Assembly (NCBI GenBank): GCA_037441385.1 | Contig: JBBISH010000011.1 | Coordinates: forward strand, 22,830 to 86,829 | From: Myxococcales bacterium | Lineage (GTDB): Bacteria; Myxococcota_A; UBA9042 | Direction of reading: 5' to 3' | Length of the DNA: 64,000 nt | Shown: positions 1 through 64,000 of the stretch, one piece after another | How the letters are laid out: every line of letters begins with the position of its first letter | Numbering within the stretch: position 1 is the stretch's first letter | Made by a program: the position numbers and the translations under genes | The notes under the pieces: model-generated | The model's database searches: none | The model's input: the letters and a program-made list of their open reading frames with translations, nothing else | What the model was told of the DNA's origin: nothing

Positions 1-30
1 TTGGTCGGGCACGCGCCGCAGCGGGTCGCG

Positions 31-1326
31 CTACACGTCGCTCTGGCCCAAACGATTGCGCAAAAGGATCGCGGCGACGAACCCGGCCGCCAGCACCGCC
101 GCGCCAAACAGCATGGCCAGCACGGGGCCCAAGTCGCCGCTGCTGCTCTGGAAGGCCTTGCCGATCCACAGCTCTTGCACGACTGAGCCGGCCGAGCCCA
201 GGCCCGAGATGATGCCCGCCGCTCGCACCGCACCGCCGCCCTTGCCGATGTCCATCGCGCCAGCGCCGGTCAGCAGCGCATCGGGCCCAAACAGCGTAAA
301 GCCGACCAGGCCTATGCAAACCGCGAACATGGTGACCGACGCGCCGCCCAAGGTGAACAGCAGCCCGGTCGCGCCGATATTGGCCACCAGCATCCACATC
401 GAGATGCCCGCCCGGCGGCCGCCGAAGAGCTTGTCCGACAGCCAACCTGTGGCAATCACACCGGCAATTCCGCAGAGATCGAAAAGAGTAGACAAATAAC
501 CGGCCTGGTCACCGGGGAGCTTGAAGTTGTTCTGCAGCACGTACGGTGCCCAGGACCACAGCGCGTACCGGATGAATTTCAAACAGAAGTAGGTCAGGCC
601 CACCAGCACCACACTCGTCCACGTGCCGGCGGACCACTTGCTGTCGCTGCCGTCGCTGTCGTCGCTGGCGCCCTCGCTGTCGTCCACTACGGCGGGCAGA
701 CCAACGTCTTCTGGTCGGTTGGCCTGGTTGAAGTAAAAGACCGCCAGGATGCCCAGCATCACCGCCGATCCGGCCCAGAACGCCCAGGTCCAGCCCATGC
801 GCGCCAAGACAAACGCCGCCAGCGCGTTGGCAAAAACGCCGCCGAACTGAAAGTTGGTCGACCACAAGCCCATGACTCGGCCGCGCTCGTCGCGGCGGAA
901 CCACATCGCCATGGTGCCCACGTTGCTGGACCAGCCGGTAGCTTGGGCAAAGCCGTTGACGGCCATCAGGCCAATGAACACGGCGAGACCACTGGACAAC
1001 CCCAGCGCAATACCACACGCGGCGGTCACGCTCATGCCCACCAAGAGCATCTTGCGCGGCCCGACCCGCGGTCCCACGCCACCGGCCAGGAACTGCCCCG
1101 CAGTGTACGCGAGCAAGTAACTTGCGTAGATCAATGCAAGATCTGCCGTTCCAAACTGCAGTGCGTCGCCCAGATCCTTCTTGACAATCGAGTACGGCTT
1201 GCGACAAATGTAGAAGCCGATGTACGACAGCCAGGTCGCACCGAACACCCGATAGCGCCACATTTTCAGGCGCTGCGCCACCTTCGGGTCGACATGCAGG
1301 GGCGGCAGTTTGGACAGTGCGCTCAC
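31..1326 (-). CDS. MFS transporter, organophosphate:Pi antiporter (GlpT/UhpC-like) family
   Basis: About 12 hydrophobic segments; N-terminal 'Y.GFYICRK.YS' and 'W FRRDERG..MGLWS' motifs typical of GlpT/OPA; 'GWLSDKL' MFS loop motif. Confidence 0.85.
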   Translation of the reverse strand: MSALSKLPPLHVDPKVAQRLKMWRYRVFGATWLSYIGFYICRKPYSIVKKDLGDALQFGTADLALIYASYLLAYTAGQFLAGGVGPRVGPRKMLLVGMSVTAACGIALGLSSGLAVFIGLMAVNGFAQATGWSSNVGTMAMWFRRDERGRVMGLWSTNFQFGGVFANALAAFVLARMGWTWAFWAGSAVMLGILAVFYFNQANRPEDVGLPAVVDDSEGASDDSDGSDSKWSAGTWTSVVLVGLTYFCLKFIRYALWSWAPYVLQNNFKLPGDQAGYLSTLFDLCGIAGVIATGWLSDKLFGGRRAGISMWMLVANIGATGLLFTLGGASVTMFAVCIGLVGFTLFGPDALLTGAGAMDIGKGGGAVRAAGIISGLGSAGSVVQELWIGKAFQSSSGDLGPVLAMLFGAAVLAAGFVAAILLRNRLGQSDV

Positions 1327-1341
1327 AGGTGCCTCACGGAG

Positions 1342-3633
1342 CTATTTCTTGGGTTTGCCGCCCTTGGCCTGCGCCTGACCCTTGGGCGGCACCGGCTTGC
1401 CAGCGGCCAGCGCGTCGGCCACTTCTTGGCGCCGCTCGGCCTCTTCCTTGTCGGCCTGCGCCAACGCTGCCAGCGCCTTGGCCTTTTTGGCCTGGTACGC
1501 CGCTTCTGCCCGCCGCTCCGCTTCTTCCGCGTCCAGATCGTGCACGCCGGCCGCGGCGTCCTTGATCCACTGCTCGTCTGTCTCGGCGCGCAAGTAGCTG
1601 CCTTCTTTGGGCAACTCCAGCACACCCATCTCAACGCTTTGCTCCGAGGCGACCAGGTACGGCTCCGTCTCGATCGGCATTTGGCTCAAGTCCAACACCG
1701 CCGTGCCCTCGCCCTGGGCCGCCTTGAGCCTTTCAGCCCACTCCAGATCGCGCTTTTGCTCCACGTCCAAGTCTAGCACCCAGCCCACCATGTGCGGATA
1801 AGTAGCGATCTCGTCCCAGCTTTTCAGCGGGAACTGCGTGCGCCACAGCAGCGTGGCCTGCTTGGCCTCCACGTCGATGACCAGCGTGTCCAGCTTCAGG
1901 TCCTGGCGCTCGACGCCGTTGCCGCGATCCAGCTCGCCAGTCAGCACTTTGCCGGGCAATTTGAACCACATCGTGCCGTTCTTGGTCAGGTTCGTCAGGG
2001 TCACGGGCTCGTCGCCGCGCAAGTCGGGCCACTGCATCTGCATCGCCGCGGCGTTGTAGAACCCGGCCTTGATCGGCTCGGGCGGCGGCTGGTTGCCCAT
2101 CGCCTGCAAAATGCGCACTTGCTCTTCGTCTTCCAAGTCCAGGCTGCGCTGGTACTCCTCCATCGCCTTCTTCACACTCGCCATGGCCGACGGCGGCGGT
2201 CCAAACAACTGCACCCGCGGCCGGGCATGGCGCGGAAACGTGCCAAACCCATAGGCAAATGGCACTTCGTTCAGCCGGACCACGTCGCGGATCAGGTCCT
2301 GCGGCGTCAGTGGCGCGTCCGGGTGTTCGATTTGCGGCAGCTCTAGCCGCTGCAGCAGTGCGCGGTGGTTGCCCAGGCAAAACCCCTTGCCGTACGGGTT
2401 GGTAGGGCACAGCACCTGCGGGTACTGCGCCAGCGCCGCGTCGATCGCCTTTTGCCGCTCGATCTCCGCCTTCTCGCGCGCCGACTTGCCGGCCTCGTCC
2501 TGTTCGGCCAATTTCGCCCGCAGCTCGGCGGGCCAAGTCTCGGGATCGCCCTCGGGGATCGCGTCCAGATCCAGCACTTGCGTGCCGTCGCTGCTCTGGA
2601 CCGACTCGCGGGCGCGCTTCTTGGCCGCCTCGGCCAGAGCCAGCGCGTCCTTCTCGGCCTGCAACCCCGCTTCTTTCTTGGCCTTCTCCCATTCTTCGTC
2701 GCTCAGTAGTTCGGCGCCGTCGTCGACCTCGATCCACTCGCCCTCGGCGTTCTTGCGCAGCTTCTGCTTCTTCGCTTCGCGCTCGCGCTCGACCTGCTCT
2801 TCAGCCTCGCGACGCATTTTAGCCGCCATCTCGGCCAGTTCCGCCTTGTCCAGCTCTTCCAGGCTCAGCACCGCGGTGCCGTCGTTGCTGGCGGCAGCGT
2901 TCCACAAACGTACGCCCTCGTCGTCAAACCCTTCGGACCCATCCCCGAATTTCAGCTTTTCGGCCTTGGCGGACTCGGTCTTGCTCTGCAATAGCGCCGC
3001 GATCTCGTCTTCCTTGGCCTTCTTGGCGGCCTCTTTGGCCTTTTGCGCCTTCTTGGCCTCGGCCGCTTTCTTCTTGTCGGCGTTCTCTGCGTCGATGACT
3101 TCTTGGATCTGGCTGGCGCGCTTGAGCTCTGCGTCGTCTTGGATGAACCACGACTTGCCGCCATAGGCGTGCAGATACGAGAGGTTCAGCTCTTTGATCG
3201 CTTCGGGCTCGCTGAACTTGGGCAACTGCGGCACCAGTTTCTGATTCTCTTTGCGGGGCGGCTGCCACAGCGCCTTGCGGGGTCCCCAAATCCGAAGCCG
3301 CTCCAGGCGGCTCCCCACCTGCACGGCACACTCAAAGCTGGCTGCCGCCTTGCCACCGGGAGCATAGGCCTTGCCCACCACGATCACGTCGACCTTGGGC
3401 TTTTCGGGCACCAGGTCCGACTCCACCGTGGGCGGCGCCTTGTCGGGCTTGCCTTCGTCGCAGCGGTCCTGTTCCAGAATCGGCGGTTGCTCTTCGTCGG
3501 GCAGCGGCACCAGCACGGCGCTGTCCGCGGCGATCGTGTAGGTGCGCCGGGCAATCAACGTGATCGCCAGCGCGCCGCTGGGTCGCTCTACGGGCAACAA
3601 GTGCACCCAATAGCCTTTGCGCAACTCGGCCAT
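1342..3633 (-). CDS. DUF2169-family protein (T6SS/PAAR accessory fold) with a large charged insertion and charged C-terminal tail
   Basis: 'ESDLVPEKPKVDVIVVGKAYAPGG', 'LSYLHAYGG', 'NPYGKGF', 'LPQIE', 'LRGDEPVTLTNL', 'LDTLVID...LLWR' match DUF2169 by eye; about 250 aa of K/E/A-rich sequence separates the two halves. Confidence 0.8.
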   Translation of the reverse strand: MAELRKGYWVHLLPVERPSGALAITLIARRTYTIAADSAVLVPLPDEEQPPILEQDRCDEGKPDKAPPTVESDLVPEKPKVDVIVVGKAYAPGGKAAASFECAVQVGSRLERLRIWGPRKALWQPPRKENQKLVPQLPKFSEPEAIKELNLSYLHAYGGKSWFIQDDAELKRASQIQEVIDAENADKKKAAEAKKAQKAKEAAKKAKEDEIAALLQSKTESAKAEKLKFGDGSEGFDDEGVRLWNAAASNDGTAVLSLEELDKAELAEMAAKMRREAEEQVEREREAKKQKLRKNAEGEWIEVDDGAELLSDEEWEKAKKEAGLQAEKDALALAEAAKKRARESVQSSDGTQVLDLDAIPEGDPETWPAELRAKLAEQDEAGKSAREKAEIERQKAIDAALAQYPQVLCPTNPYGKGFCLGNHRALLQRLELPQIEHPDAPLTPQDLIRDVVRLNEVPFAYGFGTFPRHARPRVQLFGPPPSAMASVKKAMEEYQRSLDLEDEEQVRILQAMGNQPPPEPIKAGFYNAAAMQMQWPDLRGDEPVTLTNLTKNGTMWFKLPGKVLTGELDRGNGVERQDLKLDTLVIDVEAKQATLLWRTQFPLKSWDEIATYPHMVGWVLDLDVEQKRDLEWAERLKAAQGEGTAVLDLSQMPIETEPYLVASEQSVEMGVLELPKEGSYLRAETDEQWIKDAAAGVHDLDAEEAERRAEAAYQAKKAKALAALAQADKEEAERRQEVADALAAGKPVPPKGQAQAKGGKPKK

Positions 3634-3873
3634 CGCCGCCTCCAGGGCGGCAGGTTAGCTGGGGTCGCGCCCGCCGTCTACCGCCTTGGGCCGATGCGGC
3701 CCTGCTCGCTGAATCGTTGGCCGCGCCAGCCGTTGTACGACAGACGGCCGCCGGACTCGCGGCAGGATCTTGACGCCGCTGCGAAATCCGGCACCGTGTT
3801 CCTGTTCTGCGCCGTGTCGTCCAGCTGGACCACCCGCCGGACGTGCGCCGCCGCTTGCGGCAAAAGAGGTTCG

Positions 3874-4878
3874 ATGCCGGTACGCGCCCCATTCCTAGCG
3901 ATTCTTGCGGGTTGTCTTGCCCTTCCCGCTGCCGTCTGGGCCGCCGATCCCCCACCTGCCGGGCCCGCGGCCGACGCACCTGCGGCCGACGCACCTGCGG
4001 CCGGGGCGGATATCGCGCTGCTCGAGTCGGTGGTCAAAGCCAAAGGCCGCGACCGAGCTGCTGCGGACGAGGTCGCCAAAACCCTGACGCGTATTGCGCA
4101 AATTCACGACGCCAAGGGCGATGCCAAGGCGGGCAACCAAGCGCGGCAACGGCTCGTCGACTGGTTCGACTCGCTGGGGCTGCCACGCGACGGCGCGCCG
4201 CCCGCGCAGCTCACGGCTGAGGCGCGACTGAAGCTGCTGGACCCGCACCTGGCCAAAGAAATGGCCCGCAAGCTGGTCGAGGGCGGCAAACCGGTGGTCG
4301 ATAGCCGAAAGGCCCTGGAGTCTTGGCAAGATGCCGTGGTCGGTCCCCTGAAAGAAGCCCGCGCCCCCAAGGGGATCCCGCTGGTCGAGCAGCTGGAAAA
4401 GGTACGTGAGTACAAGGCACTGGCGCCGGCGAAGCTGGCTTCGCTCAAGCAAGGCCGCCTGCTGTTGGCGCTGGCCGCTGAAGCCGCGGCGGTGGGCGCG
4501 CTGGAGACGGGCGACGGCCAAGCCTTCTGGATCGAAATCGGCAAGGTGTTCCGCGACCAAGCGGCCGCGGCCCTGGAGAAGGGTTGGAAAGAAACCGACG
4601 TGGCCGGTCAGCGCGACGCCGTGGCCTTCGAGATTCGCGGCGAGCTCAGCAAGCTCAAGCCGGCTGAGTACCCGCCGCTCGACTCGATCCAAGAGGAGAC
4701 TCTGACCCCACAGCAGCAAGAAGCCAGCAAGCTCGCAGCATTGGCCCAGCGCGCGGCCAAGCCGGCGCTCAAGGTCATGTACCTCAAGAAAGCGCTGGCA
4801 CTGGACCCGAACAACGGCAAGCTCAAGGAATTGCTGCGTTCGGCAGAGGCCGAGCTGGCCAAGGAAGGCGGCGGCTAG
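3874..4878 (+). CDS. Secreted helical, TPR-like hypothetical protein
   Basis: ATG 3874 opens a signal peptide (MPVRAPFLAILAGCLALPAAVWA); AADAP repeats; C-terminal 'YLKKALALDPNN' TPR-like segment. Confidence 0.65.
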   Translation: MPVRAPFLAILAGCLALPAAVWAADPPPAGPAADAPAADAPAAGADIALLESVVKAKGRDRAAADEVAKTLTRIAQIHDAKGDAKAGNQARQRLVDWFDSLGLPRDGAPPAQLTAEARLKLLDPHLAKEMARKLVEGGKPVVDSRKALESWQDAVVGPLKEARAPKGIPLVEQLEKVREYKALAPAKLASLKQGRLLLALAAEAAAVGALETGDGQAFWIEIGKVFRDQAAAALEKGWKETDVAGQRDAVAFEIRGELSKLKPAEYPPLDSIQEETLTPQQQEASKLAALAQRAAKPALKVMYLKKALALDPNNGKLKELLRSAEAELAKEGGG

Positions 4879-4907
4879 GCCGTGCCCCAAATCATGGGCG
4901 CTGGCGT

Positions 4908-5546
4908 CTACCCCGGTTGTCCTGCCAGGGCGTCCACTTCGCGGCGCACGCCGTCGAAGGCTGCGGTGGCGGCGTCGATGGCCTGGCCGGCTGTTTGCAC
5001 CATTGCTGCTACGGAATCGCGCGCCACCGCCTGATCATAGGCCTCGAGCACGGCTTTGAGGTGCAGCACCACCTCGGCGTCGTGGGTCAGGGGGCGCAGC
5101 ACCAGCGCCGCCCGCACCAGCGCCTGGATCAACTCGAACAGCGTCAGCTCGGACCACTGGCTGCCGTACTTGGCGGCGGCAAAGCGCCCTTGTGTCTGCG
5201 CAGCCAGGCGCCACAGAACCTCGTCGGCGCCAGCGGCTCGCAGAGGCAGCTCTCGCAAAGCACCGTATGGATTGCGAATTGCCTGCGCAGCGGCCTCGAC
5301 GGCCGCCGCCCGCTGCTGCCATACGTCAACGTCGCTGCGAAGCGCCGCCCGTTGGCACGCATCCCGCAACCCCACGGCTTGGGTCAGGATTTGCGCCGTG
5401 GTCAGGCGCACGGCCGCGATCTGGGCGGCCGCGCACAGGACGTCGTCGGCATCGCCTAGCGGCACACCGGCGGCGGCCACCTGCAGGTCGGCCTGCGCCT
5501 GAGCCAGGGCCGCGGAAAACGCGATTGTCTCTGTAGGAATGCTCAC
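4908..5546 (-). CDS. Hypothetical helical protein
   Basis: GTG start preceded by AAGGAG; Ala-rich ORF co-oriented with the upstream genes. Confidence 0.55.
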   Translation of the reverse strand: MSIPTETIAFSAALAQAQADLQVAAAGVPLGDADDVLCAAAQIAAVRLTTAQILTQAVGLRDACQRAALRSDVDVWQQRAAAVEAAAQAIRNPYGALRELPLRAAGADEVLWRLAAQTQGRFAAAKYGSQWSELTLFELIQALVRAALVLRPLTHDAEVVLHLKAVLEAYDQAVARDSVAAMVQTAGQAIDAATAAFDGVRREVDALAGQPG

Positions 5547-5600
5547 TTCAGTCTCCTTCGCGGCGCGGAAGCGCTTGGGCGCCCGCGGCCCGGTCCTGGC

Positions 5601-6776
5601 TTACGGCCCAAACACGCCGTCTTCCGGGGTCAGCATGCGCGGTCGGGGCCGCGGCGGCGGCGGGGGCCTGGGCACTTGCCCGTCCATGGCGTTGCGGTAC
5701 TCCGTCTCGGCTCGGCGCATCTCCACGATCTGCAGGGACGCCAGCCACGCCAGCGCCAGGGCCAAAAGAACCAGCAGGACCAAGGTGTTGCGACGCACAC
5801 GCCAGCCGGCAGGCACGTCCTCCTCTTGGCTCAGCCCACGCAACTGGTGCAGCGCGGCCCTGACGCGGACGTCAGTGGTCGGCCCCTGCGCCGGCTGACC
5901 GGGCCGAGAAAACGGCGTGGCGGCGGGCAGTGGCGCAGGCAAAGCCTTGAACCACGGCTCGGTTGGCAGCCAGGCCGCCAACTCCAGCGTGGGCGAGCCT
6001 CGCAGCCACGCGGCCACCACACTGTGCTCGCCCAGGCTCACCCGCGGCGCGGCCGAAGACGCTTGGCGCAACGCGTCGACCAGGCCCGCAAGCCCGGCAA
6101 TTCGCTTGGATTCATCCGGATCGCGGCACTGCGTCAGCCACGGTGCCCAGTCCAGCGGCGGCTCGCCCAAGCAATGCGCCAGGCACGCCGCAAATTGGAA
6201 CACGTCGGTCGCGGCCGTGGGCCATTTCCCGGCGGCCAGTTCGGGGGCAGCTTCTGGCAGCACCACGGGCCACGGCAGCGCGCTCTGTGCCGCCACCACC
6301 TGCAATTGCTGCGAAAGTCCAGCATGCAGCAGAACCAGCGGCGCCTGGCCGTCGTGGCCAACCGGGCAGACCACCAAGTTCGGCAGATCGATCGACCCCG
6401 CCACCAACCCTTGGGCGTGCAGAGCCAGCAGGGCCTGGCCCAGGTCCGCGAAGAGCGCCGCCGCCGCCTTGAACGAGACGCGCGGCGCCTTGGCCAGCAC
6501 CGCCGCTAGCGAGGGACCCGTGGGGGCCCGCGCGTGACGCGCCGTAGTGCCCGCGTCCGCCTCTAAGGGAGCATACGCCAAGACGCTTGGATGGTTCGCA
6601 GCCAGCCAGCGCTGCGCCACTGCGGCCGTCTCGTCGGCAGCGTTCGGCGGGACTTTCCACTTTTCAATAAGTTGCAGTGGGCCGCCCTGGCCATCGTCGA
6701 CCAAGCTGACCCGCCCCCACGGCTCGTGGCGCAGCGAGTGCACTTGCACTGCGGGCAGCGGGCGCGCCTTGTTCAC
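5601..6776 (-). CDS. Membrane-anchored Ser/Thr protein kinase-like protein, probably a pseudokinase
   Basis: GTG 6776 overlaps the aldolase stop (GTGA); kinase subdomain remnants 'LLALHAQGLV', 'APELAAG', 'ATDVFQFA'; HRD and DFG absent; C-terminal TM helix. Confidence 0.65.
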   Translation of the reverse strand: MNKARPLPAVQVHSLRHEPWGRVSLVDDGQGGPLQLIEKWKVPPNAADETAAVAQRWLAANHPSVLAYAPLEADAGTTARHARAPTGPSLAAVLAKAPRVSFKAAAALFADLGQALLALHAQGLVAGSIDLPNLVVCPVGHDGQAPLVLLHAGLSQQLQVVAAQSALPWPVVLPEAAPELAAGKWPTAATDVFQFAACLAHCLGEPPLDWAPWLTQCRDPDESKRIAGLAGLVDALRQASSAAPRVSLGEHSVVAAWLRGSPTLELAAWLPTEPWFKALPAPLPAATPFSRPGQPAQGPTTDVRVRAALHQLRGLSQEEDVPAGWRVRRNTLVLLVLLALALAWLASLQIVEMRRAETEYRNAMDGQVPRPPPPPRPRPRMLTPEDGVFGP

Positions 6777-7576
6777 GGCCTTTGGCTCAGCGCTCGCAAA
6801 ACTTCTTGGACCAAGCGGGCTTCTAACTCGCCGGTCGCAGGCGGATCCAGGCGGCGCGCCGCCGGCGGCTCGGGCGGCGGACAGGCGTTCGTCTCGCAGC
6901 GGTAGGGCGGCGGCACGGGTCGCGCCAAGTCGAACAGCCGGTCGACCTCGCCGGTCTGGATCGGCGGCGCACCACCCAACATCTTGACCATGCAGGCAAT
7001 ATTCGCCGTGTGTTCCAGGGCGTCCAGGCGGGCCAGGGCCAGGTCCAGCGTAGCCCCCACCGTCACCGAGCCATGGCGCGGCATGATGATGCAGTCGTAG
7101 CACGCCACATAATCACCAAGCACCTCGGGAACTTGTGTCGTAGTCGGCGTGGTGTACGGGGCGGTGGCGATCTGCCCGACCGCAAAAATCACCTCGCTGA
7201 CCAGGGGCTCAGACAGCTTGCCGCCAGCCAAGGTATAGGCAATGGCCAGCGGCGGGTGCGCGTGGATGACCGCGCCGATGTCGGGCCGACGCGCATAGCT
7301 GATCAGGTGGAGGCCCAACTCGCTGGACGGCTTGAGCGATTTTCCATCCGGCGCCTTGCCGGGCGTGCCGATGACCCGGCCGGCCGCGTCGACCACCAGC
7401 ATGTCCGCGGGCGTCAGCCGCCCCTTGTGGACCCCCGACGGCGTGGTCACGAATCGATCTTTTCCTAGCCGAATCGAGAGGTTGCCGTCCATGGCTCCGG
7501 ACAGCTTGCGCGCATAGATTTCGCGCGCCGCCTCGGCCAATTGACTCCGCGCCGCCCGCTCGTCCAGATTCTGCAT
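6773..7576 (-). CDS. Class II aldolase/adducin family protein with a C-terminal encapsulation-peptide-like helix
   Basis: 'DGNLSIRL', 'TPSG', 'PSSE..LH', 'AVIHAHP', 'HG' Zn-binding motifs; Pro-rich linker followed by 'ELEARLVQEVLRAL'. Confidence 0.9.
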   Translation of the reverse strand: MQNLDERAARSQLAEAAREIYARKLSGAMDGNLSIRLGKDRFVTTPSGVHKGRLTPADMLVVDAAGRVIGTPGKAPDGKSLKPSSELGLHLISYARRPDIGAVIHAHPPLAIAYTLAGGKLSEPLVSEVIFAVGQIATAPYTTPTTTQVPEVLGDYVACYDCIIMPRHGSVTVGATLDLALARLDALEHTANIACMVKMLGGAPPIQTGEVDRLFDLARPVPPPYRCETNACPPPEPPAARRLDPPATGELEARLVQEVLRALSQRP

Positions 7577-7600
7577 GGTGGCCCCAACCCCTTGTGGATC

Positions 7601-8080
7601 CTAGCGGTCTCTGGCCGCGTCCATCGGCTTGGCGTCAAAGCGCTTGGCGTCGATTTTCCAGCGCGGAAGCAGACAGTATTTGTCCAAAAGCAAGTACTTG
7701 GCCTCGCATTGCCGCGCCATCGGGATGTCGTAGCCCTTGCTTTTGTCGTCGCCGGGCCGCCGCACCCGCACGCGCGCCTCGCCCACGGCGTCGTGCTCCA
7801 CGCTCACGATGTTCTCGGTCGCCAGGTAGTAGTAGGGATGGCGCGGACTTTTGCTCAAATCCTCACCGCGCGACAGCGCCATCACGGCCGAAACCAGCCC
7901 GCGCGAGTCGTCGGTAAAGCCATCCAAAAAGCCCTCTTCGTCCCCCAGGGTGGCGCAGGCCACGGTGCGCAGCAGCGATTGGTCCGGCTTCTCGTCAAAC
8001 TGCCAATACCAAACGCCAAAGAGCGCCGCGATCAGCAGCAGCAGGACCAGGATGGCGATCAGGACCTTCTTCACGCACAA
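7601..8080 (-). CDS. Membrane-anchored hypothetical protein (NTF2/DUF4878-like C-terminus)
   Basis: N-terminal TM helix; C-terminal 'A.VRV...PM...WKID' pattern; true start may be the GTG two codons in. Confidence 0.6.
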   Translation of the reverse strand: MCVKKVLIAILVLLLLIAALFGVWYWQFDEKPDQSLLRTVACATLGDEEGFLDGFTDDSRGLVSAVMALSRGEDLSKSPRHPYYYLATENIVSVEHDAVGEARVRVRRPGDDKSKGYDIPMARQCEAKYLLLDKYCLLPRWKIDAKRFDAKPMDAARDR

Positions 8081-8113
8081 CTCCGAATTCGGCCGGCCGA
8101 TTCGCGCCGCGGG

Positions 8114-8605
8114 CTACTTCTCGCGCACGCGGATGGCGGCGTTGAACGAATCCATGTCCAACAGCGCGATTTTCCACCGCCCTTCGACCAACTGCATGGG
8201 CACCATCAGGTTGCCCCGGCTGCCCTTGCCCTTGACCCACACCTTGGCCACCGTGGGCTCCGCCTCGACCTTGACGACTTCGCCCGCCGGCAAGACCGTG
8301 GGCGGCGGCTTGCAGGTGACAAAGACCGTGAATTGCCCTGTGGAAGTGCGCCCCACCTCCGGCGCCGCTTGGATCAGCTTGGCGGCCTTGGGCTCCACAT
8401 AGCGGGCCAGTTCGCCAAGCCCGTCTTGCAGCCGCTCTTTGTCGCCGCACGGGATTTTGCCCAGGGCGTTCAGGGCATCGCGGGCGTTCTGCAGCACGGT
8501 TTCAGGGGGTTCGCGGCACGCGCTCGTCGCCAGCGCCGCGGCGATCACCAGCGCGATCGGCCACCGGCGCAGTATTTCGCTTGGAACTGTCAAGAGTTTC
8601 GTCAT
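8114..8605 (-). CDS. Lipoprotein, NTF2/DUF4878-like, resembling the downstream gene
   Basis: ATG 8605; lipobox-like TSAC; 'AKVWV...PMQLVEGRWKI'. Confidence 0.6.
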   Translation of the reverse strand: MTKLLTVPSEILRRWPIALVIAAALATSACREPPETVLQNARDALNALGKIPCGDKERLQDGLGELARYVEPKAAKLIQAAPEVGRTSTGQFTVFVTCKPPPTVLPAGEVVKVEAEPTVAKVWVKGKGSRGNLMVPMQLVEGRWKIALLDMDSFNAAIRVREK

Positions 8606-8795
8606 CGGGGTCGCAACTCGGCAGCGCTCGGCGTTGTGCAGCCCTGGGCCCCCCATGGGCGCAAATCGGGCCACGCTATCGGCGCTAGTGTGACGCAGGC
8701 GGGCAAAACCGCAACACGCCGGGCGACGTTTTGGCCAAATCGCGCTATCCTTGCGCCGTCCACCGAGTTGGTTCGGTTCGCTTGCGGTAGCGCTC

Positions 8796-9605
8796 ATGGA
8801 TTGGCTTGTCGACCTCGAAAGTCCCGAACTAGTCGGCCCTTCGTCCTGGTCGCCCGCGTCCATCGTCGCTCCAAGCAGCGCAGCCCAAGCCTCTACGCCC
8901 AAGGGCCGCCGGCGGGTCAAGGCCGTGCCCGCCTCGCCTTCGGTCGAACTGCGCGGCGAGCCCGCGACCAGCAGCGCCCGCTTCGTGGCCATCGCCGGCA
9001 ACATCGGGGCGGGCAAGTCGACCATGACCAAGCTGCTTGCCGACAGCTTCAGCATCCAGCCCTTCTACGAGCCCAACGACAACAACCCGTATTTGAAAGA
9101 CTTCTATGCCGACATGGGGCGCTACGCCTTCCACAGCCAGATGTACTTCTTGTCGGCCAAGTTCCGCGCGCACCTCGAGTTGGGCAAGTTGCTCGCGGCC
9201 GAGCCGCGCACGGTGTTCGTGCAGGACCGCACCATCTACGAAGACGCCGAGATCTTTGCCCGCACGCTGCACACCACCGGGATCATGAGCGAGCGCGATT
9301 TCGCCACGTACCAGTCGATGTACTGCGCCATTCGCGACAGCCTGCCCAAGCCGGACCTGCTCATCTACTTGCGCTGCTCGCTCAAGGGCCTGCGCAACCG
9401 GATCGCCAAACGCGGTCGCCCCGAAGAGCAGGCCATGGACCCCAAGTACTTGAAGTCGCTGCAAGACTCGTACGACGACTGGTTCCAGCGCTACGATCTG
9501 GGCCCAACGCTGGTCATCGAGACGGATCGCCTGGACTATCTGCGCAACTGGGTCGATCGCGCCGAGCTCGAAGGCGCTCTAGCCCGCATCGTCGCCCGCT
9601 CCTGA
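8796..9605 (+). CDS. Deoxynucleoside kinase (dAK/dCK/dGK family)
   Basis: P-loop 'GNIGAGKST', 'EP...NPYL.DFY', 'QDRTIYED', 'R I.KRGR'; start codon uncertain. Confidence 0.92.
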   Translation: MDWLVDLESPELVGPSSWSPASIVAPSSAAQASTPKGRRRVKAVPASPSVELRGEPATSSARFVAIAGNIGAGKSTMTKLLADSFSIQPFYEPNDNNPYLKDFYADMGRYAFHSQMYFLSAKFRAHLELGKLLAAEPRTVFVQDRTIYEDAEIFARTLHTTGIMSERDFATYQSMYCAIRDSLPKPDLLIYLRCSLKGLRNRIAKRGRPEEQAMDPKYLKSLQDSYDDWFQRYDLGPTLVIETDRLDYLRNWVDRAELEGALARIVARS

Positions 9606-9619
9606 TCGTCTCGAACCTG

Positions 9620-12600
9620 CTAATCCTTGCGGTTTTCCGGCACCGGCTGGATGTCGCCGCACTGTCCGTCGCTCATGCACGGCTTCAGTTCAGGCCAAAC
9701 CTTGCCGCCCGAGCCCAGGTACAGGCCGATGGCGTGCATGACCATCGCGCCGTGGTCAAAGAACGATTGCTTGTCGCAGGTAGCCGGGTCCTGCCCTGCC
9801 TTGCCTGCCGCCGACTTGCACCGGGCGCGCAGGGCGTCGACCTGCTCGCCAGGGTTCCAGAATCCGTGCTTGCCCTCTGGTTCCACGTACGGAAAGAAGG
9901 TGCCCGACTGGCCGCCGGCCTGGTCCGGACCGATCGCGTGCGTGTGCAGCGGCGGGCTTAGGCGCGGCACCGGCCAACCATCCTTGCCCTCGGGTGCCGG
10001 CGCGGCGAGCTGCACCTTTTGGCCTTGCGGCGGCAGACTGGACTGACCGGCCGCCACCGGCGTGGCGCTCTGCGACAGGTCTTCCACATCGAACAGGAGG
10101 CCATTGCCCGAGCCATCCAGAAAGCGCGGAATCTTGTCCACCGCTTCTAGCACGTAGGTATCGATGACGGTTTGGTTGACCGTTCGGCCGCCCCATTCGG
10201 CGATCTTCTTCTTCCAGTCCAACAGACCCGCCGCGCGGCCGATGGCCGCCCCGGTATTGACCGGCACGTTCATGTCGCCAATGGTGTTCAACACGATCGC
10301 GTGAGTCCCCATGTCCGCGTCAAAGAAGTGCGAGGCCCACACCGCCGGGTCGGCCGGATCCAGGACCATCTGGGCAAAGCCAAAGAATTTTCGTAGTTCT
10401 GGCCGCGCTCGGTGCAAGCCCAGGCCTTCCGCTAACGGCGCCAGGGCCTCGCCCGCCTTGAATTGCAGCGGTGCCGAGCGGTAGTGGAAGGCAATGTCGT
10501 GGGTGAACTGGTCGACCACAAAGAGTTTCTTGGCGTCCAGCTTGACCGCGCAGGCCTTGTGCTTGAGCCGATCGACTTGGCCCGACACGAACGCATCGCC
10601 CTTGTAGAACGTCAGCAGGTGCCGTTGCGGCGGCACGGTGATGTCCGAAGCGAGGCCGACGCGAAACGCGAGGCAGCGCGCGGTGCACACTTGCTTGTCC
10701 GCGACCGCGGCATCGGCCGTGCAGGTGGCCAAACAGCCCTTGTCCACAAACAGGCGGGCGCAGTCGTACTCGAAATTGCTGACATTGTCGGCGCGCACGC
10801 TGTCACCGGCGGCCAACTGGCCCCACAGCTCGGCGGGCACGCTCGCGACTTCTTTGTCGTACGTGTCGTTGAGCGACGGCACGATGGTGTGGATGCTCAT
10901 CGTCGACGTCGCCGGGTTGGGCGTGCTCACGTACAGCGGCCCCATCAAGCGCAGCTGCACCGACTCGCGCACACCGCCCTGGATCGACCGCACGCCCACG
11001 TCGATCAAACCGCCGCCGCCCGAAACCGGAACCACGGCGCTGATCTCGGTCTCTACGCCGCCCATCACGGCGCTCATGATGCCGCCCAGCGAGCCGCCCA
11101 TCATGAAGATCGGCATCGTCGGCCCGCCCACGTCGACCACGCCGTCGCCGTCGGTGTCGCCGGCCAGGTCGTCCAACTTGCCGTTGCCGTTCAGATCCAC
11201 CGGCCACACCGTCTTGCCGTCAAAGGCGCGCAAGATCCGCACCAACTGCATGTAGTCCACGGCGGTCTGGCGCACCACGTCGCGGGTGTGGAAGGTATAG
11301 GCAGTCCAGAAGTCGGCGCCCGAGTCGGCTAGACCGTCCAAGTCCTGATCCCAGTTGCGATTGCTGGTCAGCGCTTTGGCCAGGTTCAGCAGGCCAAAAC
11401 CACCAAAGACGTTGGTCAGCAGCGCGCTGTCTTGCTTGCCCAGGGTGAAGCCGTGGCTCACGTTGTCGATGGCGATGGTGATAAAGCCCATGCGCGCCAA
11501 GTACGGGCCAAAGCTGAAGGCTTCGGTCTTGTTGCCCGTATAGCCGTGGCCCAGGATCACGATGCCGCGCGGCTTGCCGTCGGGCGTGGCCTCCTTGCGC
11601 GGGGTCATCGCCCAAAACGTCACGGTCTCGCTGCGGTCCTTGGCCTTCTTGCTCGCCACGTCGGGCGGCCAGCTCATGTCGTTGTAGCCCAGGTAGTGGC
11701 CGTCTTTGTCTTGGCGGTCGAACAGTTGCGGGCTTTGGTAGGTGCCAAAGAAGTGCACGCCCACGTACTTGAGCGCCTCGCCAAAACGCTTGGACTGTTC
11801 CGGCCCGCCCGTGCCGACCAAACCACCCGCGATGATGAGCTGGGCGACTTGCTGGAACGACTCGCCAGAGAGCGTGTACTTCGTCTCGAATTTTGGATGC
11901 TTGGGGTCGTTGTCGAACAACGGCAGCAGTTCGCCGAGTTGGGGCGGGTAGGCCTCGTGCAGGTGCTTTTGCGCGCCGGTGCCATACAAACCCTGGCGAA
12001 CTGCACGCAGGTCGGCCTCAATGCTGCCCGTGGTGAACGACCAGGCAAAGGCGATGTCGCCCAGACCCAGGCCACCAAAGTCCTTGCCGTGACTAGCTAA
12101 AATCCCTTCCAAGGGCCGCAGCGCCTCGGTCTGCTGGAGGTGGTGGATGTATAGGCCCGGCGATCCCACGGGCTTGCCCTGCAGGTCCAGCACCCGCCGC
12201 GTCACCAGCACGGCGTAGGTGGTGCGCTCGCGCAGCGGAACCAAGGGCCGCAACAGAAGCGTATTGGTCTCGCGCTCGTAGAACGTCATCAGCGCGTCGG
12301 CGCGCTCGGCCAGGTTCATCTCGCCGGGCTTCTTGGTGACGCCGGGCAAGTAGTTGGGCTTGTCCAGTACACCGTCCAGGTCGTCGTCTTCGCCCGGGTC
12401 CAGCGCGCCATTGCCATTGGCGTCCTCGTCGTGCTCTTCAAACGACAGTGTCAGGCTGTCGCCGCGCGCGTCGCCCCGCCAATAGCCGCCGATTTGCTCC
12501 AGTACTTGCGGGAAGTTGCCGTTGCCCACGTCCAGCTCGCGCGGCTGGCCAAAGGTAGGCGACCCCTCTGTGATATCGACCAGATAGACCGCGTCATCGG

Positions 12601-12970
12601 CAAAGGCGTAGTCGTCGCCGTGGTGCCGCAGCATGAGCGACTTGGGATCGATGGGCCCGTCGAACGGCACGCTGATCGGCGAATACGTGCCCCAACCGTC
12701 CAGCTGATCGACCAGCTGACGCGTCCGACTTTCCATGTTAGTGTCGGCCAGTTGCGAAGCATTGATGCGCCGCAGCGTGGGCGAACTGGCGTCGTAGCGC
12801 GTCGCCAGGTCGTTCGGCAGCGGAATTTCTGGCAGCGGCTTGGCGTCAAAATCGATCTTGACGTGGACGCTGGCGGCGCCGGCTTTGGCCAAGCCCTCGG
12901 GCTCGCTCTGACAAGCGCTCGCCGCCAGAACTAGCCACAAGTGCGCGAACCATCTTGAGTGCCTCTGCAT
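9620..12970 (-). CDS. Large lipoprotein with an Ig-like N-terminus and alpha/beta-hydrolase (lipase-like) domain
   Basis: Lipobox-like ASAC; 'P.PNDL', 'ILGHGYTG', nucleophile elbow 'GGSLGG', candidate catalytic 'GDMNVP' and 'KHGF'; DxNxNG/DxDGDG Ca-binding motifs; GGGAGG RBS. Confidence 0.75.
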   Translation of the reverse strand: MQRHSRWFAHLWLVLAASACQSEPEGLAKAGAASVHVKIDFDAKPLPEIPLPNDLATRYDASSPTLRRINASQLADTNMESRTRQLVDQLDGWGTYSPISVPFDGPIDPKSLMLRHHGDDYAFADDAVYLVDITEGSPTFGQPRELDVGNGNFPQVLEQIGGYWRGDARGDSLTLSFEEHDEDANGNGALDPGEDDDLDGVLDKPNYLPGVTKKPGEMNLAERADALMTFYERETNTLLLRPLVPLRERTTYAVLVTRRVLDLQGKPVGSPGLYIHHLQQTEALRPLEGILASHGKDFGGLGLGDIAFAWSFTTGSIEADLRAVRQGLYGTGAQKHLHEAYPPQLGELLPLFDNDPKHPKFETKYTLSGESFQQVAQLIIAGGLVGTGGPEQSKRFGEALKYVGVHFFGTYQSPQLFDRQDKDGHYLGYNDMSWPPDVASKKAKDRSETVTFWAMTPRKEATPDGKPRGIVILGHGYTGNKTEAFSFGPYLARMGFITIAIDNVSHGFTLGKQDSALLTNVFGGFGLLNLAKALTSNRNWDQDLDGLADSGADFWTAYTFHTRDVVRQTAVDYMQLVRILRAFDGKTVWPVDLNGNGKLDDLAGDTDGDGVVDVGGPTMPIFMMGGSLGGIMSAVMGGVETEISAVVPVSGGGGLIDVGVRSIQGGVRESVQLRLMGPLYVSTPNPATSTMSIHTIVPSLNDTYDKEVASVPAELWGQLAAGDSVRADNVSNFEYDCARLFVDKGCLATCTADAAVADKQVCTARCLAFRVGLASDITVPPQRHLLTFYKGDAFVSGQVDRLKHKACAVKLDAKKLFVVDQFTHDIAFHYRSAPLQFKAGEALAPLAEGLGLHRARPELRKFFGFAQMVLDPADPAVWASHFFDADMGTHAIVLNTIGDMNVPVNTGAAIGRAAGLLDWKKKIAEWGGRTVNQTVIDTYVLEAVDKIPRFLDGSGNGLLFDVEDLSQSATPVAAGQSSLPPQGQKVQLAAPAPEGKDGWPVPRLSPPLHTHAIGPDQAGGQSGTFFPYVEPEGKHGFWNPGEQVDALRARCKSAAGKAGQDPATCDKQSFFDHGAMVMHAIGLYLGSGGKVWPELKPCMSDGQCGDIQPVPENRKD

Positions 12971-12985
12971 GGTCCCTCCCGCAGG

Positions 12986-14674
12986 CTACGGCGCCTCGCG
13001 GCCCAGCCAAGCCAGCGTAACTCGCCCAGCTGGAATCGGTTCGTTCAGGCCTGCCAGCGCGCCGCCGGGGATCAGCACGCCCGCCTCAGCACAGAGGAGC
13101 AGGTGGGCCGGATAGTGCGGCACCGGCATGCGCCAACGCACGCCCGCGTCCAACTCGGCGCCCAGCAGCGAGCCCGTGGCAGCGTTGCCCAAGAAGTTGC
13201 GAGGAGAACCGCCACCTTCGCTGACCGTCCAGCGCGGGTCCGCGAGCGGCACCGACGTCCACGCCAGCAAAGCGCCGCCGTAGACCTCGCCGCGCTCCAA
13301 GAAGGTGTGGCCTACTTTGGGGAACACGACCCAGCTATTGGTCACCGCGCCGCCGGTCGCCAATCGATCCAGGTCCTCGGGCGGCTGGCCGACCAAGTTG
13401 GGGTCCGAGGCCGAGAGCCTCGCCCGTCCGGTCTGCCACGCAAGGACCCGCGGAAACAGCACGATGCCCAGCTGCGCGTTTGGGTCGGCCTTGAACGCCG
13501 TCACCTTGCCGTCGCCCAAGTTGGCATCGCCCGAGAGCCAAGCCAGGTCCAGCTGCGTGCGCAACCCAGGAGTCAGCTCGGCCGACGCCCGCAGCAGCGC
13601 AGCGCCTTGCAGCACGTCGTGCTTGGGGAAGTCGGGGCTGGGCGCCAACGTGGTCGTGCCCGCGATCAAAGCGGCCTCGCCCTGCAGGCGAATCGCGTGC
13701 AACGGCGTGGGCAGGCGCAAATCGAAGGCGCCGTCGACCAGACTGACGTCCAGGCCGCGCCCAGAGGCCGCGGTCTGACTCCTCCCGGCATAGTACAGGC
13801 CAAGCCACTCGTCCGACGCCACGTACCAGCGCACCGAGCCAACGACTTGATTGGCCGTGTCGCCGTCCAGCAGGACATCGTCGGCAAACACGCGGTCGAC
13901 CGCGAGCGACACCGCCAGGCCGCGCAAGACCGAAGACGTGTTGCGGAAAGGGGTCAAGACCAGCGCGCCGCGGACCACGCGGTCGCCGACCCGCGGCACA
14001 TAGAACCACTGCTTGTCCATGCCCTGGACTCGGCCATCGCGTGCGACCAAGCCATTGCCCCACGACGAGCCCATCAGGCCGCCGCGCACCTCCGCAATTT
14101 GATTCCAGTTCGCCCCGATCCAAGCTTCGGTTGGCTCTAGCTTGCCCTCGCGACTGGCCGGCAAGCGATCCCCGGGCAGCGGGGTCAGACCGCCCCAACC
14201 GCCGCTCAGCAGTTCGCCGCCCAGCGCGCCGCGCACGACCAAGCGGCCCAGCCAGCGGCCAGTCTGACCGCCCACGCCAAAGTGCAGGCGACCATCCAAG
14301 TCCGCATTCGCCGGCGATTTCGTGCCTGTGCGGTCGACCATGAACTGGCCCATTTGGGTAGCGGTGGCCAGGATCGCAACGTCGGGGTGCCAGCTGGGCC
14401 GATTGGCAGCTTCGCGCATGGCCAGGGCCATGACGCCGGGCGGCGTGGCGATCCGCTCCATAGTAGGCGTGGCCGATTCTGCTGGAGGCACAGCGGGTTT
14501 GCTGGCAGGCCCCTCGGCTGGCGTGGCGGCAGCGGGCGTATCGACCGCATCGGCCCAGGCTGGCCCCGTTCCGGCCAGCGCCAGCACCGCCCAACCCAAC
14601 AAGGTCAAGCGCGGCAGGAGCACGCCCGGCCGGGCCCAACTCCCAGCGCCCCAGGGCGTTCGCGTGCGAGACAT
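12986..14674 (-). CDS. Putative outer-membrane beta-barrel protein
   Basis: Signal peptide, Pro/Ala linker, alternating beta-strand pattern ('LLGAELDAGVRW'), AAAGGA RBS; 15 bp upstream of the hydrolase gene. Confidence 0.65.
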   Translation of the reverse strand: MSRTRTPWGAGSWARPGVLLPRLTLLGWAVLALAGTGPAWADAVDTPAAATPAEGPASKPAVPPAESATPTMERIATPPGVMALAMREAANRPSWHPDVAILATATQMGQFMVDRTGTKSPANADLDGRLHFGVGGQTGRWLGRLVVRGALGGELLSGGWGGLTPLPGDRLPASREGKLEPTEAWIGANWNQIAEVRGGLMGSSWGNGLVARDGRVQGMDKQWFYVPRVGDRVVRGALVLTPFRNTSSVLRGLAVSLAVDRVFADDVLLDGDTANQVVGSVRWYVASDEWLGLYYAGRSQTAASGRGLDVSLVDGAFDLRLPTPLHAIRLQGEAALIAGTTTLAPSPDFPKHDVLQGAALLRASAELTPGLRTQLDLAWLSGDANLGDGKVTAFKADPNAQLGIVLFPRVLAWQTGRARLSASDPNLVGQPPEDLDRLATGGAVTNSWVVFPKVGHTFLERGEVYGGALLAWTSVPLADPRWTVSEGGGSPRNFLGNAATGSLLGAELDAGVRWRMPVPHYPAHLLLCAEAGVLIPGGALAGLNEPIPAGRVTLAWLGREAP

Positions 14675-14881
14675 GGCGTCCTTTGGCGGCTCCAGGGGCC
14701 GCGGCGACAACGGGTGCCGTGGCGGCAACGTACGCAGATCGGCGCCAGAGCGTCAAGGGGCCGGCAGCGGTCGCAGGTCCAGAGACTTGTGCTGCGTAGT
14801 CTGGCGCGGGCATCGCAAAACGGCCGCCCCGCCCACCTGCCGCAGCAGGCCGACGAGGGCCGCAAACCCTTGTGCGTGCGA

Positions 14882-17872
14882 CTACTTCACGGTCGCCATC
14901 GCCGCCTTGGTGGCGTTGATGGTCTCGCTGAAGAAGGTCGGGTTGTGTAGGCCGCCGCTCTTGTCGTTGTTCAGCAGTTGCATGTTCCAGATGCCCTTGA
15001 ACACGGTGGTGCCCGCGCCGATGACCGCGGTGTTCTTGCCGGCCACGGGCGTCTGCAGCGCCGTCCACGACACGCCGAACTGGGTCACGCTGGTGGTGGT
15101 GTTGTCCGTCCAGGTGATCGAGATGGCCTTGGGCATGGTGAACCACAGGAAGAACGAGGTGCCCACGTACTTGGCCTCGATGCTGGTCGGCACGTCGGTC
15201 AGCTCCACGTTGTAGGTGGTGCTGGAGCTGGACGAATACAGGCCGTTGCCGTTGTTCGCCCGCACGAGCACCTTGCCGTTGGCGGCAATCGCCTGGCTGG
15301 TCAGCACCTTGGCGGCGGCGCCGATGCTCTGGCCCATCTCGGTCATCTGCATGGCGATCACGCCCTTGAGCGCCTTGCCGTCCACGTTGGCGGCGTGGCA
15401 CGAAGCGCAGACTTTCTCGTCTGGCTTGAAGCTGTGGTTGCCGGTCTCGTTGGCCGCGGCTTGCGCCTCGGTCGGGATTTTGACGTGGCAGGCCGCGCAA
15501 GTATCGGTGACCGCCAAGTGCTTGCTGGGCGTGTAGCGCGGCATGAAGTAGGCGTTGAAGCCGTACAGCACGTCAGTCTGCGCCGGGGCGTGCGGGCCCG
15601 AGGTCGAGGTCGTCGCGGCGACAAAGTCGGTGTGCTCGCCGTTGCGGGTGTTGTGGCAGGCCATGCAGGTCAGGCCGGTGCCGGCGCCGGTGATGCCGGT
15701 CATGCCGTTGGGCAGCGCGGCCACGCTGTCGTACAGACGGACTTGCGCCGGGTGATCCGCGGCGTGCGGGTCGTGGCAGGTCTGGCAGGTCTGCGGCTCC
15801 ACGGTCGAGCGCTGCAGGCCGGCCGCGCGCAGGTAGGCTTCGTCGGCGGGCGAGCCGTCGGGCTTGACGATCAGGCCAGCGTTGCCTTTGTCGAGCTGAT
15901 CGGCGTACAGGACGAAGCCTTGCGCGGCGTGGCAGCGGCCACAGTGGGCGGCGTTGGCGCCACTGGCTTCAAACGTGCCGCGGTCGGCCAGGGCCGGGTT
16001 GGCGTGACCGCTGGTCTGCCACTGCGCGGGCTTGTAGTGATGCGGGCCTTCCTGGTGGCACTGCGCGCAGACCGCCGTGCTCATCGACACGCGCGCAAAG
16101 TGCAGGTCGTTGACCACGGCCGCGTTCTTGCCCATGCCCGACGACGAGTGCCCTTGCGAATTGTTGGGGCCGTGGCAGTTCTCGCACTGCACGCCCGCGA
16201 GCTTGCCCAGGTCCGGGTGATCTTTCTGCAGCGCATCCCAGGTGCCGGCGGCGGGCTTGAAGACCCAGCCGTTGTTCTTCTGCACGTCGTCAAAGCCGCC
16301 GTTGTCCACAAACGGCGAGTAGCCTACTGTGTGGCATTCGATGCAGCCCTGGCCAAAGAACGCGCCGCCCTTGACGCCGTTGAACTTGTCGATGCTGCCC
16401 AGCAGGTGGTTGGTCTTGGCCCACGCGCCAAATGGATCCGGGGCCACGGTGTTGTTGTGGCACGCCTTGCAGACGTCCTGGCCGTTGTACATGCCGGCCC
16501 AGCTGCCCGCGTAGATGGTCAGCGTCATCTTGGCGACCGTCTCGGTGAGCACGTAAGCGCCCTTGGCGTCAGGGGTAAAGTGCGGGAACTGCGTGGTAGC
16601 GTCGACCAGCTTGGCGGTCGAGCCGCTGGCGCCACTGCTGTCCAACGTCCAGTTCCAGCTGGTCACGGTGGCGTCGCCCTGCAGGTACACGGGCAGGCCC
16701 AAGGTCACGTTGCGCAGTCCGGCGCCGGGCGCGGCCGACATGACCGTCACGTTGGCCGTGCTGCTGTGGCCCTGCGGGTCCTTGACGGTCAGGCTGAAGG
16801 TGTAGTGACCAGCGTCGTCCGGCGAGATGCCCACCACGCCAAAGCGGATCGGCGTGGCAAAGGTCTTCGAGTTCGGCAGCGACAACGTCTTGAAGGTCAG
16901 CGTGTTGCTGGTGGGGTTGGTCAGGGTCACGGGCAGGCCGCCGGTCTGGGTCCACTGATAGCTCAGCTTGGCCACGTCGCTGTCGGCGTCGGTCACCGTC
17001 GCCTTCAGAGCCACGTTGGCGTCGTAGCCCGCCAGCAGATCGCTCGCCACCACGATGGTCGGTGCGCCGCCACTCTTGCTGTCGGCCGTCAGGGCCGCGC
17101 CCACGTTGGTCGTGTTCAGCGCCACAACGCCCACGTTGTTGATCTGGGCGGTGGCGTAGCCGGCCAGGCTCACCGTCAGCTGGTAGGCACCGATCGGCAC
17201 GCCGGTCAGCGTGAAGGTGCCATCAGCGCCCGACTTGACCTGCAGACTCAACGGGTTGCTGGTCACCAGCGCGCCAACCAGGGCCGAGCCGTCGGCCGCC
17301 GCCGTCACCTTGCCGCTGATGGTGCCCTTGGCCGAGGCTGGGTCGCCGCTGTCGCCCTTGGGGCCTTGGGCGCCGTCTTTGCCGTTCACGCCGTCTTTGC
17401 CGTCTTGCACGGTCGCGGTCGGCGAGCCTGGGCAGTTGATGGTCTTGGTGCCGGCGCCGTCGTCGGCCACGGTGCAGGGCGCGCCGTCTTTGCCGTTCTT
17501 GCCGTCGTATACGGTGACTGTGCTGCCGTCAGGGCAGGTGATGGTCTTGCTGCCGTTGGCGTTGGCGGCCACCGTGCAGTTCTTGCCGTCCAAACCGGCC
17601 TTGCCGGCGGGCAACGTCACGGTGGTGCCGTCTTCGCAGGCGATGGTGGCGCTGCCGTCGGTATTCGCCTTGACCGCGCACGACTTGCCGTTGGCGCCGG
17701 GGGCACCGTTGGCCCCGTTCGTCCCGTTCTGCCCGGCCGCGCCCGTCGCGCCGATCGGCCCGGTTGCTTCACAGCCGGCCAACGAAAGCAGGGCTGCGAA
17801 CGCCCCGACGAGCACCCTGCCAAAGACAGGGGTGGCCATGCCCGTTTGGTTCCACTTGATTGCGTTCATCAC
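14882..17872 (-). CDS. Nine-heme c-type cytochrome lipoprotein with collagen-like, carboxypeptidase-regulatory-like and PKD-like N-terminal domains
   Basis: Lipobox LAGC; G-X-Y triplets; three 'C.V......TI.C' repeats; 9 CxxCH motifs in the C-terminal half; C-terminal 'GLHNP'. Confidence 0.9.
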   Translation of the reverse strand: MMNAIKWNQTGMATPVFGRVLVGAFAALLSLAGCEATGPIGATGAAGQNGTNGANGAPGANGKSCAVKANTDGSATIACEDGTTVTLPAGKAGLDGKNCTVAANANGSKTITCPDGSTVTVYDGKNGKDGAPCTVADDGAGTKTINCPGSPTATVQDGKDGVNGKDGAQGPKGDSGDPASAKGTISGKVTAAADGSALVGALVTSNPLSLQVKSGADGTFTLTGVPIGAYQLTVSLAGYATAQINNVGVVALNTTNVGAALTADSKSGGAPTIVVASDLLAGYDANVALKATVTDADSDVAKLSYQWTQTGGLPVTLTNPTSNTLTFKTLSLPNSKTFATPIRFGVVGISPDDAGHYTFSLTVKDPQGHSSTANVTVMSAAPGAGLRNVTLGLPVYLQGDATVTSWNWTLDSSGASGSTAKLVDATTQFPHFTPDAKGAYVLTETVAKMTLTIYAGSWAGMYNGQDVCKACHNNTVAPDPFGAWAKTNHLLGSIDKFNGVKGGAFFGQGCIECHTVGYSPFVDNGGFDDVQKNNGWVFKPAAGTWDALQKDHPDLGKLAGVQCENCHGPNNSQGHSSSGMGKNAAVVNDLHFARVSMSTAVCAQCHQEGPHHYKPAQWQTSGHANPALADRGTFEASGANAAHCGRCHAAQGFVLYADQLDKGNAGLIVKPDGSPADEAYLRAAGLQRSTVEPQTCQTCHDPHAADHPAQVRLYDSVAALPNGMTGITGAGTGLTCMACHNTRNGEHTDFVAATTSTSGPHAPAQTDVLYGFNAYFMPRYTPSKHLAVTDTCAACHVKIPTEAQAAANETGNHSFKPDEKVCASCHAANVDGKALKGVIAMQMTEMGQSIGAAAKVLTSQAIAANGKVLVRANNGNGLYSSSSSTTYNVELTDVPTSIEAKYVGTSFFLWFTMPKAISITWTDNTTTSVTQFGVSWTALQTPVAGKNTAVIGAGTTVFKGIWNMQLLNNDKSGGLHNPTFFSETINATKAAMATVK

Positions 17873-17992
17873 CCTACCTCCATGGACTCTGGCCCTCTTG
17901 GCCCCTGCTGCCGCGCTCGCGGCCCCTTTCAGCGCTCGACTCGCCTGGACTGCGGAACGGTCCTCACCCTTGTGGGCCCGTCCGTACCTCGG

Positions 17993-19156
17993 CTACGTGT
18001 GGCACGGCGTGCACGCCGGTGCCGTCTTGGGATCTTGCTTGCTCGACCAGCCCGGCGGGTGCGGGTTGCCGCCCGGCTCGCCGACTTTGTGGCACTTGAC
18101 GCAGTTGCTGGCGGCGCCGCGGTCGTGGCAGGCCGCACAGGCCGTGATGTCTTGGCGCGCGGCCCGACCGTGGTTGTCCACACCGCCGCGGTCCATCCAC
18201 CCGGCTGGGTGCGGGCTGGGGCCGCCGCCGGCTACGGGCTGCGAAAGGCCCATGCGTTCGTGGCACTTGACGCATGTCTGCGGCGCGTGGCAAGTCTGGC
18301 AACCCTTGCTGTCCAGCTTGGCTTCCATCGAGTGGCGGCTCATGTAGTCGCCGCGGTGGTGGAACGACGCGTCAACCCGGTCGGCATGCAGCAAGTCTGG
18401 GCGGATCGCGTTGTTCTTGCTGTGGCACTCGGCGCAGCTAGTGTCTTGGTGGCAGTGGCCGCAGACCTTGCTCTGGCCCTTGGCGACGACGCCGTGGCGG
18501 CGCAACCAGTCCGCGCCGTGGTCGAAGTCGCGCACCGGCTTGTCCTGCATGGATTTCAGACCCTTGTGGCAGGTGTAGCAGTTCTCGGTGCGGAAATCGC
18601 GGCTGTGGCAGCTGGTGCAGGCGACCAGCATGTTGGGGCGCATGTCTTCAGACACCTTACCGTGCTTGCGGATGTCGCCGTGGCAGCGCACGCAGGTGTC
18701 TTTGTCGCCGGCCTTTTGCACGCGGTCCAGGTGGTTCTTGTGGCTGAAGTTGACGTCAAAGGTGCGGCGCGTGTCGACGAACGTGGTGGGCATGCTGGGG
18801 TTGGCGTGGCACTTGTCGCAGCCGCCCTCGGCTTTGTCGTGGCAGTCCATGCACTTGGCTTCGGTGGGGATCTCGCGCTTCTTGCTAAGGTCTTCCGAGG
18901 CGGCAATGCCGTCGTGGCAGTCGGCGCAGGCCAGGCCCTGGCAGGCGCCCGTGTCGCCCTTGGCGTTGGGCAGGCAGTCGGCGTCTTCGGCGGCGGCGAC
19001 GTGCCAATTGTGCGAGAACTTGACGTTGTCGCGCACGTTGCGCTCCGGTGCGCTGCCGCCCCACGAGCCGAGCAGCCAGGCGCAGGCAGGTAGCGTTGCC
19101 GCCATCGCCAGTACCAGCGCGAGCCGGAGCAGTGCGGATCCTTGCAAGGATTTCAT
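17993..19156 (-). CDS. 13-heme c-type cytochrome (two c7/c3-like triheme domains plus paired CxxCH)
   Basis: 13 CxxCH counted; two 'FSH..H' motifs; signal/lipoprotein peptide (LPAC); ATGA overlap with the barrel gene. Confidence 0.93.
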   Translation of the reverse strand: MKSLQGSALLRLALVLAMAATLPACAWLLGSWGGSAPERNVRDNVKFSHNWHVAAAEDADCLPNAKGDTGACQGLACADCHDGIAASEDLSKKREIPTEAKCMDCHDKAEGGCDKCHANPSMPTTFVDTRRTFDVNFSHKNHLDRVQKAGDKDTCVRCHGDIRKHGKVSEDMRPNMLVACTSCHSRDFRTENCYTCHKGLKSMQDKPVRDFDHGADWLRRHGVVAKGQSKVCGHCHQDTSCAECHSKNNAIRPDLLHADRVDASFHHRGDYMSRHSMEAKLDSKGCQTCHAPQTCVKCHERMGLSQPVAGGGPSPHPAGWMDRGGVDNHGRAARQDITACAACHDRGAASNCVKCHKVGEPGGNPHPPGWSSKQDPKTAPACTPCHT

Positions 19157-20658
19157 GGATTTCCTCCGGCGGGCTTGGCGTCGTCGGCTTTCTCGGGCGC
19201 TTTGTCGGGGGCCTTCTCGGCGGGCTTGTTCGGGGCTTTCTCGGCCGGCTTGCCGTCGCCCTCGTCGTCCTTCTTCTCTTCGGCCTTCTTCTCGTCGGCC
19301 TTTTTCTCTGGCGGGGCTGCGACTTCGGTAGCACCCGCGCCCGAGACCAGGGCAGCCGGAATCGGGCGGGGAGCCATCAACATGCCCTCGTTGACGGTCA
19401 AGGTCAGCAGCCCCAGGGCCTGCGCGTCAAAGTACGGGTTGCGCCAAATCTGGGCGTCCACGCCAGCGTCTAGCCCGCGAATCACGGCATAGCGGGCCGA
19501 GGCGCCGCCGCGGACCGAGAACGTCTCGCCGTGCACCGCCCGCATGAAGGCGTAGCAGTCGATGTCAGCCGCCACGGTCAGGCGGTCCATGGGCTTGCCG
19601 CTGCCAAAGATGCGCACTTGGTCGTAGCCGTTGTCGCCATTGAACAAGCGCGCGTACTGCACGCCGGCCCGGTAGCGCCCCGCGGGGTCGATCTTGACGC
19701 GGCCTTCCACGAAGGCGCGGTAACCGTCTGCCACGCCATCGTTTTTCACAAAGCGGTCGTAGCCGCCCGCCACGGTCAGCGCGCCGGGGGTGATCAAGTC
19801 AAAGCTGCCGCCGACCATGCCGTCGGTCCGCTGCAAGAACGCCTGGAAGATCGACGTCTTGCTCATCCACGCCAAGGGGTCGCGCAACTCGGCCTTGGTG
19901 TGCACGATCAAGAAGTCCTTGACCTTGTAGTTCAAGTCCAACCGCGCCTGCTGCAAGCGGTTCTCTAGCAGGTCCTGCGCGTAGAAGGCCACCAGCGTCA
20001 GCGGGTCCAACATGCGCAGCGACCCGTCGATCGACAGCGACCGGCGGTTGGTGTAGTCCACCTTGGCGTTCGCACCGGGCACGTCGTCGATGGCCTGCAG
20101 GCCCACGCCGACATGGCCGAGTTCCCAGGGCGTCCACGCGACGCGAGCGCCGTAAGTGGGCGCCTTGAAGACATTGTCAAAGTTCTCGTACACACCCGTG
20201 CCAAAGTAACCGTCGACGCGGACGGCCTTGGGCAGGTGCATGATCAGCGAGGCGCCGTCCATGTACTGGTACTGGGCGCCGCCCGTGAATACGGCGATAC
20301 GGCCAATCTGGAAGCGGATTTCGTCCTTCTTGGCCGCCCAGCCCAAGTTGCCAAGCATCAGATCCGCGCCGTGCCCCGCAGGGCCGCTCGCGAACTGCTG
20401 CTGCAAGTAGCCGTAGGCCGAAGCAAAGATGCCCGTGCCGCCCGCGTTGGTGGCGTCAAAGGACAGCAGCGCCAAGCCTGGGACGCTCGTATCGGTCGCG
20501 GGGGTCGTACCGGGACGCAACTGCCCGGTGAACAAGCCGATCGCCTTCAAGCTGGCGTGGATGTCGCCCGTTTCGGCAGCTTGCGCGGCCAGCGCGGTCC
20601 CGCCAAGGGCCAGCGCCAGTGCCGCAGTCAAAAACCGCTTGGGGAATCTGCAGTTCAT
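19153..20658 (-). CDS. Outer-membrane beta-barrel (porin of a porin-cytochrome conduit)
   Basis: ATG 20658 overlaps the upstream stop (ATGA); Sec signal ending AQA; amphipathic beta strands with aromatic residues; K/E/P/A-rich tail; flanked by multiheme genes. Confidence 0.75.
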   Translation of the reverse strand: MNCRFPKRFLTAALALALGGTALAAQAAETGDIHASLKAIGLFTGQLRPGTTPATDTSVPGLALLSFDATNAGGTGIFASAYGYLQQQFASGPAGHGADLMLGNLGWAAKKDEIRFQIGRIAVFTGGAQYQYMDGASLIMHLPKAVRVDGYFGTGVYENFDNVFKAPTYGARVAWTPWELGHVGVGLQAIDDVPGANAKVDYTNRRSLSIDGSLRMLDPLTLVAFYAQDLLENRLQQARLDLNYKVKDFLIVHTKAELRDPLAWMSKTSIFQAFLQRTDGMVGGSFDLITPGALTVAGGYDRFVKNDGVADGYRAFVEGRVKIDPAGRYRAGVQYARLFNGDNGYDQVRIFGSGKPMDRLTVAADIDCYAFMRAVHGETFSVRGGASARYAVIRGLDAGVDAQIWRNPYFDAQALGLLTLTVNEGMLMAPRPIPAALVSGAGATEVAAPPEKKADEKKAEEKKDDEGDGKPAEKAPNKPAEKAPDKAPEKADDAKPAGGNP

Positions 20659-23363
20659 GGGTCCACCCATCCGTTGATGTGGTAGCCGTCCTTGAGGTTC
20701 AAGGTGCCGTCCGCGTTGACCGTCTTGGAGTGGCAGGCGGCGCAGGCCTTGGTGGTGCTGCTGCCCACGTAGGGGTGACCCGCCAGAACCGACGGCGGCA
20801 GGCCGTGGCAGTCGCCGCAAGTCACGCTGCCTGCTGCGGTCCACGTCACGGTGGGCTTGGCGGCACTGTCTTGGGTAGCGCCGTGGCAGTAGGTCTGCGA
20901 GCAGGTTTGCTTGACCGGGTCGTAGGTCGGCTTGGAGCCAAAGTACTTGGCCAAACCGCCGGGGAACACGATGGTGCTGAGGCCGGCAAAGTGCCCGGGC
21001 TCGTCCACCGTCTTGGGCAGCTTGTGGCACTCTTCGCAGGCCATGCCGCCGCCGCTGAACTGCTTGCCGTTCAAGTGGGCCGCGTGGGCGCCGACCATGG
21101 GCGAGGTGGGGACGCTATTGCCGGCGGTGTCCGGGGCCGGCGCGCCCTTGCTCTGCTCGGTCCCGTGGCAGGCGTAGCAGTTGCTGGGGTAGGCCGTGTC
21201 CACTTTGCCATTGTAGTGGAGGCCGCCGGCCAAGATGTTCTTGGTCGAATCCACACTGGTCGCGTGGCACTTGCTGCAATCCTTGACGGTTTGCGGGTGG
21301 GCGTCGCCGCTGGCGATGGTCTTGGGGGGCTCTTGGTGGCACTGGTTGCAGGTGCCGGCGCCGATGGCGAACTCGACCTTGCCGTCGTAGTGCGATCCGC
21401 CGCTGACCACATGCATGTCCGCGTCGATACTGGCGGCGTGGCAGGCGCTGCACTGGCCGGCCTGCGGGTGCGGCTTGCCAGCGGCGGTGGTCTTGGGCGG
21501 TAGCGCGTGGCAACCCGTGCACGAGGTGGGCGCGGTGGCGACGACGACCTCGACCGTGCCATCCATGTGCTTGCCACCACTGATGATCTCTTTGCTGCCC
21601 TTGACCGAGGCCGAGTGGCAGTCGCCGCAGACGGTCGAGGTCGGGTGCGCCTTGCCGGTGGCCGCGATGACTTTGGGCGGCGCGGCGTGGCAGCCGCTGC
21701 AGCTGGTGGGGTTGGCGGCGAGCTGCACTTCGACCTTGCCGTCCATGTGGCTGCCGCCGCTGATGATCTTCTTGTCCGCGTCCACAGTGCCGGCGTGGCA
21801 GTCGTTGCACACCGCCTGCTGCGGGTGGGCCTTGCCGGTGGCGGCGATGACCTTGGGCGGCGCGGCGTGGCAGCCTTCGCACGACGTGGGCACGGGCGCC
21901 AGCTGCACTTCGACCTTGCCGTTCATGTGGCTGCCGCCAGCGACGAGCGTGTTGTCGGCCGCGACCGTGCTGGCATGGCAGTCGTTGCATTGGCTCTGCT
22001 GCGGGTGCGGTTTGCCGGTGGCGGCGATGGTGACCGGCGGCGCCAGGTGGCATCCGTCGCAGGCGGTGGGCTTGGCCGCGATTTGCACTTGGACCTTGCC
22101 GTCCATGTGGGTGCCGCCCTCTACGATGGCCTTATCCGCGGTGACCGAGCTGGCGTGGCAGTCGTTGCATTGGTTTTGCTGCGGGTGTGGCTTGCCCGTG
22201 GCCGCGATCACGACCGGCGGCGCCAGATGACAGCCGTCGCACGAGGTCGGCTTGGCCGCCAACTTGACGTCGACCTTGTCGTTCATGTGCGTGCCGCCAG
22301 CGATCAGCGCGTGCGAGGCGTCCACGGTCGACGCGTGGCAGTCATTGCACTGGCTCTTTTGGGGGTGCGGCTTCTTGTCCTTGCCGGCGACCAGCGGCGG
22401 GGCACCGTGGCAGCCGTTGCAGCTGTTGCCGGCGGGCAGCAGGGCTACTTCCACCTTGCCGTTCATGTGCGTGCCGCCCGCGATCAGGTCGCGCGTGCCC
22501 TTGACGGTGGTGGCGTGGCAGTCGCCACAGTTGGCCGCGACCGCTGGGTGCTTGTCGGTGAACGGCGGCGCGCCGTGGCAACTGGCGCAGTTCACGTTGT
22601 TGGCCAGCACCACGTCCACCTTGCCGTTGATGTGCATGGCGCGGTCGGTGACGACCATCTTGGCGCCCATGGTGGCGGCGTGGCAGGTTTCGCAGTTGGT
22701 GTCTTTGGGGTGCGGGGCGGGCGGCGGCGCACCGTGGCACGAGTCGCAGCCGCGCTGGCTGCCGTCCACTTTGGTCCACAGCGGCTTGCTGTCCTTGCCG
22801 GGCGCCTTCAGCGTCGCGCCGTGGCAGTAGCTGTTGCTGCAGGTGTTGCTGGCCGCGTCGTAGGTCGGAGTCGCGCCACCCGCCAAGGCCAAGCCGCCAA
22901 AAGTCACGGTGGCTTTCTCGTCCGGGGCGTCCAAGTGGCCGGTTTGATACTTGCTCGTCGGCACGATATGGCAGGTCTGGCAGGGAATTGGTGTGTGAAC
23001 CGGCCCGTAGCCCAGGTGCTGCTGGTGGGCACCCACGCCGGCGTCGGTCGTCGCGGTCTGCCCTTTGAGCCCGCGCGGTGGGGCGGCGTTGTTGGTGGTG
23101 CCGTGGCAGGCGGCGCAATCGGCGGTCTTCAGCACTTCGTCTGCAGTCGGCGCGGGCGTCTTGGCGACCGGGGTCACGGCGACCCGCGCGGTGTCGCAAC
23201 CGCTGGCCCACACCAGGGCCGAGGCCAAAAGCGCCAAGCCGATTGGCAAGCGCCTGGCGGCGGTCGGGTCGGCGCCGCGGCGACGCGGACTCTCGATGTG
23301 CAGACGGTGGGGATGCGGACTGTCGGGATGCGGACTGTCTGCGCACAGGTTGACCTTGCCCAT
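20655..23363 (-). CDS. 26-heme c-type cytochrome lipoprotein (CxxxxCH/CxxCH domain family)
   Basis: 24 CxxCH plus 2 CxxxxCH (CSNSYCH, CSQTYCH); lipobox-like ASGC; GAGG RBS. Confidence 0.93.
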   Translation of the reverse strand: MGKVNLCADSPHPDSPHPHRLHIESPRRRGADPTAARRLPIGLALLASALVWASGCDTARVAVTPVAKTPAPTADEVLKTADCAACHGTTNNAAPPRGLKGQTATTDAGVGAHQQHLGYGPVHTPIPCQTCHIVPTSKYQTGHLDAPDEKATVTFGGLALAGGATPTYDAASNTCSNSYCHGATLKAPGKDSKPLWTKVDGSQRGCDSCHGAPPPAPHPKDTNCETCHAATMGAKMVVTDRAMHINGKVDVVLANNVNCASCHGAPPFTDKHPAVAANCGDCHATTVKGTRDLIAGGTHMNGKVEVALLPAGNSCNGCHGAPPLVAGKDKKPHPQKSQCNDCHASTVDASHALIAGGTHMNDKVDVKLAAKPTSCDGCHLAPPVVIAATGKPHPQQNQCNDCHASSVTADKAIVEGGTHMDGKVQVQIAAKPTACDGCHLAPPVTIAATGKPHPQQSQCNDCHASTVAADNTLVAGGSHMNGKVEVQLAPVPTSCEGCHAAPPKVIAATGKAHPQQAVCNDCHAGTVDADKKIISGGSHMDGKVEVQLAANPTSCSGCHAAPPKVIAATGKAHPTSTVCGDCHSASVKGSKEIISGGKHMDGTVEVVVATAPTSCTGCHALPPKTTAAGKPHPQAGQCSACHAASIDADMHVVSGGSHYDGKVEFAIGAGTCNQCHQEPPKTIASGDAHPQTVKDCSKCHATSVDSTKNILAGGLHYNGKVDTAYPSNCYACHGTEQSKGAPAPDTAGNSVPTSPMVGAHAAHLNGKQFSGGGMACEECHKLPKTVDEPGHFAGLSTIVFPGGLAKYFGSKPTYDPVKQTCSQTYCHGATQDSAAKPTVTWTAAGSVTCGDCHGLPPSVLAGHPYVGSSTTKACAACHSKTVNADGTLNLKDGYHINGWVDP
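21541..22620. repeat. Intragenic 180-bp tandem repeats encoding 60-aa diheme modules
   Basis: Near-identical sequence recurs at 21721, 21901, 22081, 22261 and 22441 (for example 'cttcgaccttgccgtccatgtggctgccgcc'); more diverged copies lie on both sides. Confidence 0.9.
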
Positions 23364-23422
23364 GTTGGCCTCGACGAATACGGCGACGTGTTCGAGCTTC
23401 GCTGCCGCTCGAACCGTAGCGT

Positions 23423-23438
23423 AGCAAGCGACATACCA
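23423..23438 (-). promoter_or_regulatory. Putative sigma54 (-24/-12) promoter of the cytochrome operon
   Basis: Minus strand TGGTATGTCGCTTGCT = GG-N10-GC with TTGC, about 60 bp upstream of ATG 23363. Confidence 0.7.
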
Positions 23439-24183
23439 GTTGGGCAGGACGGCAAGGCCCGTTCTGCAAGGGTTTCGTCACAGCTTCGCAAGCCAACCAT
23501 GGGCGACAATTCCATGACCATTCACGGCCCTGTTGCCTTGGGACCGTTGTCGCCAACCCTCGCAGTCGCCAAAGTCGCTCGGCGTACCAGCGCGGCCTAC
23601 TGCCGCGGATCGCGGCCGTCGCTTGGCCTGTCTGCGCTCCCGTCGGATGGCGTCAGCTGTTGGGTAGACCATCGCGGGCGCGAGACTGCGAACGCCACAG
23701 ACGAAATTGCCGCCTGTGGCCCAGTCTGTCTGCGATTTTGAGCGGCGGCAGTCGTGCAGAGCGCGGCGAGTGCAGAGCGCGGCCAGTTGGTACCAAGTTT
23801 GTCACCGGCTCCTTCCACGACGATTTCACTTTTGATATGGAGTGTCCCAATCGGAGCCATGCGCTCCAACGCACCCAGGCCCAGGCGCAAACCGTGCCGA
23901 TGGACCGGGCACTTCTAAACCTGCGCGTGCTGCCTCGGCACCTCAAGGGCCGCCCAAGCCGGCCCATCCGGGGCGACGCGTACGGCGCACCGCAAGACCA
24001 AGTCCGCCGGCCTCCGCCACGAGCGGGCCGGCGTGCAGGGGGAGGTTGCCGGCTGGATCGAGGGGTCAGCCGGCACCTCCAACCCCTGTGCCGCGCCGAT
24101 TTCGACGGCCCGGATGCGCGGAGAAAGTCTAAACTGATCCGCTCCCTAGAGCGTCCTACCCTCCGGCCCAAATCGGCGCAGGT

Positions 24184-24231
24184 TACAGATCGGTGTACAG
24201 ATCGGTGTACGGATCGGTGTACGGATCGGTG
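24184..24231. repeat. Intergenic tandem repeat, 4 x 12 bp (TAC[A/G]GATCGGTG)
   Basis: Read directly from the sequence; no spacers. Confidence 0.9.
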
Positions 24232-24572
24232 CAGTGGGCCCTACCGCGGTTCGACAGCGCCCACCAAGGTCCCTATACTTCGCGGCGCTGCGGCACGGCC
24301 ATTTGGGCCGCCGCCGCGCTGTCACCCCCAACGGGGACTGCCCCTGGTCCCGTGGCGCTTGCCCATGATCCAAGCCGTTGCGCTGGTTGTGGACGTTGAA
24401 ATCCCGAGGCCTTGGGCACAGGGCCAACGGCGGGCTGCCAACGGCCACGGCATCCTACGCCTCCCGATTCGGCGGCCAGCCAGTCTGGCGTCTTCTGACC
24501 AGGCCAGGCAGGGCCACGCTGTCGGGACGAACCTGGGATTTGGTGCAGCAGAACGCAGTCTTGGGGATTGAA

Positions 24573-26255
24573 ATGACCCTTTCCGTAGCCCAGCGACCCG
24601 CGCTGATTCAACGCCTGCGCACAGAGGTTTTTGACCTGCTGGTCGTGGGCGGTGGCATCACCGGAGCGGGCATCGCTCGCGACGCCGCCTTGCGGGGCCT
24701 GCAAGTCGCCCTGATCGAACGCGGCGACTTCGCCGTGGGGACTTCGTCGCGCTCGACCAAGCTCATCCACGGCGGCCTCCGCTACCTAGAGATGGGCGAC
24801 GTGCCGCTGGTGTTCGAGGCGGTCCGCGAACGGCAACGCCTTTTGCAGCTGGCGCCGCACTTGGCGCGGCCGCAAAGCTTCATCCTCCCGGTGCAGGGGC
24901 ACGTCAAACACAGTGTTTTCAAGCTGGACGTGGGTCTGACCGTCTACGATATGTTGGCGGCCGGCTCGGGCGTCATGCCGCACCGCGCGGTACGTCACAA
25001 GGCGCTGCTGCGCATGGAGCCGCTGCTGAAGTCCAAGGATTTGGCCGGCGGCGTCCGCTACTTCGACGCCATGACCGACGATGCGCGCCTGGTGATGGCC
25101 AATGTGCGCGGTGCCTTTGAAGCCGGCGCGGTGACCCTGTCGCAACTCGACTTTCTGCAGCCGCGCCTGGGCAAGGACGGCAAGGTGATGGGCGCCGAAG
25201 TGTGCGATCAGCGCACGGGCGAGCACCTGCCGGTGGCCGCGCGCCTGGTGGTGGCCGCCGCCGGTCCGTGGACCGACGAGGTCCTGCGGCGTTGGAAGGG
25301 CGGCTCGCCGATTCCGCCGCTGATGCCCAGCAAAGGGGTCCACGTGGTCGTGCCGCGCGCCCGCTTGCCGCTGACGCACGCGGTGATGATGACGTCGCCG
25401 CTGGACGGCCGGGTGGTGTTCGCGTTGCCTTGGCCGCACGCGACGGTCATCGGCACGACCGATACCGCCTACCAAGGGCCGCTGGACGAGCCGGCGTGCA
25501 CGCACGAGGATGCGGCGTACCTGATCGCGACCACCAATGGCTGCCTGCAGTCGCAGGGCGATCCACTTCAACTTACCGATATCATTAGCACTTGGGCGGG
25601 TATTCGCCCGCTGGTGGCGCAGGCCGGGCACTCGGTCTACAAGACATCGCGCGAGCACGTGATTGCGTCCGATCCGCGCGGGCTGGTGGCCATTGCCGGC
25701 GGCAAACTGACGACGTACCGCGTCATGGCCGAGCAAACGGTGGATGCGGCCCTCAAGCTTCTGCCGCCGGCGCGGGTCGCCGAGTGCAAACCGTGCGCCA
25801 CCGCGAACCTGCCTCTGCCCGGGGCTACGGCGTTTTCCAGCAAAGTTCGCCCCCTAGAGCAGCTCCAGATCGACCTAGTGCGCGGCGAGGGCCAAAGCGA
25901 GGCCAGAGCCAGGCACTTGGCGCTCAACTACGGCAGCGATGCACGCGCTGTTCTAGAGAGCTGCCGCCAGGAACCAGAGGGCGATCAGCCAGTTCTGGCC
26001 GATTTGCCCTGGACCTGGGGCGAATTGGCGTGGTTGACCGCAAACGAAGTACCGATGAACCTTCTGGATCTGGCGGTTCGGCGCACGCAGCTTTACTATG
26101 TGGCGGGCGAGCGCCTGCTGACGGTAGCGGACAAGTTGGCCGAGCGCATGGGCCAGTGGTGCGGCTACCCGGCGAGTCGAGGGCCAGAGATGGTGGAACA
26201 GTTGCGCAATTACGTAGCGATTCGCCGCGTCACTCCGCCCGAGGCGGCTTCGTGA
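24573..26255 (+). CDS. glpD: FAD-dependent glycerol-3-phosphate dehydrogenase
   Basis: 'GGGITGAG', 'GTSSRSTKLIHGGLRYL', 'DDARL', 'GTTD', 'GIRPL', 'GGKLTTYR'. Confidence 0.95.
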   Translation: MTLSVAQRPALIQRLRTEVFDLLVVGGGITGAGIARDAALRGLQVALIERGDFAVGTSSRSTKLIHGGLRYLEMGDVPLVFEAVRERQRLLQLAPHLARPQSFILPVQGHVKHSVFKLDVGLTVYDMLAAGSGVMPHRAVRHKALLRMEPLLKSKDLAGGVRYFDAMTDDARLVMANVRGAFEAGAVTLSQLDFLQPRLGKDGKVMGAEVCDQRTGEHLPVAARLVVAAAGPWTDEVLRRWKGGSPIPPLMPSKGVHVVVPRARLPLTHAVMMTSPLDGRVVFALPWPHATVIGTTDTAYQGPLDEPACTHEDAAYLIATTNGCLQSQGDPLQLTDIISTWAGIRPLVAQAGHSVYKTSREHVIASDPRGLVAIAGGKLTTYRVMAEQTVDAALKLLPPARVAECKPCATANLPLPGATAFSSKVRPLEQLQIDLVRGEGQSEARARHLALNYGSDARAVLESCRQEPEGDQPVLADLPWTWGELAWLTANEVPMNLLDLAVRRTQLYYVAGERLLTVADKLAERMGQWCGYPASRGPEMVEQLRNYVAIRRVTPPEAAS

Positions 26256-27094
26256 CCCTGCCTGTGCCCCCCAGCTTGGCTGCGGTCGAGGCCGTTTGCG
26301 ATGCGGCGTGCGTGCTGGTGCGCGAACTGCTGACCCAGCCTTTGGACAGTCGCAACAAGGCCGATCACTCGCCAGTGACCGCCATCGACCTGGCCATCGA
26401 CGCCTTCTTGCACCGCCAACTGCGCCCGCTGATGCCGGCCGCCGGCTGGCTGTCCGAAGAGACCGCCGACCAGCCCGACCGCCTCGACAATCCGTGGCTG
26501 TGGGTCGTGGATCCGATCGACGGCACCCGTTCGCTCATCGCAGGCAAGCCCGAGTTCTGCGTGTCAATTGCGCTGGTCCACGCGGGTGAAGGCCCTGTAC
26601 TGGGTGTGATTGGCAACCCGAGCACCCACGAGCGCTGGAGTGCCCACAAGGGCCGCGGTGCCCACGACCAGTCCGGTCGCCGCCTGCAAGTGCGGCTCTC
26701 GCCGCCGGCCGACCCGATCGACCTACTGGTGTCGCGGTCCGACGCTCGGCTGGGTCTTTGGGACGACGTGCCGGGCCATCCCGACTTCCGCCGCGTCGGC
26801 AGTCTGGCCTACAAGATGGCGCTGGTCGCCGCCGGCCTGTGCGACGGGCACGCGACGCCCACGCCCCGAAGCGAGTGGGACGCGGCCGCCGGTGAGCTGC
26901 TGATCTCAGAAGCCGGCGGTGCTACTTCGGATTTGCATGGCCAGCCGCTGCGGTTCAACCAACCGCGTCCCCAGTACGACGGCTTTGTGGTCGCGAGCCG
27001 CGCCGCCTTTCCCAAGGTGCTGGACTTGGCGCGCGCCGCCAACCGCCGCTGGCTGGCGCTGACACGCAACGGCTCGGACCCGCGCCCAACCTGA
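26252..27094 (+). CDS. Inositol monophosphatase / CysQ-like 3'(2'),5'-bisphosphate nucleotidase
   Basis: GTGA overlap with glpD; 'SPVT.ID', 'LSEE', 'WVVDPIDGT', 'EWDAAAG'. Confidence 0.9.
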   Translation: MTLPVPPSLAAVEAVCDAACVLVRELLTQPLDSRNKADHSPVTAIDLAIDAFLHRQLRPLMPAAGWLSEETADQPDRLDNPWLWVVDPIDGTRSLIAGKPEFCVSIALVHAGEGPVLGVIGNPSTHERWSAHKGRGAHDQSGRRLQVRLSPPADPIDLLVSRSDARLGLWDDVPGHPDFRRVGSLAYKMALVAAGLCDGHATPTPRSEWDAAAGELLISEAGGATSDLHGQPLRFNQPRPQYDGFVVASRAAFPKVLDLARAANRRWLALTRNGSDPRPT

Positions 27095-27222
27095 TACCCC
27101 GTCCGAATCGGATGGAAAACTCGGGCAATTCTTCGGGCCCGAACCGGGGTCCCCGCCTGATTCTCGCCAGTTGCAGAACGGGTCAGAAAAGCCGTACAGG
27201 CGCGAATCAGGTGGGGTGCGTA

Positions 27223-27367
27223 CCAAAATCCACCAGCGAAATTGGCCCCGGCCGTCGATTTGGGATGCAAATCAAGGCGCAAGAAGCGGAGCGACTGAGG
27301 CGACCTAGAGGTCGCCGCAGGGAGAGTAGTGACGCAGCAACGCCGAGTTGCGCCCAAGGCGGCGGAT
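27223..27367 (+). repeat. Dispersed 145-bp palindromic intergenic repeat, copy 1
   Basis: Aligns without gaps to 61390-61534 (about 18 mismatches by hand count); central hairpin GGCGACC-taga-GGTCGCC. Confidence 0.9.
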
Positions 27368-27419
27368 CGGTGCGTATGAGCCCGCTTGCGCCGCAGCCCA
27401 AGTGTGCTTCAATGGCCCC

Positions 27420-27653
27420 ATGCTTGTTCGCCCGCCGCGCCGCCTTACCCTTGCCACCTTTGCCCTGGTCGCCCTTGCCGGTCCGGGGTGCGACCGGTCG
27501 TGTGCGCGTTTGGCCGAGCAGCTTTGCGAGCAGGCGAGCTTGAGCAACGCCAAGAACGCCGACGAGATTTGCGAGACGTGGCGCGCCCGCGTGTCGCGCG
27601 TGTCGCCGACCACCTGCCAGGGGGCCCTGCGTCGCCTTGGTCAGCAGCGGTGA
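27420..27653 (+). CDS. Small Cys-containing lipoprotein
   Basis: Signal peptide ending in GPGC, plus four further Cys. Confidence 0.6.
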   Translation: MLVRPPRRLTLATFALVALAGPGCDRSCARLAEQLCEQASLSNAKNADEICETWRARVSRVSPTTCQGALRRLGQQR

Positions 27654-27657
27654 CGGC

Positions 27658-29160
27658 GTGAGCGATTCTGGCCACCGATCGCCCTTGCTCGTGCGCGACG
27701 AATCCCAACCGCTGTGGCGGCTGCGGCTGCCCGGTCCGCGCTGGATCTGGTGGACGGTCTCGTGCGCGCTGATCGGGTTGTCGCTCGCGCTCTCGGTCAT
27801 GGCACGCACTGTGCCCGAGCAAGAGCGAGAGTCGGTGCGCCTGGCCGTGCGGCTGTCGTCGCTGAGCTGGCGGCTGACGCGCTGGGCAGGCCTGGACCAA
27901 GCCAGCAGCGCCAAGACAAGGCGACAGGCTTCGACCCTGGGGGATTTGCGCAGCACCGAGGCGGCAGAACTCTTCCACATGGCGACGGCAACGGACGGCG
28001 CGGCCACGGGCCAGCCGCTGGCCGAAGAGGTGATGGCCCACCTTGTTGCGACGGAACAGGACGCGCTCGCACAGCAGCTATTGCCACAGATCCGCAAGCC
28101 TTCTGCCGATTTACAGACGATCACGGTCTTGCTTTCCCAGCCCGCCACGGCGACCACCGCGGCGGCCGAGCGATCGGCACAGCTGAGCAGTTTTGGTCGC
28201 GGTTGGAGCAGCTGGACCCGCGATCGCTTGCGCTTGCGCATCTTTGGTCTGCCTGGCGCCACCGGGGCGTCGTCCCTAGCGGCCGAGTTGATTGAGCGCG
28301 ACCGCGCTGTGACCGCAACGGCCATGACGCTGGTGTACGTGGTCGCCCTGGTGGCCCTGTGGGGCTTGTCGCTGTGGCTGAGCGCCTGGCTGCGGGCGGC
28401 CGTGCAGCGATCGCGCGGCCAGCCGCCGTGGGAATGGCTGCGGCGGCGCTATCCGGGCCTGCCCAATGACAATCCGTACGCGGTGGACCGTATCGTGCCG
28501 TGGCTGGCGCTGGCCGGTTGGATCGCGGTGCAACTGGCCATGACGCCGCTACTCGCCATGCCGGGCCTGCGCACGGGATCGCCGTTCGGCGTCTTGATGG
28601 AGGCCATGGTGGGCCTGGCGGCGGCGCAGTGGGCCGTGACCTACCTCTCCCCCACGCGAGTTCCGTTGCTGCACGCGGCGCGCCTGGGCGGCGATCCGGC
28701 GATCCCTCTGGGCCGGGCCAGCACGGCTGCGCTGCGGGTCTTGGCGGCGCTTTTGCCAACGATGGCGGTGGCTTCGCTGTTATCGGCACTGTTCTCGACC
28801 GAAGCCGACCGCATCCATCCCGTCGCCGGGATGCTGCTGGCGAACGCCGACCCGGTCACGCTGTCGGTGGTGGGCATCGCGGCCGTGGTGGTGGCGCCCC
28901 TGGGCGAAGAGCTGCTGTTCCGCGGGCTGCTCTACCGCCACCTGCGGCAGCGACTGGGCATTCGGCCGGCGGTGTGGGTGTCGGCCCTGGTCTTTGCCGC
29001 CATGCACGGCTCGCCCAGCCAGATGTTGCCCTACGTCGTACTTGGGCTCGCGTTCGCGCTCGTGTACGAGTGGGTCGGCTCGCTGTGGGCCAGCGTCATT
29101 TTGCACAGCCTTTGGAATTTAGGAACTTTTGTAGTCCTAGTCTGCGCGGCGCTTTCCTGA
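27658..29160 (+). CDS. CPBP (CAAX/Abi) family intramembrane metalloprotease with an N-terminal extension
   Basis: 'EELLFRG', 'FAAMH', 'HSLWN' motifs; multiple TM helices; start uncertain (27637 or 27658). Confidence 0.88.
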   Translation: MSDSGHRSPLLVRDESQPLWRLRLPGPRWIWWTVSCALIGLSLALSVMARTVPEQERESVRLAVRLSSLSWRLTRWAGLDQASSAKTRRQASTLGDLRSTEAAELFHMATATDGAATGQPLAEEVMAHLVATEQDALAQQLLPQIRKPSADLQTITVLLSQPATATTAAAERSAQLSSFGRGWSSWTRDRLRLRIFGLPGATGASSLAAELIERDRAVTATAMTLVYVVALVALWGLSLWLSAWLRAAVQRSRGQPPWEWLRRRYPGLPNDNPYAVDRIVPWLALAGWIAVQLAMTPLLAMPGLRTGSPFGVLMEAMVGLAAAQWAVTYLSPTRVPLLHAARLGGDPAIPLGRASTAALRVLAALLPTMAVASLLSALFSTEADRIHPVAGMLLANADPVTLSVVGIAAVVVAPLGEELLFRGLLYRHLRQRLGIRPAVWVSALVFAAMHGSPSQMLPYVVLGLAFALVYEWVGSLWASVILHSLWNLGTFVVLVCAALS

Positions 29161-29250
29161 CCAGCGCGACTTGGGCTGTTGCTTCTCGCGTGATTCTGCT
29201 ATGCTCTGCGCGGCGCTCATTTTTGTCGCTGCGCCTGACCGGAGCCGCCC

Positions 29251-32200
29251 ATGCGCGTGTTGCGAAACGCCGAACTGCGAAGTGCCGTAGTTCGAAGTGT
29301 TGTGCCCTACCTTTCCGTTTTCGTGACCTTGGCCGGTCTGGCCGCCTGCAGTGACAGTGGCAGCGGCAACAACGGGGGCAAGGTCGACCCGGCTGCTGCC
29401 ACCGGCCTGCCGTCCGGTCAATTCAACACGTTCAACGACATCGACACCGCTCTGTCCGAAACCAAGGTCGCCGCCGGCACCGACGTCAAGGTCGTTTGCA
29501 CCGCCTCGCCCGGCGCAGTCGTCGTGCCCAAGCCCACTTTCTCGCTGACGCCGGCCACCGGAATCAGCTTTGTGGGCGACACGATCAAGACGAGCAAGGC
29601 CGGCAGCTACACCGTGGCCTGCACGCTGGCCAACAGCAAGAAGCTGGTGGATGTGACGCCGGTCATCCTTACCGTAGTGGCCGGTCCCGCCAAAGAGCTC
29701 ACGGCTACGGTCAACCCGGCCAAGATCGCGGCAGGGGCCACGGCGCAGATCGCTTGCACCGGCAAGGACGCGTTTGGCAACCCGCTGGGCCAAGACGATC
29801 AGAAGTTCTCGGCTGTGACCAGCCCGGCCGAACTCGGAACCGTCGACGCCTCGCTGGTCGTAACCGGCAAGAAGGCCGGCAAGGGCGACGTGCGCTGCCA
29901 AGTCCCCAACATGACGAGCGACGCCAACGTGGTGCCGGCCAACTTTGAAGTCGTGGCCGGCAAAGCGACCAAGACCATCGCCACGGTCAGCCCTGGCGAA
30001 ATCACCGCTGGCGACGCGGGCGCAAGCGTCACCTGCGAAGCGCAAGACGCGTTTGGCAACAAGGTCGACACCGCGGACTTCACCATCGACCCGCCCACCG
30101 GCACCAGCCTGCAGGGCACCAAGATCGTCAGCACCAAGGCGGGCAGCTACGACGTCAAATGCGGCCTGACCGGCGTGACCGACAACACCGCAGCCAAATT
30201 GACTGTAAAGCCAGCCGCTTCGGTAGCATGGTCGCTGGCGATCTCGCCGGACAAGAAGATCTATGCCCAGAACGACACCGTCAAAACCATGGCGAACGAA
30301 GAGGACCAGTACGGCAACGTGACGCCGGTGTGGATCAAGACGGACGTCACCGTGGACCCGGCCGACGCGGTCAAGGCCAACGCCGGCGGCGCCAGCTTCG
30401 ACCTGCTGCAAGACGGCAACGTCACCTTTACCTACACGCATCCCACGCTCAAGACCAAGGCCGGCAGCAACAAGGATAGCAAGACCATCAAGGTCGACTC
30501 CACGGGTCCGCTGCTCCTCATCAGCAGCCCCAAGCGCGGCGAGACCCGCGACGGCAACGTCAACGTCGAGATCAAGGGCACGTGCGCCGACGAGCTGAGC
30601 GCGCTCAAGTCGCTGAAGATCAACAAGAATGACGTCGTCGTGGCCAAGGACGGCAGCTTCGCGGTGACCCAGGTCAGCCAGCCCGGCATGAACCCGATCG
30701 TGTGGGAGGCCGAGGACGAGTGGGGCAACAAGTCGAACGGCGTGCAGACCTGGTACTACACCACCAAGTGGTACCCGAACGACACGACCAAGCCCGAAGA
30801 CGCGCGCGTGGCCTCGGGCATCGGCTTTTGGATGTCGCAGTCCACGGTCGACGCCGGCCCGCCGCACAACCACCAGAAGCCCAAGGATCTGGCCTCGATC
30901 GCCGAGATCGTCATCGGTACCCTGGACCTCAAGAGCCTGCTCGGCTCGGCCGGTTTCCCCATCAACCAGGGCATCTCGGGCATCTTTACCATCAAGGACA
31001 TCGCCATCAAGAGCGTGACCTTTGGCGACAAGACCAAGAACGAGGGCTTCCCCGAATTCAGCTTCACGGTCATCAAGGGCGGCCTGCACATCGCCGCCAA
31101 GATCTACAACTTGAACGTGCTCTTGCAGCTCAACGTCGACGCCTTTGGCACCACGGGTTGGCAAGAATTCGTCGCGACCAGCGATTGGATCACCTTCGAA
31201 AGTGACCTGATGATGTCGCTGGATCCGGCAACCAAGAAGCCGGTGACCGAGCTGAAGAACACCAAGATCAAGATGCAGGACTTTGTCATCAAGCTGGGCG
31301 GCAACAGCCTGCCAGCGCCGCTGGACAAGCTGGTCACGGGCGCCATCAACCTGGTGATCGATGTCGTCAACCAGTGGGTGGGCAGCACCTTCACCGGCTT
31401 GCTGGAAGGCATCCTGCAAGACCAAATCCAAAAGCAGCTGGGCGGCGCGCTGGGCAAGGCCTTCGAGGCCCTGGCGATCAACACCAAGCTGCCCATGAAG
31501 CCGTTCATCGGCGGCGGCGATGCGGTGGATCTGGACCTCAACTCCGCGCTGGGCCTGCTGGATTTCAAGGCGGCCGAGGGCATCTTGGTCGGTCTGGACG
31601 CGTCGATGACGGCGCCCAAGAAGGTGGAGCACACCGTGCTGGGCTCGTACGGTCGCGCCGCGTGCCTGCAGGCGAACGCCAAGGATGTGTTCAACCCGGC
31701 GCTGAAGTACGCGCTGGAAGTGGGCCTGGCCGATGACTTTGTCAACGAATTGCTGCACGCGCTGTGGAATGGCGGCTTGCTGCAGCTCAAGATCGGCGCG
31801 GCTGACCTGGGCAGTGTGGACCTCAGCTCGTTTGGCGTCAAAGACCTGAGCGTGGACACCGACTTCTGGCTGCAGCCGGTGCTCAACACCTGCGTGGCCA
31901 AAGACGGCCAGCTGGAGCTGCAGGTCGGCGACCTGAACATCCACGCCAAGCTGACTATGGGCGGCACGCCGGTCGACGTGTGGATGTTCGCCTCGCTGGG
32001 CGCCACGGCCGAGCTGAGCGCCGTCGCGGATCCGGCTACCGGCAGCAAGAAGATCGGCTTTGCGCTGAAGGCCGTGGACTTCCTGGAGATCGAAGTCACG
32101 CAAATCAACGCCGAAGCCAAGAACATGAAGGGCCTGTTTGGCACGCTGATCAAGACGGTGCTGGTGCCCAAGCTGTTGGGCAGCCTGGGCAGCGGCCTGG

Positions 32201-32334
32201 GTTCGTTCCCGCTGCCCGAGCTGGACCTGTCCACGCTGTCGCCGGCCATCCCCGCGGGCACCAAGTTCGCGATCGACGTGCAGCAGATCGACAACACCGG
32301 CGGCTACACCTACTTGCGCGGCAAGATTAAGTAA
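29251..32334 (+). CDS. Large lipoprotein with Ig-like repeats and a C-terminal BPI/LBP (TULIP)-like region
   Basis: Lipobox LAAC; repeated 'DAFGN/DQYGN/DEWGN' Ig-like units; 'GLADDFVNELLHALWNGGLL' resembles the LBP/BPI C-domain. Confidence 0.6.
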   Translation: MRVLRNAELRSAVVRSVVPYLSVFVTLAGLAACSDSGSGNNGGKVDPAAATGLPSGQFNTFNDIDTALSETKVAAGTDVKVVCTASPGAVVVPKPTFSLTPATGISFVGDTIKTSKAGSYTVACTLANSKKLVDVTPVILTVVAGPAKELTATVNPAKIAAGATAQIACTGKDAFGNPLGQDDQKFSAVTSPAELGTVDASLVVTGKKAGKGDVRCQVPNMTSDANVVPANFEVVAGKATKTIATVSPGEITAGDAGASVTCEAQDAFGNKVDTADFTIDPPTGTSLQGTKIVSTKAGSYDVKCGLTGVTDNTAAKLTVKPAASVAWSLAISPDKKIYAQNDTVKTMANEEDQYGNVTPVWIKTDVTVDPADAVKANAGGASFDLLQDGNVTFTYTHPTLKTKAGSNKDSKTIKVDSTGPLLLISSPKRGETRDGNVNVEIKGTCADELSALKSLKINKNDVVVAKDGSFAVTQVSQPGMNPIVWEAEDEWGNKSNGVQTWYYTTKWYPNDTTKPEDARVASGIGFWMSQSTVDAGPPHNHQKPKDLASIAEIVIGTLDLKSLLGSAGFPINQGISGIFTIKDIAIKSVTFGDKTKNEGFPEFSFTVIKGGLHIAAKIYNLNVLLQLNVDAFGTTGWQEFVATSDWITFESDLMMSLDPATKKPVTELKNTKIKMQDFVIKLGGNSLPAPLDKLVTGAINLVIDVVNQWVGSTFTGLLEGILQDQIQKQLGGALGKAFEALAINTKLPMKPFIGGGDAVDLDLNSALGLLDFKAAEGILVGLDASMTAPKKVEHTVLGSYGRAACLQANAKDVFNPALKYALEVGLADDFVNELLHALWNGGLLQLKIGAADLGSVDLSSFGVKDLSVDTDFWLQPVLNTCVAKDGQLELQVGDLNIHAKLTMGGTPVDVWMFASLGATAELSAVADPATGSKKIGFALKAVDFLEIEVTQINAEAKNMKGLFGTLIKTVLVPKLLGSLGSGLGSFPLPELDLSTLSPAIPAGTKFAIDVQQIDNTGGYTYLRGKIK

Positions 32335-32520
32335 TTTCACAACTTGCACTGCATCGCGCCGGACTCGCCCGCGGCATGGGCGGCCTGCCGATCAAGGGCA
32401 AACTTCGCAACAAAATGATTGCGAATCGGCGTTGCTTACTGGCGGCGGCCGCGCTAGGGTGCATGCCGGTCGTGCGTCGACCGCTCCCAACTTCGCGGCT
32501 TGGCCGCTCCAGGTGAATGC

Positions 32521-34512
32521 ATGCGTTCTCTCTTCAATAATGCCGCTTTGCGGGCATTGGCGGTCCCGACCGCGCTGGCGGCCCTGAGCTGCGGGCCGAT
32601 CGGCTGCGGCACGACTCCATCCAATGGCGGCGGAGGCACCACCGTGACCACCGACGCGGCGGGCGGCGACCTGGGCACCAAGACCGACACCGCCGCCGAC
32701 ACCGCCGCCGACACCGGCGCCGACACCGGCGCCGACTCCAGCGCAGTGGTCACCCCGGTGGTCAATCTGATCGTCGACTCCAACCGCGATGGCATTGCGA
32801 AGCCGGGCGACAAGGACGACGAAGACTTCGAGACCGCGTTCGACGACAAGCACGGCGCGTCGTTCTTGCCCAATTTGGACGACGACAACAGCAACAAGAA
32901 AGAAGATTTCTACGACGAGGCCATCCCCGACGACAAGGCAGCCCAAGACCTGGCGCCGATCTTGGTCCAGGCCTGGAAAGACGTGCCAGACGGCGCCACG
33001 GCCAAGCTGACCGTGGAACCGGCCGACAAGGCGCGCATTTGGGCCAAGCTCAGCGACGGCACCTGGGGCTGGCTGGCCGGCGCCCAAGGCGTTTGCGACG
33101 GCGTGGGCGAGTGCAACGGCGTGGGCGAAGTGCAGTTCCCGCTCGACCTGCTCAAGAGCGGCGCCGAGTTGGGCTTGGAAGGTCGGCAGTTCCGCATGTC
33201 GGCGAGCGACAAGGACACCGACCCGCTGTTCTGGGACGGCCAGGTGACGGTGTCGCTGACGGTCTACGACAAGGCGGGCATGCCCTACAACAACGCACCG
33301 GGCACGGACAAGGGCACGGACAAGGTGCTGCTGCGCGTCGCGCCGTGGCTGCAAAACGGCAACTTGTCCGAGTTCGACAAGTGGACGTCGCTCAGCTGGG
33401 GCAATCAAGCCGACGCGGCGACGTTCAACGCCGACCTGGACAAGGCCCAGCAAGCCGTAGGCAGCAAGGTAACCTACGATAAGTACACCTATTACAGCGA
33501 TCAGTGGACCCAAGACTGGTACCAGACGGGCACCGTGCAGATCCCCGGCCCCAATGGCACGGTCCACGGCATGCGCGTCTACAACGCGCGCCCCTACAGC
33601 AACGGCCCCAAGACGCTGCCGATCACCATCTTGAAGTCCAAGTTCATGGGCCCGGACCGCATTGCCATCAAGATCTACAAGAAAGACAACTTTGGCACGT
33701 CGTTCGACTCGCACGGCAACCACGACCTGCTCCCCGCCTACACCAACGGCAAGGACAGCTACCCGCTGAGTCGCATCCTGACCGGTTCGGGCGCCCTGCC
33801 CGAGACGATGGACTTCTACGCCGCCCAGCGCGTGCAGGGGCCACCGGTCGTGGTCGACACCACTTGGTTGGCGGTGGGCCACTGCGACGAGATCCTGAGC
33901 TACGCGCCCGCCAAGACCGCACGCGGCTGGAAGCTGCTGTATGCCAACGACAAGATGGCGATCGACATGTTCACGCAGCTGCAGAAGGACGGCAACGGCA
34001 AGATCGAGGTGTTCTCGGGCCGCGACGTCGAGCGCAAGGGCAAGGCCGTGACCACGCAGCCGACGATTGACTCGGTGATGGCCGATGTGGATCTGCTCAC
34101 CTCGTCTCAGGGCGCCCACGTCAAGACGGATGCGGCCGTGGAGTTGGTCAAGGGTGTGGTCGGTCTGACCGAGGACGAACTGGTGCCGATTCCGTTCCTG
34201 ACCGAGGACTGGAGCAAGAACGAGATGATCGCCTGGCAGCCCGGCACCGTGAACTCGATGATTGTTTACGATCACATCATGGCGCCGAACACCTATGGCC
34301 CGATCGTGAACGGCGCCGATGTGTTCGCCAAGGACCTGCAAGACCGCCTGGGCACCGACAAGCTGGGCTTGGGCAGCGATGGCAAGGGCATGAAGGTTCA
34401 CCTGATCGACGACTGGTACGGCTACCACTTGCTCATGGGCGAAGTGCACTGCGGGACCAACCCCGAGATGCCGCCGTCGCCCAAACTGACCTGGTGGAAG
34501 GTCGTTCACTAA
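32521..34512 (+). CDS. Protein-arginine deiminase (PAD) family lipoprotein
   Basis: 'LRVAPW', 'DQWTQD', 'DSHGN', 'WLAVGHCDE', 'GEVHCGTN'; N-terminal signal peptide with Cys and a DTAA linker. Confidence 0.92.
   Translation: MRSLFNNAALRALAVPTALAALSCGPIGCGTTPSNGGGGTTVTTDAAGGDLGTKTDTAADTAADTGADTGADSSAVVTPVVNLIVDSNRDGIAKPGDKDDEDFETAFDDKHGASFLPNLDDDNSNKKEDFYDEAIPDDKAAQDLAPILVQAWKDVPDGATAKLTVEPADKARIWAKLSDGTWGWLAGAQGVCDGVGECNGVGEVQFPLDLLKSGAELGLEGRQFRMSASDKDTDPLFWDGQVTVSLTVYDKAGMPYNNAPGTDKGTDKVLLRVAPWLQNGNLSEFDKWTSLSWGNQADAATFNADLDKAQQAVGSKVTYDKYTYYSDQWTQDWYQTGTVQIPGPNGTVHGMRVYNARPYSNGPKTLPITILKSKFMGPDRIAIKIYKKDNFGTSFDSHGNHDLLPAYTNGKDSYPLSRILTGSGALPETMDFYAAQRVQGPPVVVDTTWLAVGHCDEILSYAPAKTARGWKLLYANDKMAIDMFTQLQKDGNGKIEVFSGRDVERKGKAVTTQPTIDSVMADVDLLTSSQGAHVKTDAAVELVKGVVGLTEDELVPIPFLTEDWSKNEMIAWQPGTVNSMIVYDHIMAPNTYGPIVNGADVFAKDLQDRLGTDKLGLGSDGKGMKVHLIDDWYGYHLLMGEVHCGTNPEMPPSPKLTWWKVVH
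32684..32736 (+). repeat. Intragenic 12-bp tandem repeat (DTAA/DTGA linker, about 4 copies)
   Basis: ccgacaccgccg / ccgacaccggcg units. Confidence 0.8.
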
Positions 34513-34540
34513 GCCAAGCTGCACCCAAGGAACCGGAGGA

Positions 34541-35500
34541 ATGATGAAGACTTTTGCAATCAAGCTTGGTGCGGTCGCGCTGGGCAGCCTGTTCGCCGCC
34601 ACGGCCATGGCGGCCCCTGCGGGCGGCCTGCTGCTGAAACCCGACCAACTGCCGACGGCGGCGCGCACGGCACTGACCAGCGCCTACAACGCCGAAAAGG
34701 CCCAACATCCCGAGCGTTTTGAGGCCGTCGCCGCGGTGCGCGACTGCACGGCCGCGGGCTACGTGGGCAAGCGCAATCCCAAGCCGCAGTGCATGCCCGA
34801 GCTGCACAACCTGGGCCGCGAGTACGGCCTGGCGATGTTGTCGGGCTTGGTGTTCGAAGCGCCGCGCACCCGCGACGGGCACGTGCCCTACGGTACGGCC
34901 GCCGAGCAGCAGGCCTATGTCAAGGCCGTGCTCGAGTCGGTGGGCCGCTTCCGTATGCCGATCGCCGCGCCCGTGCTGTACGCCAGCCTGATGCACGGCA
35001 ATTCGGCCCACTGGCAATCGGCGGCAGACGCGCTGGGTCGCCTGGGCGGCGATGCCGAGGCGCGGGCGCTGATCGACTTGGCGAGCGCAGACAACCCGCG
35101 GCAATTGGCGGCCATCAGCGGCCTGGGTGAGTGCCGGCGCGTGGATGCGGCGGCGGCCCTAGCGTCGCTGCTGGGCAAGCACCCGCAAGGCGAGCAGCTT
35201 GCGATGGTGGCGGACTCGCTGGGTCGCGTTGCCTCGGCGTGGGGCTGGCAGGCGATGGGTGCGGGCAAGGCGGCCATGGGCTTGGAAGTGCGCACGATCG
35301 CAGCCAAAGCGGCCGTGCAGGCGCTGGCGACCTACAGCGATGCCACCGGACTGGAGCAGGTTCGCCAGGCGCTTTGGATGGCCGAGCACCCCGAGACGGT
35401 GGCGATGCTGCAGGCAGGTGGCCAGAACGCCGCGGCCGACGTCCGCTTGCGTCTGGAAGCGTTGGCGCGGCGCTACCAGATCTATATGGCGCGCCGGTAG
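34541..35500 (+). CDS. Secreted HEAT-repeat protein
   Basis: GGAGGA RBS; signal peptide ending AMA; 'AADALGRLG', 'AAISGLG', 'ADSLGRV' repeats. Confidence 0.75.
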   Translation: MMKTFAIKLGAVALGSLFAATAMAAPAGGLLLKPDQLPTAARTALTSAYNAEKAQHPERFEAVAAVRDCTAAGYVGKRNPKPQCMPELHNLGREYGLAMLSGLVFEAPRTRDGHVPYGTAAEQQAYVKAVLESVGRFRMPIAAPVLYASLMHGNSAHWQSAADALGRLGGDAEARALIDLASADNPRQLAAISGLGECRRVDAAAALASLLGKHPQGEQLAMVADSLGRVASAWGWQAMGAGKAAMGLEVRTIAAKAAVQALATYSDATGLEQVRQALWMAEHPETVAMLQAGGQNAAADVRLRLEALARRYQIYMARR

Positions 35501-35515
35501 GCCCACGGCATCCGC

Positions 35516-36772
35516 GTGAGAGTGGCTCCTCGGCTTTGGCTGTGCCCCTTCGCGGCCTTGGCGATCGGTGCGTCCAGCGGCGGCTGGGCTCAACCGCGAC
35601 CGGCGGGCGAGGTCAAGACCGGTGAGCGAGTGCTGGGCGATGACGCCGATCCCGCCGCCGAACGCCGCGTGGACTTCTTGAGTGGCGGGGCGCTGACCGC
35701 AGCCAAAGCCGGAACAGGCTTGGCCGTAGCGGCGCCCAACCCGCCCGCATGGCTTAGCCATTGGATTCGGCGCTTTCGCGAGGCGGCGCAACCGCAGCAG
35801 GTGGCCCGCTTTCCGCTGACCCATCCGCTGACCCAGCGCGACGCCAAAGTGCTGACCTTGCAGCGCCGCGCGGGCACTGAAGTGCTGCAACCGGCGATGC
35901 TGGCGTGGAGCGAGCTGCTGTGTCCGGCGGCCGCCAAACCCATGCAACGGCTGGATGTGCAGGCTCAGCCGCTGTGGCAGTTCGAAGACGGCCGCCTGGA
36001 TCTGGGCTTGGAATTGATTTGCCGCAAGACCGATCAGGTGGTCGCGCGGGCCGTGCGGCTGGTGGCCGAAGCCGACGCATTGGGTAGGGTGACAGCGGTG
36101 TATGGTCTGCGGCTAGAGGGCGAGCAGGCCACTTTGAGTGCGCCCGCGGGCGACGCTCGTCTGACCTGGCCGCTGGAGCCGGCAGAATTGACGCAGCGCC
36201 GGCCCGCCTGGCAGTTGGAGCAGCACTTGGGTTGGCTGGTGCAACTGCAGTGGCTGCCGCGGCTGCGCTGGACGGTCGACGAAGGCCTGCCGCAATTGGA
36301 GTCGCTGGGCGACGACGACGCCATGGAACTGGGGAAGCTGCCGGTCCGGTTGCTGCTGGTGTTCGAGCAACATGGGGCGCCGCGCGCCCGTTTGCTGGTC
36401 CACGGTGCGCCGTTGCCGCGCAGCAACGCGGTGCGCCAGCCGCTGTCGCGCGAGTCCGCCGACACGCTGCAACTAGGCGATCAGGCCGGGCTTTGGCTGA
36501 CGCAGCGGCTCGCCCTGCAGGGCGACGACCACGGCGCCAAGCTGGCCACCGTGCAGTTTTGGCACCTGAGCGACGCGGGCGTCCAGCCCTGGCCGGCGCA
36601 GCTGCCGATGTTGGACCTGGAGGGCCTGTGGCAGTGCCACGCGGTGCTGGATCAAAAGCGACTGCGGTGCGCGTTCTTGGCGGCCGGCGCAGCCGTGCAA
36701 GTCCAAGTGCCGGACCGGACGCTCAAGCCCGACTTCAAAGCTCGGCAATTTGCCGAAGACGCGAGCGAATAG
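35516..36772 (+). CDS. Secreted hypothetical protein
   Basis: Signal-peptide-like N-terminus; tight operon spacing. Confidence 0.5.
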   Translation: MRVAPRLWLCPFAALAIGASSGGWAQPRPAGEVKTGERVLGDDADPAAERRVDFLSGGALTAAKAGTGLAVAAPNPPAWLSHWIRRFREAAQPQQVARFPLTHPLTQRDAKVLTLQRRAGTEVLQPAMLAWSELLCPAAAKPMQRLDVQAQPLWQFEDGRLDLGLELICRKTDQVVARAVRLVAEADALGRVTAVYGLRLEGEQATLSAPAGDARLTWPLEPAELTQRRPAWQLEQHLGWLVQLQWLPRLRWTVDEGLPQLESLGDDDAMELGKLPVRLLLVFEQHGAPRARLLVHGAPLPRSNAVRQPLSRESADTLQLGDQAGLWLTQRLALQGDDHGAKLATVQFWHLSDAGVQPWPAQLPMLDLEGLWQCHAVLDQKRLRCAFLAAGAAVQVQVPDRTLKPDFKARQFAEDASE

Positions 36773-36775
36773 GTC

Positions 36776-38734
36776 ATGCGCCGGCCTCGCTGGGCGACGG
36801 GATGGATCCCGCTGGCGCTGCTGGCCTGTCTGGCGTGGTCCAAGCTGGCGCAGGCCGACGAGCCGGCGCAGGCGGTGCGGGACTGGCGGGCTCCGGCGGG
36901 CACACAAGTTACCGTTACTCCAGGCGATCCGGCTACCGTGTGGCTGCTGCGTGGGGACCAAAGTCTGCGAGTGCTGCTGGCGCGCAGGCCGACAGACGGT
37001 GTGCCGCACGGGGCCCATGCCCTGCCCTCGCTGATTTGGTTCACGGACCCGCGGCAACCGTCGCCCGACTGGCAGCCGGTGCTGGACAGCCTGGACCAGG
37101 CGCTAAGACGGACGGATCACGGACAGTTTCGCGATCGGGCGCATGCGCCGACGCCGCAACACGCGCCGCCACCGCCGTTGTTGCTTAGCCTGACCTGGCT
37201 GCTGCTGGCCCTGGCGGCGGTGGCTTTGCCGTGGGCCCTGTGGCGATCGCTACGGATCGTGCGCAATCACCTGTCTGCATGGGAGATCGCCGCGGGACTG
37301 GCCCTTGCCCTGCTGCCGCGGGTCTTTGCGCCCCACCGGATGGTGATGGTGCACTTTGGCTACCTGCACGTGGACCAAGCGCGCACATTGGCCGAGCTGC
37401 CGCGCTATGGGCCGGCGACGACGCTTCTGGACCACGCTTGGTTCGCGCTGGTGGGTGCGCACCACGCGGCCGTGCAGTGGCTTCACGTGGGCCTGGGCAC
37501 GTTGACGGTGTTGCCGATGGCCGCAATGGCGCTGCGCTTGGGCGGGCCGATTGCGGCGCGTTGGATGGCGGTGCTGGTGGCGTTGGCGCCGTTTTCTTGG
37601 CTGGATCACGGCTCGGAGTCGATGCTGGTGCCGGCGATGTTGGCGTGGTGGTCGGCGCTGGTCCTGCTGGAAGACTACCTGGTTTGGCGCAGTGGCTGGC
37701 TGCTGGGCCAGGCTGCGGTGCTGTTGGCGCTGACGGGCCTGTGTCGCCCCGATGCGCTGCTGATGGCGCTGCCCACGGCGGCTCTGGTGGTTTGGCCCGG
37801 CGTGGGCAGTCGCCGGCTCGCAGGGCCGCTGGCGGTGGCGGCGGTGGTGATCGGCCTGCTGTGGCTGCCGGACATCGCCTACCTGCAGGAACGCACTGCA
37901 GAAGACGTGGCGATGGGCAACCTACCGCGGTTGGCGGAGGGATTCGGCGATCTGCCGCGGCGGTTTCTGCACGGCTGGCTACCCCTGGACCCGCTTTGGT
38001 TCCCGGCGGGGGCGACGCTCCTGGCCACGTTGGGCCTGGCGATGGGCCACCGCGGTCCCGTGGTGCGCGTGTGGGCGGCCGCGTTGCTGTGGGCGCTGCC
38101 GATGTTCGTCGACTTCAACGACACGTCGAAACTGCGGCTCCACGCCCCGTCTGCCCTGTTGATTTTGCTGGCGGCAGCCCTGGTGACGGCGCGTGTGCAC
38201 GCCCAGACCGTGTCCCGGCTGGCGCTGTGGGTGGGTGGCGGGCTTTTGGCGGCCAGCGCCCTGTTCACGGCGCCGGCCGTGCTGGCACCGCAACTGTCCG
38301 ACGCCAGTGAGGAAGTGATGGCCCAGGCCGCCGCGCTGGCCCGCGATGGCAGGCCCACCGCGCTGGTGGTGCGCAGTTTTGTCGACGAACCGGCGCGCGG
38401 CGTGCACCTGTTCTGGCCCGACTACTTGCTGGAACCGGGCGACCGCTGGCTGTCCGTCCGCGACTGGCAAGCGGGGGCGTTGCGGCCTGGCGAGCAGGTC
38501 CTGGGGGTGGTCGACGTCCGCTGCTGGGCGCACCTGACCGAGCAGCGGCCGCAACTGGGCAACCACGGGCTGCACCCGGCGTGCCAGCGACTGCTCGAGG
38601 CGGGCGCCCCCGTCCTGTGGCGACAGGATGTGATCAATGTGGACGAGCGCGGGTTTGCGTGGTATGTGCCCGCTGCGGACGCGCCCACGTTCACTCAGCA
38701 GGTGCTGGGCCCGCTTCCCAATCCGCCGCGATAG
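36776..38734 (+). CDS. Polytopic membrane protein, possibly a GT-C fold glycosyltransferase
   Basis: More than 10 TM segments; 'SES', 'RPD' loop residues; soluble C-terminal domain. Confidence 0.5.
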   Translation: MRRPRWATGWIPLALLACLAWSKLAQADEPAQAVRDWRAPAGTQVTVTPGDPATVWLLRGDQSLRVLLARRPTDGVPHGAHALPSLIWFTDPRQPSPDWQPVLDSLDQALRRTDHGQFRDRAHAPTPQHAPPPPLLLSLTWLLLALAAVALPWALWRSLRIVRNHLSAWEIAAGLALALLPRVFAPHRMVMVHFGYLHVDQARTLAELPRYGPATTLLDHAWFALVGAHHAAVQWLHVGLGTLTVLPMAAMALRLGGPIAARWMAVLVALAPFSWLDHGSESMLVPAMLAWWSALVLLEDYLVWRSGWLLGQAAVLLALTGLCRPDALLMALPTAALVVWPGVGSRRLAGPLAVAAVVIGLLWLPDIAYLQERTAEDVAMGNLPRLAEGFGDLPRRFLHGWLPLDPLWFPAGATLLATLGLAMGHRGPVVRVWAAALLWALPMFVDFNDTSKLRLHAPSALLILLAAALVTARVHAQTVSRLALWVGGGLLAASALFTAPAVLAPQLSDASEEVMAQAAALARDGRPTALVVRSFVDEPARGVHLFWPDYLLEPGDRWLSVRDWQAGALRPGEQVLGVVDVRCWAHLTEQRPQLGNHGLHPACQRLLEAGAPVLWRQDVINVDERGFAWYVPAADAPTFTQQVLGPLPNPPR

Positions 38735-38739
38735 ACACC

Positions 38740-40245
38740 CTATTGGCAGGCGGTGCAGGTCGACCCGGCGCAGCTGGCGCCCTTGCCGCCGGCCGCCGTG
38801 CAGCAGTCGCCGCCGTTCATGCACTCCGCGTCGCACCAGCAGCCCAACGCCGTGTTCTGCTTGCCGCAGAAGCCGTCACAGGGGTGGGTCTTGCAGTCGC
38901 TGGCGCACGAGGTAGAGGTCTCGCCCGTTTCGCAGACGCCGTTGCCGCACTTGGGCGTCACCTGGCACTGGCCGGTGGCATCGACGCACTGGCTTCCAGT
39001 CGGGCAGACGCCGCAGTTGCCGCCGCAGCCATCGGGCCCGCACTTTTTGCCGGTGCAGGCCGGCGTGCAGGTGCAGTAGGTGGGGTAGTCCGCACAACAA
39101 TCGCCGTTTGACTTGCACAGCTTGTCGCAGTAGCAAATGGTGCCCTTGTCGTCAACGGCGGACAGACCGCAGCGCCCCTTGCAACCCGATGTGTTGACTG
39201 CACAATCAGCTGGGCAGCTCTTGAAGTTTTCGGTGATCGAGCAGGTGCCATCGCCGCACCCGGGCAGTGTGCTAGGGCAGTCTTTGGGGCACAGCGCGGT
39301 CGTCTCGCCATTTTCGCAGGTGCCATTGCCGCACACCGCCACGTTCTTGCAGTCTTTGGGGCAAGTTGCGGTGGTTTCCTTGGTGCTGCACTTGCCGTCG
39401 CCGCAGACATAGCCGGCCTTGGACACGCACACGTTGACGTAGTCGCCTTTGACGTTCTGCACTTCCGTGCAGGTCCAGTCCGTCGGGCACACGTCGATGC
39501 ACTCCTGTGGGCAGGTCTTCTTGTTGGACCCCGAGGTATGGCAGACCCCGATGCTACAATCCGCGTCGCCCGTGCAAACACACGCGGTGCCGCCCGGGCA
39601 CTGGTTGGCGCAGTCCTTGGTGCAGCTGGCGGCCGACTCGCCCGCCTCGCAGACGCCATTGCCGCACTTGGGATTGGGGCAATCGCCCAGGCAGTTCAGC
39701 GTGTTCTCGCCGATTTCGCATACACCGTTGCCGCAGACTGCGTTGGGGTCGACCAGGTCCGCCGCGGCCGCGTCGGCATCTGCGCCCCCAGCGGTATCGG
39801 GCTCGACCGTGTCGGCGGGCGCCACGCTGTCTTTGGCGGCCACGTCTGGCTCAGCGGTATCCGGGGGCGCGTCAGCGTCCGTCTGCCCGCTGGCGTCCTC
39901 GCTGCTTTTCAGGTCCGCGCCGGCGTCTTGGCCCCCGGTGGCGGTGCCCTTGCAGGTGCCTTGAATGGTGGGGCCGCTGACGATCTCGATGCAGTACTGC
40001 CCCGCCGGGCAGGCGATCACCAACTGCCAGGTGCTGGCCTCGCACGCCACGACGATGGCGCCCTCGGACGACTGGTAGCACGCCGTGCTGCCGGCAGCGT
40101 AGCTGCACGGTTGCCCCGGAGCGCCGCCCACGGGGGCCGGAGCGCCGCCGCTGGTGGTGCTGCTTCCGCATGCGGCCAAGGTCGCCGCGGCCAACACAGT
40201 GGCAAGCCGGAACGCCAGGGATCGGAATGGGTTGGCGAAGGGCAT
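38740..40245 (-). CDS. Cys-rich repeat lipoprotein with somatomedin-B-like domains
   Basis: Lipobox LAAC; six 'CG[ND]G.C...E....C..DC' repeats; 'CYCDKLCKSNGDCCADY' and 'CWCDAECMNGGDCC'. Confidence 0.8.
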   Translation of the reverse strand: MPFANPFRSLAFRLATVLAAATLAACGSSTTSGGAPAPVGGAPGQPCSYAAGSTACYQSSEGAIVVACEASTWQLVIACPAGQYCIEIVSGPTIQGTCKGTATGGQDAGADLKSSEDASGQTDADAPPDTAEPDVAAKDSVAPADTVEPDTAGGADADAAAADLVDPNAVCGNGVCEIGENTLNCLGDCPNPKCGNGVCEAGESAASCTKDCANQCPGGTACVCTGDADCSIGVCHTSGSNKKTCPQECIDVCPTDWTCTEVQNVKGDYVNVCVSKAGYVCGDGKCSTKETTATCPKDCKNVAVCGNGTCENGETTALCPKDCPSTLPGCGDGTCSITENFKSCPADCAVNTSGCKGRCGLSAVDDKGTICYCDKLCKSNGDCCADYPTYCTCTPACTGKKCGPDGCGGNCGVCPTGSQCVDATGQCQVTPKCGNGVCETGETSTSCASDCKTHPCDGFCGKQNTALGCWCDAECMNGGDCCTAAGGKGASCAGSTCTACQ

Positions 40246-40262
40246 AGCAGGCCAGCCTTGGG

Positions 40263-40799
40263 CTACTGGGTACGCCGGCAGCGGTTGTCGGTGCAGGCGG
40301 CGGCCGGTCCCAGCCAACTAGCGGGGCACGCGGCAGAACCGGCGCAGGCCACGGTCAGGCAAGCCTCGCCGCCACACAGGCCGCTTTCGCAGCCATTGTC
40401 GGTCGTTCCGGTGCACACCGCCGCCATGTCGGCCACGACATCCACGTGCGACTGCACTTGCGAGGTCTTGCCGTGATCGTCTTGCACCGCCAGCAGGATG
40501 TCGTACGACCCCGGCGAGTCGAACACGTGGGTCCACTCGGGCGCGCCGGTCTCGTAGACTGGAGTCCCGTCCGAAACTTCAAAACGGTAGCGGGCAATGC
40601 GTGCACTCAGGTCCGGCCGGTTCGCCACCAGCGCCACCGCGGTGGGCGCCGCCGACATGACGAGCGTCTGGCCAACCCGCACCGTCTGCGGATGGGCCAG
40701 CCCGGCGACCGGCGCCGGCAGCTCGACCACAAGCTCGCTGTCTTGGCAGGCGATCAAGCTTGCCGCGATCGCCAGAATGCCTGCGCTACGCCACCACAT
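40263..40799 (-). CDS. PKD-domain lipoprotein with a Cys-rich tail
   Basis: Lipobox LIAC; 'Y.FEVSDGT...THVFDSPGSY...VQDDHG'. Confidence 0.7.
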   Translation of the reverse strand: MWWRSAGILAIAASLIACQDSELVVELPAPVAGLAHPQTVRVGQTLVMSAAPTAVALVANRPDLSARIARYRFEVSDGTPVYETGAPEWTHVFDSPGSYDILLAVQDDHGKTSQVQSHVDVVADMAAVCTGTTDNGCESGLCGGEACLTVACAGSAACPASWLGPAAACTDNRCRRTQ

Positions 40800-42120
40800 G
40801 ACCCACCACATCGTGTTCGCCGGCCTCGGTGACGTGCACCTGCCGGAACTGCCCGCGGCCAATGTCGCGCGGGGCGTCGTTGATGTAGACCACGCCGTCG
40901 ATCTCGGGCGCCTGACCGGGCAGGCGGCCCTGCAGCAGCAGGTCGGTCTCGTCGCTCAACCCCTCGACCAAGACCTCGAATTCGCGGCCGACGTAGCCCT
41001 GCAGGATTTCGGCAGAAATCTGCTGTTGCACCGCCATCACCTCGTCGCGCCGCGCCGTCTTGACCGCGGTGGGCACTTGATTGCCCAGCCTGGCAGACAG
41101 CGTACCCTCCTCGCGCGAATAGGCAAAACAACCGACGCGGTGGAAGCGCTGCTCGCGCACGAAATCCAAAAGTTGACGATAATCGGCCTCGCCCTCGCCC
41201 GGGTGCCCGACCAGCAGCGTGGTGCGCAAGGTCAAGCCCGGAATTTCCTTGCGCATCTTGGCCAGCAGCGCTTCCATCTCGCTGCGCTGGACCCGCCGCT
41301 TCATCGCCGCCAGCACCCGATCCGACGCGTGCTGGATCGGCATGTCCACGTACTTGACGCAGTTGCCCGTCTCAGCGATAGCCGCTATCAGATCGTCCGT
41401 AAAGTTATGGGGATACGCGTACAACAGCCGTACCCAATGCAGTCCGTCCACGCGGCCCAAGGCCCGCACCAGCTTGGCCAGCGCGTCCGGATCGCCGATG
41501 TCGGCGCCGTAATGAGTCAAGTCCTGGGCCACCAAGTTGATTTCGCCGACGCCGCGCTCGACCAACTGCCGGGCCTCGGCCACGCAATCGTCCACGGTCC
41601 GCGACCGCTGCACGCCGCGCAACTTGGGGATGATGCAGAACGCGCACGCCTGATCGCAGCCCTCGGCAATCTTCAGGTAGGTCGAAAAGCTGGCCGGAGC
41701 CGTCCAGCGCGGCTCCAGATGGTCGGCGATGTAGGCCGGCCGCGGCCGCTTGCTGGTCCCCGTGCGCGTCACGCTGCCCAGCCGCTGCAGCAGTTCCTGG
41801 TACTCGCCGGTGCCCACAAAGGCGTCGACTTCGGGCATTTCTTTGGCCAGATCGTCGGCATGGCGTTGCGCCAGGCAGCCGGCTACCACCAGCTTGGCCT
41901 CGGGCCGGGCCTGCTTGAGCTCGGCCAGGTCCAGGATCGCGTCGATGCTCTCGGCCTTGCTTTCGTCAATGAATGCACAGGTATTGACGATCATCACGTC
42001 GGCGCGCTCGGGCTCGGCGACGATCTCCCAGCCATCGCGCTGCAGCTGACCCAGCATCAGCTCGCTGTCTACGCGGTTCTTGGGGCAACCCAGGCTGGTC
42101 AGGTGAACGGTACGCGACAT
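40786..42120 (-). CDS. rimO: Ribosomal protein S12 methylthiotransferase
   Basis: 'SLGCPKNRVDSE', 'NTCAFI', radical SAM 'EGCDQACAFCIIP', C-terminal TRAM with 'APEIDG'. Confidence 0.96.
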   Translation of the reverse strand: MSRTVHLTSLGCPKNRVDSELMLGQLQRDGWEIVAEPERADVMIVNTCAFIDESKAESIDAILDLAELKQARPEAKLVVAGCLAQRHADDLAKEMPEVDAFVGTGEYQELLQRLGSVTRTGTSKRPRPAYIADHLEPRWTAPASFSTYLKIAEGCDQACAFCIIPKLRGVQRSRTVDDCVAEARQLVERGVGEINLVAQDLTHYGADIGDPDALAKLVRALGRVDGLHWVRLLYAYPHNFTDDLIAAIAETGNCVKYVDMPIQHASDRVLAAMKRRVQRSEMEALLAKMRKEIPGLTLRTTLLVGHPGEGEADYRQLLDFVREQRFHRVGCFAYSREEGTLSARLGNQVPTAVKTARRDEVMAVQQQISAEILQGYVGREFEVLVEGLSDETDLLLQGRLPGQAPEIDGVVYINDAPRDIGRGQFRQVHVTEAGEHDVVGHVVA

Positions 42121-42178
42121 ACTCTCCTTGTACTCGTGCAAATTCCGCGGGCCAGGCTGATCCGCTAGGGCGGCCAGT

Positions 42179-44155
42179 CTAGAACGGCTCGACCTCGGTG
42201 CCGACCGTGTCGACAAAGGCATCCACGTCATCGCTGTCGATGCGGCCGTCGGCCGTCAAGTCGTACAGCTCGTTCCAACTGGTATCGGCAAAGAAATGCT
42301 CGGTCCCCTTCTTGCTGGTCACGACCACACCGCGGCCGTGGCGCAAGGCCAGCTCGACCAAGTCGGCGCCGTCGGCCAAGCCAGACAGGTTGAAGTCGCC
42401 CGGCGTGCCGACCGCAAACTGGCGAATCAGCGTGCGCTGCACGTCAAAGCGGACGCGCACGGGCCACGCCGTCAGCGGCAACTCGGTCACAAAGTCGGCC
42501 TTGGCATTGACATCCACCTTGACCACGTCGGTCTTGCCACCGCGGTAGTCGATGCTAACAGGCACGACGAAGCGCAGGGCCTTCTCGGGTTGGGTCACGT
42601 GCAGACGCAGCACCGGCTTGCTGTCGACCTCGACCACTTGGCCACGCAACTCAGCGTGAATGTAAAACTTCTTGGTGAACCACTGGCTAAAGAACCAACC
42701 AAGGTCGGTCCCCGAGGCAGCCTCCATGGCCGCGCGCAAGTCATCGATCCGGGCGAAATCGCGACCAAAATCCGTGGCGTACTTGGCCAGGCCCTTGGCC
42801 ATCACGTCGTCGCCCACCGTGTGCCGCAGCATGTCCAGGACTGCGGCGCCCTTGTAGTACACGATCTGCACGTAGTACTCGGACTGCGTCACGCCCTGCG
42901 TGCCCAGCGCCAGGTCGCTTTTGGCCGGGACCTGGTACATGTAGCTGATGTTGTCGCGGATGACCTGCGAGCGATTGCCCAGCTTCGCCTCGGTGTAGAA
43001 GCACGACGAGTACTCGGCCAACGATTCGGACAAGGCGACGTCGGCGTTCGTTTGGGGCGCGACCAAGTTGCCCCACCACTGATGCGCGTACTCGTGCGCC
43101 GCGAGTTCGACCACGCTCTGCCATCCGCTGTCGCCCGGCACGCCCGTGAACTCGTCGCGCAGCATGAACACGCCGGACAACGGCGAGTAGCCACCGCCAA
43201 AGTCGTTTTCGACTTGGATGATGTTCAGGCTGGCCCACGGAAACGGCACGAATAACTTGCCGTAGAAGCCGATCACGTCGATCGCCATGTCGCGCATCGC
43301 AGGCAAGTACTTGGAATAGCCCGCCGTACCGTACACGTGCACCGGCACACCGGTGTCCAACGTGCCTTCGACGGGCTGGTACGGCGCCAGGGCAAAGCCG
43401 GCGTTGTCCGTGCGCTCGGGTTGGTGGAAGGTGGTGACGACCCGCCCGTCGGGCAACGTTGACGTGCCGACCAGGCCACCGGGCGCGGCCGCCACTTGGC
43501 CGCTGGGCGTCACCACGTGCAACTCGCTGGTAAAGGGCGAATGCATCGCCTCGCCGTTGCTCACGTAGTAGTCAAAGAACGCGACGTAGTTGAACACGCT
43601 CCCCAAACCGCAGGGGTGCAGGCCGATGCCCACTGCGCCACACTCCAGGGTTGCCTCGGCGTCCAGGTGCAGCTGAGCCGCGGTGTCCGGGGTGAGTGGT
43701 TCGGGCAAGGCGACCTGTAGCATGGAATACGTTGAAACTGCTTGATTCTGCACCGGGATATCCACCCCGGCCAGCTTGACTTGGGCCGAGTCCACGCCGC
43801 CCATCAGCATCGACAGGTTCGTGGTCTTCTCGTGCGCCAAAATGTCGACGACGATGGCGATCTTTAGCTTGGAATTGGCCGGCTGCAGCTCGACGGTGAT
43901 GTCTTGGTGGGTGATCTCCCACGCGGCCGGCGCCAGGTTCTGGAAGTTGGCGGCCAGCCACGAATTGGCGAGCGCAGGCGGTGAGGGCCGCTGCGGACGA
44001 TTCGCTTCGGCCTGGTGATGCGCCTGGGCGGCGGCGGCCGCCGAGCCCGGCAAGGGCTGCAAACCGGGCGTCTGGTACCAAGTTCCGGCCAAAGCCGGCG
44101 CGGCGGCCAGGCTGGCAAGCGTGACCAAGGGCAGCCAGTGTAGGGGCGTGCGCAT
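42179..44155 (-). CDS. Secreted M1-family aminopeptidase with a C-terminal dockerin-like EF-hand pair
   Basis: 'HEYAHQWWG', 'LSESLAEY', 'YYKGA'; 'GDFNLSGLADGADL' and 'DLTADGRIDSDDV'; signal peptide. Confidence 0.88.
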   Translation of the reverse strand: MRTPLHWLPLVTLASLAAAPALAGTWYQTPGLQPLPGSAAAAAQAHHQAEANRPQRPSPPALANSWLAANFQNLAPAAWEITHQDITVELQPANSKLKIAIVVDILAHEKTTNLSMLMGGVDSAQVKLAGVDIPVQNQAVSTYSMLQVALPEPLTPDTAAQLHLDAEATLECGAVGIGLHPCGLGSVFNYVAFFDYYVSNGEAMHSPFTSELHVVTPSGQVAAAPGGLVGTSTLPDGRVVTTFHQPERTDNAGFALAPYQPVEGTLDTGVPVHVYGTAGYSKYLPAMRDMAIDVIGFYGKLFVPFPWASLNIIQVENDFGGGYSPLSGVFMLRDEFTGVPGDSGWQSVVELAAHEYAHQWWGNLVAPQTNADVALSESLAEYSSCFYTEAKLGNRSQVIRDNISYMYQVPAKSDLALGTQGVTQSEYYVQIVYYKGAAVLDMLRHTVGDDVMAKGLAKYATDFGRDFARIDDLRAAMEAASGTDLGWFFSQWFTKKFYIHAELRGQVVEVDSKPVLRLHVTQPEKALRFVVPVSIDYRGGKTDVVKVDVNAKADFVTELPLTAWPVRVRFDVQRTLIRQFAVGTPGDFNLSGLADGADLVELALRHGRGVVVTSKKGTEHFFADTSWNELYDLTADGRIDSDDVDAFVDTVGTEVEPF

Positions 44156-44826
44156 CACGGCACCCCCGCAGTCGCGGTCATGACGGCCGCTGGAACGTCG
44201 ATCTTGGCGCCGTGCCACTCGGCCGCCACCTCGGTCCCGTCTTCAGAGCGCAGCAAGGTCGAGCGGGGATCGAACCCGAGCGTGCTGGCACCCGCCCTGA
44301 GCGGCGCGAACTCCAGCTTGACCCAAGCCTCGCGGGTCACAGCGGCGCCCGTTGGAGCGATCCATGGCAGCGGGTTGGTGGCAAACCGGGCGCTGCCCAG
44401 GATCACCCGGCCGGGCATGGCGTCGTTGTACACCGCACGGGTCTTGTTCGCGCCCGGAACGCCCTTGCCCTGCGCTACCGCGAGCACTTCGCCCTTGACC
44501 AGTTGCAGCGCCTCGGGGTCATAGCGGAGATGCGCAGCGAGACCGAGCAAGTTCTTGATGCCGCCGATCCACACCGTCACGACCACGTGCCGACTGCTGG
44601 GCTCCCATACGCCGGCCATCTCGACATAGGGGTCGGCAGCATGTGGTTCTGCCACGATCGCGACCGCTGGTCCCGCGTTGGTGTCCGCCGCGATCACCGT
44701 GTCGCTGCCGGTGGCGTTGGCGTCTGCAGCAGGGGCGCCCGCCGTCACAGCGTCGTCCGAACACGCAGAAACCAGCACGATTACAGGGACAATCCACAGA
44801 AACAGCGAGGGGAGTCGCGAGTGCAT
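44155..44826 (-). CDS. Cohesin-like domain lipoprotein
   Basis: Lipobox VSAC; 'V.V.IGGIKNLLGLAAHLRYDPEALQLV', 'GRVILG', 'LEF....G...L.F'; TGATG coupling to the peptidase. Confidence 0.7.
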   Translation of the reverse strand: MHSRLPSLFLWIVPVIVLVSACSDDAVTAGAPAADANATGSDTVIAADTNAGPAVAIVAEPHAADPYVEMAGVWEPSSRHVVVTVWIGGIKNLLGLAAHLRYDPEALQLVKGEVLAVAQGKGVPGANKTRAVYNDAMPGRVILGSARFATNPLPWIAPTGAAVTREAWVKLEFAPLRAGASTLGFDPRSTLLRSEDGTEVAAEWHGAKIDVPAAVMTATAGVP

Positions 44827-44958
44827 CTCGGCCTTGGGTCCGAGCGCGCGGGCTCGGCAACGGAACGGAGTAGTGTACCGGTGCGACCGGCGCCCGGCAA
44901 ACGCTTTTTGCCGTGAACCTTGGCGCGGTGCGTGGCAACCTATTGGCAAGAGTGGCCC

Positions 44959-45612
44959 ATGCAGCGGCCACCGGCGAGCGCAAAGATGCTGACCATGGCC
45001 CCGGTAGGAACCGACGAGCGCGCAGATGCCGATGCGGCAGACCTGGCGCTGGTCACGGCCTATCAACGTGGCAACGGCAACGCGCTGGCCGAGCTGTATC
45101 GCCGCCACGGCCGCCGGGTCGAGTCGGTCGCGCGCAACCTGACGGGGCCCTCGTCCGAGCTAGAAGACGTCGTGCAAGACGTGTTCATCGAGCTGCAGAA
45201 GGCCTTGTTCAACTTCCGCGGCGAGGCTCGTTTTACCACCTGGCTGCACCGCATCACCATCAATGTCACGCTGATGCACCTGCGCCGCAACCGCCGCAAA
45301 GGCTGGCTGCGCTGGGTGGGGCTGGATCAAACGGCCGAGGCGAGCAAGGCCCACTTTGGGGCCGAGAGCCGCATCGAGGCGCGGGATCTGTGCAAGCAAC
45401 TTTACGATATCTTGGGTAAATTGCCGGAAAAGAAGGTTCTGGTCTTTGCGTTGTACGAACTCGAAGGCATGAGCCTGGAAGAGATCGCGAGCACGCTGGA
45501 CATAGGCATCAACACCGTCAAGTCGCGGCTTTTCCATGCCCGGCGCGACGTGTACGAGATGGCGCGCGAGCGCGGCGCACTGCCGGCCCACGCCCTGCAG
45601 GTGATCAAATGA
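44959..45612 (+). CDS. ECF RNA polymerase sigma factor
   Basis: 'EDVVQDVF', 'FTTWLHRI..N', region 4 'EIA......NTVKSRLFHAR'; start uncertain. Confidence 0.93.
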   Translation: MQRPPASAKMLTMAPVGTDERADADAADLALVTAYQRGNGNALAELYRRHGRRVESVARNLTGPSSELEDVVQDVFIELQKALFNFRGEARFTTWLHRITINVTLMHLRRNRRKGWLRWVGLDQTAEASKAHFGAESRIEARDLCKQLYDILGKLPEKKVLVFALYELEGMSLEEIASTLDIGINTVKSRLFHARRDVYEMARERGALPAHALQVIK

Positions 45613-46727
45613 CTTCGGCCACCACCACCATGGCGGCGTGCCCCAGCCGCGAGCAATGGCTCAATTGGGTGCTGGACGGTTCGGTTGAACTGGGCCAAGC
45701 CGAGCAAACGCAACATCTGACGGCGTGCGCCGCGTGTGCCGCTGAAGTGAGTGATATTCGGCGCTTCCAGGGGCTACTGCAGCGCGGCCGGGCGCCGGCT
45801 CTGACGGCCGAGCAGCGGCAGAGTCTGGACGAGCGGATCCGTCTGCAGGCCGGCGTGTGGGAGCGTCCGAGCCGCATGGCGCCGTGGCTGGTGTGGGGCA
45901 CGGCGCTGGCGGCGGCCACGGCGGTGGCCCTGATCGTGGCGCGGCCGTTCCACGATGGCGATCGCCCGGTGCCGTCGGCGTCGGCCGTGGCCGCATCCGA
46001 GCACTGGCACGCGGAAGTCGAGGGGCGCGTGGAGTTTGCCCGCGCCGATGGGCACTGGCAGGCTGCGGACCGCACCGTGGAACTGGTGCCTGGGTTGCGG
46101 GTTCGCTCTGCGGCGGGCGCGCGCCTGACCGTAGCGCACCACTTCGAGGCGGCGATCAACCCAGGTTCCGAGTTCGACGTGGTGGGTTTGGGCGCCCAGC
46201 ACACCGACCTTCGCGTCCGGCATGGCGAAGTCGAGTGGCAGGTCGCCAAGCAGCGGCCCGGCCAACGCTTTGCAGTGATGTTCGGCGGTTTCCGCGCCAG
46301 CGTGGTCGGTACGCGGTTCTGGGTGCGTCAAAGCAGCGACGGCAGCGACGGGCAAGTGCAGGTGAGCGAGGGGGCCGTGCGGGTCGACGCGGCGGACGAG
46401 CCGACTTCGCCGATGGCCGAGACCACGATGGTGGTGCGGGCGGGCCAGCGTTGGCGGCACAGCGGCGGCGTGATGCTGCTTGAACCCAGCCAGGCCGTAG
46501 CGGCGCCGCGGGCCCCAACGCCCCACAGCGTGGACGCGGAACCAGTGGCGATAGAGGCGGCAGAACCCGCACGGATCGAGAGCACGACGCCACATCCGCA
46601 AGCGCGCACCAAGCCCAAGGCGGCGCGGGTCGAAGGCGACGCCGATCGCCAGATCCTCATCGAGGTGCCACCGCAGACGATGCCGCCACCCGAGCCCGCT
46701 CTGGACGGCAATTCGCGCCAGCCCTAG
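45609..46727 (+). CDS. Anti-sigma factor: ZAS zinc motif, TM helix and FecR domain
   Basis: ATGA coupling; 'HLTACAAC'; 'VVGTRFWV', 'VQVSEGAVRV'. Confidence 0.85.
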   Translation: MTSATTTMAACPSREQWLNWVLDGSVELGQAEQTQHLTACAACAAEVSDIRRFQGLLQRGRAPALTAEQRQSLDERIRLQAGVWERPSRMAPWLVWGTALAAATAVALIVARPFHDGDRPVPSASAVAASEHWHAEVEGRVEFARADGHWQAADRTVELVPGLRVRSAAGARLTVAHHFEAAINPGSEFDVVGLGAQHTDLRVRHGEVEWQVAKQRPGQRFAVMFGGFRASVVGTRFWVRQSSDGSDGQVQVSEGAVRVDAADEPTSPMAETTMVVRAGQRWRHSGGVMLLEPSQAVAAPRAPTPHSVDAEPVAIEAAEPARIESTTPHPQARTKPKAARVEGDADRQILIEVPPQTMPPPEPALDGNSRQP

Positions 46728-46768
46728 CGTAGCCCCAGGAACTCAAGGAGTCGAAACGGGATTCAAGC

Positions 46769-46798
46769 CCGTAGGCGCGCTGGTCCGGCCCCTACGGC
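46769..46798. terminator. Hairpin between convergent genes, possible terminator
   Basis: ccgtagg...cctacgg inverted repeat; no U-tract. Confidence 0.3.
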
Positions 46799-46816
46799 GC
46801 GTGGCGAACGAAATCG

Positions 46817-49483
46817 CTATTCGGCCGACTTCTTCTTGGCTTTCTTGGGCTTGCTCGCCCGCGCCGCACCGGTTGACAGCGTCGGGACTGAACCGCCGAT
46901 CGTGCGAAGCCAGGTCCAGCCGAGCAGCAGAGCCAGCGCGGCCAGTGGCCAGTCGCCGAGCGTCGCATAGACCGTGGTCGATTCGAGCAGCGGCACCTCG
47001 CGCAGCAGCGTCTCGGCATCGGTGAGCTTGGTCTCAGCCACGCGACGGCCCACCGCGTCAATGAAGACGCTGATGCCGGTATTGGTCGACCGGACCAGCC
47101 ACTTGCGGTACTCAACGGTGCGCATCAGCGCCAGGTTCAAGTGGTGCTCGGGCTCGGCGGTCTGGCCAAACCATGCGTCGTTGGTCAAGTTGATCAGCAC
47201 GTGCGGGTTGTGTACGGCCACATTGCGGGCATAGCGCGGCAGCAGATCTTCGTAGCAAATCAACATGCCTAGCGACGCGTGGCGGCCGTCGGGCAAAGCC
47301 AGGTCGATTGGCGCCACCTTGGTGCCCGATTGGAAGTGCGAAGTCTCGGGCGACAGCTCGTAGAGCACCGGGAAGCGGTCGCCCAGCGGCATGTACTCGC
47401 CAAAGGCGAGCAGGAACGCCTTGTCATGGATCGCCTGGATGCTGCCCGACGACCCCAAAAGAACCGCCGAGTTATAGCAGTCCTCGCAGTGACCGGGCCC
47501 CGGATCCAGGGGCTTGCCGTGCGTCAACGCGCCAAACAACAACGGCACCGAAAACCCGCGCCGGGGCGTGGCGCGCTCGGTATCCGACAAACCCATGTCG
47601 CCGATGACATCGTCGGGGTACTTGACGTCCGGCGCCGGAAGGGCGGCGCCAGAGGGCACGATCCGCTTGGCCGAGCGCGACAAGGCAAAGCTCTCGAAGG
47701 CCTGCAGTCCCAGGACCGCCGTGATTTCGCCGTCGCTGGCGCCGGTCACACTCACCCAGGTGCCATTCGCGCTGCGCCAGACCTTGCCGCCGCGGCCCGC
47801 CACCAGCACCCGGCCTTCGGCGTCGCAGGCCCCCGCCATCACGTCCGCCGTGACGCTGCGCTCCGAGTGCCACGTGCCGTTGCCGCTGCGGCGCGCGATC
47901 TCGCCGGACTCGCCGCCGATCCACAAATCGCCGTTGGGGCAGAACCAGGCGGCAAACCAGGTCTTTTGCCCGCGGTTCTCGGCACGCCAGCCGCTGCCCT
48001 CGTCCACCAGCACGGTGCCCGCGGCGCCGACCGCGGCCAGAGTCTCGCTATGGGCGTCGCCCGCGGCGGCCCACAAGTCCTGGACCGTGGGCGAGGTTTC
48101 GCCGCGCACTACCCCGTTGCGCACGCCGACGATCGCCCCACGCCGCCCCACCGCCGCGCACCGTTGCTGCACGCCACACGCGGCGGCAGTCAGGTCGACC
48201 GGTGCCGACATCTCACTGCGAAGCTCGTGCAATTCCACATCTTTTCCACCAGGCTCGGCCACACCCGGCTTGGCAGGCTGCGGCCAGGGCAGTGCCCATA
48301 CTTTGCCGCTCCGGGCGAACACCAAGCCGTCGGGCAAGCGGCCATACCAGTCCACCGGCGAATTAGCCGTGGCGACAATGACTTCGCTGCCTGGAGCCTC
48401 GCGCACAATGGCGCCGGCCGGCGTGACCGTCAGGATCCGACGCCCGGCATCGACGAGCCGCAACAGGTCGCCGCGCGGCGACGAAAGCCCAGCCAGCAGC
48501 GAGAGATCCCGCGGAAGGCCCAGACGATCCGGCGCTTCGGCTCGCAGGCCCTGGCCGTCGTCGCGCAGCATCGCGCCACCGGTCCCCAGCAAGACAAAAT
48601 GATCCAAAGAGTGCTGCAGCGGCAAAAGGCCAAACGGGATGTACGCGCTCTCGGGCCACACGATCAGCTCGGCGCCGCGGGCCTGCAGATCCGCAGACAT
48701 TTTCTGATGGGTGAGCAGGTTGTGCCGCAGCGTGTAGGCGCGCGACGTCGCGTCGAGGTGGCGGGCCTCCTTCTCCCAAATGCCGATATTGCCTTCGACC
48801 AGACCGATTTTCAGCTTCTTGGCGGCTGCTTGCTCGGCATCGACCTGATTGATCCGGAGTACGCCGTAGCCATAGGTCATCGCCACCGCCAAGCCGGTCG
48901 CGGCCACGAATCTCCATGCCATCAGGCGCCGGTCCAACACCGCGACGACAAGGCCAAAAACGGCCGCATTGGCCGCCCAAGCCAGCGCCGACACCAGATG
49001 CACGCCTCCCAGGTCGGCGATCTGGATCATCGGCAACTCGAAGGACAGCGAATTCCCCAAGAACCAAGGGAAGATCATCGGGATGGCCACCTCGCCCGCC
49101 CACAGCGCCAGCCAGGCTGCCGTGGCCTCGCCCGCACCGCGCCGCACCAGCCAGCGCCACAGCGCGATGCCAGCGGCCATGGTCAGCCCCTGCGTGACGG
49201 CCTGCAGTCCCAAGATCGCCCAAGTCGCCACCGCGGGCAGGTGCCCGAACTCGCGCAGCATGTAGGTAATCCAGCCAAATCCGCCCGCGTTGGTGATGGT
49301 GCCCGCTAGCAGTCCCAGGCCAAAGCCCTGCTTGACCGTGGCGTGGCGGGCCGCCAGCAGGATCGGCACGGCGCAAACCCACGCCAGGAAATGATAATTC
49401 CAGTTGGGGAACGCCAGAAACGTCAGGGCGCCGCCGGTGCAGGCCAACCCCAGTGCCAACGGGCGCGGCAGCGGACTTGCCAT
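46817..49483 (-). CDS. lnt: Apolipoprotein N-acyltransferase with a large internal beta-propeller-like insertion
   Basis: N-terminal TM bundle, 'QIADLGGV', 'IVWPESA', 'K..LLAFGEYMP', 'ICYED', 'TNDAWFG', 'RSTNTGIS'; 888 aa versus about 500 aa typically. Confidence 0.92.
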   Translation of the reverse strand: MASPLPRPLALGLACTGGALTFLAFPNWNYHFLAWVCAVPILLAARHATVKQGFGLGLLAGTITNAGGFGWITYMLREFGHLPAVATWAILGLQAVTQGLTMAAGIALWRWLVRRGAGEATAAWLALWAGEVAIPMIFPWFLGNSLSFELPMIQIADLGGVHLVSALAWAANAAVFGLVVAVLDRRLMAWRFVAATGLAVAMTYGYGVLRINQVDAEQAAAKKLKIGLVEGNIGIWEKEARHLDATSRAYTLRHNLLTHQKMSADLQARGAELIVWPESAYIPFGLLPLQHSLDHFVLLGTGGAMLRDDGQGLRAEAPDRLGLPRDLSLLAGLSSPRGDLLRLVDAGRRILTVTPAGAIVREAPGSEVIVATANSPVDWYGRLPDGLVFARSGKVWALPWPQPAKPGVAEPGGKDVELHELRSEMSAPVDLTAAACGVQQRCAAVGRRGAIVGVRNGVVRGETSPTVQDLWAAAGDAHSETLAAVGAAGTVLVDEGSGWRAENRGQKTWFAAWFCPNGDLWIGGESGEIARRSGNGTWHSERSVTADVMAGACDAEGRVLVAGRGGKVWRSANGTWVSVTGASDGEITAVLGLQAFESFALSRSAKRIVPSGAALPAPDVKYPDDVIGDMGLSDTERATPRRGFSVPLLFGALTHGKPLDPGPGHCEDCYNSAVLLGSSGSIQAIHDKAFLLAFGEYMPLGDRFPVLYELSPETSHFQSGTKVAPIDLALPDGRHASLGMLICYEDLLPRYARNVAVHNPHVLINLTNDAWFGQTAEPEHHLNLALMRTVEYRKWLVRSTNTGISVFIDAVGRRVAETKLTDAETLLREVPLLESTTVYATLGDWPLAALALLLGWTWLRTIGGSVPTLSTGAARASKPKKAKKKSAE

Positions 49484-49489
49484 GCAGCC

Positions 49490-49993
49490 TCAGGGATGGA
49501 CGGGGGTGAGGTCGGCCGGCATGCCCGTGGCCGGGGCCGGGGTTGCGGCAGGCCGCGCGGACAGGGCCCCCGCGCGCGTCGTTCCCGCAGTGATCAACGG
49601 CAGCACCGCCAAAAGGGCCTTGCGCGTGTCGGGATAGCGCTGCGCTTCCATGCGGATTTTCGCCAGGATCGGCTCGGCGCCGTGGGCCGCTTGGGTGGCC
49701 ACTTCGGCACGCTCGGACTCGCTCAGCTTGGCCACGGCCTGCTCGCCCCGCTCCCGCAGCCGGATGAACTCGATGCCGTGCTGGGCGCGATACAGCTTGA
49801 CGGCTTCGATCAAGCCCTTTTCGTTGCCGCTGTTCTCGCGCAGCAACCGCTCGGCCGCCTGCAGGTGCACTTGCCCGTCGGCCAGCACCGCGTCGACCTC
49901 TTTGTGGCCGCACGCGGCCAAGAGCGCCAGCGTCAACAGCAGCGCCAGCCTGCGCAACCACGCAAAATAAGAGGTACCAAACGTGCGGGTCAT
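49490..49993 (-). CDS. Helical lipoprotein
   Basis: Lipobox LAAC; stop lies 6 bp upstream of lnt. Confidence 0.65.
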   Translation of the reverse strand: MTRTFGTSYFAWLRRLALLLTLALLAACGHKEVDAVLADGQVHLQAAERLLRENSGNEKGLIEAVKLYRAQHGIEFIRLRERGEQAVAKLSESERAEVATQAAHGAEPILAKIRMEAQRYPDTRKALLAVLPLITAGTTRAGALSARPAATPAPATGMPADLTPVHP

Positions 49994-50109
49994 GGTCACG
50001 AGCCGCGGACGCCGTTCAAAAGGCGGCCAAAAACGCCAAGCGCCACCCCGGTACGACCGAGCGTGGCGCCTTTTCTCCATGCCGGAAACGGCCTGGGGCA
50101 TATTCGAGC

Positions 50110-50196
<87 letters not shown>

Positions 50197-50305
50197 TTCG
50201 GGCGCGGCCGCACAGGCCGTCCAACGAGGCAGCAGTCTGCCTCACCGCGGGCGCCCTGTCAAGCACCCAAACCGCCCCGTATCACCTTTTTCGTTCAAAT
50301 GCCTC

Positions 50306-50321
50306 TGGCACCGAGTATGCA
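50306..50321 (+). promoter_or_regulatory. Putative sigma54 promoter
   Basis: TGGCACCGAGTATGCA = TGGCAC...GG-N10-GC. Confidence 0.65.
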
Positions 50322-50331
50322 TGAATATCGG

Positions 50332-50545
50332 GCATTTGAACTAGGCGGCCGTGGCTACGGCCATACGCGGGGGTCGCAGGGGGCGGGGGTCCTATACATG
50401 CTGACCGAGATCGAACATCACCGTTGTCTCGTCGCCGCGCGTCGGCCGAATAGGACGCGCGCTTGGCGACCCACCCAGCACGCAGCCAAACCGATGACGC
50501 TAGACAACGGTCAGGCTGTATACAGTGCGCGGCGCGCCCCCTTGG
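50332..50545 (+). ncRNA. Candidate structured small RNA (alternatively a 53-aa peptide from ATG 50398)
   Basis: Nested complementary segments downstream of the sigma54 motif; no recognisable protein. Confidence 0.35.
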
Positions 50546-50555
50546 TACCTTCTAC

Positions 50556-51860
50556 CTAGCGGCGCCGCGGCGGACGCTTCTTGGCGCCGTGCTTGGCCTG
50601 GAGCCGCATCGTCGCGGCGAACGAGGGGCTCAGATCCTCGATGAACATGTCCGAGGTCGCGATTTCCGACGGGATTTTGTGACCGAGATACTTCTCGACC
50701 GCGGGCAGGTTCTCGACCAGGCCTTCGTCGGCCAGCGTGATCGCCCGGCCGCTCTGCCCGGCCCGACCGGTGCGGCCGATGCGATGCACGTAGTCTTCGG
50801 CGTCGGTCGGAATGTCGTAATTCACAACCAGATCCACGTCATCGACGTGCAGGCCGCGGGCCGCCACGTCGGTGGCTACCAGCACCTCGATCGCGCCCGC
50901 GCGGAAATCTTCGACGAGCTTGACGCGCTTCTTCTGGGCGACGTCGCCGCTCATCAACTGCGCCTCCCAGCCGTTGTGGTACAGCTTGAAGTCCAGCCAC
51001 TCGCCGGCGCGCTTGGTGTTGACGAATACAAGGGCTCGATGCGGCTTGTATTTTTCCAGCAGCGCCAGCAGCAGCGGCAGTTTGTCGCGCTCGGCCACGT
51101 GGTACAGGATCTGCTCCACGGTCTCGGCCGCGACGCGCTCGGGATCGACTTTGATTTCGACGACATCGCGCAGGTAGCGGTTCGCCAACGTCATCACGTC
51201 GTAGCTCAGCGTCGCCGAAAACAGCAGCGTCTGCCGATCGCGCGCGCTGTTCTGCAGGATGTAGCGAATGTCGTCGACAAAGCCGACCTCGAACATGCGG
51301 TCGGCTTCGTCGATGACGGCGACCTGAACATGCTGCAGATCCAACATCTTGCGGCGCATGTAGTCCATCATGCGGCCGGGCGTACCCACCACCAGGTCGA
51401 CCTTGCCCTCTAGCACCTTGGCCTGGCGCTCCCAGTCCATGCCGCCGAACACGGCGACGGTGCGGAAGTGGCAGTGCTTGCCCACGTTGTCGGCGTCTTT
51501 GGCGATCTGCAGGGCCAGTTCGCGGGTGGGCGCGACTACCACGGCGCGCGGGGCGGTGGCGTGGCTGCGATCGGTCTCTAGCAGTTCCTTGAAGATCGTA
51601 ATCAGGAACGCGGCGGTCTTGCCCGTACCGGTCTGGGCCTGGCCAGCCACGTCGCGACCCGCCAGCGAGAACGGCAGCGTCTTGGACTGAATCGGCGTGC
51701 AGCGGGCAAAGCCCAGATCATCCAAGCCGCGCAAGATCGGCGCGGGAATCGGCAGATCGGCAAACTCGGTCTCGGTCAGGGTGGGGCCGCGGCGGTCCGC
51801 GGGCTGCGCGTCGGCCGGCAGCGGGCCGGCGTCGTAGGTAACTTCTTCTTTGTTTTCCAT
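50556..51860 (-). CDS. DEAD-box RNA helicase (RhlB-like)
   Basis: Q motif, 'AQTGTGKT', 'PTRELA', 'TPGR', 'DEAD', 'SAT', 'ARGL', 'HRIGRTGR'. Confidence 0.95.
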   Translation of the reverse strand: MENKEEVTYDAGPLPADAQPADRRGPTLTETEFADLPIPAPILRGLDDLGFARCTPIQSKTLPFSLAGRDVAGQAQTGTGKTAAFLITIFKELLETDRSHATAPRAVVVAPTRELALQIAKDADNVGKHCHFRTVAVFGGMDWERQAKVLEGKVDLVVGTPGRMMDYMRRKMLDLQHVQVAVIDEADRMFEVGFVDDIRYILQNSARDRQTLLFSATLSYDVMTLANRYLRDVVEIKVDPERVAAETVEQILYHVAERDKLPLLLALLEKYKPHRALVFVNTKRAGEWLDFKLYHNGWEAQLMSGDVAQKKRVKLVEDFRAGAIEVLVATDVAARGLHVDDVDLVVNYDIPTDAEDYVHRIGRTGRAGQSGRAITLADEGLVENLPAVEKYLGHKIPSEIATSDMFIEDLSPSFAATMRLQAKHGAKKRPPRRR

Positions 51861-52144
51861 GTCCTCGTCCGTAGGGATGGGAGCAGCCCGCCGGCATTTC
51901 CGCGGAGGGCGAGGGGGCGGTTCCGCTCGGAGCGGCGGCTAGGGACTGGATCAGCTTGGAGCCTCTCCAGAAATCCGGGCCCCCGAATTCGGCGCGGCGA
52001 GTCGCGGAAGGCGCTCGCCTGCGCCCCACTTGGGGCTAGGAACGCGGCCGAAGATGCAATTACTGAACGAATGAGCAGTAATTGGTCGCGTCTCTAGATG
52101 CGCACCGACCCAGGCTCGCCGCGATCCAACCGCGCACAAGCCGG

Positions 52145-52218
52145 CGTCCCCGACAGGAATCGAACCTGTGACCTTTCGCTTAGGAGGCGAACGCTCTATC
52201 CTGCTGAGCTACGAGGAC
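52145..52218 (-). tRNA. tRNA-Arg (CCT)
   Basis: GTCCTCG/CGGGGAC acceptor stem, anticodon stem TTCGC/GCGAA with loop CTCCTAA, GGTTCGATT T-loop; followed by CCG rather than CCA. Confidence 0.95.
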
Positions 52219-52351
52219 GGCGTCGCAGCGGCTCGGCAAACCTGCCACTTTCGACCCGGAACCGACAGCAAGCTAGCAGGATTCGTGCCCATGCACAAGC
52301 TGGCCCCGGGCAGCTGGCCGGCGGCGGCACGGCTACCATCGAGAAAAGCAT

Positions 52352-54397
52352 ATGGCGCAAGCAACGTTTCCCTTCGCTGGCCAGGCCGCGGAACAGCTGG
52401 ATGTGGACCAACTGGCGACCGTGGTGGCGTTTCACAACGACCGCTACTACACCGACGGCGCGGCGCTGATCCCCGACGCCGAATACGACAAGCTGGTGGC
52501 GCGGTTGCGGGCCCTGGCGCCGGATCATCCTCTGCTCAGCCAAGTCGGCGCGCCGGCCGCCGCGGGGACCAAGGTCCAGCACCGCGTGCCGATGCTGTCG
52601 CTGGACAAGGTCAACACCAGCGAGGAGTTTGATAACTGGCTGCGCGGACTGGCTTCGGCCATGGCGGGCAAGCCCATGCGGTCGGCCGAGGAGCTGCAAA
52701 CCTGGGCCCAGTCGACGGTCGCGCGTCTGGTGCTCACGCCCAAGATCGACGGCCTAGCCTGTACGTTTCGCTACCGCGACGGTCACTTGCAGGTCGCTGC
52801 CACCCGCGGCGATGGGCAGGTGGGCGAGGATGTGACCCACAATGGCCGGCAAGTGACCGGGGTGCCGCCCCTGCTTGCCGACGCGCCCAGAGGCGAGGTG
52901 GAGGTCCGCGGCGAGGTCTACCTGAGTCTCAGCGAATTTGCCAAGGTGGCCGACCAGTTCGCCAATCCGCGCAATCTGGCGGCAGGGACGCTCAAGGCCA
53001 AGGACAACCCGGCTATCGCGCCCGGTAGGCTGGGCTTTTTTGCCTATGATGTGCAGGGCTTGGACTTTGCATCCAAATCCGAGCGACTGCAGTGGGCCGC
53101 GCGCCAGGGGTTTGTGCCGCCACCGCACCAGCAGCTTGGCCCCTTGCAAGTACCGGACGCGTTTGCGGCGTCGGTCAGCCAACGGCCAAGCTGGGACTTC
53201 GAGGCCGACGGCATCGTGGTCGAACTGGACGACGTGTCCGCGGCGCAGCGCCTGGGCACCACGGCGCATCATCCGCGCTGGGCGGTGGCGTGGAAGTTCG
53301 CCGCCGATGCGGGTTTGACGGCCTTGGTCGACGTGGAATGGAGCGTGGCCCGCACTGGCACCATCACGCCGGTGGCGCTGACCGAGCCCGTGCTGCTGTC
53401 CGGCGCTACCGTGACGCGGGCGACGCTGCACAACGTGTCGAATTTGAAGCGGCTTGCCTTACGCCGGGGTGACCAAGTCGAGGTGGTGCGGCGCGGCGGC
53501 GTCATTCCGCACCTGGAGCGCGTGGTGGTGGCCAGCGAAAGCGAGCCGATCGCGGTGCCAGAACGCTGCCCAAGCTGCGGCGCGCCGACCCGCTTGTTGG
53601 TGCGCGACGAGCGGCAACCGCCGGTAGAGGTTTTGGTTTGTAGCCAGCCCGATCAGTGCACCGCCGCTCGGCGCCGCAGCGTGCTGCACTACTGCCAGAC
53701 GCTCGAACTCGAAGGTTTTGGCGACAAAGTAGTGGACTTGGCAATGGAGTCGGGGCTCGTGCAGGACCCAGCCGACCTGTACACCCTGCGCGCTGGCGAT
53801 CTGCAAGAGCTGCCGCGCATGGGCGCCATCCTGGCCAACAACTTGCTGGCCCAAATCGAGAAGGGCCGGCGCGTTCCGTTGCACAAATTCCTGTGCGCTT
53901 TGGGTATTCCATCGCTGGGCAAGCAGACGGCTGGATTGCTGGTTTCGCGCGGCGACCTACCCGTGTTGCGCCAGCTGACGGTCGCCGAGGTGGCAGCGCT
54001 GCACAGCCTGGGCGAAAAGACCGCCGAGCAGGTGGTAGCCGGCCTGGCCGAGCGCGCGGGCTTGATCGACCGCCTGCTGCAGCACGTCGAGGTGGTGAAC
54101 GAGCGGCCTGGGGGCGACGTTGCGGGCGGCCCCTTGAGCGGCCACGTTGTCGTATTTACGGGAACATTGGCCAAGATGGGCCGGCGCGACGCGCAGACCA
54201 ATGTGATCAAGCTCGGCGGCCTGGCTGGCGATAGCGTCACGACCGACACCACCATCCTAGTGGTTGGTGGCGACGAGTTGGAGAGCCCGACCCCGTCCAG
54301 CAAGCTGAAGAAAGCCCGCAAGCTGCAAGAACAAGGTGGGCCGATCCGCGTCTTGGGCGAAGTGGAGTTTTGGGCCGAGGTCGAGGGTCGCTCATGA
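52352..54397 (+). CDS. ligA: NAD-dependent DNA ligase
   Basis: 'PMLSL', 'KIDG', 'TRGDGQVGEDVT', 'NPRN.AAG', OB fold, Zn finger CPSC, HhH motifs, BRCT. Confidence 0.96.
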   Translation: MAQATFPFAGQAAEQLDVDQLATVVAFHNDRYYTDGAALIPDAEYDKLVARLRALAPDHPLLSQVGAPAAAGTKVQHRVPMLSLDKVNTSEEFDNWLRGLASAMAGKPMRSAEELQTWAQSTVARLVLTPKIDGLACTFRYRDGHLQVAATRGDGQVGEDVTHNGRQVTGVPPLLADAPRGEVEVRGEVYLSLSEFAKVADQFANPRNLAAGTLKAKDNPAIAPGRLGFFAYDVQGLDFASKSERLQWAARQGFVPPPHQQLGPLQVPDAFAASVSQRPSWDFEADGIVVELDDVSAAQRLGTTAHHPRWAVAWKFAADAGLTALVDVEWSVARTGTITPVALTEPVLLSGATVTRATLHNVSNLKRLALRRGDQVEVVRRGGVIPHLERVVVASESEPIAVPERCPSCGAPTRLLVRDERQPPVEVLVCSQPDQCTAARRRSVLHYCQTLELEGFGDKVVDLAMESGLVQDPADLYTLRAGDLQELPRMGAILANNLLAQIEKGRRVPLHKFLCALGIPSLGKQTAGLLVSRGDLPVLRQLTVAEVAALHSLGEKTAEQVVAGLAERAGLIDRLLQHVEVVNERPGGDVAGGPLSGHVVVFTGTLAKMGRRDAQTNVIKLGGLAGDSVTTDTTILVVGGDELESPTPSSKLKKARKLQEQGGPIRVLGEVEFWAEVEGRS

Positions 54398-54903
54398 GCA
54401 AGCTGCTGATCGCCCTGACTGCCGTCGCGCTTGCCCTGCCCGCCCCCGCTTGGGCGACCGCGGGCGAGCGCGAGTGCAGCTTGGCCGCAGGCGTGGGCAC
54501 GGGCTCGGTGATCGCGCGGCCGATGCTGGCCTTGGACGGCCAATGGCTGCACCACGCCAGCGACTTCTGGGCCTTTGGTGGCGCGCTGCGGGCGCGCTCG
54601 GCGCTGGACCGTCAGTACGCCGCGAGCGCGACCGTGGATGCGCGCTGGACCCTGGATGCCCTGACGTGGATCCCGTCGCTGGCCGTCGGCATCGGCCCGC
54701 AACTGGCCAGTTGGCAACACGATCCCGTGGCGCTCCTGGCCCGCGGTGAAGCCAGCTTGGCCTGGCGCGGCGCGCGCGACCACGGCTGGGTCCTGCGAGC
54801 CGCGTGGGAAGGCAGCCCGCTGCAGGCTCCGGTGGGCGGCCTGTGGACGCTGTCGCTCGGCTACGTGGACTACCACGGCCACGGCATTGGCATCGATCTA
54901 TAG
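54394..54903 (+). CDS. Small secreted protein, probably an outer-membrane beta-barrel
   Basis: ATGA overlap with ligA; signal peptide ending AWA; alternating beta strands. Confidence 0.55.
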   Translation: MSKLLIALTAVALALPAPAWATAGERECSLAAGVGTGSVIARPMLALDGQWLHHASDFWAFGGALRARSALDRQYAASATVDARWTLDALTWIPSLAVGIGPQLASWQHDPVALLARGEASLAWRGARDHGWVLRAAWEGSPLQAPVGGLWTLSLGYVDYHGHGIGIDL

Positions 54904-55065
54904 AGATTCCTTTGAGTTCTTGGCCGATTGCGCGTTGCGCGCCTGGGCCCGTTTGCGCCGCGCCCACCACGCGCGCAGGCCGCGAGCAAGAGTGATCGCC
55001 ATCAGAAGCGACCCAGCCACCGCCATCACCTTGCCCATGCCCAAATCGGGCGGACCACTCGGCAT
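54898..55065 (-). CDS. Small single-TM protein, 55 aa (not in the ORF track)
   Basis: GAGG RBS, ATG 3 bp after the amidotransferase stop; MPSGPPDLGMGKVMAVAGSLLMAITLARGLRAWWARRKRAQ... Confidence 0.45.
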   Translation of the reverse strand: MPSGPPDLGMGKVMAVAGSLLMAITLARGLRAWWARRKRAQARNAQSAKNSKESL

Positions 55066-55068
55066 CGT

Positions 55069-55671
55069 TTACCTCGCTCGCGGCCGCTCCACCCAGCCAC
55101 GCAAAACATTCAGAGCCAGTTGCAGGCCATCGGGTGTGCCGATCGACTCGGGGTGGAATTGCACGCCCTCAAAACCGCCGCCGCAGAGCGCCATGACCGA
55201 GCCGTCGGCGAGCTCGCCGGTCACCTGAACGGTCGGCGGCAAGTCGTGGCGGGCCACACATAGGCTGTGGTACCGCATCGCCGGCAGCGGCTGCGGCAAG
55301 CCGGCCAGACAGCCCTGCCCCTGATGGTGGACGGGGAACACCTTGCCGTGAATGGGCTTGGCCGCTCGCACGACCTGGGCGCCCAATGCGACGGCAATGG
55401 CTTGGTGGCCCAGGCAAACACCGAACACCGGCTTGCGCCCCCGCCAGGCGCGCAGCAAGTCCAGGCAAAGGTGCGCCTCTTCAGGAGCACCCGGCCCCGG
55501 CGACAGGATGGCCGCGTCAAAGTCGTCGCCCTCGATCGCCGCCAATGAGGTCGCGTCCGGTCGGCGAACCTGCAGGTCCAAGTCGAGCGGCAATTGCCTG
55601 GCCGCCCGGGCAAACAGGTCGACCAGGTTGAAGGTGAACGAATCGTAGTTGTCGATCAGCACGACGCGCAA
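55069..55671 (-). CDS. Anthranilate/aminodeoxychorismate synthase component II (TrpG/PabA-like glutamine amidotransferase)
   Basis: 'IDNYDSFTFNL', 'SPGPG', 'GVCLGHQ', 'RYHSL', 'QFHPES'; start (TTG) uncertain. Confidence 0.92.
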   Translation of the reverse strand: MRVVLIDNYDSFTFNLVDLFARAARQLPLDLDLQVRRPDATSLAAIEGDDFDAAILSPGPGAPEEAHLCLDLLRAWRGRKPVFGVCLGHQAIAVALGAQVVRAAKPIHGKVFPVHHQGQGCLAGLPQPLPAMRYHSLCVARHDLPPTVQVTGELADGSVMALCGGGFEGVQFHPESIGTPDGLQLALNVLRGWVERPRAR

Positions 55672-55700
55672 GTCGGCGCTATCAGTGGGGATTGTTGCAG

Positions 55701-58451
55701 CTATGGCTGCACCGCAAACACGGGGATGCTGGCAAACTCGCCCAACTGGTTGGCCGTGGCGCCTTTGTGCTCGGGAAGGTAAGCGTTCGAGAAGACGCCG
55801 CCGCTGGCGTTGCCCAGAGCCACCTGGATCCGCAACTGCGCACCGCCTGCAGGAATCCCGTTGGGATAGAGGGTCTTGAGCGGAATCACGGCCTCTAGCC
55901 CCACGCCCGCCGTCGCGGCGACGTCGCCGACGAGCCAGCCCAAGTCGCCGGCATTGGCCAAGCTGCGCCAGCCGGCGCCGGTGGACTTGCTCAGATCCAG
56001 GCCCGTGAAGGACTGCATCCCCAACGACGCAAAGGCGAAATCCAGGCCGATCCCGGTGTCCGCCACGGTCAGGACGCTGGACACAGCGTCGTCGACCAAG
56101 CCGGCGTTGTCGCTCAGCGCGGACGGCGACTTGGCACCGGTACCCGACGCGTAGTCCACGTCCAGGTACGCGACGATCGCGTTGGTGCTCTCGCACTGAC
56201 CGGCGATGCCCACGTACAGGTTGGCGGCGTCGTAGGCCACCCACAAGGTCTTGAGTTCGTTCTTGCCAGCGCCCCAGTCCGTGGCCACGTCGTTGGTGCC
56301 CACTTTGAGCGCGCCGTCAAAGCTCTTGGCCGGGTCGCCTTGCAGCTTGGGCGTGGCGATCGGCGCGATCGTCAAGGCGTCGGTCAGCAAAAGGGCCGAC
56401 TTTCCGGGCGGCGTCACGGCCACCGTCACCTGGCCCAGCGGCAGCGCCGGCACCTTGACCTGTAGGCCACCCGACACCGCCGTCACGCTGACGGCCGAGG
56501 CAGACGCGCCGGTTTTGGGCACGAACTCGACGGTGCTGCCCGCCGCCAAATTGGTGCCCTGGATGGTGAGCGTGGAACCGCCCAATACGCTGGCAAAGGC
56601 CGGGCTCAAGCCCGACACGCTGGCGGGCAAGTCGGCCGGGTCCACGGCGGTGACCACCAGGGTGGCGCTGTAGAGGGTGGTGGCCTTGTAGACGACCTTG
56701 GCCGCGGCCAGCCAATTGCCCTTGGCCAGCGCGGGCATCTGCGAGGTCCACTGCTCGTCGCCCACCTTGCCTTCGCCGTCGTATTGCGCCGCTGTCCACG
56801 TCCACTGGCCGCCGTCCTTGTCCGGGTCGGTGCCGGTGGCGCCCGTACCCAGCATCACCGCCAAGTCCGGCGTGACCCCTGGCGCCGCAGTAACCGTGCC
56901 GATGGCCACCAGGGCGCTGAGGTCCCACTGCTGACCCGCCGCGACGGTGCTCGACGTCCCCAGCGGAACCAAGGTCGCGGTGGGTGCGGCGGGCGCCTGA
57001 TAGCTGAACGCATCCTTCAGCATACCCGACTGGCCATTGGCGTTTTTCACGGTGACGTCGACCAGACCGGCCGCGTGGGCCGGCGCCTTGCAAGTCAAGG
57101 TGTTTCCGCCAAATTCAACCATGATATCGGTCGCGTCGACACCACCGAACTGCACCATTGCCGTCGGCGCAAAGTGCGCGCCCGTGACCGTCACCGCTGT
57201 GCCGCCGGCCGTGTCGCCTTTGCTGGGGTCCACGGCGGTTACGGTGACCGGCGCGGGCTCGCAGGCGCCGCTGACGCATTGCTCCCACAGCTTGCACTCG
57301 GGGTTGCAGGTGGTGGGGGCTTTGTCCTTGCACACGCCGGCTTCGCAGGTCTGCTTGTCGGTGCAGGGCGGGTTGCACTCGACCGTGCCGCCCTTGGGGG
57401 TGGGCACCACGATGGCGGTGTTGTCTACCTTGCCCTTGCTGTCCTTGCTCAGAATGACGGGCACCGACTCCCACGCGCCGCCTTCGCCGGTGTTCGTCCA
57501 GGCGGCCACGCCGTCAGTCAACGCGGTGGTGGGCGGGGACTTGTATTCGGCGCCCGCATCGGGAGTCTGGTCACCCTTGGTCGCCACAAAGATGAACTGC
57601 ACCTGCTCGCCAACGCTCAGGCCGCCGTCGTGCTTGCCCAAGTTGAGCTTGTGCACGTAGGTGGCAATGCCGTCACCCGACTTGTCGTCGCCCTTCTGGC
57701 CGTCGTCCAGCAATTGGATCGGCGTCCACATGTTCATGGTGCCCTTGATGTACAGGGCGTAGTCTTTGCCCGCCCAGGCCGTGCAGCACGCGTGTAGCTT
57801 GCTGGTGTCGATCGTCACCTTCATGTCCAAGTCGCCGTGCTTGGGCAGCTTCATGCCGGGCACCGCCACCACGCCCGACTGGCCCTTCTTCAGCGGAAGC
57901 AAGCCGTTCTTCCCCACCCACATCCAGTTGCCCAGCTCGTTCAGCGCGCCGTACTCCAGCGTCACATCGGCGGACGTTGCGAACTTGACCTGGGTGGTAA
58001 AGATGTGGTCGCCTTTGACCGCGCCCTCGCGCTCGTGACCGCCGGCCGAGATCGGCCCGTCGTCATACAGCGGCGGGTACGGACCGTCCGTGGGCAGCCA
58101 ACTGGTGGCATAGACGATGGTATTGGTCTTCTCGTCCCACGAGAACGAGCCCGTCCACACGATCTCGCCATCGCCAAAGCTCTGGTTGGCGCTGTCGTCC
58201 ACGTCAAAGGTCAGCGTGACGACTGCGCCGCCGGTCGAGGTGCTGTCGGTCTTGCCGCCGTCGCCGGTCGCCGTGTCGGTCTTGGTCGAGTCCCCAAAGA
58301 GCTGAGTATCGGCGGTTTCGCTCGTGTCGCCGGTCAAGTTCGTGCCGGTGTTGGTGTTTTGCGGGGACGGCGAGCACGCCCCCAGGCCCAACGCGACCCA
58401 AGCCGCCAAGACCATTGGCCAACGCCCAACGCCGATTCCAATGCGTACCAT
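55701..58451 (-). CDS. Large surface lipoprotein: choice-of-anchor-X-like domains, two IPT/TIG domains and a C-terminal sugar-binding-like (DOMON/CBM9) domain
   Basis: Lipobox LGAC; 'LYDDG...GDHIF', 'LLDDG..GD..GDGI'; 'P..G...GG..VTVTG..F'; 'YDAANLYVGI', 'LEAVIPL..L'. Confidence 0.7.
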   Translation of the reverse strand: MVRIGIGVGRWPMVLAAWVALGLGACSPSPQNTNTGTNLTGDTSETADTQLFGDSTKTDTATGDGGKTDSTSTGGAVVTLTFDVDDSANQSFGDGEIVWTGSFSWDEKTNTIVYATSWLPTDGPYPPLYDDGPISAGGHEREGAVKGDHIFTTQVKFATSADVTLEYGALNELGNWMWVGKNGLLPLKKGQSGVVAVPGMKLPKHGDLDMKVTIDTSKLHACCTAWAGKDYALYIKGTMNMWTPIQLLDDGQKGDDKSGDGIATYVHKLNLGKHDGGLSVGEQVQFIFVATKGDQTPDAGAEYKSPPTTALTDGVAAWTNTGEGGAWESVPVILSKDSKGKVDNTAIVVPTPKGGTVECNPPCTDKQTCEAGVCKDKAPTTCNPECKLWEQCVSGACEPAPVTVTAVDPSKGDTAGGTAVTVTGAHFAPTAMVQFGGVDATDIMVEFGGNTLTCKAPAHAAGLVDVTVKNANGQSGMLKDAFSYQAPAAPTATLVPLGTSSTVAAGQQWDLSALVAIGTVTAAPGVTPDLAVMLGTGATGTDPDKDGGQWTWTAAQYDGEGKVGDEQWTSQMPALAKGNWLAAAKVVYKATTLYSATLVVTAVDPADLPASVSGLSPAFASVLGGSTLTIQGTNLAAGSTVEFVPKTGASASAVSVTAVSGGLQVKVPALPLGQVTVAVTPPGKSALLLTDALTIAPIATPKLQGDPAKSFDGALKVGTNDVATDWGAGKNELKTLWVAYDAANLYVGIAGQCESTNAIVAYLDVDYASGTGAKSPSALSDNAGLVDDAVSSVLTVADTGIGLDFAFASLGMQSFTGLDLSKSTGAGWRSLANAGDLGWLVGDVAATAGVGLEAVIPLKTLYPNGIPAGGAQLRIQVALGNASGGVFSNAYLPEHKGATANQLGEFASIPVFAVQP

Positions 58452-58598
58452 GCTGCCTCCTGCTGAGGCTGCCGGGTAGCTGCGAGTCGCCGGGTCCGAA
58501 GGCATCGGCGAGGCGGCTCGAGTCCCAGCGCCTCTGCGTTCTCTGCGCCTGCGCGCGGCGGCGTTGCGACGGCCGAAGGGCCCGCTGCCGGCCTGGCG

Positions 58599-61274
58599 CT
58601 ACTTGACGGTGACTTCGTCCAAAAGGATGACGGTGTCGAAGATCGAGTCGCCCTTGTCGGTGGCGAAGAACTGCAGTTCCACCTTCTTCTTCGAGCCCGC
58701 CAGCGGCGACACATCTTGGCAGGTCTTCTGCCACGGCGTCATCCACACGCCGCCCTGGTCAAAGCCGACGTCGGCCTGGCTCAAGCCCTTGTAGTCCTTG
58801 CCGCACTGACACGACGGCGAACCCCACTCGCAGGGCGCCTTGCCGCCGCAGTCGGGATCGCACAGCGAGTCGATGTACACGTTGACCATCGTGTTCTTGC
58901 CCAGTTCTGAGGTCAGGGTCGCCATGAACGTGTCCATGAACGACGACCCGCAGTATTCCTTGAACTCCTCGCTGTAGAACTTCCAGTAGAAGCACAGCTG
59001 ATTCTGCGCATCGTCGACGCAGAAGGGCTGCGACAGCGAGCCGTTCTGGGTGGTAAAGCCCAGGCCAGTCGAGATGATGCCCATGTACTTGCCGGCCACA
59101 GGAATGGTCACGCCCAGGCGCGAGATCACGCGGCCGTCGCCGACCGGCTTCCAGCCCGTCAGGTTGCCCGAGTCCCACGACGGGTTGATGAGCGCAGAAT
59201 TGTTCACGTTCGACTCGTCGATACCGAGCATGCGCAGCTTGCCGCCGTACACCGGGTCCACATCGGCCGTGGGCAGCGACGACGCCGAGCTCGCGCCTGC
59301 ATTGATCAAGTTGTCGAAGAACTTGCCGCCCTTCTCCGCCGCGTACTGGGCACTGACGTAGTCCGAGAAGCCAATCACCGTCGCCGCACCCAGCGACCGC
59401 AGTTCCAGGGCCAACGTGCCGTTGAAGAGCGAGCGGCAGGCACCCAAGTACACGATACTCTGGGCAAAGTTGTCGCGGATGTGGAAGCGCAGCAGTTCGG
59501 GCGTCAAGCCGTAGGTGGTATCGCCGATGATGGCGCGGCCGCGCATGACGTCGGCCTGAGTGTGGTCCACGCAGATGCCGCCCGAGATCGAGGTCTTGAT
59601 GCAGGTCTCGCCGTTCGGGCAGCCGGTGCCGGCCTGGTTGCAGCTCGCCGTCGAGGTCGACAGCGCCGAGCAATTGACCTCTTCGCCCGACCAGATCACT
59701 TCTTGCGCGCCGTGGTGCTCCCAGCCCAAGTCCTTGTAGGCCTGGGGATCCATGCCGCCAAAAAGCGCGTCGCCATGACCCGAGATCGCCACCAGGCCGT
59801 AGCTCGACATCGAGCGGTAGAAGTGCAGGTACGCATTGGAGCCGGTGGCCTGGTCGACCGCAAACGGCGGGCACTGCTTGCTTTTCAAGTTGGTACCAGC
59901 GGTGTCGGCCTCGTCGCCGCCCGTCTTGGAAAACTCGGTCAAGTTCGGCGCCAGCGACAGGGCCCGGCGCGCCCCCACGGCGTTGTTGCCCGCAAGCGCC
60001 CCGGCGTCGATCGGCCCGCCGGCACTCCGCGCACCAGCAGGCGCCAGGCTCAGGGCGCCCAACTGGCCGGATTTGTAGCGGATCCACACGCCATAGCCGT
60101 CGTCTTCGGCAACGCCGGCCTCGGCCACCGTGGCGTCGGCCTTGAGCATGTTGACCACCTCGACCTGGGCGCCCTTGGGCGTCTGGCCACCGGAAACTGC
60201 GCTCAAGAACTGGTCTTTTGCCTTCTTCTGCAGGCTGACGATCGCGTTGCAGGTGCCCTTGTCAAAGCGCTGCACCACGTCGACCACGGCCAGCGGGGAA
60301 TAGGCGGTGTACTGCTGCACGCCCACATCGACCTGGGCCTTGACGCGGAAATAGCGGCGCTTGGCCGAGGCCGACTGTGCCGACACACACTCGGAGAATA
60401 CGGCGTCTTTCTGCACATCGTCGCAGTCGCTGCCCGAGCCGCTGTCTTTGAGCTGCGCGGTCACGCCGCCGCCCAGCGCCTGACCCAATTCGTCCGTTTC
60501 GATCAGCGTGATGGTAGCCGGGTCGATGATGGGCTTGGCGCCGGCCGCCGCCACGGCGCCTGGGGCCGTAAAGCGTACTACGACGTTGCTGGTCTCGTTG
60601 ACGAACAACACGTTGGGAGTGATTTCGGGTGGTCCGTCAAATTGGAAGACCGGGTTGTAGACGATGTGGAGCGTGTCCGAGACCGTGGCGGTGCCCTTGG
60701 TGGCCGTGACGGTGTAGTGGTTGTCGCCGGGCTTCAGCGTCAACACGGCTGATTTCCAGTACTCACCGGGCGTGATCTTGCCGGTGCCGCCGTTGGCGTC
60801 CGCCCAGGTGATCGAATCCGGGCTGCCGAACGCGGCGCCCGTAAGCTGAATGGAGGCGCCGCCGCTCTGGCCCCAGTCGCGGCCGGTGGGGCCCAAGATC
60901 TTGACCAGCAAGCTCTTGAACATCTGCGTGTTGCCCGAGGTATCGCCGCTGTCCTTGCCGGTCGTATCGGTCTTGCCGGCGTCCGCGTCTTGGACGATCA
61001 CACCGTCGGTAGCGGCTGTCGTGTCTTGCAGGTCGGTCGAGTCGCCGCCCAGCGTGTCGGGCGAAAGAATGTCCCCGCCGCCAATGGTATCGACCCCTTG
61101 GCCGTCCCCCTTGGCGTCGCCGAGTTGGCCAGAGTCGGTGATCGTGTCGGGTTTGTCGGCGGGCGTGGTCGCAGGGCTGCTACAGGCCATCACCGCGAGC
61201 GTGGTCGCTGCCACGACCCCGGCGGCCGCATGCCGCCGAAAACCTGCAAAACGCAGTAGAGTTGCTGTGCTCAC
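58599..61274 (-). CDS. Large lipoprotein with a caspase/CHAT-like His-Cys domain and a choice-of-anchor-L-like C-terminus
   Basis: GTG 61274 with a GGGGG RBS; lipobox-like VMAC; 'ISGHG', 'VYLGACRS', 'LGAATVIGF'; 'FYSEEF.EY.GS.F.DTF', 'D.GD..FDT.ILLD'. Confidence 0.6.
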   Translation of the reverse strand: MSTATLLRFAGFRRHAAAGVVAATTLAVMACSSPATTPADKPDTITDSGQLGDAKGDGQGVDTIGGGDILSPDTLGGDSTDLQDTTAATDGVIVQDADAGKTDTTGKDSGDTSGNTQMFKSLLVKILGPTGRDWGQSGGASIQLTGAAFGSPDSITWADANGGTGKITPGEYWKSAVLTLKPGDNHYTVTATKGTATVSDTLHIVYNPVFQFDGPPEITPNVLFVNETSNVVVRFTAPGAVAAAGAKPIIDPATITLIETDELGQALGGGVTAQLKDSGSGSDCDDVQKDAVFSECVSAQSASAKRRYFRVKAQVDVGVQQYTAYSPLAVVDVVQRFDKGTCNAIVSLQKKAKDQFLSAVSGGQTPKGAQVEVVNMLKADATVAEAGVAEDDGYGVWIRYKSGQLGALSLAPAGARSAGGPIDAGALAGNNAVGARRALSLAPNLTEFSKTGGDEADTAGTNLKSKQCPPFAVDQATGSNAYLHFYRSMSSYGLVAISGHGDALFGGMDPQAYKDLGWEHHGAQEVIWSGEEVNCSALSTSTASCNQAGTGCPNGETCIKTSISGGICVDHTQADVMRGRAIIGDTTYGLTPELLRFHIRDNFAQSIVYLGACRSLFNGTLALELRSLGAATVIGFSDYVSAQYAAEKGGKFFDNLINAGASSASSLPTADVDPVYGGKLRMLGIDESNVNNSALINPSWDSGNLTGWKPVGDGRVISRLGVTIPVAGKYMGIISTGLGFTTQNGSLSQPFCVDDAQNQLCFYWKFYSEEFKEYCGSSFMDTFMATLTSELGKNTMVNVYIDSLCDPDCGGKAPCEWGSPSCQCGKDYKGLSQADVGFDQGGVWMTPWQKTCQDVSPLAGSKKKVELQFFATDKGDSIFDTVILLDEVTVK

Positions 61275-61389
61275 CAACTGCCCCCTTTTGGCACCTGTGA
61301 CTGCCGCCGCCAGCGTGACCCATGGCACGCGCCGTGGCCAATGGACAAGGGTACCGTTGTCAGGGCCATGCCGCAAGGCGGCCAGCATG

Positions 61390-61534
61390 CCCAATTCCGC
61401 CAGCGAAATAGGCCCCGGCCGTCGATTTGGCATGCGAGTCGAGGCGCAAGGAACGAGGCAACTGAGGCGACCTAGAGGTTGCCGCAAGAAGAGTAGTGAC
61501 GCAGCAACGCCGAGTTGCGCCCAATGCGGCAGAT
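61390..61534 (+). repeat. Dispersed 145-bp palindromic intergenic repeat, copy 2
   Basis: About 88% identical to 27223-27367, same orientation. Confidence 0.9.
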
Positions 61535-61642
61535 GGGGATGTGCAGGAGTGCCTGGCCGACACTGGCCTTTCGCCACGGCAAGCGGCACGATCGGACAGA
61601 GAGAGGTGGGGCCGCGGCGCGGTCCGGCCTTGCGCAGGTGCA

Positions 61643-62749
61643 ATGTTGGCGAAACCCGACGATCCCGTATCCCTTGCGTTGTCTCCGGCCGGTGCCGAAG
61701 CTCGCCGCCGTGCCTGCTCGCCGGGCCAACCCGTCCGCGTGGGCCTGCTGCTCAATCCGCGGGCCGGCCGCTCCAAGTCCGCGCGCCAGCGTCACCGCCT
61801 GCAATCGCTGCTGGGCATCGACGACGCGTGGGACGAGACCTGGGATCTCGCCTCGGTTCGGCGCGCCTTGAGCCGCTTGCTTTGTCGGCGCGGCGCCAAT
61901 GTGCTGGCGATCGCGGGCGGCGACGGCACGGTGCACCACACCGTCAATGCACTGGTGGATCTGACGCGCGAGGCCGAACTGGCCACCGGCACCGAGGTCC
62001 CCCTGCCGCGCCTGCTGATCCTGAATGGCGGGACCCTGAACATCGTGGGCCGCACCTGTGCCATCCACGGCCCGCCGCACGAGATTCTAGAGAAATTTCT
62101 GCGCTACTTCTCTGGCGCGCCCTTGTCCAGGGTCCCGGCGCGACGGTTGCCGCTGCTGAACGTGGCTTGGCAGGGGCCACAGGGCCCCGTGCTACCGCGC
62201 CTGGGATTCGTGTTCGGCTCCGAGGTCGCCTATCACGCGATCGCGCTGTACGAGCGTTTTGGCGCCGGCTACCACGGCCTGGCGCGCTTCCTGTTCGAGC
62301 TGAGCCGCGGCGCCACCGTGGGCAGCGAGTTGTGGCGGCGCGAGGGCTGGAAGGTGGGTCCGTACGAGTCGCAACTTCAGGTCGATGACCAGACTTGGCC
62401 GCGCTATACCGGGGTGGCCGCCGCAACGGTCGATCTGACCCTGGCGATTGGCGCCGCGCGGGCCATTCGCCGCAGCTTGTACCAACCTGGATTCTCCGTC
62501 CGCGTCATCGAGGCCGTGCAACCGGCCGCCGTGGTCCGGCTGATCCCGGCGATGATGAGCGACCGCCCGGTCGCCGGGATGCGCGATCTGCCCAGCTGCA
62601 AGCTCCTCAACCTGCAAGGGCCCTACACGCTGGATGGCGAGCTTTTTGACGAGCCACCCAACGCGGAGCAACGCCTGCCCCTGCAGGTGACCTTGAGCGA
62701 GGTGCGGCTGCACGCGGTGCCCGGCGAATGGACCGCCGACGAATGGTAG
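61643..62749 (+). CDS. Diacylglycerol/lipid kinase family protein
   Basis: 'NPRAG', 'GGDGT', 'GGTLN', 'DGE'; start uncertain. Confidence 0.85.
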   Translation: MLAKPDDPVSLALSPAGAEARRRACSPGQPVRVGLLLNPRAGRSKSARQRHRLQSLLGIDDAWDETWDLASVRRALSRLLCRRGANVLAIAGGDGTVHHTVNALVDLTREAELATGTEVPLPRLLILNGGTLNIVGRTCAIHGPPHEILEKFLRYFSGAPLSRVPARRLPLLNVAWQGPQGPVLPRLGFVFGSEVAYHAIALYERFGAGYHGLARFLFELSRGATVGSELWRREGWKVGPYESQLQVDDQTWPRYTGVAAATVDLTLAIGAARAIRRSLYQPGFSVRVIEAVQPAAVVRLIPAMMSDRPVAGMRDLPSCKLLNLQGPYTLDGELFDEPPNAEQRLPLQVTLSEVRLHAVPGEWTADEW

Positions 62750-62804
62750 ATCCCGCCAACCCTTCGCGCGTCAACAGGTTGGAATCCCTCGTGTTGCGGG
62801 ATCC

Positions 62805-62833
62805 TTGTCGCCCTTGCTGCCGCGTGCTACGAT
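62805..62833 (+). promoter_or_regulatory. Putative sigma70-type promoter
   Basis: TTGTCG-N17-TACGAT with an extended TG; about 290 bp upstream of the FHA gene. Confidence 0.45.
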
Positions 62834-63126
62834 CGAAAGACGCGGTGTTCGCCGTTTCAGTTTGAGTACGTTTCGCGTTTCGTTGTTTGGCCCGAGTGTT
62901 TGCCAGCTGACCCCAGGGAGACAGATCCGCACAGCGGAAAAGGTGTTCGCAGAACAATAGGTTGCCCGCAAAGCGGCCGAGGCCGCCCCCAGGGTGGCCA
63001 CGAGTAGACATCCTGCTGCCGCATCGTTCGCTGGTTGCGGCGACGCCAGGCACCCACGCCGACGCGCTGCCCGCCCCCAAGCGGCCCACAAAGCGGTCAC
63101 CGCAATCAAGGAGCCCGGCCCTGCCC

Positions 63127-64000
63127 ATGCTCAAGCTGTCGATTCAAGACTTTGAAGGCCGCACCACCTACGTCTCGCTGAAAGACGGCGAATACAGCAT
63201 CGGCCGTGACGAGGCCAATGCGATTTGTCTGTCGGACCGCAATGTTTCGCGTCAACACGCGCGGTTGCAGTCCAAGGGTGGGCACGTTTGGCTGGAAAAC
63301 GTCCACGCCACCTATGGTACGCGCCTGAACAACCTGCTGATCCGCGAGCGCACCGAGGTGCAGCCCGGCGATGTGGTTGAAGTTGGCGACTACAAACTTG
63401 AATTGGTCGGCGAAGAAAAGCGCGATACCGCCCTGCGCGACGAAAGCTCGGGCGGCATGGCCGTGCCCGCGGCGCCGCCGCAGCCCGCCAGTGGCGGCGG
63501 TACGCTGAAGTCCAAGACCCCCGAAGGTGCAACCGCCATCGTGAATTTGGCCGACATCTCGGCGATGTTGACCAAGGAGCCGGCGGCGCCCGCCCAGGCG
63601 ATCCCAGACGGCCAGCAGCCGCGAATGGTGGTCGAGAGCGAGAACCTGCGTGGCTTGGAGTTGCGCATCACCAAGACGCCGATCATCGTCGGCCGCGTGC
63701 GCGAATCCTCTGACCTGGTGATCGATCACCGGTCGATCTCGAAGGAACACGCCCGCCTTACGCGGCTCACCGATGGCACGTGGCAGGTGCTGGACCTGGG
63801 TTCGGCCAACGGGATCAAGGTCAACGGCGAGCCCTACAGCAAATCGGAGCTGCGCTCGGGCGATCGCCTGGAACTGGGACACGTGACGCTGCGATTCCTG
63901 GCGGCGGGAGCCAAGGCCCCCGCGGCCGGCGGCGCGAGTTCGGGCCCCAGCAAGGGGACCTGGGTCATGATCGGCGGCCTGGTCGCCGTGCTGGCAATCG
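63127..64000 (+). CDS. Double-FHA-domain membrane protein (runs off the window end; not in the ORF track)
   Basis: Own translation: 'IGR...D.NVSRQHA', then 'VGR...DHRSISKEHA...DLGSANG', then a hydrophobic TM start; AAGGAG RBS. Confidence 0.9.
   Translation, partial: MLKLSIQDFEGRTTYVSLKDGEYSIGRDEANAICLSDRNVSRQHARLQSKGGHVWLENVHATYGTRLNNLLIRERTEVQPGDVVEVGDYKLELVGEEKRDTALRDESSGGMAVPAAPPQPASGGGTLKSKTPEGATAIVNLADISAMLTKEPAAPAQAIPDGQQPRMVVESENLRGLELRITKTPIIVGRVRESSDLVIDHRSISKEHARLTRLTDGTWQVLDLGSANGIKVNGEPYSKSELRSGDRLELGHVTLRFLAAGAKAPAAGGASSGPSKGTWVMIGGLVAVLAI

Follow-up and report, generated by a model that had tools for sequence, protein, structure and literature searches.

A putative Pcc/Ext-type electron conduit of the outer membrane encoded by a divergent porin–cytochrome gene cluster in a Myxococcota bacterium

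The question raised by this locus, which lies in a window of 64,000 nucleotides of Myxococcales DNA, is whether four co-oriented genes (A–D) specify a conduit carrying electrons across the outer membrane and, if so, whether that conduit is of a known kind. Our analysis suggests that A–D probably form a Pcc/Ext-type conduit that carries electrons through the outer membrane for extracellular respiration.

Gene order and heme motifs of the locus

A motif and junction check confirmed the four co-oriented genes of the original prediction, with 26, 0, 13 and 9 heme motifs (48 by motif count) and ATGA coupling of the first three (Table 1). ATGA overlaps join A to B and B to C, and D follows C after a gap of 120 bases with its own GGAGG ribosome site ahead of it. 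The upper limit given for the locus, 23438, had to be corrected, as it is no gene boundary; A begins within it, and the same start is kept in locus L001. A motif search found no CxxCK in A, B, C or D. The non-motif histidines of mature A, C and D number 29, 15 and 18, respectively; as this suffices for bis-His ligation, and as further genomes keep the same gene order, the heme motifs are not due to chance. Two lipoproteins, A and D, had been foreseen, and to these C, with a lipobox-like Cys25, adds a third predicted one. Cys25 is kept in 11/11 close homologs of C, and the lipobox motifs of A and D are kept in their homologs (read by eye), that of A (xGC-DTAR) in most of its 13 close homologs.

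Table 1. Genes of the cluster, with coordinates in the window
Gene	Coordinates	Strand	Length (aa)	Heme motifs	Predicted product
A	23363–20655	minus	902	24 CxxCH + 2 Cx4CH = 26	lipoprotein cytochrome, modular wire
B	20658–19153	minus	501	0	outer-membrane beta-barrel
C	19156–17993	minus	387	13 CxxCH	lipoprotein, predicted barrel plug
D	17872/17869–14882	minus	996/995	9 CxxCH	accessory lipoprotein

Pfam and NCBIfam searches identified a glpD-like gene and a barrel/lipase pair as flanking genes. Two downstream genes (14728–12986 and 12970–9620) were considered as cluster parts and rejected, adjoining the core in 2/11 and 1/11 loci, respectively, and having paralogs elsewhere in the genome. A promoter and terminator scan of the locus stayed at chance level, and GC content is flat across it (64–70 %), a profile with no sign of a recent island.

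The barrel and its predicted plug

The 501-aa product of gene B had been taken for a transmembrane barrel, and AlphaFold2 indeed returned a plug-less barrel of 22 strands (pLDDT 92.2); its C-terminal tail is variable and of low complexity. The fold matches of B are outer-membrane barrels, with generic 18–24-strand types among those listed and MtrB at rank 19 (Z 15.8, rmsd 4.8, 339 aligned). No Pcc complex is among these fold-search matches, an absence that proves nothing. B has no Pfam or NCBIfam family match, nor was a PDB sequence match found for A, B, C or D singly or for the barrel profile.

For comparison with Geobacter-type systems we used locus L138, which, compared by eye, is nearly identical to the extA and extC sequences given in the PMC11492766 supplement. 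Pairwise BLAST of B against ExtB-like proteins gave no match. A barrel profile (A2), on the other hand, matched the gene that precedes the ExtC-type pentaheme gene in 39/39 loci and 0/118 other long frames, and a close-kin barrel profile (A1) did so at E < 1e-3 in 32/39 ExtC-type loci. With hhalign, B and the ExtB-like gene of L138 align over 332 columns (20 % identity, E 1.2e-4), at a probability of only 55.6. B-type and ExtB-type barrels are 14–19 % identical and fall into separate, well supported clades. By these comparisons B appears to be a remote homolog of the ExtB/ExtE (Pcc) porins, with evidence that covers the ExtB type only.

The link for C lies in its middle hemes. Over 115 aa, the part with hemes 6–10 is 31 % identical to the ExtC-like L138 protein (E 3e-17), and a C-type profile (A6) matched 59/60 ExtC-type proteins at E < 1e-19, the remaining one being a fragment; judged by these alignments, this part of C is homologous to Geobacter ExtC/ExtF. 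Hemes 6–13 are colinear with OmaB when heme spacing is compared by eye, and the N-terminal part (hemes 1–5/6) is c7/ActA-like, matching ActA and c7 structures. No plasmid match was found for C.

AlphaFold2 modelling of C by itself gave a pLDDT of 41 and was left out of our reading. Modelling of the barrel together with the 13-heme protein, as proposed in the original prediction, placed C in the barrel with a score of 0.79 (runs 0.80, 0.79 and 0.75), against 0.00 for the best of three controls; the mark for this score is reached by 116/157 solved complexes and 2/215 mismatched pairs. Part of the score may reflect likeness to MtrAB. The runs share at least 72 % of contacts with a partner pLDDT of at least 71, residues 209–385 of C contact 21/22 barrel strands, and hemes 7–13 lie inside the modelled barrel. 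Furthermore, the contact residues of B alternate along 21/22 strands, the pattern of lumen-facing residues, and show higher conservation than other residues (top-residue frequency 0.46 vs 0.38). Independent of the complex model, in families f23 and f38 only the last seven hemes are retained beside the barrel (9/9 loci examined).

Gene order was also compared across genomes. A barrel gene is followed by a 12–13-heme gene in 40/40 chosen loci, and the order is conserved with B and C constant and A and D variable; only B and C are the fixed core of the cluster. The barrel profile matched 140/301 genomes of the phylum, and a C homolog was absent at 2/20 weak barrel loci. Atlas clusters holding B are commonest in Gemmatimonadota, Binatota and Myxococcota, and homologs of the cluster genes carry Myxococcales or Myxococcota names. 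Thus, barrel fold, a complex model above its controls, conserved synteny and homolog names all support the proposal of an outer-membrane conduit in a Myxococcota organism.

The lipoprotein cytochromes and the route of electrons

Repeat alignment resolves A into two three-heme caps with the Cx4CH motif (TIGR01904/PF09698; 98.7 bits for TIGR01904, cut-off 27) and ten two-heme units of ∼55–60 residues. Close homologs contain 14–36 hemes, an even number in 13/13, and in other families five-heme repeats stand in place of the two-heme ones. By eye, A resembles the C-terminal module of OmcG (supplement of PMC11492766) and is OmcG/OmcH-like. It may be an OmcG-like wire with a length that differs among kin by multiples of two hemes. 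D carries a collagen/CFSR stalk, carboxypeptidase-regulatory-like and PKD domains (Pfam), followed by a nonaheme head that lacks CxxCK and is predicted to be NrfA-fold-like (profile A7 against NrfA structures, E 1.4e-5). Judged by eye, its final hemes and the helix motif at its C-terminus are similar to those of OmcB, and its type of stalk is also found on an OmcA/MtrC-family decaheme of the same genome. D adjoins the core in 3/11 loci and is present at full length in 4/40.

Outward respiration, for which we infer direction, acceptor, topology, sidedness and partners, is the likeliest use of the conduit. C, held by its N-terminal lipid, would thread its last seven hemes through the 22-strand pore that B is modelled to form in the outer membrane. 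Its first six hemes would not enter the pore; they would most likely sit on the periplasmic side and be fed by periplasmic carriers drawing on quinol oxidases encoded elsewhere (CbcL-like, NapC/NirT–NrfCD). At the outer face, electrons would move on to A, acting as a lipoprotein wire on the surface with a reach set by the number of its two-heme repeats, and/or to D, whose nonaheme head would be held away from the surface on its collagen stalk. When oxygen is low, the acceptors served by A and D would be Fe(III)/Mn(IV) oxides or humic quinones.

As each of the three cytochromes is predicted to be a lipoprotein, their placement is not fixed by sequence alone. Lipoproteins face the periplasm by default, and A and B are translationally coupled. 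Both points would suit the same conduit with A as its periplasmic half in the place of ExtA, spanning the periplasm and feeding C from inside, with repeat number matching periplasmic width and the six N-terminal hemes of C facing outward or lying beside A. The order A-B-C-D also mirrors extA-extB-extC-extD (L138; PMC6148476). However, A is no ExtA homolog, aligning with the ExtA-like protein of L138 only in scattered CxxCH stretches (best 26 %, E 4e-4); the OmcG/OmcH proteins it resembles are listed as extracellular (PMC11492766); and 14–36 hemes is a wider range than periplasmic width is likely to show. We therefore regard a periplasmic A as rather unlikely.

No inner-membrane quinol oxidase lies within the cluster. 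The original prediction saw no quinol oxidoreductase or heme-maturation genes in the window; the genome does encode quinol-linked cytochromes and maturation proteins at other sites. The host genome contains four PF01578 matches, two NapC/NirT matches over the cut-off, an NrfC/NrfD module, a protein with seven hemes and cytochrome b that we read as CbcL-like, two OmcA/MtrC-family decahemes over the cut-off, two heme-copper oxidases and, by our reading, an ACIII-like cluster. As there are two such oxidases, metal respiration would not be obligatory. The oxidases and the ACIII-like cluster would also serve an inward conduit, in which reduced humics, Fe(II) or neighbouring cells donate electrons that reach oxygen or nitrogen oxides via ACIII/bc-type complexes and the oxidases, and porin–cytochrome conduits do work in both directions (PMC5566968, PMC10553843). 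Nevertheless, the closest characterised relatives, Ext/Pcc, act in reduction, and CbcL-like and MtrC-family proteins are typical of reducers, leaving inward flow improbable.

The NrfA-like signature of D and the freely varying heme number of A would also accord with A and D being mainly an electron store or surface redox enzyme, merely charged by B and C, with a soluble oxyanion of nitrogen or sulfur as substrate for the head of D and no mineral respiration; capacitor roles have been proposed for large Anaeromyxobacter cytochromes (PMC2330069). D, however, lacks the CxxCK catalytic heme, has histidines enough for all-bis-His ligation and is missing from most loci, making such a role very unlikely. 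With regard to the conduit reading itself, points against it include the remoteness of the barrel–ExtB link, a cluster without a quinol oxidase and a common two-gene stand-alone branch without a surface cytochrome (10/40 loci).

We tentatively suggest that A might be a single-chain cytochrome nanowire, its length tuned by two-heme repeats gained or lost, docked on an ancient barrel–plug module that about half of the searched genomes of the phylum contain. If this is true, electron exchange with minerals, humics or cells in contact, be they prey or partners, would be a trait of Myxococcota at large, beyond Anaeromyxobacter, and a single family of barrel plugs would take in ExtC/ExtF, OmaB and the myxobacterial proteins of 7, 12 and 13 hemes. 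More generally, the range of Geobacter-type Ext/Pcc conduits would widen to uncultured Myxococcota, in which the barrel escapes pairwise searches, and barrel plus plug would be a marker pair for electroactive myxobacteria. Homologs of A form a natural set of cytochrome wires built from repeats and differing stepwise in length, of use in studies of structure and conductance. It can also be predicted that the lipoproteins of the ExtC/ExtF type, which carry annotations as outer-membrane redox lipoproteins, are barrel plugs; PMC6148476 predicts them to be outer-membrane lipoproteins, not plugs.

Comparison with known porin–cytochrome systems

The literature searched, in scope mostly outside subscription journals, yielded neither a description of this cluster nor an experiment on any close homolog; the genes may already be listed with bioRxiv 10.1101/2022.03.26.485925, a report of ExtABC matches and previously undescribed cytochrome clusters from lake Myxococcota. 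With regard to the OetABI/OmcKL conduits (PMC10553843), four short barrel motifs were sought and were absent from 12/17 supplementary files searched.

With MtrCAB/MtoAB/PioAB the cluster shares the principle of a cytochrome in a barrel and a lipoprotein cytochrome outside. Identity with MtrCAB/MtoAB was rejected, as B lacks PF11854 (MtrB/PioB; no match in the 90.9 % complete host genome), C is not of the DmsE/MtrA decaheme type, and B has 22 strands against 28 predicted for MtrB (PMC4245776); the cluster is not of the MtrA/MtrB type. In PCC3 (PMC5566968), too, a porin gene is accompanied by very large cytochromes made of repeats, but its porins reach 42 strands and its cluster includes a five-helix inner-membrane cytochrome b; with a 22-strand barrel and no five-helix inner-membrane protein in the cluster, identity with PCC3 was also rejected.

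Pcc porins are barrels of 18–22 strands (PMC4245776), a range that includes the 22 of B. A Pcc cluster (Shi 2014; Otero 2018) further has an adjacent 5–14-heme partner of the OmaB/ExtC/ExtF family, as fits C, and at least one outer-membrane lipoprotein cytochrome, for which the lipobox proteins A and D are predicted candidates. In group IV, Anaeromyxobacter Adeh_3391/Adeh_3392 are two genes without an outer cytochrome, with a 12-heme plug of 338–344 aa, and their nearest Geobacter relatives include GSU2644/2726 (24 %) and GSU2643/2725 (26–30 %) (PMC4245776, tables). Likened by description and identity tables, both systems are of Myxococcota, pair a porin with one long plug and match the same Geobacter branch; the present cluster differs in having four genes and 13 hemes in 387 aa. 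Loci sought to fit the Anaeromyxobacter description had 7, 11, 12 or 18 hemes, and family members with 12 hemes and ∼344 aa exist (L046). Group I (Geobacter OmbB-OmaB-OmcB) has the same order of porin, plug and surface lipoprotein, the heme spacing of OmaB/C (32-9-46-9-45-10-32) resembling that of hemes 6–13 of C (39-9-45-9-45-12-30), with linker histidines alike (by eye). OmaB, however, has eight hemes and no lipobox, whereas C has five extra N-terminal hemes and a lipid anchor; D differs from OmcB in its nine hemes and collagen/PKD stalk, and a 26-heme gene takes the lead here.

In Geobacter sulfurreducens ExtABCD/ExtEFG (Pcc group V; PMC6148476, PMC4245776), of which the cluster of ExtB and ExtC is needed for electrode reduction (PMC6148476), the porin gene is likewise followed directly by a lipoprotein cytochrome of one family. 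The ExtABCD layout of cytochrome, porin, lipoprotein and lipoprotein recurs in A-B-C-D, and the ExtF/OmaV spacing of 39-9-45 equals that in C (counted by eye), although the ExtC plug has five hemes and C has 13. Strict ExtABCD orthology was rejected: A is not the ExtA dodecaheme, C is not a pentaheme, D is no small ExtD, and the D profile (A7) found no match among cytochromes beside ExtC-type genes. As B and C are remotely homologous to Geobacter ExtB and ExtC/ExtF/OmaB, the novelty of the cluster is lowered; by sequence comparison it is a divergent member of the Pcc/Ext porin–cytochrome kind, with a core that is not new in kind, whose new features are a lipid-anchored 13-heme predicted plug, a variable-length OmcG-like putative wire and a nonaheme, predicted NrfA-fold head on a collagen stalk.

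Gene order and the conserved core

The window (22830-86829 of contig C11 in the host assembly G000; 6.6 Mb, 67% GC, 90.9% complete) carries four co-oriented genes, A to D, and motif and frame counts bore out the heme contents and ATGA overlaps originally noted for them, the overlaps joining A to B and B to C. Gene C had been described there simply as a cytochrome, which its 13 motifs agree with; a lipobox-like Cys25, conserved in 11/11 close homologs, had been missed.

Coordinates and heme motifs of the cluster genes
Gene	Position in window	Strand	Length	Heme motifs
A	23363-20655	-	902 aa	24 CxxCH + 2 Cx4CH
B	20658-19153	-	501 aa	0
C	19156-17993	-	387 aa	13 CxxCH
D	17872-14882	-	996 aa	9 CxxCH

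The 1-kb gap between gene A and a divergent glpD-like gene holds about four imperfect 12-base head-to-tail repeats (24185-24232), adjoining the sole sigma-70-like site found (24251-24279, +), which is at chance level. Elsewhere in the window, a protein with an apolipoprotein N-acyltransferase (Lnt) domain (46820-49483, -) has 888 aa, more than is usual for its kind. At 9620-14728 (-) lies a pair of genes: one, barrel-like and assigned to no family, encodes 580 aa, and the other a lipoprotein of 1116 aa whose alpha/beta-hydrolase region has a sub-cut-off VolA/Pla-1 match. Paralogs of this pair lie on host contigs C44, C48 and C59.

Of 301 genomes from the phylum, a sample in which kin are not independent, 140 were matched by a profile of B (E ≤ 0.001), the host with a single match. 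Forty of the matched loci were retrieved, picked by score and contig size, and in all 40 a 12-13-heme C homolog directly followed the barrel gene. An A-like neighbour was found in 28 of these loci and a full D in four; judged by gene order, the core of the cluster is thus B plus C. Among 20 weaker barrel loci, both genes were present in 13 and, under relaxed search, in two more, the rest comprising cytochrome only (two), a contig-end break (one) and a barrel without a C homolog (two). Ten of 11 loci from named genomes, whose counts overlap with those of the 40 and are not additive, were labelled Myxococcales, Myxococcota or Deltaproteobacteria, and one Enterobacteriaceae, probably a mislabel; this last record (L005) contains the entire cluster at 44-53% identity and is likely a misassigned Myxococcota bin.

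Two branches, with lipoboxes judged by eye, lie apart in the barrel tree: one with a lipobox and mostly with large accessory cytochromes (30/40 loci), the other with neither lipobox nor other cytochromes (10/40). In the related barrel families f23 (5/5 loci) and f38 (4/4), the gene after the barrel encodes only the last seven hemes, 7-13 of C; these minimal pairs (L090, L123-L126, L128-L131) thus keep the predicted in-barrel part. Further variants include a conserved 8-8/9-barrel-7-8-15-6 heme gene array in which a distantly homologous barrel is paired with a 7-heme plug (L133, L134), an internally duplicated 18-heme plug-family protein beside a 29-heme repeat cytochrome (L136, G179:C97), and a barrel homolog divided between two frames (L057, G140:C3).

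The barrel and its predicted plug

Sequence searches of Pfam, NCBIfam and the PDB found no match for gene B. AlphaFold2, given a 121-row alignment, modelled the 501-aa protein as the transmembrane barrel originally proposed, with 22 strands, no plug domain and long loops on the face opposite a set of short turns (pLDDT 92.2). Fold searches returned outer-membrane barrels only, the best being a TonB-dependent receptor (Z 18.8, rmsd 4.7, 353 aligned), with MtrB among the matches (Z 15.8).

Modelling B with C, as had been suggested, gave a complex score of 0.79 (median of three runs), to which likeness to MtrAB may contribute, against 0.00 for the best of three controls; the score mark is reached by 116/157 solved complexes and 2/215 mismatched pairs. 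At least 72% of contacts agreed between runs, with partner pLDDT at least 71. The model supports binding of C to B with hemes 7-13 as plug: residues 209-385 contact 21/22 strands at alternating positions, as well as conserved loops (barrel residues ~234-250 and 311-318), and contact positions are more conserved than the remainder. It also agrees with the natural truncations in f23 and f38. The first hemes of C resemble ActA and c7 structures and make no modelled contact with the barrel. They would lie in the periplasm, since the lipobox-less branch must dock from that side and since residues 259-261 contact the periplasmic half of strands 18-19 and 274-281 the outer loops.

Accessory cytochromes and the host inventory

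Gene A is built from ten units of ~55-60 residues, each of which carries two hemes and a further pair of histidines, together with two caps (TIGR01904) that bear three hemes each and contain Cx4CH. Heme number was even in 13/13 full-length close homologs (14, 16, 18, 26 in four, 28 in two and 36 in four), so the protein lengthens two hemes at a time; its counterpart at more distant loci consists of repeated five-heme modules (15-36 hemes). By eye, the C-terminal portion of OmcG printed in the PMC11492766 supplement matches the A module; that paper lists OmcG/H as extracellular. The simplest reading is that A would be a wire of adjustable length.

Gene D runs from a lipobox through collagen-flanked repeats and carboxypeptidase-regulatory-like and PKD domains to nine hemes. 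Its profile weakly matches NrfA structures (E 1.4e-5), C-terminal helix motif included; none of its motifs is CxxCK, and by eye it resembles OmcB. This stalk recurs in the host ahead of an OmcA/MtrC-family decaheme, and that favours display of D on the surface. At C49:17335-20835 (L118), C141:2-2869 (L112), C38:43700-46252 (L117) and C196:5895-6615, the host has cytochromes with the D-type collagen/CFSR stalk: a 7-heme protein and a pair of OmcA/MtrC-family decahemes that exceed the TIGR03507 cut-off. Read beside the lack of an MtrB match in the host assembly (90.9% complete), stalk-plus-head surface cytochromes may form a modular set using the B-C pore.

The host encodes ~40 frames with at least four CxxCH (counted from a list), four PF01578 maturation matches, NapC/NirT proteins with an NrfC/NrfD module, a protein we label CbcL-like that joins 7 hemes to a cytochrome-b-like tail, plus its split counterpart, two OmcA/MtrC-family proteins over cut-off and two heme-copper oxidases. 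This multiheme, maturation, quinol-linked and oxidase inventory fits a facultative respirer. The survey in bioRxiv 10.1101/2022.03.26.485925 reports that novel extracellular cytochrome clusters are most abundant in Myxococcota, where ExtABC, MtrC and CbcL matches also occur.

Other host loci were also observed. The frame at C10:70753-80625 (L114) spans 3290 codons and contains many TIGR01904 repeats, with 50 CxxCH plus 33 Cx3-4CH motifs (~83 hemes); genes for an HAO-like octaheme and a barrel of AlgE-like type are oriented divergently from it, and shorter paralogs lie at C13:54181-56706 and C168:8724-10899. At C87:12170-18369 (L116), genes for 23-, 13- and 19-heme cytochromes precede one that is barrel-like (~600 aa) and one that resembles an Fe-S/flavoprotein, a candidate second conduit of PCC3-like layout. 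A candidate third, C20:170-28492 (partly L115), has a CcsA-type gene and a 19-heme protein of 2736 codons, followed by an NHL-repeat protein, cytochromes with 4/9/9/3/9 hemes and a barrel-like gene of 667 codons; similar genes occur at C114.

Relation to the Ext and Pcc conduits

In the excerpted PMC11492766 supplement, OmaC/B, OmaV (ExtF) and OmaW (ExtC) of G. sulfurreducens share a repeat with C. By eye, heme spacings of 39-9-45-12 (OmaV) and 37-9-45-13 (OmaW) compare with 39-9-45-9 for C hemes 6-10, and 32-9-46-9-45-10-32 (OmaB) with 39-9-45-9-45-12-30 for hemes 6-13; between hemes 8 and 9, 20/50 ungapped residues are identical in OmaV and C.

Scanning metagenomes with a short ExtC motif gave 61 loci, 60 yielding an ExtC-type protein, nearly all pentahemes spaced 37-9-45-13. 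The barrel profile matched 39/39 of their upstream heme-less frames of at least 250 aa (E 1e-20 to 1e-69) and 0/118 other long control frames. As that profile includes distant unnamed members, the test was repeated with 16 close kin only, matching 32/39 at E < 1e-3 (best 5e-14). At L138, an ExtABCD-like locus near-identical by eye to extA and extC, the porin and the close-kin profile could be aligned across 332 columns (20% identity, E 1.2e-4, probability 55.6), and ExtC and C across 115 aa (31% identity, E 3e-17); ExtA and gene A shared only scattered motif matches. On these alignments, B-C is a remote ExtB-ExtC pair. The originally proposed novelty is thereby narrowed by remote homology to a characterised cluster. 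Pairwise BLAST of B-type barrels against the porins upstream of ExtC-type genes found nothing (identity 14-19%).

Taken together, barrel fold, complex model, conserved synteny and Ext homology uphold the original prediction, and the cluster, taking all readings together, is very probably a trans-outer-membrane electron conduit; the specific model of outward electron flow with A and D outside is somewhat favoured. Our literature search found no account of this four-gene cluster (further related work: PMC5566968, PMC10553843, PMC12133095, PMC2330069, PMC5539420, PMC12545173, PMC13591261). The conduit principle and a characterised remote homolog are already known; the new part is a widespread lineage, so far undescribed, whose proposed wire varies in length, and the plug reading yields a testable prediction about ExtC/ExtF.

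Excerpts of PMC6148476 define such clusters, report ExtABCD as essential for electrode reduction, describe outer cytochromes as often replaced by non-orthologous ones and assign no shared homology to Ext and OmcB components. Our comparisons argue instead that their plug components are homologous, in line with PMC4245776, which groups both systems as Pcc and describes Anaeromyxobacter group IV as two genes with a 12-heme partner. B-C is likely orthologous to group IV, and the conduit belongs to the Pcc/Ext type rather than to a separate kind.

Follow-up and report, generated by a model that had tools for sequence, protein, structure and literature searches.

Organization of the locus

The window, a 64,000-nucleotide stretch of DNA from a Myxococcales bacterium, contains an open reading frame for a 26-heme c-type cytochrome, followed by genes for a porin-like protein, a 13-heme cytochrome, and a 9-heme lipoprotein.

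14882..17872, reverse strand: accessory 9-heme lipoprotein with CarboxypepD_reg and PKD domains
17993..19156, reverse strand: 13-heme cytochrome of 387 residues, with a lipobox-like LPA-C and a c7-type N-terminal part
19153..20658, reverse strand: porin-like gene of 501 residues, with a signal-peptide-like start, a beta-rich body of about 400 residues, and a low-complexity tail
20655..23363, reverse strand: 26-heme c-type cytochrome of 902 residues, with 5 + 8 × 2 + 5 heme motifs
20658..21179, reverse strand: C-terminal pentaheme unit, homologous to the N-terminal unit
21201..22589, reverse strand: eight diheme modules M1–M8, each CxxCH..PP..HP..CxxCH..HxN/DGxV
22589-22452, reverse strand: M1
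22421-22272, reverse strand: M2
22241-22092, reverse strand: M3
22061-21912, reverse strand: M4
21881-21732, reverse strand: M5
21701-21552, reverse strand: M6
21521-21375, reverse strand: M7
21350-21201, reverse strand: M8
22617..23117, reverse strand: N-terminal pentaheme unit (CxxCH, CxxCH, CxxxxCH, then a diheme)
23196..23363, reverse strand: leader ending in a lipobox-like ASG-C56, identified by pattern match

The ATG of the porin-like gene overlaps the stop codon of the 26-heme cytochrome, and the ATG of the 13-heme cytochrome overlaps the stop codon of the porin-like gene, both as ATGA. A stop codon overlapping or abutting the next start was found in all 16 related loci checked, 13 of them with ATGA. 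The cytochrome, the barrel, and the 13-heme partner form the sole conserved core among 25 loci; the 9-heme lipoprotein is considered to lie outside this core because it occurs in only eight. The porin-like gene and the C-terminal unit co-occur in the same 22 of 36 genomes of the family (Myxococcota-type MAGs); in the other 14, some more than 90% complete, neither query had a match. The genome contains four PF01578 matches for cytochrome maturation and 40 open reading frames with at least three CxxCH motifs. A scan for promoters and terminators gave results at chance level.

The porin-like protein contains 19 amphipathic 9-mers and has no match in Pfam, NCBIfam, or the PDB. The nearest named Atlas clusters of an 86%-identical homolog are outer-membrane beta-barrels (0.91–0.92), in which a barrel family is present in only 10–94% of members. 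From these amphipathic patterns and Atlas neighbors, the protein is predicted to be an outer-membrane beta-barrel. PDB sequence searches with the cytochrome, a profile of the barrel, and the 13-heme partner returned nothing meaningful. The 13-heme partner scores 20.6 against TIGR04257, below the cut-off of 40. An uncontrolled prediction of a complex of the barrel, the 13-heme cytochrome, and the N-terminal unit scored 0.00, which counts neither as support for binding nor as evidence against it.

Architecture of the 26-heme cytochrome

The 902-residue open reading frame contains 24 CxxCH and two CxxxxCH motifs; in 10,000 shuffled versions, the mean number of CxxCH motifs is 0.21 and the maximum is three. 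Translation may in fact begin at a codon downstream of the first ATG. The mature chain has about 32.6 residues per heme, and the wire-like MtrA is described as having about 33 (PMC5566968). Of 23 homologs examined, 21 have a lipobox-like cysteine 14–36 residues before the first heme; the N-terminus is missing from the remaining two, so this pattern match is present in every homolog that retains it (21 of 21).

The heme motifs of the N-terminal unit begin at residues 83, 128, 175 (CSNSYCH), 206 (CDSCH), and 224, and its conserved spare histidines are at 113, 116, 143, 218, and 244. Those of the C-terminal unit begin at 729, 776, 821 (CSQTYCH), 849 (CGDCH), and 874, with spare histidines at 760, 763, 791, 863, and 895. 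The two units align over 181 columns with 36% identity (E 4e-24), and the arrangement of two homologous terminal units flanking eight diheme modules, proposed in the sequence-only reading, is borne out. Overall, the protein has 26 conserved spare histidines for its 26 motifs, one per heme. That reading did not include the lipobox, the membership in a known domain family, or the porin-cytochrome operon.

The terminal units are members of the GSu_C4xC__C2xCH family (TIGR01904/PF09698). The protein scores 98.7 bits against TIGR01904 (cut-off 27) and 36.3 against PF09698 (cut-off 21.7), the latter in two stretches, one per terminal unit, so that both units lie above the curated cut-off. Each unit has the CxxxxCH motif followed by CxxCH that defines the family (175/206 and 821/849). 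Homologs are annotated as 'CxxxxCH/CxxCH domain c-type cytochrome', and the Atlas neighbors of the protein are Myxococcota clusters with PF09698. The broad model PF14522 also scores, in one stretch, and the tandem c7 triheme model TIGR04257 has no match in the 26-heme protein, in which the repeat is a diheme. In typical long members of the family, it is the entire pentaheme unit that recurs (with as many as 151 motifs, in P0034); by contrast, here the diheme sub-unit alone has been amplified. Runs of at least three dihemes are present in 10 of 145 further representatives, and a run of more than four in one. No paper describing the diheme-array family was found among the listings and passages covered; such proteins could be listed in the supplements of PMC11492766, PMC5566968, PMC11475568, and preprint 10.1101/2022.03.26.485925.

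The diheme modules start at residues 259, 315, 375, 435, 495, 555, 615, and 672, and none contains CxxxxCH. The sequence-only reading attributed to the central copies an exact 180-bp period and high identity. The period is confirmed, as the starts of M2 to M7 are spaced exactly 60 residues apart and Tandem Repeats Finder reports a period of 180 with 3.8 copies and 78% matches (21615-22303); the high identity is overstated, since copies are 58–81% identical across the period and share no exact repeat longer than 23 bp. Only about 10 residues, a conserved length, separate the second histidine motif of a module from the next CxxCH. Every module has one histidine in the HP motif and one in the H-x-N/D-G motif. 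The two spare histidines per module that had been noted earlier are a general feature, as both columns are filled in 188 dihemes of 20 proteins. In two of the 188, the second motif escaped a stricter regular expression, although the histidine is present there as well. This pattern suggests that each module is a self-contained bis-His diheme unit, and the 26-heme protein is likely to be a single-chain electron wire.

The array could be a collapsed or inflated repeat produced by assembly, given that no single Logan contig spans it and the three pieces that cover it overlap by 28 and 13 bases. However, these three contigs match with 0 other letters (the run is possibly the source of the window itself), and the same eight modules are present in the separate assemblies of G005 and of the sister species G007. 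Because no exact repeat reaches 31 bases and separate assemblies agree, the array is not regarded as an artefact, the probability of which is negligible. Four joints in run X1, with sides of at most 28 bases, were set aside as probably belonging to other organisms. Coverage in runs X2 and X3 is too thin to distinguish variants.

Predicted structure of the modules

An alignment-based, heme-free AlphaFold model of 413 residues shows one small fold repeated per module with pLDDT of about 70–90; the pTM of 0.46 indicates low global confidence, with the orientations of the modules not fixed. In the underlying alignment, 45 fragments of pentaheme repeats fell in module columns, and the C-terminal unit has low confidence because about 16 of 137 rows support it. 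A single-sequence AlphaFold model of the mature chain (mean pLDDT 39.5, beta-rich) was discarded.

Comparison of the diheme module with solved structures yielded no phmmer match in the PDB, no Foldseek match at E <= 0.001, and no VIA-align match at Z >= 2 among 48,161 chains; PDB profile matches track CxxCH spacing only. These searches gave no meaningful match in fold or sequence to solved filament subunits of the OmcS, OmcE, and OmcZ type. The fold searches used the 413-residue heme-free model, and therefore their negative outcome is not proof of a new fold.

Module number among homologs

The module number differs among 35 complete homologs (33 distinct), which were chosen for having both CxxxxCH motifs. 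It is 0 in one, 2 in two, 3 in three, 4 in two, 5 in one, 6 in two, 7 in one, 8 in eleven, 9 in four, and 13 in eight, so that the most common length is 8 or 9 modules (26–28 hemes; 15 of 35). This range of 0–13 agrees with the earlier claim of tandem expansion of a diheme unit to a number that varies among homologs, and removes the objection to a wire of variable length that an invariant number would have posed. The shortest relative, G043, has one pentaheme lipoprotein, a barrel, and a 13-heme cytochrome, and the lengths found beside one barrel family span a sevenfold range, from 5 to 36 hemes. Distant relatives extend the same partner by whole pentaheme repeats and reach 16, 26, and 36 hemes; the coincidence of these totals between two routes of lengthening, in a few related lineages, is only a hint. 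A metagenome scan found at least three porin-linked loci with eight modules among 76 listed; none of the matches listed adds a relative of the species from which the window comes.

Flexible diheme beads could also serve as an electron store, or redox sponge, in which additional modules provide capacity and not reach, and end-to-end conduction is not the selected trait. Flexible joints would fit the low pTM, the module number drifts by one between species (pairs with 87% and 81% identity in terminal units), and storage is a role that has been proposed for long multiheme cytochromes in PMC11492766 and PMC10734462. However, this function is quite unlikely in view of the short linkers of conserved length, the pentaheme caps at both ends of all 35 tabulated homologs, a set selected for both CxxxxCH motifs, and the coupling of the cytochrome gene to the barrel gene.

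Age and stability of the array

The sequence-only reading inferred a recent expansion, with a length that changes between strains by recombination. The exact 180-bp period would suit such an origin. G005 has the same count as G000 with a different history of the central modules, and therefore unequal exchange or conversion has occurred within the genus. In an unrelated array, L142, copies are 87% identical and share a 94-bp exact repeat, which shows that the wider family does undergo recent expansion. Against this, exact repeats are no longer than 23 bp here, and the longest measure 14–41 bp in the 18 further porin-linked genes that were checked. Divergence is greater among paralogous central modules (dS 0.60, dN 0.22) than between orthologous modules of different species (dS 0.42, dN 0.07). 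All eight modules of G000 are position-matched with those of G007, and modules are position-orthologous at 8 of 8 positions in three of four species pairs and at 6 of 8 in the fourth. Among 60 listed members of ten protein clusters, no sequence has a gap the size of a module, or any gap longer than 7 residues, and all 38 of them with both flanks keep the count of their cluster. Homologs with different counts are at most 87% identical in the terminal units. Recent expansion with strain-level flipping of length is therefore very unlikely and largely refuted: the module number differs by lineage and is constant among the near-identical copies compared. The dN/dS of the array between G000 and G007 (0.07/0.45) suggests that the arrays are now under purifying selection.

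In module trees, which are based on 57–59 columns and have many open forks, the modules cluster by lineage, with 12 label changes compared with 27.9 after shuffling (none of 200 shuffles reached so low a value). No positional signal was detected between the three eight-module lineages (p 0.11–0.86). In the porin tree, 15 diheme-array loci are set apart by a branch with SH-aLRT 94 and adjoin G054, a relative with two pentaheme units and no module. The trees suggest that arrays have been rebuilt or homogenized independently between lineages, in three of them to eight modules.

Comparison with known electron conduits

In the general definition of a porin-cytochrome conduit (PMC6148476), a lipoprotein of the outer membrane that carries redox cofactors and a multiheme cytochrome in the periplasm form a physical complex through which electrons cross the membrane. 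The 26-heme protein, with its lipobox-like cysteine, agrees with the first of these components; a 13-heme partner is conserved, and in view of its own lipobox-like cysteine it may or may not be periplasmic. Wires of variable length built from repeats and encoded next to porins are already known from PCC3. As described in PMC5566968 and PMC10734462, PCC3 combines a porin with two multiheme cytochromes, of which the repeat-built chains have few residues per heme and are predicted to be long and linear; the number of extracellular hemes varies, being 10–35 in Gallionellaceae. The cytochrome family described here likewise is built from repeats and varies in heme number, and would work like PCC3, its extracellular side being a prediction. 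By contrast, the porins of PCC3 are described with up to 42 strands and its periplasmic cytochromes with a median of 21 hemes, whereas the barrel here has about 400 residues with approximately 19 detected strands, and the partner 12–13 hemes. The hosts described for PCC3 are Proteobacteria, and the host here is of the Myxococcota type. The five-helix inner-membrane protein of PCC3 with two WX3HX13H motifs has no counterpart in the 25 loci (flanks of about 5–10 kb, some ending at contig edges); seven open reading frames in these loci have a single motif, none of them in positions 4001-40000 of the window. Membership in PCC3, judged by its published descriptions, was rejected, as the inner-membrane protein was not found and the barrel and partner are too small.

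The Geobacter Ext conduits (ExtEFG/ExtABCD) are described in PMC6148476 as an outer-membrane beta protein, a pentaheme lipoprotein, and a 12–15-heme cytochrome, which by description is the inventory of G043. The locus here departs from these conduits in its gene order, in a partner that seems to be lipidated, and in the extension of the pentaheme protein to 26 hemes. None of the 16 matches of the barrel profile is named for Geobacter. Modules are also concatenated in one polypeptide in GSU1996, from tandem c7 trihemes, and in a predicted 27-heme wire of Desulfuromonadia (PMC11492766); the same paper argues that distal ligands within modules limit misfolding. Unlike these, the repeat here is a diheme of 47–60 residues for which the PDB gave no match in sequence or fold, and its gene lies inside a porin operon, whereas the 27-heme wire is described outside one.

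The 26-heme chain could instead face and bridge the periplasm, attached either to the inner leaflet of the outer membrane or to the inner membrane, with the 13-heme lipoprotein filling the barrel or forming the outer part. Module number would then track the width of the periplasm or the distance to an inner-membrane donor. Both cytochromes carry a lipobox-like cysteine, periplasm-spanning wires of 21–27 hemes have been proposed (PMC11492766, PMC10734462), and the most common length of 26–28 hemes is similar. However, the sevenfold range of lengths beside one barrel family is hard to fit to the width of the periplasm within one class, the pentaheme lipoprotein of extEFG is described as the outer-membrane part (PMC6148476), and the 25 loci have no conserved inner-membrane partner. 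A bridge across the periplasm is thus unlikely.

Proposed function and implications

The 26-heme lipoprotein is probably the outward-facing wire of an outer-membrane porin-cytochrome conduit, with its length set in each lineage by the number of tandem diheme modules. The chain would be exported, receive hemes from the cytochrome c maturation system, and be anchored by a lipid at Cys56. Each module is proposed to enclose two bis-His hemes with its own pair of histidines as ligands, so that a gain or loss of modules need not cause misligation. Electrons would travel from the 13-heme partner through the barrel to the pentaheme unit nearest the membrane, and the array would relay them over about 20–35 nm to the distal unit, which would exchange them with an outside partner such as humic matter, minerals, or another cell. 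Judging from the trees, an ancestor with two pentaheme units may have duplicated the diheme sub-unit alone, and lineages may have expanded or homogenized their arrays separately, long before the present species split.

It is possible, although somewhat doubtful, that wire length is a selected, quantized trait of a Myxococcota conduit. A self-ligating diheme brick of 47–60 residues without a solved fold would have been amplified independently in at least four lineages, three at 8–9 modules (26–28 hemes) and one at 13 (36 hemes), with distant relatives reaching 16, 26, and 36 hemes by whole pentaheme repeats. The host organisms are uncultured, and strain-level tuning, the most exciting part of the first reading, failed. 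Dozens of hemes per chain may serve reach, storage, or bridging of the periplasm, and in most examples differences in length are mixed with differences in family. In the present case, conserved caps enclose a small, self-contained-looking diheme insert of about 55 residues, so that length can be changed on its own and a single module expressed. The family shows two separate routes of lengthening for the same partner, together with lineage-wise rebuilding of a heme array. If the proposal is correct, the diheme brick would be a stackable part for designed wires, and the natural series from 5 to 36 hemes beside a single barrel family would provide a ruler for relating the length of a conduit to its reach and rate.

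Architecture of the 26-heme cytochrome

The cytochrome gene and the porin-like gene behind it lie on the reverse strand:
23363..20655 (-), 26-heme cytochrome of 902 residues with 24 CxxCH and 2 CxxxxCH motifs
20658..19153 (-), porin-like gene of 501 residues, whose ATG overlaps the stop codon of the cytochrome gene

The motif count agrees with the layout proposed from sequence alone, in which eight diheme modules (M1–M8) are flanked by two pentaheme units, whereas 10,000 shuffles of the 902-residue protein gave a mean of 0.21 CxxCH motifs and a maximum of 3. The terminal units are homologous, as had also been proposed (36% identity, E 4e-24), and both pass the cut-offs of TIGR01904 and PF09698. 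Each inner module corresponds to a copy of the diheme part of such a unit. Downstream of Cys56 there are 29 non-heme histidines, 26 of which occupy matching positions, five in each terminal unit and two in each module, which corresponds to one per heme; His123, His351, and His651 are additional. When 188 dihemes of 20 proteins were aligned, both columns of spare histidines were filled throughout. The mature chain has one heme per 32.6 residues. A lipobox-like cysteine precedes heme 1 in 21 of the 23 homologs examined, and the other two lack the N-terminus. The unusually long leader includes 2.7 copies of a 15-bp tandem repeat (window 23299-23339) encoding DSPHP, and a similar stretch is present in the sister species (G007).

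The central copies had been described as highly identical with an exact period. The period is correct, with the starts of M2–M7 spaced by 60 codons; however, the copies are only 58–81% identical over it, and exact repeats do not exceed 23 bp. Repeats of this length would not be collapsed by an assembler working with longer words. Three Logan contigs of sequencing run X1, possibly the source of the window, cover the gene with no differing letters, none of them spanning the array. Better evidence against an artefact is the same 5 + 8×2 + 5 layout in G007 and in G005, a member of the same genus, each assembled separately. An artefactual array is thus largely excluded, with a negligible residual probability.

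A structure model computed from the single sequence failed and was rejected. Residues 490–902, modelled with a 137-row alignment, reached a mean pLDDT of 70.9 and a pTM of 0.46. In the four modelled modules (pLDDT approximately 70–90), short helices and β-bridges recur in a regular pattern, and the C-terminal unit has pLDDT 46–64 over much of its length. The model fits beads at uncertain relative angles and does not demonstrate a rod. No solved relative of the model was found by Foldseek or VIA-align.

Putative porin-cytochrome operon

After the 501-residue gene, whose stop codon overlaps the next ATG, comes a gene for a 13-heme cytochrome; stops and starts overlap or abut in all 16 related loci checked. 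The 501-residue protein has no match in Pfam, NCBIfam, or the PDB. Its signal-peptide-like start, its 19 amphipathic 9-mers, and the outer-membrane β-barrels that are the nearest named Atlas clusters of a homolog suggest that it is a porin. The gene is present in 29 of the 61 genomes searched, including that of the window (G000); within the family, it occurs in 22 of 36 genomes, and the C-terminal pentaheme unit in the identical 22. The core of the 25 loci compared consists of the cytochrome (23), the barrel (23), and the 13-heme partner (20, main cluster), and a 9-heme PKD lipoprotein is found at eight. Among the matches listed, the best named relatives mostly carry titles of uncultured Myxococcales or Myxococcota MAGs. 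A preprint on boreal lakes ranks Myxococcota first for novel clusters of EET cytochromes (10.1101/2022.03.26.485925). The genome has four PF01578 maturation matches.

Several features of the surroundings were recorded. A long low-complexity tail of Lys, Glu, Ala, and Pro closes the porin-like protein (window 19153-19390, -), and the DNA has short repeats at 19167-19308. The region that follows downstream (9620-14728, also -) encodes a 580-residue protein without family matches and a 1116-residue lipoprotein whose match to VolA/Pla-1 lipase is weak and far under the cut-off. A repeated element of approximately 60 bp (24090-24149), situated between the cytochrome gene and a glycerol-3-phosphate dehydrogenase-like gene, has 36 blastn matches in G000, itself included, some in inverted pairs, and is REP- or MITE-like. 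A protein-arginine deiminase (PAD) domain (E 1e-65) is present in a lipoprotein-like protein at 32500-34512 (+). In the trees of the porin and of the terminal units, genus g1 forms three separate groups with other genera in between. The operon also has different neighbors at different loci, and together these findings hint that it was moved or replaced.

Variation of module number

Sixteen of 22 family relatives have both CxxxxCH flanks, and six are cut by contig ends. Together with database homologs, 35 complete proteins were available, 33 of them distinct in their terminal units. The comparison of module counts proposed in the sequence-only reading gives a range from 0 to 13: single proteins have 0, 5, or 7 modules, two each have 2, 4, or 6, three have 3, eleven have 8, four have 9, and eight have 13.

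That reading also held that the expansion was recent and that length could vary between strains, neither of which was borne out. Counts are equal in all five pairs whose terminal units are 90% or more identical, two of these pairs being identical sequences, and in 7 of 12 pairs with 80–90%; the closest pair that differs (3 versus 4 modules) is 87% identical. Ten protein clusters have 66 members, and in the 60 that were listed internal gaps never exceed 7 residues; all 38 members with both flanks retain the count of their cluster, although many members are probably the same populations re-assembled and clustering may shed length variants. Tuning of length at the strain level is therefore largely excluded and is considered very improbable.

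Between G000 and G007, the best match of each module is at the same position, and the divergence of the array (dS 0.45, dN 0.07) is similar to that of the terminal units. Within G000, M3–5 differ from M4–6 by dS 0.60 and dN 0.22, compared with dS 0.42 and dN 0.07 for M3–6 between the species. Therefore, the youngest duplications are older than the split, although the synonymous margin is not large. In G005, positions match in six of eight modules, and the central modules have a different history, which indicates exchange within the genus with the count unchanged.

No positional signal was found among three eight-module lineages (G000, G009, and G006), the diagonal identities being 0.41–0.45 and the off-diagonal ones 0.41–0.44 (p 0.11–0.64, M1–8). 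Module identity is approximately 0.52 within one protein and 0.41–0.44 between these lineages, and in a tree built from 46 modules of five proteins there are 12 changes of protein label, compared with 27.9 after shuffling. Relatives with 3, 4, 6, 7, 9, or 13 modules separate the eight-module lineages on the terminal-unit and porin trees. Two histories would account for this: independent expansion of the arrays to similar lengths, or homogenization, lineage by lineage, of an array of about eight modules already present in the ancestor.

On the porin tree, which was built by a quick method with a midpoint root and contains long branches, a branch with SH-aLRT 94 separates the 15 diheme-array loci from the others; their neighbor is G054, with two pentaheme units and zero modules. 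The zero-module locus (L045:2639-6501, +) has, upstream, a 12-heme cytochrome and a 10-heme protein joined to a cytochrome b561 domain, which may provide a connection to the inner membrane that the window lacks. In more distant loci listed, the barrel family stands beside 1, 3, 4, 5, or 7 whole pentaheme units, with totals of 5, 15–16, 20, 26, and 36 hemes. Long diheme-only runs are rare elsewhere, since only 10 of 145 further 50%-representatives have a run of at least three.

Totals of 16, 26, and 36 hemes are common to diheme insertion and to whole-pentaheme repeats plus one terminal heme, when porin-linked loci (L047, L048, L108, L119, L123, L152, and L192) are compared with diheme-array loci; with few lineages, the match may be chance. 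A 29-heme lipoprotein (L142:977-3472, +) has a triheme head and 13 dihemes of approximately 47 residues in an alternating pattern with a 94-residue period; its copies are much younger (DNA 87% identical, exact repeat 94 bp), and no barrel gene occurs within the 6.5-kb locus. It is an independent expansion of younger age and, for changes of length between strains, a better candidate. Elsewhere in G000 (C10:70753-80622, +; locus L059), a 3290-residue open frame with 50 CxxCH and 16 CxxxxCH motifs encodes a paralog that is built of pentaheme repeats and has a long acidic tether, and further paralogs are on C168 and C13, two in all. Pentaheme-repeat proteins P0034 (5264 residues), P0039, P0041, and P0042 have 151, 126, 91, and 94 heme motifs per chain.

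Function and relation to known systems

GSU1996, with 12 hemes, is approximately 12 nm long. A predicted 27-heme chain is put at 350 Å, and the periplasm at 170 Å (PMC11492766). On these scales, the 26-heme chain may be 20–35 nm long if extended. That it bridges the periplasm is unlikely, and that its hemes act as a capacitor is less likely still. The favored explanation, held with some confidence, is that the cytochrome would form the outward-pointing part of a porin-cytochrome conduit, in which self-ligating modules would set the reach in each lineage.

The locus would work like PCC3 clusters, whose repeat-built cytochromes vary in heme number (He et al. 2017, PMC5566968; Hoover et al. 2023, PMC10734462); membership in PCC3 was rejected on the size test and on the membrane-protein test, the latter covering 25 loci with flanks of about 5–10 kb. 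It would also work like ExtEFG, defined together with the conduit layout by Otero et al. (2018, PMC6148476), a likeness drawn from the published description. Single-chain wires have been predicted and modules with internal ligands argued for (Soares et al. 2024, PMC11492766), and module grafting and pruning serves as a framework (Soares et al. 2022, PMC9250108). Nothing particular to this locus came from 10.1101/2025.05.29.656830, PMC12977616, PMC2825233, PMC11475568, PMC12307469, or 10.64898/2026.05.27.727921. A literature search of article listings and main-text passages found no published description of the diheme-array family.

It is well supported that the 26-heme protein is a real GSu_C4xC__C2xCH member lengthened by a diheme sub-unit, and that cytochromes lengthened in this way form a natural length series in a putative porin-cytochrome operon without an existing name. 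A selected, convergent wire length together with a new heme brick is a doubtful prospect.
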